NCBI GenBank assembly: GCA_014529675.2
Contig: CP076040.1
Coordinates: 2,095,894 to 2,127,893 of the forward strand
DNA from: Opitutia bacterium ISCC 52
GTDB taxonomy: Bacteria > Verrucomicrobiota > Verrucomicrobiia > Opitutales > UBA2995
Direction of reading: 5' to 3'
DNA length: 32,000 nucleotides
The stretch's first letter is position 1. Every line of letters starts with the position of its first letter. This document shows positions 1-32,000 of this stretch, piece by piece. The position numbers were made by a program, and so were the translations under genes. Under the pieces are notes generated by a model, which was not told the DNA's origin, did no database searches, and was given only the letters and a program-made list of their open reading frames with translations.

Positions 1-368
1 TATTTCAAATCGCTACAAATTTAGCTCACAATAAATACTGGTACTGGTTTCGACGAAAACGGAGTGAATCCATCTCCCTGGAGCAGAGCCTATGCGATGA
101 CGGGGATTTTAGCATGATTGATATTTGTCCGGTTGAGGGGCAAACACCAAGCGAAGCAACGGTAACGCAAGAATTTGTTGATAAAGTTGCTGAAAATATG
201 AAAGATCTTTCGGAAAAGCATCACGAAATACTGGTGATGAGAAACGTGAAGAATATGTCGTATGATGAAATAGCCTCCGAATTGGACCTATCTATTGGTA
301 CGGTTAAGAGTCGTATTGCTCGTGCTCGCATGAGTTTGCGCGAAAAAATGGGTAAAGATTTTCAATGA
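1..368 (+). CDS. ECF-type sigma-70 family sigma factor, 5' end outside the window
   Basis: The reading frame starting at base 3 is open to the window edge. My translation FQIATNLAHNKYWYWFRRKR... runs into the ORF-track protein, whose C-terminus MSYDEIASELDLSIGTVKSRIARAR is a region 4.2 HTH. The ATG at 114 is therefore internal. The TGA stop overlaps the next ATG (ATGA at 365-368). Confidence 0.85.
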   Translation, partial: FQIATNLAHNKYWYWFRRKRSESISLEQSLCDDGDFSMIDICPVEGQTPSEATVTQEFVDKVAENMKDLSEKHHEILVMRNVKNMSYDEIASELDLSIGTVKSRIARARMSLREKMGKDFQ

Positions 369-988
369 CGGATGATGTTTTCGAAGACCTCGTAAACCTA
401 TATCTGGACAAAGAAATTAGCCCAGCACAGCTCCGGATACTCAAAGAGGAGCTGCTGCGCAATTCGGATAGACGGTCTACCTTCGAAAGCTATTGCCGAA
501 TGCACCAGGCAACACATTTCGCTGCACTCAGTGCTGCGCCGGTGATTCCTCGCCTCCATTCAAATCTAGAACCTGGAAAGGGAAAACCCGCATTTTTCGC
601 TCTCAGCAGGCAAGTATTTGCCGCTGCGACAATCATAGCCGTAGTAGGGTCTTTCGCTACGATTTATTTCAATGGACCATTTGGTAAGTCGCGTATTGTT
701 CAAGTTTCTCAGAGCAATTTGCAGCCCATCGAAAGATTTGCTCAGCCAGCTGAGCCTTTCATTACACAACCAACTTTGGAGTTTTTTCGCGCGGATAATC
801 AGAGTGCAGCGGAAGAGTGGGCTTATTTGCAGGAATTGCGCCATGCGAGAGCTACACCTGAGTTTCAATCATCTCAGGAACCTGCCTTGTATACTTGGGT
901 TGATGGCGAGATTCGTGAAAAGAAGAAAACCGTAAATCCTGGACCGGCCTTCGAATTCGAGTACTCAAACTATGAGTTTCGGCGGTAG
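365..988 (+). CDS. Putative single-pass membrane anti-sigma factor paired with the upstream ECF sigma
   Basis: 4-nt ATGA overlap with the sigma gene (translational coupling). It has a short N-terminal helical segment followed by the hydrophobic span VFAAATIIAVVGSFATIYF. No enzymatic motifs. The call rests on context and architecture. Confidence 0.6.
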   Translation: MTDDVFEDLVNLYLDKEISPAQLRILKEELLRNSDRRSTFESYCRMHQATHFAALSAAPVIPRLHSNLEPGKGKPAFFALSRQVFAAATIIAVVGSFATIYFNGPFGKSRIVQVSQSNLQPIERFAQPAEPFITQPTLEFFRADNQSAAEEWAYLQELRHARATPEFQSSQEPALYTWVDGEIREKKKTVNPGPAFEFEYSNYEFRR

Positions 989-1001
989 GGCCGTGTCAGC
1001 A

Positions 1002-1622
1002 TTAGGAATTTAAAGCCGTCTTGATAATTTCCTCAACCGTAGCTGCTGGCCCCAATTTCGCAATGGCTCGATTAATTGACTTGTCAGCCTCGGTAGTTTT
1101 GTAACCCAAAGCAGTGAGCGCAGCGATAGCGTCCTGGAATTTGGTCATACCTTCATCGTCAATGGCTGCTGTTTCACTAGAAGGTATAGAGGGTGAGGCG
1201 GGAGTGGAGCCAAAGCCTTTCCCTACTTTATCTCTCAATTCAATAATTAGCCTTTCGGCGGTTTTTTTTCCTATGCCAGGGCATTGAGAAAGCAGTTTTG
1301 TATCGCCGCTGATTATGGCTGCTTCCAGCATTTTTGTACTGAGTTTACTAAATAGTGTGAGTGCCATTTTTGGCCCCACGCCTGAGACTTTCTCGACGAG
1401 TAGCTTGAAAAACTCTCTATCCTCGCGTTTCACGAACCCGTATAGGGATTGGGAATCATCACGATAGACTGCATAAGTATAGAGTTTAGCCTGATTACCT
1501 GGGGGAGGCAGTTTTTCGGCCGTGGTTATTGGAATATTGACCTCATAGCCCACACCTCCTGCCTCAATCACTACTTGAAGAAGGTGACTTTCAATGACTT
1601 TTCCTTTTAGGGAGGCGATCAT
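1002..1622 (-). CDS. ruvA: Holliday junction branch migration complex subunit RuvA
   Basis: 206 aa. Has the N-terminal MIASLKGKV...GGVGYEVNIP OB-fold start typical of RuvA, the HhH region GIGKKTAERLIIELRDK, and a C-terminal domain III. Confidence 0.9.
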   Translation of the reverse strand: MIASLKGKVIESHLLQVVIEAGGVGYEVNIPITTAEKLPPPGNQAKLYTYAVYRDDSQSLYGFVKREDREFFKLLVEKVSGVGPKMALTLFSKLSTKMLEAAIISGDTKLLSQCPGIGKKTAERLIIELRDKVGKGFGSTPASPSIPSSETAAIDDEGMTKFQDAIAALTALGYKTTEADKSINRAIAKLGPAATVEEIIKTALNS

Positions 1623-1625
1623 AAG

Positions 1626-2357
1626 TTACTTCAGTCCCAAAACGTCCTGCATGTGGTAAATACCTGGCTTTTGAGACACTAACCATTCTCCTGCGTGGAC
1701 GGCGCCACGCGCAAAAATCATACGATCGGATGCTTTATGGGTGAGTTCAAGTCGCTCTCCCAAAGTTGAAAATACAACCGTATGGTCACCTACCACATCT
1801 CCACCGCGCATGCTGTGAACTCCTATTTCACGATCGGTTCTTTCACCGATAATGCCTTCGCGGCCGTGAAGCAATTCATGGTCAGACCGTTGGCTAGCTG
1901 CTTTTACTCTCTCTAAGAGGTTCTCGGCAGTACCACTCGGTGCATCCTTTTTGTAGCGATGATGCATTTCAATGACCTCAACATCGTATTCGTTAGGAAG
2001 GATTTCTGATGCTTTTTGTGTCAAATAGAACAACAGGTTAACGCCTAATGAATAGTTTCCCGCCCAAACAGCAGCGGTCGATTCTAAAGCTTTAGTAATA
2101 TCGGTTTTCTCTTTTTCGCTATGGCCTGTCGTACCAATGATTAAAGGAATCCCTTTTTGCCCCGCGCATTTCGCTAATTCAAGCGTGGCGGAGTGGTGAC
2201 TAAAATCGATAGCTAGATCTGCACCGGTGATGGCATCTTTAACGCAATCCCCCAGATCAATTCCTGCAACGATAGTATGTCCACGTTCCTCTGCTGCTTG
2301 CTTCAATGCCAGGCCCATACGACCAAGCGACCCTTGGATTAGAATCTTTAAGCTCAT
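1626..2357 (-). CDS. dapB: 4-hydroxy-tetrahydrodipicolinate reductase
   Basis: 243 aa. N-terminal GSLGRMG dinucleotide-binding motif, plus EMHHRYKKDAPSGTA and HSMRGGDVVGDHTV motifs characteristic of DapB. Overlaps dapA by ATGA. Confidence 0.9.
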   Translation of the reverse strand: MSLKILIQGSLGRMGLALKQAAEERGHTIVAGIDLGDCVKDAITGADLAIDFSHHSATLELAKCAGQKGIPLIIGTTGHSEKEKTDITKALESTAAVWAGNYSLGVNLLFYLTQKASEILPNEYDVEVIEMHHRYKKDAPSGTAENLLERVKAASQRSDHELLHGREGIIGERTDREIGVHSMRGGDVVGDHTVVFSTLGERLELTHKASDRMIFARGAVHAGEWLVSQKPGIYHMQDVLGLK

Positions 2358-3250
2358 CCCTGTAATCTCTCTTCCAGTTCTTTGACGGTCTTAGATATCA
2401 GCTGATAATTTGCATCGCTGATGGCGCATAACGGACGGCGTACATCTGCTGTATCTATAAGGTTCGCATCTCTCATCGCTGTTTTTACAGGAACAGGATT
2501 TGGCTCAACAAATAGATTAACAAATAAAGAGTATAATTGTTCATTGAGTGCAGATGCTCCAGCCATGTCATTTTCCATAGCGGCTCTGACCATATTTACT
2601 ACTGGCTTGGGCACCAAGTTGGAGGCGACGGAAATCACACCTTTGGCTCCTACACTCATGAACGGTAAAGTTAAGCTATCATCACCACTAAGAATTGTCA
2701 TGTCGTCGCCCAGAGCTTGGCGTATTTCGCATACTCTTTCTGTTTTTCCACCCGCTTCTTTGATGTAATTCACATGGGGATACTTCTCCCGAAGCCTGAT
2801 CAATGTCTCTATGCCGATTTCGATTACACAACGGCCTGGAATTGAATACAAAACGATAGGCTTGTCTGTTTCCTCGGCAATGGCCCTAAAATACTGGAAG
2901 AGCCCTTCCTGGCTGGGTTTGTTGTAATAGGGGGTCACAACCAACATACCGTCTACACCTGCTTCATGGGCTGATTTAGTCATGGCAACCGCTTCCCGGG
3001 TGGAATTCGAGCCCGTTCCTGCGATCACGGGGACGCGGTTAGCTGCTTTATCTACCACACGTTGAACTACTTGCAGATGCTCTTCATGATTGAGGGTAGG
3101 GGATTCGCCCGTTGTTCCAACTGGTACCAAGCCCTGAATTCCTTCCTGAATCTGCCATTCGGTAAACGAAGCCAATCCTTCCCAGTCCACTTCCCCCTCC
3201 TTAAACGGGGTGACCATTGCCGTAAGGACGCCGTAAAAATTATCAGACAT
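2354..3250 (-). CDS. dapA: 4-hydroxy-tetrahydrodipicolinate synthase
   Basis: 298 aa. GVLTAMVTPF, GTTGESPTL and YNKP motifs of the DapA/NAL family. Sits immediately upstream of, and overlapping, dapB. Confidence 0.92.
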   Translation of the reverse strand: MSDNFYGVLTAMVTPFKEGEVDWEGLASFTEWQIQEGIQGLVPVGTTGESPTLNHEEHLQVVQRVVDKAANRVPVIAGTGSNSTREAVAMTKSAHEAGVDGMLVVTPYYNKPSQEGLFQYFRAIAEETDKPIVLYSIPGRCVIEIGIETLIRLREKYPHVNYIKEAGGKTERVCEIRQALGDDMTILSGDDSLTLPFMSVGAKGVISVASNLVPKPVVNMVRAAMENDMAGASALNEQLYSLFVNLFVEPNPVPVKTAMRDANLIDTADVRRPLCAISDANYQLISKTVKELEERLQG

Positions 3251-3368
3251 TGTGATTTCTGGTTAAATATCAACAGGGAGTAGGTTTTGTTTCACTGCAA
3301 GAATCAAGAAACTCTTTATATCTGCTGCGAAAGCAAGCTTCTTAACTCCTCTATCTTCCACCCAATTT

Positions 3369-4471
3369 ATGAGCGCTGAAGAAATCATTAATAGCCTACT
3401 CAAACTTGCTGTCGAAAACGAGGCGAGTGATATCCATATCAAGTCCGACAAGCCTGGGATTTTACGCCTCAACGGTATTCTTCAGGAAGTAGACATGGAG
3501 CCTATCTCTGCTGCCGAAGCTAGAGATTTCATTACTGAAACGGTTCCATACAAGTTTAAGGATGACTGGGAACACGATGGTCAAATTGACTACAGCTATT
3601 CCATCACTGGAATTGGGCGTTTTCGTGTTAATGGTTTTTTTCAACGCGGAACGGTGAGTGTGGTTTTTCGTCATCTGAAGGATCAGGCTCCTACGTTTGA
3701 CGAATTGAATATATCGAACGGGGAAGTATTAGAGAAACTTTGTAAGCTAAAGGACGGTGTCGTTTTAATCTGCGGAGCTACCGGGTCAGGTAAATCTTCT
3801 ACTTTGGCTTCGATGATTAATTGGATTAATAATAATCTAAATCGTCACGTGGTAACGCTTGAGGATCCAATCGAATTTAATTTCGACGATCGGAAATCTG
3901 TATTCAACCAGAGAGAAATCGGCATTGATGCTCCTAGTTTTTCTCATGGCATGCGAGCTGTTCTGCGTCAGGATCCCGACATTATTCTTATTGGTGAGAT
4001 GCGTGATAAGACCACCTTTGAAACAGCTCTATCGGCTGCTGAGACCGGACACCTAGTACTTTCCACACTTCACTCATCTGGTTCACAACAAGCAGTTCAA
4101 CGTGTATTTGAGTTTTTCCCACCAGAACAACAGGTCATCTGCGACGTCAGATAGCCGGTTCATTAAAAGCTATTTGTACGCAGCGTTTGATTCCTAGCCT
4201 TGAAGGTGACAAGCGTTATCCTGCGATCGAAACCTTTGTCATAGACTCGTTAGGTAAAAACATCATTCAAGAAGGCCAGTTCGAAAAAATACCCGCGGTT
4301 GTCGAAGCAGGTAAGGAAAATGGTTCAAATACTTTCAATCAAAGCCTCTACGAACTCGTTCAAGAAGGATTGATAAGTAAAACTGACGCACTGAAGTTTT
4401 CTCCAAATCCAAAGGCTCTAGAGATGAACCTGAAGGGTATCTTCCTCAGTTCTGGAGGAATCGTTTCTTAA
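3369..4471 (+). pseudogene. pilT: Type IV pilus retraction ATPase PilT, interrupted by a 1-nt frameshift (ORFs 3369-4154 and 4187-4471 are one gene)
   Basis: Walker A GATGSGKSST, Walker B/Asp box DPDIILIGEMRD, His box TGHLVLSTLHS. Frame 0 ends ...FFPPEQQVICDVR*. The frame of the second ORF is already open from 4112 and reads LRRQIAGSLKAICTQRLIPSLEGDKRYPAIE from 4139, the expected PilT continuation. The combined length of about 365 aa is normal for PilT. Confidence 0.8.
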
Positions 4472-4552
4472 AGGCATCTGGCGGAAGTATATAGGGGTAG
4501 GGGACTTTTTTATTGATTGGTTCCCACAATTCTGATGCCTGATGTGCCCCAT

Positions 4553-5464
4553 ATGGAAACAGGACTCATTTTTTCAGGGCAAGGCGCTCAAAAAGTAGGT
4601 ATGGGCAAATCTCTTTACGAGAGCAGTCCCATTGCGAAATCACTCTACGATCAAGCAAACGAAGTGCTAGGCTACGACTTTACGCAGGTCTGCTTCGAAG
4701 GACCGGAAGAAGATTTGACCAAGACAGACGTCTGTCAGCCTGCTTTGTATGTCCATGGATTAGCAGTCCATGCTCTTTGGAAAGAATCCAATCCTAGCAA
4801 CCGACCCGTGTGTGCGTTGGGTCTAAGTCTGGGTGAATTGACTGCATTGGCAGCAGCTGGAGTTTACGACTTTGAAGTCGGCTTGAAGATAGTAGCTGAA
4901 AGAGGGCGACTCATGCAAATGGCCTGTGATCAGACCAATGGAGGCATGGCTAGTGTGCTAGGTGGTGAGAGAGAAGCCGTAAAGCAACTTGCAGCTGAAT
5001 TCGACGTCGATATGGCCAATTTGAACTGTCCTGGCCAAATCGTGATTTCTGGAGAAGCTTCAAAAATAGCACAAGCTGTTGATGCCTTGAAGGATAGGGG
5101 TTTTAAACGCGTTCTTCCTCTAACGGTCGCGGGTGCGTATCACAGTCGTTTAATGGAGCCAGCTCGAGCAGCTTTTGAAGCCTATTTGGCTGATATCCCT
5201 TTTCGTGAACCCGAAATATCTGTGTATTCAAATGTTGATGCTGCAACAAGTGACTCTCCGGATGTCATTAAAGCCAATCTTGTTAAGCAGGTCGTTTCAT
5301 CCGTGCTGTGGGAAGACTGTATGCTGAATGCTCGTTCTTCTTCAGGAGTGGATTCTTTTATTGAATGCGGAATGGGTGGGGTGCTCAAAGGTCTCGCCAA
5401 GCGTATTGACCATGAATTGGTGGTGACTTCTTTTCAGGATTTCTCTGATTTCGAGCAATCCTGA
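4553..5464 (+). CDS. fabD: Malonyl-CoA:ACP transacylase
   Basis: METGLIFSGQGAQKVGMG start, active-site GLSLGE, and a later GAYHS motif. I prefer the ATG at 4553 over the TTG at 4517 used by the ORF track. Confidence 0.9.
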   Translation: METGLIFSGQGAQKVGMGKSLYESSPIAKSLYDQANEVLGYDFTQVCFEGPEEDLTKTDVCQPALYVHGLAVHALWKESNPSNRPVCALGLSLGELTALAAAGVYDFEVGLKIVAERGRLMQMACDQTNGGMASVLGGEREAVKQLAAEFDVDMANLNCPGQIVISGEASKIAQAVDALKDRGFKRVLPLTVAGAYHSRLMEPARAAFEAYLADIPFREPEISVYSNVDAATSDSPDVIKANLVKQVVSSVLWEDCMLNARSSSGVDSFIECGMGGVLKGLAKRIDHELVVTSFQDFSDFEQS

Positions 5465-5567
5465 TTCCCTGGGGAAAAGCCTTGCTTAGGCTCATTTTTT
5501 CGATCCAATTTCCACCTTCCATTCAAAGCTAGGAAAGCTTTGAGTGAAAGCGACTTCGCGCTATTTT

Positions 5568-7370
5568 ATGCCGCCACTTTCTGACATCCGCAATTTTTGC
5601 ATTATCGCCCATGTTGATCATGGGAAAACTACACTGTCTGATCGATTGCTCGAACATACCGAAACCGTTGTGCAGCGCGAGATGAAGGATCAGTTATTGG
5701 ATTCAATGGATCTCGAACGGGAGAGGGGGATTACGATCAAATCACATCCTGTGAGTATGATCTACAAGTCCACGAGAGGTAAAGAATACCGATTTAACCT
5801 CATTGATACTCCGGGGCATGTTGATTTTTCTTATGAAGTATCTAGAAGTCTTGCAGCTGCAGAAGGCGCTTTGCTGCTTATTGATGCTGCACAAGGCGTA
5901 GAAGCTCAAACGGTTGCAAATGCTCATCTGGCTCTGTCTCAGGATTTGGCGATCATCCCGGTTATCAACAAAATCGATTTGCCGGGCGCTGATTTGGACC
6001 TCTGTTTACATCAACTGGAGGAAATCCTGGCTATACCTTCTGAAGAAGCGGTTTTAGCGAGTGCCAAAGAGGGGATTGGAATTGAAGAAATCCTGGAAGC
6101 TGTAGTGGATAGAGTTCCTCCACCTAGATTAGCAGATTACCCGCAAACACGTACCCTTGTTTTTGATTCAGTTTATGACTCCTATAAGGGAGTGATCTGC
6201 TACGTAAGAATGTTTTCCGGAACTTTGAAGCGCGGCGACAAGATACAGATGATGAGCGATGAGGTAAGAGCGGAAGTCAAAGAGGTTGGCATCTTTACGC
6301 CTCAGATGAAAGACGTGGATGAAATTACAGCGGGGAACTCCGGTTATGTTGTGACGAACATCAAAGCGGTGTCCGATATTAAGATTGGTGACACCATCAC
6401 TTTGGAAAAGGATCCCGCCAAAGAAATGCTTCCTGGCTATCAAGAAGTGCGCCCCATGGTCTATAGTGGTATTTACCCAATTGATACTTCCGATTACCAA
6501 AAACTAAAAACAGGTATGGGCAAGTTGCGGCTGAATGACGCCGCGTTTACCTATCAGGCAGAGAGCTCAGTTGCTTTAGGATATGGGTTTCGTTGCGGAT
6601 TTCTCGGATTACTTCATATGGAAATTGTCCAGGAACGTATCCGCCGTGAGTACAATTTAGACATCATAGCCACGTATCCAAGTGTTGTATACAAATTAAA
6701 GACTACGGATCATCAATTCCTGGAAGTCGACAATCCGGTAAATCTTCCAGATCCAGAGACGATTGACTATATGGAAGAACCTATGATCGAGGCTACGATC
6801 CATATACCCAGTGAGTTCATTGGGGACATTTTGGCTTTGGTCATGGATAAGCGCGGACTATGCGAGCATACGGAAACGCTAGATGAGGCTCGGCTAATGT
6901 TGACCTGCAGGCTGCCGCTCAACGAAGTATTGGTCGATTTCAACGACAAGCTTAAGAGTATCACAAAGGGGTACGGCTCAATGGATTATGAGTTCACCGA
7001 CTATCAGCGATCAAAATTAGTGAAGCTAGATATTCTTGTTAACGGGGAACCTGTTGATGCCTTTTCGTCCATTGTTCATATAGATAAGGCGCCGAGTAAG
7101 GGGCGAGAACTGTGCAAGAAGTTGAAAGAAATTCTACCTCGCCAAATGTTTAAGATTCCCGTCCAGGCGAGCATTGGCGGTAAGGTAGTCGCACGGGAAA
7201 CCTTAAGCGCATTTCGAAAGGATGTGACCGCCAAATGTTATGGAGGAGACATTACGCGAAAAAAGAAACTCCTAGAGAAGCAGAAAGAAGGAAAAAAGCG
7301 GATGAAACAGATCGGCAAAGTTTCCATCCCGCAAGAGGCATTCATTGATATCCTCAAAAATTCAAATTAA
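5568..7370 (+). CDS. lepA: Translation elongation factor 4 (LepA)
   Basis: IRNFCIIAHVDHGKTTLSDRLL G1 motif, DTPGHVDF, NKID, and the C-terminal LepA-specific domain ending ...GKKRMKQIGKVSIPQEAF. The ATG at 5568 fits the usual N-terminus better than the GTG at 5544. Followed by lepB, as in many bacteria. Confidence 0.95.
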   Translation: MPPLSDIRNFCIIAHVDHGKTTLSDRLLEHTETVVQREMKDQLLDSMDLERERGITIKSHPVSMIYKSTRGKEYRFNLIDTPGHVDFSYEVSRSLAAAEGALLLIDAAQGVEAQTVANAHLALSQDLAIIPVINKIDLPGADLDLCLHQLEEILAIPSEEAVLASAKEGIGIEEILEAVVDRVPPPRLADYPQTRTLVFDSVYDSYKGVICYVRMFSGTLKRGDKIQMMSDEVRAEVKEVGIFTPQMKDVDEITAGNSGYVVTNIKAVSDIKIGDTITLEKDPAKEMLPGYQEVRPMVYSGIYPIDTSDYQKLKTGMGKLRLNDAAFTYQAESSVALGYGFRCGFLGLLHMEIVQERIRREYNLDIIATYPSVVYKLKTTDHQFLEVDNPVNLPDPETIDYMEEPMIEATIHIPSEFIGDILALVMDKRGLCEHTETLDEARLMLTCRLPLNEVLVDFNDKLKSITKGYGSMDYEFTDYQRSKLVKLDILVNGEPVDAFSSIVHIDKAPSKGRELCKKLKEILPRQMFKIPVQASIGGKVVARETLSAFRKDVTAKCYGGDITRKKKLLEKQKEGKKRMKQIGKVSIPQEAFIDILKNSN

Positions 7371-7435
7371 AGCTGCAGTATTTTTGATTATTTGAACATT
7401 TCACCGGTTTAACCCCAAACCACAGATACGGCTAA

Positions 7436-8701
7436 GTGAACGCATTTTTTAAAAAGAAGAATCATAAGAAGCTCAGGGAACAGGCAGAAAACTGGCTCCG
7501 CTTAGCAGAAAAAGTCTATCACTTCAGGAAAGACATTATTTCTGCGGAAAACATGAAAGATCTTCATGATACATCCTCGATCCTTAATAAGGCGTTAAAG
7601 AAAAAAGGGGATGAAGACTGGGGGAAAGTTCGTTTGGCTTCCGAAGAGCTGGAATCTGTACTCAAACGAAAAGAAGTAGGCGGCTATTTTTATCCACAAA
7701 GTTTTTGGGCAGAGAATGCCGAAATGTTCCTTGTAGCCGCTATTGTGGCTTTAGCTATACGAACCTTTTTTCTTCAACCTTTTAAGATCCCAACCAATTC
7801 CATGTTTCCTTCTTACAATGGAATGACTCATGAGGTTTACGAAGATGGATCTTCGCCCAGTAGCGCTGGAAACCTATTGCGCTTTTTATCCTGGGGCACA
7901 CTTAGGAGAGATGTCGTAGCTCCAGATTCAGGAGAAGTCTTGGTGCCGGTCCGCAGTTTTGAGAGAGTTCCTGGTAGAAAATTCTTTTTGTTTCCAACGA
8001 CTTTAAATGAATTCACAATTCGTGTAGGTGAAGAAGAGACGACCTTTACAGTTCCTGGAGAATTTTATCCATACGAAGCATTCAAGGATGCTTATTTTCC
8101 TGAAGATGATCGTGAATGGAGCGAATTGCTTCAGGATCCGAAAATACAGTCCAAAATTGTTAGGATTCGTGGAAGATTGTTTCTCCGCACAGGAAGAGAA
8201 GTTAAACAAGGAAAGTCGGCGCTGTCATTTGCAATTCATACCGGAGATGCGTTATTCGTAGATCGAATCTCATATCACTTCAAAAGACCTGACGTTGGCG
8301 AAGCGGTTGTTTTTAAAACGGAGAATATTCCTACGATTGAAAAACCAGATAAATATTACATCAAACGCCTGGTTGGAGTTCCTGGGGACGAGCTGCAAGT
8401 TAAAGCACCAAAACTATACAGAAATGGTGAATTGATAACTGGGGCTTCTGCATTTGAAAAGAATGCTACTCAGGAAGAAAAGTATCCTGGTTACTCATAC
8501 AGAGGATTGAGTAGACAACATTATTTGAATAATCCTAATACAACTGTGACCATTCCAGAAGATTATTTCTTCGCTATGGGTGATAATTCACCGCACAGTT
8601 CTGATAGTCGTTACTGGGGGTTCGTTCCAAAAAGAGAAATGGTCGGCAAAGCGATGTTCATCTATTATCCCTTCACGCATCGCTGGGGTATCGCCAAATA
8701 G
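7436..8701 (+). CDS. lepB: Signal peptidase I, unusually long (421 aa)
   Basis: TM segment MFLVAAIVALAIRTFF. Ser box PTNSMFPS, box C HTGDALFVDRISY, Lys box YYIKRLVGVPGD, box E GDNSPHSSDSRYWGFVP. GTG start. Conserved lepA-lepB synteny. Confidence 0.85.
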   Translation: MNAFFKKKNHKKLREQAENWLRLAEKVYHFRKDIISAENMKDLHDTSSILNKALKKKGDEDWGKVRLASEELESVLKRKEVGGYFYPQSFWAENAEMFLVAAIVALAIRTFFLQPFKIPTNSMFPSYNGMTHEVYEDGSSPSSAGNLLRFLSWGTLRRDVVAPDSGEVLVPVRSFERVPGRKFFLFPTTLNEFTIRVGEEETTFTVPGEFYPYEAFKDAYFPEDDREWSELLQDPKIQSKIVRIRGRLFLRTGREVKQGKSALSFAIHTGDALFVDRISYHFKRPDVGEAVVFKTENIPTIEKPDKYYIKRLVGVPGDELQVKAPKLYRNGELITGASAFEKNATQEEKYPGYSYRGLSRQHYLNNPNTTVTIPEDYFFAMGDNSPHSSDSRYWGFVPKREMVGKAMFIYYPFTHRWGIAK

Positions 8702-8891
8702 GCGAATATACTGTTTTTCAGGAAAATAAGTGGAATATAGCGAAATTATCTCAAGACGCACAATATATATTATGTCTAATATAGGGTTGGCGTCATTTCG
8801 CTGTGAAAATGATCCCCCGCCGTATGTTTTCTGTTTAAAAAGAAATTGAAGGATGTTGAGATAAAGCCATGTATTTGGCGGAAACTATATT

Positions 8892-10418
8892 GTGAAGATT
8901 CTCCCATTATTTAATTGGCTTACAGAACGAGGAACTGGTGTTCTTCTTCACCCAACTTGTTTTCCAGGAGACCAAGGTGTTGGTACCCTGGATCATTCTG
9001 CCCGACTGTTCATAGATTTTCTTGAAAAATCCGGCATTACGCATTGGCAAGTTTGCCCACTCGGTCCGACTGGATTTGGCGACTCACCCTATCAAACATT
9101 TTCCGCTTTTGCGGGTAATCCTTATTTGATCGATCTCAAGATAATGGTGGGCATTGGATTGTTAAGCGATGCGGACCTTGAGCCCTTTAGGTTTATGCCA
9201 AGCAGTCGAACTGACTTTGGCCTACTCTATCAAACTAAATGGTTAGTCCTACAGAAAGCTTTTCATTCATTTCAGGAACAAGCTCCTAAACATAAACTCA
9301 CTGAAGAATTCAATTCGTTCAGAATTAAACAGGAGAAATGGCTCAAGCCTTTCGGGTTGTTCATGGCGCTTAAGGAGAAATTTGAAGGTCGTAGTTGGCT
9401 CGAATGGCCTAATGCTTTTCGATCATTTAAATCGTTATCTGATAAAGATCTAGAACTAGAAGTTATTAAATCGGCAGAATCACATGAATTCTACCAGTTT
9501 TTATTTTTCAAACAATGGTCAGAGCTAAAGCAATATGCCAATGGTAAGGGTATTCAAATCATTGGAGACATACCAATTTTTGTATCTTTAGACAGTGTCG
9601 ACGTATGGTGTGACCCAGAGTATTTTCAAATAGATAAAAAGACAGGAAAACCCAAAGCTATGGCAGGTTGTCCTCCAGACTATTTCGCGAAAGATGGTCA
9701 GTTTTGGGGAAATCCACTATATGAGTGGAAAGCAATGAAGGCTGATGGATATTCTTGGTGGATTGATCGCTTTGAGTCTTCCTTTCAATTGTATGATGTC
9801 GTTCGGATTGATCACTTTCGTGGGTTTGAAGCGTATTGGTCAATTCCTGCTAAAGCAAAAACAGCAGCTGAGGGGAAATGGGTCAAAGGGCCTGGGCTTG
9901 CCGTCTTTAAGGCGATCAAAGAAAAGCTCCCCAAAGCTAAGATAATTGCCGAAGATTTGGGTCATATAACTCCTGAAGTCTCTGACCTGTTGGCGGATAC
10001 CGGCCTTCCTGGTATGGCAGTTCTTCAGTTTGCTTTTGGCGGCAGTAGTGACAACTTTTACCTGCCGCATAATCTAAAGGAGAATAGTGTCATTTATCCA
10101 GGTACCCATGATAATGATACGTCGATAAGTTGGTACGAAACCTCCGGTGATGTTATCCAGGATCACGTGCGCAGATATTATGATGTCGACGGCCAGAATG
10201 TCGGTTGGGATTTCATCAGATCCTGTTATCGTTCAGTTTCGAAATTGGCTGTCATCCCACTTCAAGATCTCATGAGTCTTGATGGCTCTGCGCGAATGAA
10301 CGAACCGGGTAATGCCCTTGGTAATTGGCAATGGCGATATCAGACCTGGCAACTGGAGGCCTTGATGAATGAGAGCTCAGATTATTTGGCAAGCTTAGCC
10401 AAGCTGAACGGTCGCTGA
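8892..10418 (+). CDS. malQ: 4-alpha-glucanotransferase (amylomaltase, GH77)
   Basis: 508 aa. GH77 motifs VRIDHFRGFEAYW, IIAEDLGHITPEV, YPGTHDNDT. GTG start; the upstream ATG frame terminates at once. Confidence 0.9.
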   Translation: MKILPLFNWLTERGTGVLLHPTCFPGDQGVGTLDHSARLFIDFLEKSGITHWQVCPLGPTGFGDSPYQTFSAFAGNPYLIDLKIMVGIGLLSDADLEPFRFMPSSRTDFGLLYQTKWLVLQKAFHSFQEQAPKHKLTEEFNSFRIKQEKWLKPFGLFMALKEKFEGRSWLEWPNAFRSFKSLSDKDLELEVIKSAESHEFYQFLFFKQWSELKQYANGKGIQIIGDIPIFVSLDSVDVWCDPEYFQIDKKTGKPKAMAGCPPDYFAKDGQFWGNPLYEWKAMKADGYSWWIDRFESSFQLYDVVRIDHFRGFEAYWSIPAKAKTAAEGKWVKGPGLAVFKAIKEKLPKAKIIAEDLGHITPEVSDLLADTGLPGMAVLQFAFGGSSDNFYLPHNLKENSVIYPGTHDNDTSISWYETSGDVIQDHVRRYYDVDGQNVGWDFIRSCYRSVSKLAVIPLQDLMSLDGSARMNEPGNALGNWQWRYQTWQLEALMNESSDYLASLAKLNGR

Positions 10419-10427
10419 TAAATACAA

Positions 10428-11294
10428 TTATTTAGTCAGGAATGAGGAGATTTCGGGTATCAGCGAATCTCTTTCATCATCCAGAATGTAGTGCCCAGAA
10501 TTCGGGTAAGACAATACCTTCGCATTTGGGAAAATGTTTTTCCATTTCTCGAGAAATAGATCGTTGAAGCAAAAATCTTTAATGCCCCAACCAAGCAAAA
10601 TGGGTTTATTTATTAGTTGAGGTAAAAAGGCTTCGATTTCAGATAACAGCTTGAAAGTTTCGTCACTGGTATCGGTAGGAATATCCTGGACGAATCGCAA
10701 AGTAGCGACCCGGTTTTTCCAGTTATTATACGGCAACAGATAACCGTCTTTTTCTATACTGGTCAGCGGTTTCTTGACTGCCATGCTGACAGCTGATCCC
10801 GCGAATCCGTTAAAGCCCCTGACGATTAAATCACCCAACAAGGGGATGCGACACAGGGCGATGCGTTTGGGAATGCGTGGTAAATAGAACGCGGCGGTGT
10901 TTAAAATAACAATTTTCCTTACTTTCTCTGGCAACGCCATTGCTACGCCCATGCCAATGGCCCCGCCCCAATCATGGACGATCAGGTCGAAAAATTCTAA
11001 GTCCAGCCCCTCAATCCATCTTACCGCATTTTCAATGTGTTGCTTAAGATTATAGGGATAATCTTGAGGCTTATCGGATAATCCGCATCCCATGTGATCC
11101 AAAGCCAAGCATCGGAAATTGCCACGCAAAGATTTGATTACATTTCGGTAATAAAATGACCAAGTCGGATTCCCGTGAAGCATAACGACCGCTCGTCCTT
11201 GGCCTTCGTCAACATAGTTCAGGTGACAATCACCAACAGACGCCTCGTTTTGATCGAAGGGATATTCGGACTGAATGTGCTCTGGTATCTCCAC
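10428..11294 (-). CDS. Alpha/beta hydrolase of the haloalkane-dehalogenase/OleB-like type (Asp nucleophile); last gene of the lipid cluster
   Basis: 288 aa. HGNPTWSFYYR, DHMGCGLSDKP, and a nucleophile elbow VHDWGG (Asp, not Ser). 2-nt gap to the upstream KASIII-like gene. Confidence 0.75.
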   Translation of the reverse strand: MEIPEHIQSEYPFDQNEASVGDCHLNYVDEGQGRAVVMLHGNPTWSFYYRNVIKSLRGNFRCLALDHMGCGLSDKPQDYPYNLKQHIENAVRWIEGLDLEFFDLIVHDWGGAIGMGVAMALPEKVRKIVILNTAAFYLPRIPKRIALCRIPLLGDLIVRGFNGFAGSAVSMAVKKPLTSIEKDGYLLPYNNWKNRVATLRFVQDIPTDTSDETFKLLSEIEAFLPQLINKPILLGWGIKDFCFNDLFLEKWKNIFPNAKVLSYPNSGHYILDDERDSLIPEISSFLTK

Positions 11295-11296
11295 TA

Positions 11297-12328
11297 CTAA
11301 AACTGAATGGCTAACATCAAGCTGCTCAATCCACTGCCAATTCCAAGAAGCGCGACTTTATCGCCAACTTGCACCGCTTTATCTTCAACTGCTTTTGCTA
11401 AAGTTAGAGGACATGATACCGAACCTACATTGCCCCATGAAGGATAAGTGATGTAGTCTTTATCCAGGTTTAAATTCAAGGCCTCAAATAACTGTCTTCG
11501 ATGAGCTGAACCTACCTGATGGCATATAAAACGATCGATATCTCCAGCATCCCATTCATTTTCTTCCAGAAATGCCCTCCAGGTTGTTTGGGCCAATTGA
11601 ATTCCGGCCTTTAGAAGCTCTTCCGAATCAGTTAGCATTTGAAGCTCTCCCTGTCCTGAAGCTCCGCCTTCACAAAGTAAATTACTTGCGGAATCGGTTC
11701 TAACGCTACCACCAAGCAGCTGTGGAGTTTCAGGAGCCAGGACCTTTCTGCAAAGAACAGCAGCTACACCGCCGCCACCGATTGTTAAATTTGCAAAATA
11801 AGGCTTAACAGATTTCCGGGTTTGCTCTGGTTTTTTTAGCTCACCAAGCGTCCAATCCATGAGCGACTTTCCGTTTTCACCAGAACAAACCAAGGCTCTC
11901 TCGAGTTGGCCTGATTCAATCATAGAGCCAACCAAGGTCAGTGCATTTAGAAACCCCAGACAGGCATTGGACAAGTCCCAGATTTGGGCTTTGGGGCTCA
12001 TTTCAAGTAATCCATGCACATAAGATGCGGTTGCTGGCTCCATTTTGTCACGGCAGACAGCCGCATGCGCAACCAGGTCGAAACTATCTGTGTCAAAACG
12101 ACTGTTTGCCAATGCAACCTTTCCAGCAGCTGCGCTGATGCTTGATGGCATGGTTTCTACCGGGTAAAAACGTCTTTCCTGGATGCCCGTCATTAATTCC
12201 AGGCGTCCCTTGGGAAGCCGTAATCTTTCGTAAGTTTCGCTCAGCTCTTCTTCAATCGCTTCCGAGCTCAGAACTTCTGGCGGCGTATCATAGGCGATAC
12301 TCTCAATGACTACATTGCTAAAACGCAT
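11297..12328 (-). CDS. KASIII (FabH)/OleA-like thiolase-fold condensing enzyme
   Basis: 343 aa. Cys-His-Asn triad motifs SNACLGF, ICHQVGS, WGNVGSVS. C-terminal ALLGIGSGLS. Confidence 0.8.
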   Translation of the reverse strand: MRFSNVVIESIAYDTPPEVLSSEAIEEELSETYERLRLPKGRLELMTGIQERRFYPVETMPSSISAAAGKVALANSRFDTDSFDLVAHAAVCRDKMEPATASYVHGLLEMSPKAQIWDLSNACLGFLNALTLVGSMIESGQLERALVCSGENGKSLMDWTLGELKKPEQTRKSVKPYFANLTIGGGGVAAVLCRKVLAPETPQLLGGSVRTDSASNLLCEGGASGQGELQMLTDSEELLKAGIQLAQTTWRAFLEENEWDAGDIDRFICHQVGSAHRRQLFEALNLNLDKDYITYPSWGNVGSVSCPLTLAKAVEDKAVQVGDKVALLGIGSGLSSLMLAIQF

Positions 12329-12331
12329 AAA

Positions 12332-13147
12332 TCAGGATTCCGGTCTCTCCGGACGCATCGCAAGCCTCACCACGTCCTTGTCGAAGTAATTACAATCCAT
12401 GCCGGCATCGACTTTTATATTGCCTCCATTGATACCGCTTGAGCTTGGGCTCAGTAAAAAAACTCCAGCATTTGCCACTTCCTGAGTCTGGACTGCCCTA
12501 CCCCTGAATGTAATTTTTTCTGAATACAAATAGCTCTCCAGGTATCCCGGAATGCCCGCTGAAGCACTCGTCTTTAATAAGCTCGGATTTACAGTATTGA
12601 ATCGTACGTTTGTCGATGAGCTGAATGATTTTGCCAGATACCGCATGGCACCATCGAGCGCTGCCTTTATGGGAGACATATAGCCATAGTTTTCAGCAGT
12701 GACTCGATGTGAGGATATGCCAATCGCAAGAATGGAGGCGTCATCTGTTAGGTTTGACTTAAACGCATTTACGACTTCAACAATGCTAAAGCATGATATT
12801 TGAGTCGCTTGAAGAAAGTCTTCTCTTTTTGTCTCATGGAAAGGTTTTATGCCTTCACTGTAATTGGCGAAAGCAATGGAATGCACAATTCCATTAAGAT
12901 CGGGGAAGTCCTTTGTGACAGCTTCTGCTAAAGCATCTATTTCCTCTTTGTTTTCAACGTCGCATATATAAACCGGTTTACCATGGAGGAGTTTGTTGAG
13001 GCTTTCTTTTCTGGCTTCCGATCTAACGCTATAAATGACCGTAGCACCCTCCTCTTCCAGGGTTTTTGCAATATGGAAAGCTACTGATTTCCGGTTGGCC
13101 ACACCCATTACCAGGATTACCCGGCCTTCTAAGTTTAAAAAGCTCAT
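12332..13147 (-). CDS. FabI-like enoyl-ACP reductase (SDR family)
   Basis: 271 aa. [15 protein letters not shown]-terminus and [12 protein letters not shown] (Tyr-x6-Lys) parallel the FabI GVASKLSIAY / NYNVMGLAKASL pattern, recalled from E. coli FabI. Confidence 0.75.
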
Positions 13148-13156
13148 AATCGCAAA

Positions 13157-13594
13157 TTAATCTCCTTCAACTAGAGCGAGCGTGTATTCAAGGTTCAGCG
13201 ACCGTTTGTCTCCATTCTTCACGACTCCTTTGCAGATGAAGAACATCCCCATCTTTTCTTTTATGCTCACCTCGATTGTCAAAACATCACCCGGTCGAAC
13301 CATCTCGCGGAATCTAGCGTTCATAATCTTGCCTAAAACAGGAGTGACTTGTTTGCCTTCGTAATCTCCAGAATACTTCTGTACTAAAAATACAGCAGCG
13401 CTTTGAAAAACTGCCTCGCAGATGATCACACCAGGCATGATAGGGTTTCCCGGGTAGTGTCCTTGAAAAAAGTCGAGGTCTTCGCGAACTGTAAACTGAG
13501 TGATGGCACCATCCTCTCGCATTTCAACAACCTCATCTACAAATAGAAAGGGTGGTCTATGTGGAATGGCTCTTAATACTTCGTCGGATGACAT
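13157..13594 (-). CDS. FabZ/FabA-like 3-hydroxyacyl-ACP dehydratase (hot-dog fold)
   Basis: 145 aa. IPHRPPFLFVDEV and GHYPGNPIMPGV motifs. Confidence 0.85.
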   Translation of the reverse strand: MSSDEVLRAIPHRPPFLFVDEVVEMREDGAITQFTVREDLDFFQGHYPGNPIMPGVIICEAVFQSAAVFLVQKYSGDYEGKQVTPVLGKIMNARFREMVRPGDVLTIEVSIKEKMGMFFICKGVVKNGDKRSLNLEYTLALVEGD

Positions 13595-13595
13595 A

Positions 13596-15068
13596 TTAAA
13601 CGGCAGCGGAATTAACCGCTTCCTTATTTAGGTTATAGAGAAATTTGTCCATTTTGTTGGCCGTGATAATTCCGTAATTTATAGCACCTAGCCAGCCTGA
13701 CATGATAATGCCTACGGAACCTGCATGATGAAGGCCTGCAATTTGGTCTGGTAAATTCATCGAGACAGGCAGTCCTTCAAATTTAGTTCCAAAACTGGTG
13801 CCCAATGGATGGCGAGTGTAGCTCTCCACCGTTTTTGGAGTCGCAGCTTCAAGGTGGCTAATTTTACTACGCGCATCTGGGATATATTTTTCCAATGCTA
13901 CGACGGATTCCTCTATGATGCGATTCTTATGGAATTCATATTCTTCGTCACTGAGTTTATCCCAGTCTTCAAAAGTGGCGTTAATGGAAGTGACGATGGT
14001 TGTTCGACCGAGTTCCGGTCGGGTATCAGGATAGTAAACTGAAAAAGTACGACTCGTGGTATTAAAATCCACAAGTTCATCGCTACTGAATTCTTCGCTT
14101 TCTGAAGTAAAGACGAGATCTCCTATATCTGGAATTGTCTCTCCTTCTTTTATGCCAATATAGATCTGGCATGAGCTGCTATTTATTCGAACAGGTTCAA
14201 CTTCGTTCAGGTAATCTTCAGAAAAGTGCTCTTCCCCAACTAGACCTTTTATCGTCCCAACGATATTTGCATTAGAAAGGACTGATTTGGTGCGAATGAA
14301 ACGTGTCTCTTCGCTTTTTCGTGAGCGAAGCACCACGCCAGTAATGTGCTTTTCATCGCCTTCCCCTGCTACTTCGATTTTTTCAACCAGGACATTTTTT
14401 CTTAATTCGACACCGTTCGACTTCATTTCTTCGACCATCTTATTTATGAGTACGTCGGTTCCACATTTAAATGTGAAAACGCCTTTGCTCATGAAGTTGG
14501 AGAAGACAATACCGTAGGTGATCGCCGGATCGTTAAGCGTTGATCCATTTGCGTAGGTAATGGGTTCCATCAACAAGCGATGTACATCTTTCCGTCCAGG
14601 GAAGAATTCTTCAAACAAATCGCCCGTCGTTCGATCGTCCTGATCAAAGAAGTCCATTCCTCTGAGGTGATCGTAGAATCCTTCTACATGGTCTCGATCG
14701 ACTCCGAAATGATTCACCAATTTGTCTGTGAAATCAACACGATCAAAGGTGGTCCAAATATTGAATTGCGGATTAATGAATCGCACATTCTTGAGCTGAA
14801 CGATCATGTCAGCGATTTCCTTGGTCCAATATTTTCGGCATGATTTTTTCATGCCGATCGGAAACCCATGAAGCGAAATATCGAAAATGTGTCTACCAGG
14901 GCGTTTAAACCATGTCGCTAATCCACCATATTGATAATGGTGCTCGAGCAGTAGCACTCGATGCCCATTTTTAGCGAGGTAGTTAGCGCCGGACAAGCCG
15001 CCCAAACCGCTACCGATTACGACTGCATCGTATTCGTCTTCAACACCTTCTAACCAGTCTTTTGCCAT
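13596..15068 (-). CDS. FAD-dependent oxidoreductase, phytoene desaturase (CrtI)/amine-oxidase family, copy B
   Basis: N-terminal [35 protein letters not shown] Rossmann motif. About 490 aa. Has a C-terminal Gly-rich segment [17 protein letters not shown] prefer the ATG at 15068; the ORF-track TTG is at 15074. Confidence 0.75.
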
Positions 15069-15169
15069 GTACAAGTGGATGGAATAAAATAAGCCCTTAT
15101 GGGTAAAGGGAAAGTCCTGCCTACGTCAACTGTTCCGCCTGGAAAATAGCGGTTTCTGAAGTTCCGGAG

Positions 15170-16603
15170 TTAGTCTCTGAGTCCGTAGAGATTTGCGACA
15201 GTAATTCCACTGAGCATGGCGCCTACAATTCCGAGGAATCCTTGATCGGTTCCGCAAATGAATAAGTTATCCAGATGAGTCTTGCCCGGTTTATTCTTTA
15301 TAGGCGATCCGTATACGGCTCCCCCTAGTCTGCCAGTGAATTTTGTCACCGTAGTGGGTGTAAACATATCCGTGGCGATCGACTTTGATCGAATGGTCTT
15401 GAATGAGTCTACAGGCAGGAACTTGCACGCGGACTCGCCAATTCTATCAAACCAGCGGGTTTTCTCTAAATAGTATTCTTCTGGTCCCAGCTTTTTCCAG
15501 GTCTCGTAATTTGCCTGAGCGGTAAAACGAATGATTCCTTCGCTTAGTTGCCGTCCATCTGAGTATTCATAGTTGTTAGGCATACAAATGACCCCACTTC
15601 TCGGGTCTACGGCTTCTTTGGGGCATTCAAACTCGAATCGTTCCCAGTCATTAAAGAAAACAATGGTATCTTCAATCCCAAGGTCTCTTGGCTGATCCTT
15701 CAGTATGCTGATGGTCTCCGTGAAGCTCAAACGCCCTACATTCTCCTCTAGCCCTTGTTCAGAATAGCCTTCGCAGATTCGCAACGTTTCCGGCCATCCT
15801 GCACATGAAATAACCTTTTCTGCTGTGATGGTTCGACCATTGTCGAGTTCTAGGCCCGTAACTCGTTGGCTGTCAGAAAAAATCTTTTTAACGCCCAATT
15901 TCATGCATCGCTCTACTCCGGCCTCTTTCATCTTGGCCCTCATAATTCGCATCATGACTCTTATGCCTTCAAAAGGCCGTGCGAATCCCTCGTAGAAAAG
16001 CGATTTGAACAAGATGACGAATTGCCCGAATTCCATGTCCTTCTCTCGTGCATTGCCATAGAACATCAACGGGCAAAAAAGCATGTCTATAAGGACGGGG
16101 TGAGTCAGGCACTCAGCAACCACTGCTCGCGCCGATACATCTGGGTAATCGAGCTCATTGTCATCCCATTCGTTGATCTTAGCTAGTAGCTTTCGAAAAC
16201 CATTCATTTGATCGGGGAACTCCCGTTCGATTTCCGATTCAAGGAAGGCAAATCCGTTTCCGAACTTCAGGTCAATTCCTGGAAATGCAATTCGGGAAAA
16301 TGCCTGCGGATTGAGGTCCAATTCATCGCGAGAAATGCGAAGCTGCCGAATGATCTTACCTAGCGGAGTTCCTTTAACACTGGAAGGTACGTAATTAGTT
16401 AAGGCATGTAGCCCTACATCATAGGCTCGACCTTCAATACTGTAGAAACTGTTGAGCCCTCCTATTACATTGTGACGCTCCAGCAGACATACTGATTTGC
16501 CGAAGTGCGAGAGACGAATGGCAGCGGCCATACCGGACATACCGGCGCCTATTACGACCACATCATAGTGGTCTAGATCAGGTTTCCTTATAGCGAAGTT
16601 CAA
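15170..16603 (-). CDS. FAD-dependent oxidoreductase, phytoene desaturase (CrtI)/amine-oxidase family, copy A
   Basis: YDVVVIGAGMSGMAAAIRLSHFGKSVCLLERHNVIGG motif and C-terminal FICGTDQGFLGIVGAMLSG. The only in-frame start before the FAD motif is the TTG at 16603, which directly abuts the ACP stop (TAA-TTG). Confidence 0.75.
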   Translation of the reverse strand: MNFAIRKPDLDHYDVVVIGAGMSGMAAAIRLSHFGKSVCLLERHNVIGGLNSFYSIEGRAYDVGLHALTNYVPSSVKGTPLGKIIRQLRISRDELDLNPQAFSRIAFPGIDLKFGNGFAFLESEIEREFPDQMNGFRKLLAKINEWDDNELDYPDVSARAVVAECLTHPVLIDMLFCPLMFYGNAREKDMEFGQFVILFKSLFYEGFARPFEGIRVMMRIMRAKMKEAGVERCMKLGVKKIFSDSQRVTGLELDNGRTITAEKVISCAGWPETLRICEGYSEQGLEENVGRLSFTETISILKDQPRDLGIEDTIVFFNDWERFEFECPKEAVDPRSGVICMPNNYEYSDGRQLSEGIIRFTAQANYETWKKLGPEEYYLEKTRWFDRIGESACKFLPVDSFKTIRSKSIATDMFTPTTVTKFTGRLGGAVYGSPIKNKPGKTHLDNLFICGTDQGFLGIVGAMLSGITVANLYGLRD

Positions 16604-16864
16604 TTAGCTGCCTTGAAGGGCTGCGAACTTCGGCTCGAGGTAATTGGCACAACTATCTAGTGATGCTAGCTCCTGGTAATCGGATTCAGGGACCTCAATG
16701 CCGTGTTGCTTCCGCAGTTCCATCACAATATCCAGAAAATCCATGGAATCTAGTTCCAATTGATCCCTGAGACGCACATCTGGTGAAATGTCAGTAAGGT
16801 CTTCATCGGGAGCGATTTCTGCGATTATCTTTAAAACGATATTCTTGATGTCGTCTTTGGTCAT
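16604..16864 (-). CDS. Dedicated acyl carrier protein
   Basis: 86 aa, acidic. Phosphopantetheine attachment motif LELDSMDFLDIVMEL. Confidence 0.85.
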   Translation of the reverse strand: MTKDDIKNIVLKIIAEIAPDEDLTDISPDVRLRDQLELDSMDFLDIVMELRKQHGIEVPESDYQELASLDSCANYLEPKFAALQGS

Positions 16865-16879
16865 TGTCTGTAAATCTAC

Positions 16880-18115
16880 TTAGTCCTGAAACCGGGTCAC
16901 GACAAGCGAAGAATTGATTCCCAGCATGCCAAAAGAGTTGTTGAAAATGGCATCAACTCGGTCCAATTCAACCGGTTCTCCGATTACAAGGTTCCCCACG
17001 TTGCACTGGGGGTCCAACTCGTCAACATTAATTGTAGGATGGACCATTTTATCTATAAAAGCCGGCAAATTTCCTGCTAATTCAAGCGCTCCAGCCGCTC
17101 CCATAGAATGGCCGATAAAGCTCTTTGTGTTGTTAATATAGGTAGAATCACTTTTGCCAAAAACCTCCCCAATCGCCTCACATTCCTGAATATCCCCTTG
17201 CTTCGTAGAAGTGGCGTGCGTGTTAACGATCTGAATGTCCGAACCTTCAATATTTGCGCGTTTCAACGCGGCTCTCATACATTGGGCCTGCCGCTCTGGA
17301 TTAGGTAGAACATAATCGGTGGCATCCGAGTTCAACGCCCAGCCTGAAACCTCCGCTATGATGTTTGCTCCTCGGGCTTTCGCATCATCCAAGCGTTCCA
17401 GGCAATAAAGGCATCCTCCCTCACTCACGACTATGCCATTACGCTCCATGTCGAAGGGTCGACTCGCTTTCGTTGGATCCTCATGCGTTGCCAGTGCATT
17501 CTGGCTTTTGAAGGCGGCAAAAATACCGAAGGTATGAATGCTTTCACTGACGCCACCTCCTAACGCGAAATCGATCTCTTCCAGTTGCAGCATCTGGCAG
17601 GCTTGAATTACCCCGGCATTACCGGCTGCGCATGCGGCGCCTATGGCATAGTGCGGCCCCGTAATCATGAGATTAATTGTGATTTCTCCGGCAGGATTGT
17701 TGGCTACGGTCCGTGGATTATGGTGATGCGTCCAGAATCGTGTATCGTAGTCATATTTGGAGATATTGAAGATTTCATTTTCTGTCTCTACGTTGCCATG
17801 CTCTGTCGCTCCTACATAGACTCCAACTCGGCTCTTATCGAAGGTTTCCCAGTCAATACCCGAATTGGTAATTGCCTCATTAGCACAATAAATTCCTACG
17901 CTTCCAGCGCGGGTGCCAATTCGGACCGCTTTCTTGGTCTGGTACTTCAGTGGATCAAAATCGCATACGCCCGCATGGACGGTGCCCATATAACGGGTTT
18001 CGATATTCTGAATCGTGGAAACCTTGTTCAGCAAGTTGGCACGGTATTCCTCAAGGGTATTTCCATTGGGAGCAGTCAGGCCAATGCCAGTGATAACGAT
18101 TCGATGGTGGGACAT
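16880..18115 (-). CDS. Beta-ketoacyl-ACP synthase, FabF/FabB type (Cys-His-His); first gene of the lipid cluster
   Basis: 411 aa. Active-site Cys in GPHYAIGAACAAG, and His motifs NTHATST and IGHSMGAAG. Confidence 0.85.
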   Translation of the reverse strand: MSHHRIVITGIGLTAPNGNTLEEYRANLLNKVSTIQNIETRYMGTVHAGVCDFDPLKYQTKKAVRIGTRAGSVGIYCANEAITNSGIDWETFDKSRVGVYVGATEHGNVETENEIFNISKYDYDTRFWTHHHNPRTVANNPAGEITINLMITGPHYAIGAACAAGNAGVIQACQMLQLEEIDFALGGGVSESIHTFGIFAAFKSQNALATHEDPTKASRPFDMERNGIVVSEGGCLYCLERLDDAKARGANIIAEVSGWALNSDATDYVLPNPERQAQCMRAALKRANIEGSDIQIVNTHATSTKQGDIQECEAIGEVFGKSDSTYINNTKSFIGHSMGAAGALELAGNLPAFIDKMVHPTINVDELDPQCNVGNLVIGEPVELDRVDAIFNNSFGMLGINSSLVVTRFQD

Positions 18116-18233
18116 AGTGGGATTAAACAGTCGATGTAAGTTAAAGATTTGGGAAATTAAAAGGTTAATATTGCCCGTATAGATACCTTCTGTTCCGATT
18201 CTGCTTCACCTCTCAAATTGGCACTATTTATTG

Positions 18234-19222
18234 ATGAAGATTCTTGTTGTCGGTGGTGCCGGCTATATAGGCAGTCACTGTGTTCGTCAGATTATCTCTG
18301 CAGGCCACCAACCAGTAGTTGTTGATAACCTGGTTTTGGGTCATCGAAAGGCTGTTTCTGGTGATGTTCCCTTTTACCAAGGCGATTTGGGTGATGAAGG
18401 CTTTGTCCTGCCATCCTGGAAAATGAGAAAATAGACATCGTCATGCATTTTGCTGCTTTTGCGGCGGTTGGTGAAAGCGTTCAGGATCCGATGATGTATT
18501 ACCTGAACAACGTAGCTGCTACGATTCATCTGTTAAACTCTATGAAGAAAGCAGGGGTAAACAAATTCATTTTTTCATCAACTTGCGCAACGTTTGGCAT
18601 CGTAGAAGATTTGCCCATCACCGAAAACCACCTTCAGAAGCCGATCAATCCTTACGGTCAGACGAAGCTGGATATAGAGAATTTCCTCAGATCATATGCT
18701 TCATCTACCGATTTCTGATTTGCCGTATTTCGCTACTTTAATGCGGCTGGCGCATCCGAGGATGGATCAATTGGTGAAGATCATGATCCTGAATTCAGCT
18801 TAATCCCCCTCGCGATCCAGTCTGCTATTGGGCAAAGAAGCAGTTTGAAACTATGTGCCAATGATTACCCCACGCCTGATGGCACTTGATTGAGGGATTA
18901 TGTGCATGTCGATGATCTATCCAGTGCCCATATAGCTGCCTTTGAGAAGCTTGAAGAACCAGGTCAGCAGCTCTTTTTCAACCTAGGCATTGGGAAGTCC
19001 TCCTCAGTGAAGGAAGTGATTTCAACAGTAGAAAAAGTGAGTGGCCTAAGCGTTCCATTTGAATATGCGGATCGTCGACCCGGTGATCCTCCGGCCTTTT
19101 TTGCCGATTCGACAATGGCTAACGACATCTTGGGTTGGGAACCCAAATTTCCTGACTTAGAAGCTATCGTAGAAACCGCCTGGAAGTGGAACTCGAGTCA
19201 TCCGGATGGATTTGATGACTAA
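18234..19222 (+). pseudogene. galE: UDP-glucose 4-epimerase remnant (three ORF fragments: one frameshift, two in-frame TGA)
   Basis: [14 protein letters not shown]; [17 protein letters not shown]; FSSTCATFG; NPYGQTKL; FAVFRYFNAAGASEDGSIGEDHDPE; DYPTPDGT*LRDYVHVDDL. The frameshift is near 18408-18413. The in-frame TGAs are at 18716-18718 and 18887-18889. Confidence 0.85.
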
Positions 19223-19240
19223 GACCCTTCTGATGCTGCG

Positions 19241-20737
19241 TCATTGCTCTTCTTTATACTGCTCGATTCGTTTGCGAAGCGTGGCTCGAGTAATGCCAAG
19301 GATGGCTGAAGTGCGAACCTGATTTCCGCCGGTTTCTTCCAGCGCTCGAACAATCATGGCATGCTCGATCAGGGTCAAAATGTCTTCGTTGGCCCCTTCT
19401 CGGAGTTTTTTGTAAAGCAACTCATAGCTGTCTTCTATGCTCAGCACCGAAGGGGCTGGATCAGTGGCAGTGGTGCTTTCGTCTTCATCTTGAGCGTCCG
19501 AACTTACTTCCGTAGAAGTCGACAATTTCTTCAGATCCAAATTGCGCTCGTTTGCCCAATCATGAATTTCGGAAGGAAGGTCTTTGGAAAGTATGGTATC
19601 ACCCTGCGCCAGGACTGATGCGCGATTTATTACGTTTTCAAGTTCACGCACATTGCCAGGCCATGGATACTGTTCTAATAATGAGCGAACATCTGCACTA
19701 ATGCGGTTAATTCGACTTTTCCCTTGTTTGGCGAGGCGCTGGAGCATGAAGTCTATTAACTCAGGGATATCGGCGCTTCGCTCCTTTAAATTCGGCAGGC
19801 GTATGCGGGCTACATTGAGTCGGTAGTAGAGGTCTTCCCTGAAATCTTTGTCCTCGACCAACTTTTCCAAGTCCTTGTTGGTCGCGGCAACCAGACGGAC
19901 GTTGACCTTAAGGGTTTCAGAGCCCCCTACTCGCTGAATCTCCCCTTCCTGCAATACGCGCAGCACTTTTGTTTGGGTCGCGAGTTCCATATCACCGATC
20001 TCGTCCAAAAAGATGGTGCCTCCATCGCAGAGCTCAAATTTACCTTTTCGAGTTTGAGCCGCCCCTGTAAACGCACCTTTTTCATGCCCAAATAACTCAC
20101 TCTCAATCAAGTTTTCCGGGATAGCAGCGCAATTGACCGCGATGTAGGGGCCGCCTGATCGAAGGCTGTGCTGGCAAATGGCTTTGGCGATCAATTCCTT
20201 ACCCGTTCCACTTTCGCCGGTAATCAGGACAGTAACTTCACTGGCTGCAATTTGCCCGATCTGCTTAAACACCTCCTGCATGGGCTGAGAACTTCCCACT
20301 ATGCCCTCCTTATAGTCGTCGCTATTTAGGAGAGGTTCATACTCCTCCGTGCTTTCTCTGTCGGCTTTCGCTTCCAGTGCTTTTTCGATGAGCGACATCA
20401 CCTTCTCCATATCGAAGGGTTTGATGATGTAGTCGAATGCTCCAAATTTCATGGCTTCAATGGCTGTCTGAGTAGTGCCATAGGCCGTCATCATTATGAT
20501 ATGACAGCTATCTCGGTCACCCATGAGATGCTGGAGTGTCTCCAGTCCCGAGATGCCCCCCATTCGGTTATCGAGAAAAATAATATCCGGTAGCTCCTTG
20601 GCAGCGACTTCTATCCCTTTTTCACCACTGCCAGCCTCTATTACTTCGAAATTGCGAGTTTGTAAGACACGGCTCAGTGAATAGCGAACTTCATCGTCGT
20701 CATCGATAATCAAAATTTTTGCAGTCATTCCTTCCAT
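19241..20737 (-). CDS. Sigma-54-dependent response regulator (NtrC family: receiver + AAA+ + Fis-type HTH)
   Basis: Receiver [11 protein letters not shown]...IIFLDNRM...IIKP. Walker A GESGTGKE, the GAFTGA loop ([10 protein letters not shown]), and a C-terminal [23 protein letters not shown]. Confidence 0.9.
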
Positions 20738-20854
20738 AGATCTTCTCCTGGTCAGTTGGGTTTAACCTATCTTACAGCAGGATTTTTGCCATTGCATAGG
20801 CTAAACAAAAGATGGGTCAATTCTCATATGCAAATCGCATAGGTTCAAAAGACA

Positions 20855-21502
20855 ATGAAGATCCTTTTTGAAGACGCTCTATTACTGGTAATCAGTAAGC
20901 CAGCAGGCACCATCACTGAAGGCCCTACCAAGGATGGTAAGGAGTCAGCAGAGTCATGGTTGTCTAAAAATGGGCAACAGCGTGTATACGCCTGTCATCG
21001 ATTAGACCGAGATACAACGGGTGTGGTCATTTTTGCTAAAACAAAATCAGCTCTACGACTCATCAATGAACAATTCTCCAAGCGTCAGATAAAAAAAACT
21101 TACCTGGCTTGCGTGGATGGAGAATGGGCAAAGGCCTGGAATCGAATTGAAACTAGAATTAGAAGAACCACGGGAGCGGCCTGGGAAAATGCCGATGAAG
21201 GGAAGCTGGCAATTACGACCTTTCGGAGATTGGCATCTTGGAATGGCCGAAGCCTTCTGCAGGTGCTGCCCAAAACAGGCCGGACTCATCAAATTCGGCT
21301 CCATTGTGCATTCAAGTCCTGTCCGATATCAGGTGATGGGTTATACGGTCAAAGGACAGAAGATCTGCCTTCGATGGCCTTACACGCCCGAGAACTTTTA
21401 TTTAAGCACCCTACGACCCAAGAGAATTTGCGGATAGAAGCCCCCTTGCCGGATTACTGGCAATCGCATTGGTTAAAGGATTGCCCAGTTCAAATGGACT
21501 AA
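20855..21502 (+). CDS. RluA-family pseudouridine synthase
   Basis: 215 aa. Catalytic motif HRLDRDTTGVVIFAK and a later GRTHQIRLH motif. Confidence 0.85.
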   Translation: MKILFEDALLLVISKPAGTITEGPTKDGKESAESWLSKNGQQRVYACHRLDRDTTGVVIFAKTKSALRLINEQFSKRQIKKTYLACVDGEWAKAWNRIETRIRRTTGAAWENADEGKLAITTFRRLASWNGRSLLQVLPKTGRTHQIRLHCAFKSCPISGDGLYGQRTEDLPSMALHARELLFKHPTTQENLRIEAPLPDYWQSHWLKDCPVQMD

Positions 21503-23139
21503 AGCGATATGCCTCTTTTCCAGGGCAGAAAATCGTCCTGTCCAAGTCGAACCGCTGCAGGTTGGAACTTGCCACTGGCTACGTCGACAACCTGGTCCAG
21601 CAATTCATTTCCCATTTCAGGAATGGATTTTTCACCTCTAATAATGGGGCCTGCATCAAAATCGATAATATCACTCATGGATTCAGCCAGTTTGGTGTTG
21701 GTGGCCATTTTTATGGTTGGGGTAACCGCATTTCCGGTAGGCGTACCCAGTCCGGTAGTGAAAATGATGATATTGCATCCGGCTCCGGCAAGTGCGGTGG
21801 TTGATTCCACATCTCCGCCAGGGGTGCACAGTAAGTTCAAGCCCGGTTTGGTCGCCATCTCTGGGTAATCCAGCACATCTTCAATAGGCGAAGTGCCACC
21901 TTTTTTTGCGGCCCCGGCAGATTTGATGGCATCCGTGATCAATCCGTCGGCGATATTTCCAGGGGAAGGATTGGCATAAAACCCTGACCCCACCTCTTCT
22001 GCACGAGCCGAGTAGGTATTCATCAAATCCTGAAAACGCTTGGCCACCGGGTCTGAAACACAACGATTCAATAGTTCGCGCTCGACCCCACACAGTTCGG
22101 GGAATTCTGCCAAAATAGGAGTTCCCCCCAATGCTACTAGCATATCAGACATGTGACCCAGGCTTGGGTTGGCTGACAAGCCAGAGAATCCATCAGAGCC
22201 TCCACATTCCAGCCCTATGGTCAGTTTGGATAAGGGAGCAGGTTCTCTTTTTAATTGGTTAATATCATCGAGGCCTACAAAAATATCTTTTAGGGACTGG
22301 GTGAGCATCATCTGCTCTGACTCGCTTTTCTGCTGAGTGTGAATATGGAGGGGTCGATCAAAACCAGGATCACGTTTGTCAATTTCTTCCTGTAAGCGAC
22401 TGACTTCGGCCTGCTGACAACCCAAACTCAAAACGGTAGCACCCGCCACATTGGGATGGGTTATGTAGCCGGCCAATAAACCGCACAAGGCATGAGAATC
22501 TGAATAAACGCTTCCACATCCAGCTCCATGAGTAAGGAATTTAACTCCGTCTACATTGGGGAACGGTCTGGAACTGGCTCCAAGACCGGCAGGTAATTCT
22601 TCCGCTAGCCACTCCTCGCGGCTGGCCCCCTGCTCTCTTAGGAATGCCATGCGCTTGAATAGGCTTTCATAGCGACTGCGCTGCCCCATTCCTAAGGTTT
22701 CAGCCACGGCCTCCCGCATCACATTGATGTTCCGATTCTCACAAAATACTAGAGGAACCACCAACCAGACGTTTTGAGTTCCTGCGCGCCCGTCAGATCG
22801 GTGATAGCCGTCAAAGGTTTTACCATTCCATTGCGATATATCCGGAGCGGTCCATGAGGCCATCACTTCACGCTGGGACGCAGAGTAGCTATCAATTTCG
22901 TGGGTAATATTGTTTATGGTCAGTAATCCGCCAGCGGGAATAGCTTCATTCGCAATCCCGACGGTTACTCCATACATGTGTATGAGGTCGCCTTTTTGAA
23001 AGTCCTTAAGGGCTACTTTGTGTTTCGCCTGGATGGGTTCGACGGTTTTGATGTTTGGAGAAACATCAATTCCAGGTGCTAGGTCTTCTAAAGCGACAGC
23101 TACGGTATCTTTAGGATCAATGATTATAGAGGTTTTCAT
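21499..23139 (-). CDS. uxaA: Altronate dehydratase (UxaA/GarD family)
   Basis: 546 aa. N-terminal SAF-like domain (DTVAVALEDL). LECGGSDGFSGLSANP, NPSPGN, and GLNLLCTPGGDVESTTALAGAGCNIIIFTTGLGTP closely follow the E. coli UxaA pattern as I recall it. Confidence 0.85.
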   Translation of the reverse strand: MKTSIIIDPKDTVAVALEDLAPGIDVSPNIKTVEPIQAKHKVALKDFQKGDLIHMYGVTVGIANEAIPAGGLLTINNITHEIDSYSASQREVMASWTAPDISQWNGKTFDGYHRSDGRAGTQNVWLVVPLVFCENRNINVMREAVAETLGMGQRSRYESLFKRMAFLREQGASREEWLAEELPAGLGASSRPFPNVDGVKFLTHGAGCGSVYSDSHALCGLLAGYITHPNVAGATVLSLGCQQAEVSRLQEEIDKRDPGFDRPLHIHTQQKSESEQMMLTQSLKDIFVGLDDINQLKREPAPLSKLTIGLECGGSDGFSGLSANPSLGHMSDMLVALGGTPILAEFPELCGVERELLNRCVSDPVAKRFQDLMNTYSARAEEVGSGFYANPSPGNIADGLITDAIKSAGAAKKGGTSPIEDVLDYPEMATKPGLNLLCTPGGDVESTTALAGAGCNIIIFTTGLGTPTGNAVTPTIKMATNTKLAESMSDIIDFDAGPIIRGEKSIPEMGNELLDQVVDVASGKFQPAAVRLGQDDFLPWKRGISL

Positions 23140-23173
23140 ACTAAATGGTGAAGGAACCCCACAGACTTAGGCT

Positions 23174-25033
23174 TTACGGGTGAATATCAGCAATAAAATT
23201 GTCGAAAGAAACGTAATTTGAGAGTTTGGACTTCACATTCTGGCAAACCTGGGCATCTACCAGCCCAGTGGTATCGGCGAGAAAACAAATATACTCAGCC
23301 ACTTTGACGGCGTATCGAAGGCGACCTTCATCGCTGATCGAATAAAAACGTGCCCTCTGTTTGTATCCTGCCGGCGAGTGATCACCTAAAGAGGACTTTT
23401 CAGCTACCCCATCGGCAGCCAGCACGTAGAGGAAATTGTATTCAAACCAGAACATATGATCTGGGTTGGGTCTTAGCGCTTCCAGGGCCGTTCTAGTGCT
23501 GGCAGCTGACTCGAACACCTCCGTATTTGTTTTCTCAAAGTTGAGGGCATCGACAATGAATTCACGGGCCATTTTTTGTTCTGTTGGATCGGCGCTGAAT
23601 GCTCCTGCCACAGCTAAATCAATGGTGAATGCATACCAATCCCTCCATAGAGCTTGGTCACTGGTGTCACTCGATTGGCTGAGCGCGACACCCATTTCGT
23701 AGGTGTAACGACCACTGGTTTTAATCTCGAGATTCTGAGAAGTCACGTCACCCATCACTTTGTAATTCTCTCCTGATTTTCCTGAACCAGAATGAAAACC
23801 AATGCTGACGCCCAGTTTTTCACAAACAACCCATTGGCGAGTGATCATCTCTTCCAGTTCCTTATTATCAGGATATGGCATGTTCTTTTGGAAACCAAAT
23901 GCAGGTGCCACAAAATCTGCCGACATGCCCATTGCTTCACATAATGAGAGCATAATCCCTGTTGTTTCTGGGCTCGTAAGTCCTGGCAACTCATCGATTG
24001 ATAATTCCCGCAAGTAGGCACGGCCTTCCTCGTTTGTGAAAGCAGCTTCCCGGGCGGCCCGGTATTTATCATCCCGAACCTTCATCTTTTTCATGGCAGG
24101 CCAGACATAACAGAGAAGTTCATTAAACTCTGCCTCGTCCAATGATAGACCGAGTTGATTTACTTTTGAGCGAACCGTATCGACCAATGAAGTCTCTATT
24201 TCCTTCTGCACATAGTCGACTCTCCTTTCCTGGCTGTCAGGCACCAGTGTTTCAGCGAGCTCTGGAGATAGGTCAAAAGTGATGTATGAAGCGAATAAGC
24301 AACCAGCTACCAGTGCATCTTCGCGTATGTCGTACTTCCCGCCGATGGGTTGATGGTCGGCATTGAAGCTCCATGCGATTCGCCGGTGATGAAAACCACT
24401 TTTCAGTTTTTGCAAAACACAGCCGTGACTCATGCCCTCGACAGACTGGCCTTGGTGTCCTTCCGGAACATCCGTCCCAATGAATGGAAAGGGAACCGTT
24501 TCCAGTTCATCAGCCAACATCACGTCGACATCGTAGACCAGTTCCCTTGGGATACTATTTTGATTGGCAGTAAGCCCGATTCCCAGTTGCGCCATTGCCC
24601 AATCGACTCCTGGCCAGTGGAGGGTCGTAAAGCGTGCGCCTATGCCAAGAGTGCTATTTCCAAGCTCCTTGGAAGTTCTTGGGAAAATCGTGCAGTCGAT
24701 GGTATCTTTTTGAACGATGTTCTTTACCTTGATCAGGTTTTCAAAACTAGCCGGGAAATAGAAACAATTCTCAATCTGAACACCGTCGGAAAGTACTTCG
24801 ATAGCATCATCAAACAATGCTTCAAGACACCAAGCATGATCACCGAGGTGATCTTCGACCAAAGACCACATTCCGTGTCCTGTCGAAAAATGACTCGGTT
24901 CATGGCGGGTAATATTTTTCGATGAAATATTTGCCTGTAGAGACTCCCAATCTAAACAAAAGTCTGGACTGATACAGGGGTTGTCGTGAATCCGTAGATT
25001 ATGTTCGAGAAGGAATGAATTGATCGCGCTCAT
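23174..25033 (-). CDS. Divergent UxaE-family (tagaturonate/fructuronate epimerase-like) protein
   Basis: 619 aa, 34 nt upstream of uxaA on the same strand. The segments LGIGARFTT, FNADHQP, GFHSGSGKS and IKTSGRYTYEM line up with the GTGDRLG, ADADH, LHSGSDKF and VKTAGTSYLEA blocks of Thermotoga UxaE as I recall them. This is a weak, memory-based assignment. Confidence 0.45.
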   Translation of the reverse strand: MSAINSFLLEHNLRIHDNPCISPDFCLDWESLQANISSKNITRHEPSHFSTGHGMWSLVEDHLGDHAWCLEALFDDAIEVLSDGVQIENCFYFPASFENLIKVKNIVQKDTIDCTIFPRTSKELGNSTLGIGARFTTLHWPGVDWAMAQLGIGLTANQNSIPRELVYDVDVMLADELETVPFPFIGTDVPEGHQGQSVEGMSHGCVLQKLKSGFHHRRIAWSFNADHQPIGGKYDIREDALVAGCLFASYITFDLSPELAETLVPDSQERRVDYVQKEIETSLVDTVRSKVNQLGLSLDEAEFNELLCYVWPAMKKMKVRDDKYRAAREAAFTNEEGRAYLRELSIDELPGLTSPETTGIMLSLCEAMGMSADFVAPAFGFQKNMPYPDNKELEEMITRQWVVCEKLGVSIGFHSGSGKSGENYKVMGDVTSQNLEIKTSGRYTYEMGVALSQSSDTSDQALWRDWYAFTIDLAVAGAFSADPTEQKMAREFIVDALNFEKTNTEVFESAASTRTALEALRPNPDHMFWFEYNFLYVLAADGVAEKSSLGDHSPAGYKQRARFYSISDEGRLRYAVKVAEYICFLADTTGLVDAQVCQNVKSKLSNYVSFDNFIADIHP

Positions 25034-25311
25034 GAATAAAAACCATTAACATGAGTATCCCTTCCGTAGACTAAAAGACAAATCCCGTACTTAACCTGAC
25101 CTTTTCATGGAAATAAGGAACTCGCGCATAAGGTACCTGAAAATGGCTTAATCCCTTGGAAAGGCCAATGTTTCCCAGCACCAACGGTGAGAGGAAGAGA
25201 ATAATCTTAAGCGGATTCATTGCATGGCCTTAATTTAGAGCGCTAAAATATAACCTATTCGATTCGGATTAATCGTCAAACATGCAACAGAATTGGACTC
25301 GCGGTTCCGGA

Positions 25312-26148
25312 TCATGCCCCCAGTATTTCAGCTAGCTGGTTCAAATCCTTGGCAATGATATCGACAGGAACTTTCGGAATTACCGGACTCTTCCCCAGGC
25401 CGAACTCATCCGGACGCTCAATTGCTGCAACCTTCAAACCAGCTTTTGCAGCACCGGCCATATCTACGTTATGTGACGCTGCAGATACCATCATGCATTC
25501 ACTGGGATGGAACTCAAGCGCCTCCGCCGACGCCTGATAGACACGTGCCTTAGGTTTATAGTCCTTAGCAATGTCTGCGCCGAGGGTCGCATCAAAACGG
25601 ATGTCATTGCGGCGTGCAACATCGGCAATCAATCTAATATTCGCATTGGATACTGGCGCCAAAAGAAACTTCTTGCGCAATCGGGGAAGTGCACTCGCAA
25701 CGTCTGGCCAAGCGTCAAGACGGTGCCAAGAGAGATTAAGATCATGCAGGACGTCCTCCGACAAGCCTGTGACGTCAAAGCGTGGGAGAACCATATCAAG
25801 CATTCGACGATGCACGACATCCAGATTTACATATGGAATGCGGCCAGAACGGACTTCCTCCATTCCCGGCCCATATAAGGAGCGCCAGGCATCCGCGAAG
25901 GCCAACCAGTCGAGCGAGTAGCCTAGCGGTTTAAGTATGGTTTCTACTGATCGCGCGACACCCGTGCGCCAATCAAGAACTGTGCCGAACATATCAAAGA
26001 AAAGCGCTTTGACACCGTATTGTGAATTGCCGGGCACCCCTTGGCCAAATCCTGGACCCGCGGACAAAACTGCAAAGCTTGTGACAATACTGCCACCGGT
26101 CAGTATCGTTGAGCTCTTCAAAAAAGATCGCCTTCCAATTATCGTCAT
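25312..26148 (-). CDS. Type II haloacid dehalogenase-family hydrolase with twin-arginine (Tat) signal peptide
   Basis: HAD type II motifs FFDMFGTVLDW (Asp nucleophile), PVSNAN, DYKPKARVY, SAASHNVDMAGA. N-terminus MTIIGRRSFLKSSTILTGG... matches the S/T-RRxFLK Tat consensus. The ATG at 26148 is preceded by GGTGAGAA. Confidence 0.8.
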   Translation of the reverse strand: MTIIGRRSFLKSSTILTGGSIVTSFAVLSAGPGFGQGVPGNSQYGVKALFFDMFGTVLDWRTGVARSVETILKPLGYSLDWLAFADAWRSLYGPGMEEVRSGRIPYVNLDVVHRRMLDMVLPRFDVTGLSEDVLHDLNLSWHRLDAWPDVASALPRLRKKFLLAPVSNANIRLIADVARRNDIRFDATLGADIAKDYKPKARVYQASAEALEFHPSECMMVSAASHNVDMAGAAKAGLKVAAIERPDEFGLGKSPVIPKVPVDIIAKDLNQLAEILGA

Positions 26149-26155
26149 ATCGTTC

Positions 26156-26440
26156 TCACCTTTCCAAATCAGCACTCAGAACTGCATTAATGCCATCGTA
26201 GTTGATTGCCTGGATGGTCTTATGACTATCAGCAAACTCCTGATAGGAAAACAATACTGAAACACCTCCTGCTCCAGATTCAATGTATGTAGTTCCGTTA
26301 AGATTAAGAGTGACAGACCATCCAAGTGGGAGATCTGCGGTCCCATTGCCGCCGATGCTTATCACCGTCCCAGGTAATGCTTGAATCAGAAGCGCGTTAA
26401 TACCGATAAGACAACTTACAATACGAAACAGGGGAATCAT
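26156..26440 (-). CDS. Small hypothetical protein with hydrophobic N-terminus (possible exported protein)
   Basis: About 94 aa. MIPLFRIVSCLIGINALLIQALPG looks signal-peptide-like. I recognise no family. It ends 8 nt before the HAD start, so is probably co-transcribed. Coding status is unproven. Confidence 0.35.
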   Translation of the reverse strand: MIPLFRIVSCLIGINALLIQALPGTVISIGGNGTADLPLGWSVTLNLNGTTYIESGAGGVSVLFSYQEFADSHKTIQAINYDGINAVLSADLER

Positions 26441-26539
26441 GCTCGCCAATTAACTAACGATTCAATTTATCGGCAATTTTATTTTATGAGTAATTTATCC
26501 CGTGGCTTTGAAAAGTCATAGAGAGTATAAAGCCTGTAG

Positions 26540-26617
26540 GGAGAAAAATTCTGTGTGGGCTACTCAGTCTCTGTCCGACTATAATCTATGCCTCAGGAGA
26601 ATAAAATTCTGTCTGGG
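26540..26617. repeat. Imperfect direct repeat pair in ORF-free DNA
   Basis: GGAGAAAAATTCTGTGTGGG (26540-26559) versus GGAGAATAAAATTCTGTCTGGG (26596-26617). That is 19 of 20 aligned bases identical, with one 2-nt indel. Each copy is followed within about 10-25 nt by CTGTCCG. Confidence 0.5.
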
Positions 26618-27201
26618 TTAAGGAATACACATTAATCAGCCTGTCCGTCAGGGCAGACCCCCTCCCCGCTCTTCTCTGAAAATTACTACAATATTTTTAG
26701 AGATTAGCTAATGCCTACACTCAGAGGAATTCGGATACGACCACTCCACTTGTGTTTCACAGAAAGGGGACCCCTGTCTTCGTATTCGAATGTGTTGGAT
26801 AGATGGGAGCGTTTATATACCAGCGACTACCCCAGGCTTTATATGGCGACCTACCCTACCCCTAATTAGCTTTAACAGGAATAGGGACCAGGGCACAGCT
26901 GCAAGCCTCTGGATTCTACTTGGCAGGTGCGGTTCATACTTATGACAGCGTCAGCAAGTGTAGGATTAATAACTTGGTCCTCCTTGGGGACTAAGTCACT
27001 TCTTCTGCCTTGTGCCAGTCCTACAGTCTCCTTCTGAAGCTGATAAGCTCCCCTAGGCACCTTTCAGCTCTTAGGAATAAAGGGGAAAATAAGGGATTGA
27101 ATTCGTGATAATGGCCCACAAGTGGCTCACAGCGACCTGCAGAAAGCTCTTTTCTAAAACGATAAATGATCGTATTTTCTTTATCAGCAATAGATTACAA
27201 A

Positions 27202-27276
27202 TGGTGCCAGAGGGCAGAGTTGAACTGCCGACCAAGAGCTTATGAGTCTCCTGCTCTACCACTGAGCTACTCTGGC
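27202..27276 (-). tRNA. tRNA with CAU anticodon (elongator Met, or Ile2 if lysidine-modified), CCA encoded
   Basis: The reverse complement folds by hand into a cloverleaf: GCCAGAG TA GCTC AGTGGTA GAGC A GGAGA CTCATAA GCTCT TGGTC GGCAG TTCAACT CTGCC CTCTGGC A CCA. The acceptor stem has 7 bp, the D stem 4 bp and the T stem 5 bp. The G1-C72 pair rules out an initiator. Confidence 0.9.
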
Positions 27277-27361
27277 ATTTTTGAAATAGCGGATGAAAGG
27301 ACTTATTCTTGCTAAGTCAAGTCCCGACAAGCAAAACCAAAATCCATAAATGGCCATGCAA

Positions 27362-27903
27362 TTAGTCATTCGCTAAGCCCAATTCTTGCCTACACAAGAG
27401 AATGGGGACACCTTCAAGCCCCATGGGGATTTCTTCTTTTGGTATCCACCCCTCCGACTTGAATAGCTGGTATGCAGGAAGGTTATCTTTCATAACGTGA
27501 AGGTAGACAGCGAAATATTTCTCTGCCCTTGAATGAGCTAATGCCTGTCGAATCAACCTACGACCAAGGCCTTGTCTGATGAAATCCCGATGAACATGCA
27601 TTCCCTCCAAATATGCAGCCGAACCCAAGTCATCTTTATCTTGGTAGGCAGTGTCCGGCTTTAGGGAAACCATGCCTGCAATACGGATGTCTGCTGAGGC
27701 AATCCAGATTGTAATTCGGTCGTCTAGGGCTCTTTTTTTCAATCCTTTTCATAGTCACTTAAAACCCGACTGGTGAGCCAATCTTGAGAAGCATAGGGCT
27801 TGAAGGACTCAGAGTGACTAAAGTGGTGGAGAGGCGCCAGGGCAGGCCAATCAGAATACGAAGCCAGTCTCAGTTCGATCTCGGGACTATTCAATTCTGT
27901 CAT
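27362..27903 (-). pseudogene. GNAT-family N-acetyltransferase interrupted by a 1-nt frameshift
   Basis: The ORF-track protein (27362-27742) carries the acetyl-CoA motif RQGLGRRLIRQALAH but lacks a GNAT N-terminus. My translation of another frame from the ATG at 27903 gives MTELNSPEIELRLASYSDWPALAPLHHFSHSESFKPYASQDWLTSRVLSDYEKD*. The two frames can only be joined within 27742-27748. The repaired length is about 180 aa. Confidence 0.7.
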
Positions 27904-28897
27904 TGTTGATATCCTGGGCCCCGTCTTCCATTCGTAGAGAAAAATAGTCTCTCAAGTAGGTATGTAGTTCGGGCTTGTTACTGTTCCAACGCCAACAACC
28001 ACTTTCATCAATTGCGATATCTGTGTATGGATTGAATTCATGCTGCTCAAGTCCCGCACGTCTCTTGTCATAATTACGGTCCTTTATTGCCCCATGCCAT
28101 AGATGATAAATATTGCCAGAGACAAACCCAAGATCGCCAGCGACTTCACGATAAAAAGGAATAGCCCAATCTAAGAAATGCTCCTTTCGTTTGGGATTCA
28201 TTTTGAGGTTTCCGGAAATGTCTTCAAAGTTCCCTAACACTCCACTTAGAATGGGACCATCCCCTCCCCCTACAAAGCAAGCATCATACAACTTATGTCT
28301 ATCGAGAAGCTCATGTCGGGCTGCCCAAGCTAAGCCGCGTGTGAGTCCCCAAGCCCTCTTGTCTGTGGATTGCATTAGATCATGGATGCGTTTGTTAGCT
28401 CCAAGGGCCCTAGCTAATGATTCGCATTTTTGTGAGCTATGATTCGGCGAGAAACATCCAGGTGGTGCTCCTCGATTAAGTTTATATGAATGCGCAAAAG
28501 GTTGAATGACCTTATGACGTTCGAGTGCTTCTTCTGCTTCAAGAGCCCACTCATGGTTTTCAAAAACAATATCACAATCCAACCAGGCCACCTTTCTGCA
28601 GGATTCAGGCAAAGCCTCGATTGCTACGTTGAGCAAACGTTCCTTCTGTCACATGATATCTTTCCCTGTTAACTGAATCATCAGTTCGGCATCATCGGCT
28701 GGTAGATGATATTCACCCGTAAAGGATAATTCTACCGTTACTAACGGTATCTTAAGGTGCTTCCTGAAGATATCGTAGTTGGATCGTCTATTAGCGTAAT
28801 TGCAGGGATTAAAATAGGAAGTAATCGCCCACAACGGTTGATTTGATTGGGAATGACTCAGCGCTCTGTTGTCATTATATACAGTCGGTCCACTCAT
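27887..28897 (-). pseudogene. GT-A-like (putative glycosyltransferase-fold) protein of unknown function, split by an in-frame TGA
   Basis: ORFs 28649-28912 and 27887-28636 are in the same frame. Read-through gives ...IQLTGKDIM*QKERLLNVAIEALPESCRKVAWLDCDIVF (a DxD-like DCD). The N-terminal SYFNPCNYANRRSNY block belongs to a conserved hypothetical family I recognise only loosely. The probable start is the ATG at 28897. Confidence 0.55.
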
Positions 28898-28912
28898 TAT
28901 GTGCGCGAACAA

Positions 28913-30409
28913 TTATTTGGATCCATGATCAGCTCTTTCCCGGCCTCCGAAATATTTGTCCCGTATCCATTTGGGCTGCCATACGTCCAACGTCCGCTTC
29001 TCATTGTCGTAGACTGGGATTTTAGATTTCGGGTTGGCGACGAGCAGAGGATCTGGATCTCCATATTGATCCCTTGCTTGCTCCATGAGGCCCATCATTC
29101 GTTGGAGTTGCTTTTGATGCTCGGGAGATTCCGCCAAGTTGTTTATTTCATGCGGGTCGTTTTTAAGATCAAAAAGTAGTATGTGATTTATTTTCGGATA
29201 CACGTGCAATTTCCAGCTGCCATCACTGATCGCTCGCTGATTATCCTGGAACGGTAGAAATGCAGTTTTGTGGGCAGATTTCTTTTTTCCAGACATGAGC
29301 GGATTTAGATCAATCGAATCTATGTTCGAAGGCGCTTCAATTCCCGCAAATCCGCAAATGGTCGCGTAAAGGTCATGGACGTAGGAATAGGCCTTGCTCG
29401 ACTTGCCGACTGGCACGCCAGGACCACTTAGGATTAATGGAGCGCGCATGCTCTGTTCGTAAACATTTTGCTTTCCCAGCAAGCCATGGCTGCCCATGCC
29501 TAATCCATGATCAGCGGTGTAGATAATTAGGGTGTTGTCAGCATGCGGTCCGTTTTTGACGGCATCGATGACACGACCTACTTGCTCGTCTAGATGAGTA
29601 ATCAGTCCGTAATATTCACAGAGTTGGTCACTGATTACTTCTGGGGGTCTTGGCCAGGGAGCTAAACCTTCATCACGACCACCCGTAACCTGAGACGCAT
29701 TCGTAAACGGGTGATAGGGTAAATAGTTTTCAGGCAATGGAGGACGGTTGTTGTAATACATCTCACGATACTTGACAGGTGGATTTCGAGTATCGTGTGG
29801 AGCGGTAAGAGCTACGTATAAAAAGAATGGATGCTCTTCATTGGCATCATCAATGAATTCAACGGCTGCATCCGCAAATACCGTGCTGGAAAATCCTCCA
29901 GCTGATCTTTTCGGCGTTAGCTCTCCGTTAACGTAATCCTGAACCACGAAATCCGTGTGATCGACCATGCCGCCCATGTAGACCGATTTGCCATTGGAAA
30001 AAGAAGCCTGGAGCGTTTCCAATCCATTGTGCCATTTCCCAACAATATAAGTGGAGTAGCCCCCTTCTTTTTCCAGAATAGCAGGTAGAATTGGCAGCTT
30101 AGCCCAGCTCCTGGACTTGTTCCCTTCAGGTAAATTCATCCAATGGAGTCCGGTCATTAGCATGGACCGACTGGCTACACAGACTGCCCCGCTGTATGAG
30201 CCGGCACAGTAGTTACGCAAAAAGCTGAATCCACTCTCAGCTAATGAGTCTAGATGAGGCGTTTGAATGTGAGGATTGCCGTGTGCTCCAATGGTGTCCG
30301 CTCGTTGGTCATCGGCAAAAAGAAAGACAATATTAGGTCTCTCTGCTGCCGTGAGGCTGAACTGAGCGAAAAATAGGCAGAGGTTTAGGGTAAGTGGCCA
30401 GGCTTTCAT
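28913..30409 (-). CDS. Exported formylglycine-dependent sulfatase (arylsulfatase A family)
   Basis: Signal peptide MKAWPLTLNLCLFFAQFSLTAA. FLFADDQRAD metal-binding start. The CVASRSMLMTG motif fits C-x-(P/A)-x-R. Also has GKWH and ADHG motifs. Confidence 0.88.
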   Translation of the reverse strand: MKAWPLTLNLCLFFAQFSLTAAERPNIVFLFADDQRADTIGAHGNPHIQTPHLDSLAESGFSFLRNYCAGSYSGAVCVASRSMLMTGLHWMNLPEGNKSRSWAKLPILPAILEKEGGYSTYIVGKWHNGLETLQASFSNGKSVYMGGMVDHTDFVVQDYVNGELTPKRSAGGFSSTVFADAAVEFIDDANEEHPFFLYVALTAPHDTRNPPVKYREMYYNNRPPLPENYLPYHPFTNASQVTGGRDEGLAPWPRPPEVISDQLCEYYGLITHLDEQVGRVIDAVKNGPHADNTLIIYTADHGLGMGSHGLLGKQNVYEQSMRAPLILSGPGVPVGKSSKAYSYVHDLYATICGFAGIEAPSNIDSIDLNPLMSGKKKSAHKTAFLPFQDNQRAISDGSWKLHVYPKINHILLFDLKNDPHEINNLAESPEHQKQLQRMMGLMEQARDQYGDPDPLLVANPKSKIPVYDNEKRTLDVWQPKWIRDKYFGGRERADHGSK

Positions 30410-30467
30410 ATCCCGAATGATCCTTAGTCCATCAAGCTTTGGCCATCAAAAAACTCTTCCAGAATTA

Positions 30468-31316
30468 TCAAATAAGTCGGTCCAGTTTTTCTCCGACATC
30501 CGCTTTAAAGCGATCTATGAACTCCAGTGTATAGTCTTTAATCGATAAAGATGGATCTAAGACCAAAGGAGTCAGATCCATAGACCAGGTAAGGGCAGTC
30601 GCATCGTCGCTAGAGTGTGAAACAAAGTAAGTGGCATTGGCAAGTCGTCGGCCTGCGGTAGCAAGGTCGTAGCGTTTACCGCCACTGATCTGGGAATCAT
30701 AAAGGGCTACCAGGGACTGGGCCATGTTCTCGTATTGGCTGCAGTCGAGAACCGATTTATCGCTATCCAACATCCAGTCCAGGTCACGCCAGACTTCGCA
30801 GCCATATACCTTCTCGGGTTTTAACGCGTCTGGAAGCTTCCGCAAGGCGGCCAACGATTTAGCTAAAACTGCGATATGCGTATCATGTTTGTCGGCTGGA
30901 TTATGAAGGTACACCGTTTTAGCTCCTGCTTTCTCTAGGATCTGCACCAGGTCTTCGGTCGCGGAATCATTCGAAGTGTCCTTTATCTCAGAGGAACTAT
31001 AGTCCATCTGAAATTGTGCGGCATAATCTCCAACGAATGCGGCCTTATTTTGTTCGTCAGCTCGCACCTGAACCATTTCCTCATCGGTGTAATCTTCGTA
31101 GACCCCGACACGTGAGCTTCCTGCCCCGTTGGTGACAGTGACCCCAGTGAACCATTGGTTGCGTTGACCATAACAGGCAGCAATACCGTTGTAAGCAAAG
31201 ATTTCCAAGTCATCCTGATGCGCGCCAATTGCTAAGTGCGTAGTCTTGCTGAGTGCTGTATTCAGATCAGAACCATCTGGGATATAGGTTTGGGCAGTCG
31301 TCTTATTAAATTCCAT
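30468..31316 (-). CDS. PIG-L/LmbE-family deacetylase
   Basis: HLAIGAHQDDLEIF matches the AHPDDxE zinc-binding motif of the PIG-L family. I prefer the ATG at 31316; the ORF-track start at 31328 is TTG. Confidence 0.65.
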   Translation of the reverse strand: MEFNKTTAQTYIPDGSDLNTALSKTTHLAIGAHQDDLEIFAYNGIAACYGQRNQWFTGVTVTNGAGSSRVGVYEDYTDEEMVQVRADEQNKAAFVGDYAAQFQMDYSSSEIKDTSNDSATEDLVQILEKAGAKTVYLHNPADKHDTHIAVLAKSLAALRKLPDALKPEKVYGCEVWRDLDWMLDSDKSVLDCSQYENMAQSLVALYDSQISGGKRYDLATAGRRLANATYFVSHSSDDATALTWSMDLTPLVLDPSLSIKDYTLEFIDRFKADVGEKLDRLI

Positions 31317-31340
31317 GGGTTTACTCAATGGTTTTAAAAT

Positions 31341-31451
31341 ACCGAGATGCGATGAAGAGCAAGGCGCAGTTCACAAGCTTACGCAGGAGTGTAGATGACT
31401 ACATGATCAAGTGGATTGTGGGCTGAAACGCAGCTCATCGCGCATGTCGGT
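31341..31451. repeat. Imperfect long-range inverted repeat in the ROK-like / PIG-L intergenic region
   Basis: ACCGAGATGCGATGA (31341-31355) can pair with TCATCGCGCATGTCGGT (31435-31451), with one mismatch and a 2-nt bulge, enclosing about 80 nt. Function unknown. Confidence 0.35.
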
Positions 31452-31582
31452 TTTAGCGTTCGGAAGTGTATCGGTAGATGTTCACTTTTAATGAGGTTTT
31501 GAAAATAATTAGAGAGTTTTATACTAGCTCTTTTCTATTTATTTAATGCCTCCACTTGCGAAGGCGATTGAAACTTTTGAGA

Positions 31583-32000
31583 TTAATTTTTTATAACCGG
31601 AAGGCTGGCCGCCGCTACGGCTTGTCCATGACGTTTGTCTTGTTCGTTAGGAGTTCTTAAATTTATTTTATCGGCAAATTCCGGGAACTCTTCCTGAAGG
31701 ACCTGCTTTCCTTTCTCGATTATGATCTCGCCTCCCTCACCGGAAGTCACACGACCGAGAATGAGTAGGTTATGAAAATCATAAAGATCTGCATAGTGAG
31801 CGATGGAATAGCCAAAGTAAGTTCCGATCGTGTCGTAAACTTTTGGGGCTTCATCGCTCCCCCGATTCATTTCTTCCTGGAGGTATTCAAGTTGTTCAGG
31901 AAAACCCATGCCTTCCTCCACTTCAATTCCCGCATGAGGCAATAGGCGTGCCACTGTTTGTTGAGAAAAATACTGTGCCCCTACCCCAATGTCTTCAGAC
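31583..32000 (-). CDS. C-terminal part of a ROK-like sugar kinase/regulator family protein (5' end outside the window)
   Basis: The frame stays open upstream of the ORF-track GTG to the window edge (...SEDIGVGAQYFSQQTVARLL...). The block IGTYFGYSIAHYADLYDFHNLLILGRVTSGEGG...RHGQAVAAASLP resembles proteins I recall being annotated as ROK family in Bacteroidota/PVC. This is a memory-based call. Confidence 0.45.
   Translation of the reverse strand, partial: SEDIGVGAQYFSQQTVARLLPHAGIEVEEGMGFPEQLEYLQEEMNRGSDEAPKVYDTIGTYFGYSIAHYADLYDFHNLLILGRVTSGEGGEIIIEKGKQVLQEEFPEFADKINLRTPNEQDKRHGQAVAAASLPVIKN

Follow-up and report, generated by a model that had tools for sequence, protein, structure and literature searches.

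An eight-gene cluster of Opitutales joins oleAB to a dedicated type II fatty acid synthase-like set and two CrtI-fold flavoproteins

The eight-gene block and its neighbours

We analysed a 32-kb stretch of the genome of Opitutia bacterium ISCC 52 (hereafter the window). Between positions 10428 and 18115 it carries eight open reading frames, all on the minus strand and separated by gaps of 15, 0, 95, 1, 9, 3 and 2 nt (Table 1). The first-pass annotation of this DNA had described eight co-directional minus-strand genes with these gaps, families and catalytic motifs. The reading frame coordinates, the Pfam searches and an inspection of the motifs bear out all of this, and the Pfam families of the eight proteins are those which had been predicted.

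Table 1. Genes and features in the window
Feature	Position	Strand	Remarks
KS, FabF-type beta-ketoacyl-ACP synthase paralog	16880..18115	-	411 aa
ACP, dedicated acyl carrier protein	16604..16864	-	86 aa
FlA, CrtI/amine-oxidase-fold FAD enzyme A	15170..16603	-	477 aa, TTG start
Inter-module junction, 95 nt	15075..15169	.	KS-ACP-FlA / FlB-DH-ER-OleA-OleB
FlB, CrtI/amine-oxidase-fold FAD enzyme B	13596..15074	-	492 aa
DH, FabZ-type 3-hydroxyacyl-ACP dehydratase paralog	13157..13594	-	145 aa, 1 nt after FlB
ER, FabI-type enoyl-ACP reductase paralog	12332..13147	-	271 aa
OleA orthologue (gene 7), head-to-head Claisen condensation thiolase	11297..12328	-	343 aa
OleB orthologue (gene 8), haloalkane-dehalogenase-like alpha/beta hydrolase (beta-lactone decarboxylase family)	10428..11294	-	288 aa
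Canonical FabD, malonyl-CoA:ACP transacylase	4517..5464	+	TIGR00128 306 bits vs cutoff 261
Sigma-54-dependent response regulator	19241..20737	-	Pfam Response_reg, Sigma54_activat, HTH_8

Gene order and strand are identical in all 25 species-level loci of Opitutales that have the eight genes (25/25), and thus the arrangement is not due to chance. The set is nevertheless missing from the corresponding neighbourhood in many Opitutales species. Of the 48 loci for which both sides could be judged, 21 hold the full set of eight, 10 hold five genes and 15 FlB only. The block splits at the 95-nt gap into two modules, KS-ACP-FlA and FlB-DH-ER-OleA-OleB. In relatives this junction measures between 11 and 2335 nt, unrelated inserted genes being found there as well, and many genomes retain the right-hand module alone. 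A terminator-like hairpin within the junction (15110-15094) is weak and not above chance.

In the window we found no FabG-type ketoreductase (KR), PPTase, AMP-ligase or glycosyl or acyl transferase in or beside the cluster, in line with the first-pass annotation. A malonyl transferase had also been listed as missing. This holds for the eight genes themselves, but a canonical FabD is encoded 5 kb away. In many Opitutales the flank GH77-SPase-LepA-FabD keeps synteny with the cluster; we treat FabD as a conserved neighbour of the system. A sigma-54-dependent response regulator lies upstream of KS in many eight-gene loci and is likewise a conserved neighbour. Upstream of KS there is no convincing -24/-12 element, and we found no evidence in the window that the regulator controls the cluster. 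In the literature which we searched no characterisation of the eight-gene system was found.

A dedicated FAS-II-like set and two flavoproteins

KS has both the N- and the C-terminal ketoacyl-synt domain of Pfam and an intact Cys-His-His triad (GAACAAG, NTHATST, IGHSMGAAG), but scores only 302 bits against the fabF equivalog cutoff of 494. The ACP (Pfam PP-binding, phosphopantetheine site LDSMD) reaches 39 bits where the acpP cutoff is 70. DH belongs to the Pfam family FabA, has the His/Glu motif of the FabZ type (PHRPPFLFVD...GHYPGNPIMPGVIICE) and stays with 105.5 bits below the fabZ cutoff of 113. ER (Pfam adh_short_C2, 197 bits) carries the Tyr-x6-Lys motif of FabI-type reductases (NYGYMSPIK) and reaches 177 bits on the best FabI model, whose cutoff is 370. 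PGAP assigns generic names to these four proteins, KS being labelled only as 'KS family protein', and uses neither FabF nor FabI. An ole-containing operon of Smithella encodes counterparts of KS (its first gene, 60% identity), ACP (59%) and ER (its final gene, 57%).

We therefore asked whether the block could be the housekeeping type II fatty acid synthase of the organism. The four proteins are present with intact catalytic motifs and FabD is near. Yet all four fall short of their equivalog cutoffs, PGAP names none of them FabF or FabI, the block is without FabG, FabH and ACC, two flavoenzymes and OleAB are interleaved, and many Opitutales species do without the set at this place. A housekeeping role is in our view highly improbable. 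The scores rather agree with the earlier proposal that the FAS-II-like set is dedicated, has its own ACP and serves no housekeeping function. Judged by sequence, KS, ACP, DH and ER are divergent FAS-II paralogs, and FlA and FlB are CrtI-fold flavoproteins.

FlA and FlB both consist of the Pfam domains NAD_binding_8 and Amino_oxidase and are only 26% identical to each other. On the crtI_fam model they score between 50 and 66 bits (FlA 50) against a cutoff of 238. FlA retains its GxGxxG motif only when translation starts at the TTG at 16603; the public gene calls begin 21 codons later and lose the motif. It is 46% identical to the product of the Smithella gene lying between ACP and OleA. Of all components FlB is conserved best and serves as the marker of the system, with 63-87% identity across Opitutales and 53-58% in Smithella, Nitrospinae, Oligoflexia and Pirellulaceae. 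Relatives of FlB occur in at least 593 species genomes. An AF2 model of FlB (pLDDT 85.5) has the carotenoid desaturase 4REP as its top fold match (TM 0.71). The fold and the N-terminal FAD-binding motif are thus shared with the CrtI/CrtD/CrtISO/RetSat family (also 4DGK and 5MOG), whereas sequence identity is only 15-18%, with 18% to the closest structures, which are carotenoid desaturases. The characterised carotenoid desaturases act on free hydrocarbons and not on ACP thioesters, and in contrast to the CrtI family FlA and FlB have no carotenoid gene context in the window.

The genomic context ties FlB to the elongation cycle, since a natural FlB::FabZ fusion protein exists (P0123). In an Oligoflexia locus DH is instead fused to ER (L092). 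In module-bearing loci FlB immediately precedes (KR-)DH-ER, and FlA always adjoins KS-ACP. Fusion and adjacency of FlB to FabZ-type dehydratases imply ACP-bound substrates. In many genomes FlB is solitary among unrelated neighbours, and its role need therefore not be limited to the Ole pathway.

Pigment and ladderane clusters were also considered. DH has weak ApeI-like and ApeP-like Pfam matches, the KR of Smithella reaches 247 bits with FlxB, a flexirubin model, and FASII clusters with phytoene-desaturase-like genes have been discussed as ladderane candidates (Rattray 2009). However, the ApeI match is below cutoff (19.9 vs 28.5), an ER is present, and genes for aromatic starters, export, acyltransferases or radical-SAM enzymes are missing from the window. 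Over the approximately 128 N-terminal residues compared, FlA and FlB share only 21-31% identity with kuste3336 and kuste3607, the "phytoene desaturases" of anammox bacteria, against 46-56% for the cross-phylum orthologues of FlA and FlB; over these residues we reject the kuste proteins as orthologues. Nor do Opitutales belong to the anammox bacteria. We thus consider it very unlikely that the block is a pigment cluster of the aryl-polyene/flexirubin type, or a cluster for ladderanes or unusual lipids of the anammox type. The first-pass annotation was right to reject a carotenoid or aryl-polyene cluster; its comparison with ladderane clusters holds loosely, for the combination of FASII with phytoene-desaturase-like genes, but extends neither to the kuste proteins nor to radical-SAM genes.

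OleA, OleB and the link to the Ole pathway

Gene 7 (Pfam ACP_syn_III/ACP_syn_III_C) scores 411 bits on NF006720, well above the cutoff of 285. Its top PDB matches are the Xanthomonas OleA structures 3ROW, 3S21 and 4KTI (E 5e-57, full-length), with FabH at about 1e-20, and it retains the OleA residues Glu117, Cys143, His285 and Asn315. A homologue of at least 90% identity from the same sequence cluster is named 'acyl-CoA:acyl-CoA alkyltransferase' by JGI. Gene 8 directly follows gene 7. It belongs to Abhydrolase_1, scores 157 bits on haloalkane dehalogenase models, under their cutoffs, matches haloalkane dehalogenases in the PDB (E 1e-32 to 1e-35), and has an HDWGG Asp nucleophile and a C-terminal GH (His). 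The two proteins are 45% and 47% identical to OleA and OleB of the Smithella oleABCD. From these sequence comparisons gene 7 is identified as an OleA orthologue, with a full-length match to X. campestris OleA, and gene 8 as an OleB orthologue. The cluster thus has the adjacent oleA and oleB and the catalytic residues in common with the OleABCD systems known from Xanthomonas campestris, Shewanella oneidensis and Micrococcus luteus.

It had been argued that the Ole reading fails because OleC and OleD are absent. Indeed, oleC and oleD were found neither in the 32-kb window nor in the 10 kb upstream of it. But genes 7 and 8 are orthologous to OleA and OleB, and relatives within Opitutales keep an oleC-oleD pair apart: two loci (L087 and L088) have adjacent genes at a separate position, whose OleC passes NF006754 and also reaches 495 bits with the model for olefin beta-lactone synthetase, and whose OleD scores 399 bits on the OleD model. 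At L087, FlB lies 3.4 kb from oleCD. Elsewhere the full oleABCD is inside or beside the operon of FAS genes and flavoenzymes. Smithella and Deltaproteobacteria HGW-13 each have a packed operon KS-ACP-FlA-OleA-OleB-OleC-OleD-FlB-KR-DH-ER, whose proteins show 42-60% identity to every protein of the window block, and in a third lineage (L094) FlB-KR-DH-ER lies 4 kb from an oleABCD that converges on it. A KR is present in every non-Opitutales version and missing from the Opitutales version. The rejection of an Ole pathway therefore does not hold. Several unrelated lineages show a physical linkage between this gene set and ole genes, in several independent arrangements, and from these relatives we infer the complete pathway in the source organism. 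In Opitutales the system is split, unlike the known OleABCD, with oleAB here and oleCD at another locus. Smith et al. 2020 list oleABCD, oleBC fusions and oleACD as ole contexts; no characterised ole cluster has oleAB in an operon with a dedicated KS-ACP-DH-ER set and two flavoenzymes.

FlB is carried by Planctomycetota, Deltaproteobacteria, Nitrospinae, Oligoflexia and Opitutae, the same taxa for which ole genes have been reported. For Verrucomicrobia both olefin production and ole genes are on record. One could nevertheless suppose that the module serves membrane lipids by supplying a special fatty acid, for example an unsaturated or conjugated one formed anaerobically, and that oleAB in Opitutales are mere neighbours, or that OleA and OleB do without OleC and OleD here and form ketones or some other product. 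OleA by itself reportedly gives ketones. In the Nitrospinae and Oligoflexia loci no ole genes lie within 10 kb of the module, FlB stands alone in many genomes, and the stretch searched at our locus lacks oleCD. Against this, ER, OleA and OleB are joined by gaps of only 2-3 nt, Nitrospina is reported to carry ole genes and Oligoflexia to have homologues of OleA, and the linkage recurs independently as oleAB in Opitutales, oleCD in Puniceicoccaceae, two related deltaproteobacterial operons and the convergent L094 locus. We regard this explanation as quite unlikely.

A proposed route to long-chain olefins

We suggest as the probable explanation that the cluster holds half of a split Ole pathway for head-to-head olefins, joined to a dedicated type II acyl-chain factory which feeds OleA, the product likely being a polyunsaturated olefin. 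The following steps are proposed. An acyl chain would be elongated on the dedicated ACP by KS, DH and ER with a FabG-type KR and FabD from elsewhere. FlB would cooperate directly with DH on enoyl or hydroxyacyl intermediates bound to ACP, and FlA would work alongside KS and ACP; together the two flavoenzymes could introduce double bonds or shift their position independently of O2, acting as acyl-ACP dehydrogenases or else, in the manner of CrtISO on carotenoids, as FAD-dependent isomerases (trans-2 to cis-3 or cis-2). ER would reduce in some cycles only. The special, probably polyunsaturated acyl-ACP would then be passed to OleA for head-to-head condensation. OleD and OleC, encoded elsewhere in Opitutales, would reduce the product and form the beta-lactone, and its decarboxylation by OleB would finally give a very-long-chain olefin that stays in the membrane. 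The general logic put forward in the first-pass annotation, that is, a chain built on the ACP, a flavoenzyme step and the action of the last two enzymes, agrees with our findings.

Anaerobic unsaturated fatty acid synthesis offers a parallel in concept only. Besides the isomerases FabA, FabM and FabN, Helicobacter pylori has FabX, a flavin-dependent decanoyl-ACP dehydrogenase/isomerase with FMN/[4Fe-4S] and a nitronate-monooxygenase fold, and thus an O2-independent flavoenzyme which sets a cis double bond on an ACP-bound chain in a type II cycle. To our knowledge FabX is unrelated to the CrtI fold, and no sequence relationship to FlA or FlB is expected.

Alternatively, the flavoenzymes might act after condensation. 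FlA and/or FlB would then desaturate, saturate or isomerise the olefin or beta-lactone of OleABCD, as CrtI, CrtD, CrtISO and RetSat do on long hydrophobic polyenes, and the FAS part would merely supply a particular, possibly saturated chain. The fold and the nearest structures are those of carotenoid desaturases working on free C40 hydrocarbons, 'all-trans-retinol 13,14-reductase' is the name that JGI gives to homologues, in Smithella the genes for FlA and FlB lie immediately on either side of oleABCD, and in Puniceicoccaceae FlB lies near oleCD with no DH or ER nearby. The FlB::FabZ fusion and the constant adjacency FlB-(KR)-DH-ER, however, group FlB with enzymes which act only on ACP-bound intermediates, FlA is always beside KS-ACP, and the need for a whole dedicated KS/ACP/DH/ER set would be left unexplained. 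We consider action after condensation unlikely.

For the preferred route, in which the chain is modified before OleA, the nearest functional analogy is the Pfa synthase. Geobacter bemidjiensis has pfaDABC-oleABCD-pfaE in tandem and makes C31:9, and Shewanella OleA takes 16:4n-3 directly from the Pfa ACP domains. Both systems would have a dedicated synthase for secondary lipids which brings its own KS, DH, ER and carrier protein, is physically linked to ole and feeds OleA, and the Smithella operon is laid out like the pfa-ole cluster of G. bemidjiensis, with ole flanked by synthase genes. Pfa is a type I multidomain megasynthase whose cis double bonds are set by FabA-type DH/isomerase domains, whereas the module in the window consists of discrete type II proteins with a FabZ-type DH and two CrtI-fold flavoenzymes absent from Pfa. 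A 2011 survey of pfa-like clusters never mentions Verrucomicrobia.

Desulfotalea psychrophila has no Pfa-like PKS, yet produces C31:8 and C31:9, and genes of the amine-oxidase family occur in its FASII clusters. At the family level these clusters and those of Kuenenia stuttgartiensis resemble ours in combining FabF/ACP/FabZ paralogs with amine-oxidase-family flavoproteins (Rattray 2009; Javidpour 2016), although they hold radical-SAM enzymes, methyltransferases and non-canonical KSs that our cluster lacks. Their flavoproteins do not complement CrtI, and no link to ole genes was drawn in that work.

By analogy, the six-gene module may be the functional counterpart of the type I Pfa synthase in the pfa-ole tandem of Shewanella and Geobacter. 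Since it would take the place held there by Pfa, the product would most likely be a polyunsaturated hydrocarbon of the C31:9 type. The pairing of this uncharacterised module with the first and the last enzyme of the Ole pathway suggests an unstudied route to the special acyl chains from which long-chain olefins are formed.

The eight-gene cluster and its surroundings

The eight minus-strand open reading frames encode, in this order, a condensing enzyme (KS), an acyl carrier protein (ACP), two CrtI-fold FAD enzymes (FlA and FlB), a dehydratase (DH), an enoyl reductase (ER), OleA and OleB (genes 1 to 8). All coordinates agree exactly with the first-pass annotation, with gaps of 15, 0, 95, 1, 9, 3 and 2 nt, and the families which it had predicted are recovered by Pfam in the same order: ketoacyl-synt (N and C), PP-binding, NAD_binding_8/Amino_oxidase twice, FabA, adh_short_C2, ACP_syn_III (+C) and Abhydrolase_1. 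The catalytic motifs that had been read by eye were likewise all found (Cys-His-His of the KS, LDSMD of the ACP, the FabZ-type His/Glu pair), as were the FabI-type Tyr-x6-Lys, the KASIII-like Cys-His-Asn and the HDWGG Asp nucleophile of the hydrolase. Profile searches of the window further bear out that the cluster has no ketoreductase (KR), PPTase or AMP-ligase, and they detected no FabH in the cluster. The gene for FlA starts with TTG, and the GxGxxG FAD-binding motif is kept only with this start; public gene calls begin 21 codons downstream and are truncated. Identical copies of the locus are present in several metagenome assemblies.

Is the cluster simply the housekeeping fatty acid synthase? 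KS, ACP, DH and ER all score under the NCBIfam equivalog cutoffs (fabF 302 versus 494 bits, acyl_carrier 39 versus 70, FabZ 105.5 versus 113, best FabI 177 versus 370), and PGAP gives them generic names only. These scores and the interleaved other genes speak against a housekeeping role, to which we attach hardly any weight. Judged from its protein sequences, the cluster is very probably not the only FAS II of the organism.

A canonical FabD, which passes TIGR00128, is encoded 5 kb from the cluster in the conserved flank and away from any fab operon. This flank (FabD, LepA, signal peptidase and the 4-alpha-glucanotransferase GH77) is syntenic with the cluster in many Opitutaceae, and its co-conservation indicates vertical inheritance. 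The GC content of the cluster (43-49%) equals that of the flanks. Recent horizontal transfer was considered and rejected in view of the matching GC content and the conserved flank synteny, and there is no sign of an island.

Scans of the window for sigma-70 promoters, terminators and sigma-54 sites gave nothing above chance, and no -24/-12 element was found upstream of the KS gene. The sole perfect match to the sigma-54 -24/-12 consensus in the window lies at the start of an ORF upstream of genes for a PIG-L deacetylase and a sulfatase. The window also encodes a sigma-54 activator.

Two genes in the neighborhood are broken. Divergent from the KS gene lies a GalE-type UDP-glucose 4-epimerase pseudogene, whose counterpart at that position in the relative L072 is intact (330 aa, 63-71% identity). 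The decay looks real and not like a sequencing error, since fragmented calls are also found in the same-species metagenome contigs L002, L003 and L006. This broken epimerase-family gene was considered as a candidate for OleD and rejected, as the intact counterpart identifies it as GalE-type. The second is a type II/IV secretion ATPase with a frameshift; in same-species sister contigs the gene is intact (367 aa), and no gene is called at that site in CP076041.1. The frameshift reflects either a pseudogene peculiar to this strain or an indel of the assembly.

Coordinates of features in the window and in loci of other genomes
Locus	Feature	Position	Strand	Remark
Window	Secretion ATPase (T2SSE/PilT-like)	3369-4468	+	Frameshift near 4115-4139; 261-aa ORF
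Window	FabD-LepA-signal peptidase-GH77 flank	4517-10418	+	
Window	Eight-gene cluster	10428-18115	-	
Window	FlA start codon (TTG)	16603	-	
Window	GalE-type pseudogene	18233-19222	+	One frameshift near 18407-18413, two in-frame TGA stops
Window	Sigma-54 activator gene	19241-20737		
Window	ORF starting at the sigma-54 match	31583-31954		
Window	Sigma-54 consensus match	31939-31953	-	TGGCACGCCTATTGC
L035 (Verrucomicrobiota MAG)	Tandem FlA duplicate	7004-9934		Between ACP and FlB
L090 (Smithella)	KR after FlB	11428-12168		
L091	KR after FlB	11419-12162		
L092 (Oligoflexia)	KR after FlB	11498-12295		
L092 (Oligoflexia)	DH::ER fusion	12282-13616		444 aa
L093 (Deltaproteobacteria HGW-13)	KR after FlB	11431-12171		
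L094 (third lineage)	KR after FlB	11445-12182		

OleA, OleB and a split ole system

In the Ole pathway two acyl chains are joined head-to-head by OleA; after reduction of the product by OleD, OleC closes a beta-lactone, which OleB decarboxylates to the cis-olefin. Gene 7 passes the model NF006720 (411 bits, cutoff 285). Its best solved relatives are structures of Xanthomonas campestris OleA (3ROW, 3S21, 4KTI and others; E = 5e-57, residues 1-339), whereas the best FabH structures reach about 1e-20, so over its full length the protein is closer to OleA. In a HMMER alignment to 3ROW the residues Cys143, His285 and Asn315 as well as the OleA-specific base Glu117 (X. campestris numbering) are identical. 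A homologue within the same sequence cluster at 90% identity or more carries the JGI/KEGG label "acyl-CoA:acyl-CoA alkyltransferase". By sequence gene 7 is OleA, and it is predicted to carry out the non-decarboxylative head-to-head Claisen condensation.

The beta-lactone decarboxylase OleB belongs to the haloalkane-dehalogenase-like alpha/beta hydrolases. Gene 8, an Abhydrolase_1 protein, scores 157 bits with haloalkane dehalogenase models, matches haloalkane dehalogenases of the PDB with E values of 1e-32 to 1e-35, and has both the Asp nucleophile in HDWGG and a C-terminal GH motif with the His. Its start lies 2 nt past oleA, and a full-length alignment with OleB from the Smithella oleABCD shows 47% identity. 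We therefore assign gene 8, on its predicted protein, as OleB.

OleC and OleD were found neither in the window nor within 10 kb upstream of it. The first-pass annotation had rejected the Ole reading because the cluster lacks them. The objection fails, because in Opitutales oleC and oleD form a separate pair and elsewhere oleABCD lies in or beside the module. Near FlB, the Opitutales locus L044 has an ORF of the AMP-binding family that passes NF006754; olefin beta-lactone synthetase models give it 495 and 448 bits, the next-best family 160. In L087 (Puniceicoccaceae) and L088 (Coraliomargarita sp. SDUM461004) a 3-beta-HSD-family protein of 330-333 aa is encoded 9 nt past this OleC. The protein of L087 reaches 399 bits with the OleD model (next family: 159), and that of L088 is 72% identical to it; in L087 FlB lies 3.4 kb upstream of the pair. 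As oleC and oleD are adjacent in these two loci and absent from the window, the ole system of Opitutales is split. We infer from the loci of the relatives that the organism of the window has a complete OleABCD pathway, with oleCD predicted to lie elsewhere in its genome.

A search seeded with the Opitutales OleC gave, among the 120 matches listed, only proteins of at least 72% identity from marine Puniceicoccaceae or Coraliomargarita. The insertions between FlA and FlB in relatives were inspected for OleC, OleD or other lipid genes; they contain unrelated, variable ORFs. In the literature oleC has been independently reported for Opitutaceae MAGs, and ole genes together with olefin production for Verrucomicrobia. 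The Opitutae entry is missing from the supplements of Smith 2020.

The flavoenzyme module in relatives

FlB is the most conserved component (63-87% identity across Opitutales). Its family is compact, with 167 representatives at E<1e-30 and few full-length lineages down to 37-50% identity. A scan of species genomes found FlB relatives in at least 593 of them. On plasmids FlB had no match. We mapped all window proteins onto the best 80 of these loci, which are essentially all Opitutales records. The gene order is conserved: order and strand are identical in each of the 25 loci that have all eight genes. Both sides could be judged in 48 loci: 21 of these have the full set, 10 are limited to FlB-DH-ER-OleA-OleB and 15 show just FlB; in genomes with FlB alone no Pfa-type genes were found adjoining it. 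The FlA-FlB junction, 95 nt in the window, spans 11-2335 nt in relatives and holds inserted genes. Given this variable junction and the five-gene loci, the set falls into two modules, KS-ACP-FlA and FlB-DH-ER-OleA-OleB.

The tandem FlA copies in L035 are 54-55% identical to the FlA of the window. Locus L074 (contig CAXQRK010000079.1) was deposited as a 'Polaribacter sp.' MAG, and its FlB has 66% identity to that of the window, a level typical of an Opitutales protein; the public record probably reflects a binning error.

Outside Opitutales, profile searches found distant FlB lineages in Planctomycetota, Deltaproteobacteria, Nitrospinae and Oligoflexia, all of which are ole carriers according to the literature. 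In Smithella and Deltaproteobacteria HGW-13 a single packed operon reads KS-ACP-FlA-OleA-OleB-OleC-OleD-FlB-KR-DH-ER. Its proteins are 60% (KS), 59% (ACP), 46% (FlA), 45% (OleA), 47% (OleB), 56% (FlB), 42% (DH) and 57% (ER) identical to those of the window, and identity to the Opitutales proteins is 42% for its OleC and 46% for its OleD. A third lineage has FlB-KR-DH-ER with a convergent oleA-B-C-D operon 4 kb off. The arrangement is KS-ACP-FlA-FlB-KR-x-DH-ER in Nitrospinae and FlB-KR followed by a fused DH::ER in Oligoflexia, and some Planctomycetes have FlB alone. A FabG-type KR (in Smithella it reaches 281 bits with the FabG model) directly follows FlB in every version outside Opitutales and is absent at that position in all Opitutales versions, including the window. 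P0123 (625 aa), a protein of the FlB family, is a natural fusion of FlB to a FabZ-type dehydratase. Both fusions provide useful Rosetta-stone evidence and are expression targets.

Thus, several independent arrangements associate the FAS/flavoenzyme set with the Ole pathway. They weaken the view that the product of the module is a membrane fatty acid and that its link to ole is incidental, which we regard as quite unlikely.

A proposed route and its product

Among the membrane hydrocarbons of marine, freshwater and anoxic bacteria, long-chain olefins such as C31:9 are widespread. To our knowledge the Pfa megasynthase, a type-I PUFA synthase, is the only known source of their polyunsaturated precursors. 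In Shewanella OleA takes the Pfa-made 16:4n-3 directly off the ACP domains of Pfa to give C31:9, and in G. bemidjiensis pfa and ole lie in tandem. The six-gene module from KS to ER is probably a type-II counterpart of Pfa, which would assemble a special acyl chain on the dedicated ACP and pass it to OleA; the cluster contains no thioesterase or CoA ligase. The likeness to Pfa is functional and positional only. The proteins of the cluster are discrete and have single functions, whereas in Pfa the type-I proteins PfaA-D are multidomain, with ACPs in tandem and DH domains of the FabA type. The PfaA model gives the KS of the cluster 81 bits, its cutoff being 1010.

The FlB::FabZ fusion, the 1-nt spacing between FlB and DH and the invariant order FlB-(KR)-DH-ER place FlB in the elongation cycle, where its substrates would be hydroxyacyl or enoyl intermediates bound to the ACP. 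FlA accompanies KS-ACP. The model of FlB (pLDDT 85.5) resembles carotenoid desaturases best (4REP, TM 0.71, 18% identity); it confirms that the fold is shared, and structure does not settle the activity. From the fold it is plausible that FlA and FlB modify the finished hydrocarbon, but the FabZ fusion and the adjacency weaken this reading and we consider it unlikely. Carotenoid desaturases themselves are a poor match, as crtI_fam gives 50 bits for FlA and 66 bits for FlB against a cutoff of 238; the fold alone is common, and the window has no CrtB or CrtE.

PUFA-type chains require two kinds of enoyl isomerisation. CrtISO is a redox-neutral isomerase, and PfaD is an ER that reduces selected cycles. 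Acting within elongation, FlA and FlB could be redox-neutral isomerases like CrtISO or acyl-ACP dehydrogenases and would thereby supply the isomerisation chemistry without O2, the DH being of the FabZ and not the FabA type. The ER might reduce selected cycles only, as PfaD does. O2-independent chemistry fits the presence of FlA and FlB in the strict anaerobe Smithella.

Aryl-polyene or ladderane synthesis was compared by its defining features, which the cluster does not show. The ApeI-like score is 19.9 against a cutoff of 28.5, an ER is present, and the window contains no aromatic-starter and no export or acyltransfer genes of the APE type. The first-pass annotation had likened the gene set to candidate ladderane clusters. 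This holds only loosely, insofar as FASII clusters with amine-oxidase-family genes have been reported elsewhere; the anammox "phytoene desaturases" kuste3336 and kuste3607, however, are 21-31% identical over the approximately 128 N-terminal residues compared (partial sequences of about 400 nt each) and over that stretch are not orthologues. Radical-SAM genes were not found in the window. Either assignment is in our view very improbable.

By analogy, our leading guess for the product is a polyunsaturated olefin of the C31:9 type. Most of the organisms tested in Sukovich 2010 reportedly made C31:9. C31:8 and C31:9 are also made by D. psychrophila, in which there is no PKS of the Pfa type; its genome has FASII clusters that include genes of the amine-oxidase family. 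A 2011 survey of pfa-like clusters never mentions Verrucomicrobia. The guess draws on the reported result, on the possible precedent of D. psychrophila, and on this survey gap in a group with known olefins. As a tentative proposal, which we hold possible rather than probable, FlA and FlB would be the double-bond installers of a hitherto unrecognised flavin-dependent, O2-independent type-II "PUFA synthase" that, with the FabZ-type DH, makes methylene-interrupted 16:4-like chains on the ACP. In bacteria without Pfa, from at least five phyla (Verrucomicrobiota, Planctomycetota, Desulfobacterota, Nitrospinota, Oligoflexia), such chains would be the substrates from which OleABCD makes hydrocarbons of the C31:9 type. 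If true, this would answer a question open since 2009, that is, how organisms of the Desulfotalea type make polyunsaturated hydrocarbons anaerobically.

The Ole pathway and its occurrence in Verrucomicrobia are already known. In the literature searched we found no description or characterisation of a type-II/flavoenzyme module that feeds it, although other papers could have noted the module, and in a 2026 review the "desaturase" of related clusters is still hypothetical. There is a substantial chance that the module contains new enzymology. Since the source is recorded as an isolate and not as a MAG, the hypothesis is directly testable if the strain is in culture.

In summary, the window locus and its complete Smithella-type counterparts point to a second route with small discrete enzymes, in which two CrtI-fold flavoproteins would carry out the key steps. 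If confirmed, it would be a new enzymatic solution for O2-independent desaturation or isomerisation of fatty-acyl chains and would offer a compact 11-gene operon for engineering polyunsaturated hydrocarbons. It would also explain the olefins of Verrucomicrobia, Planctomycetes and sulfate reducers that lack Pfa, and bear on the long debate over what "phytoene-desaturase-like" genes do in clusters for unusual lipids.
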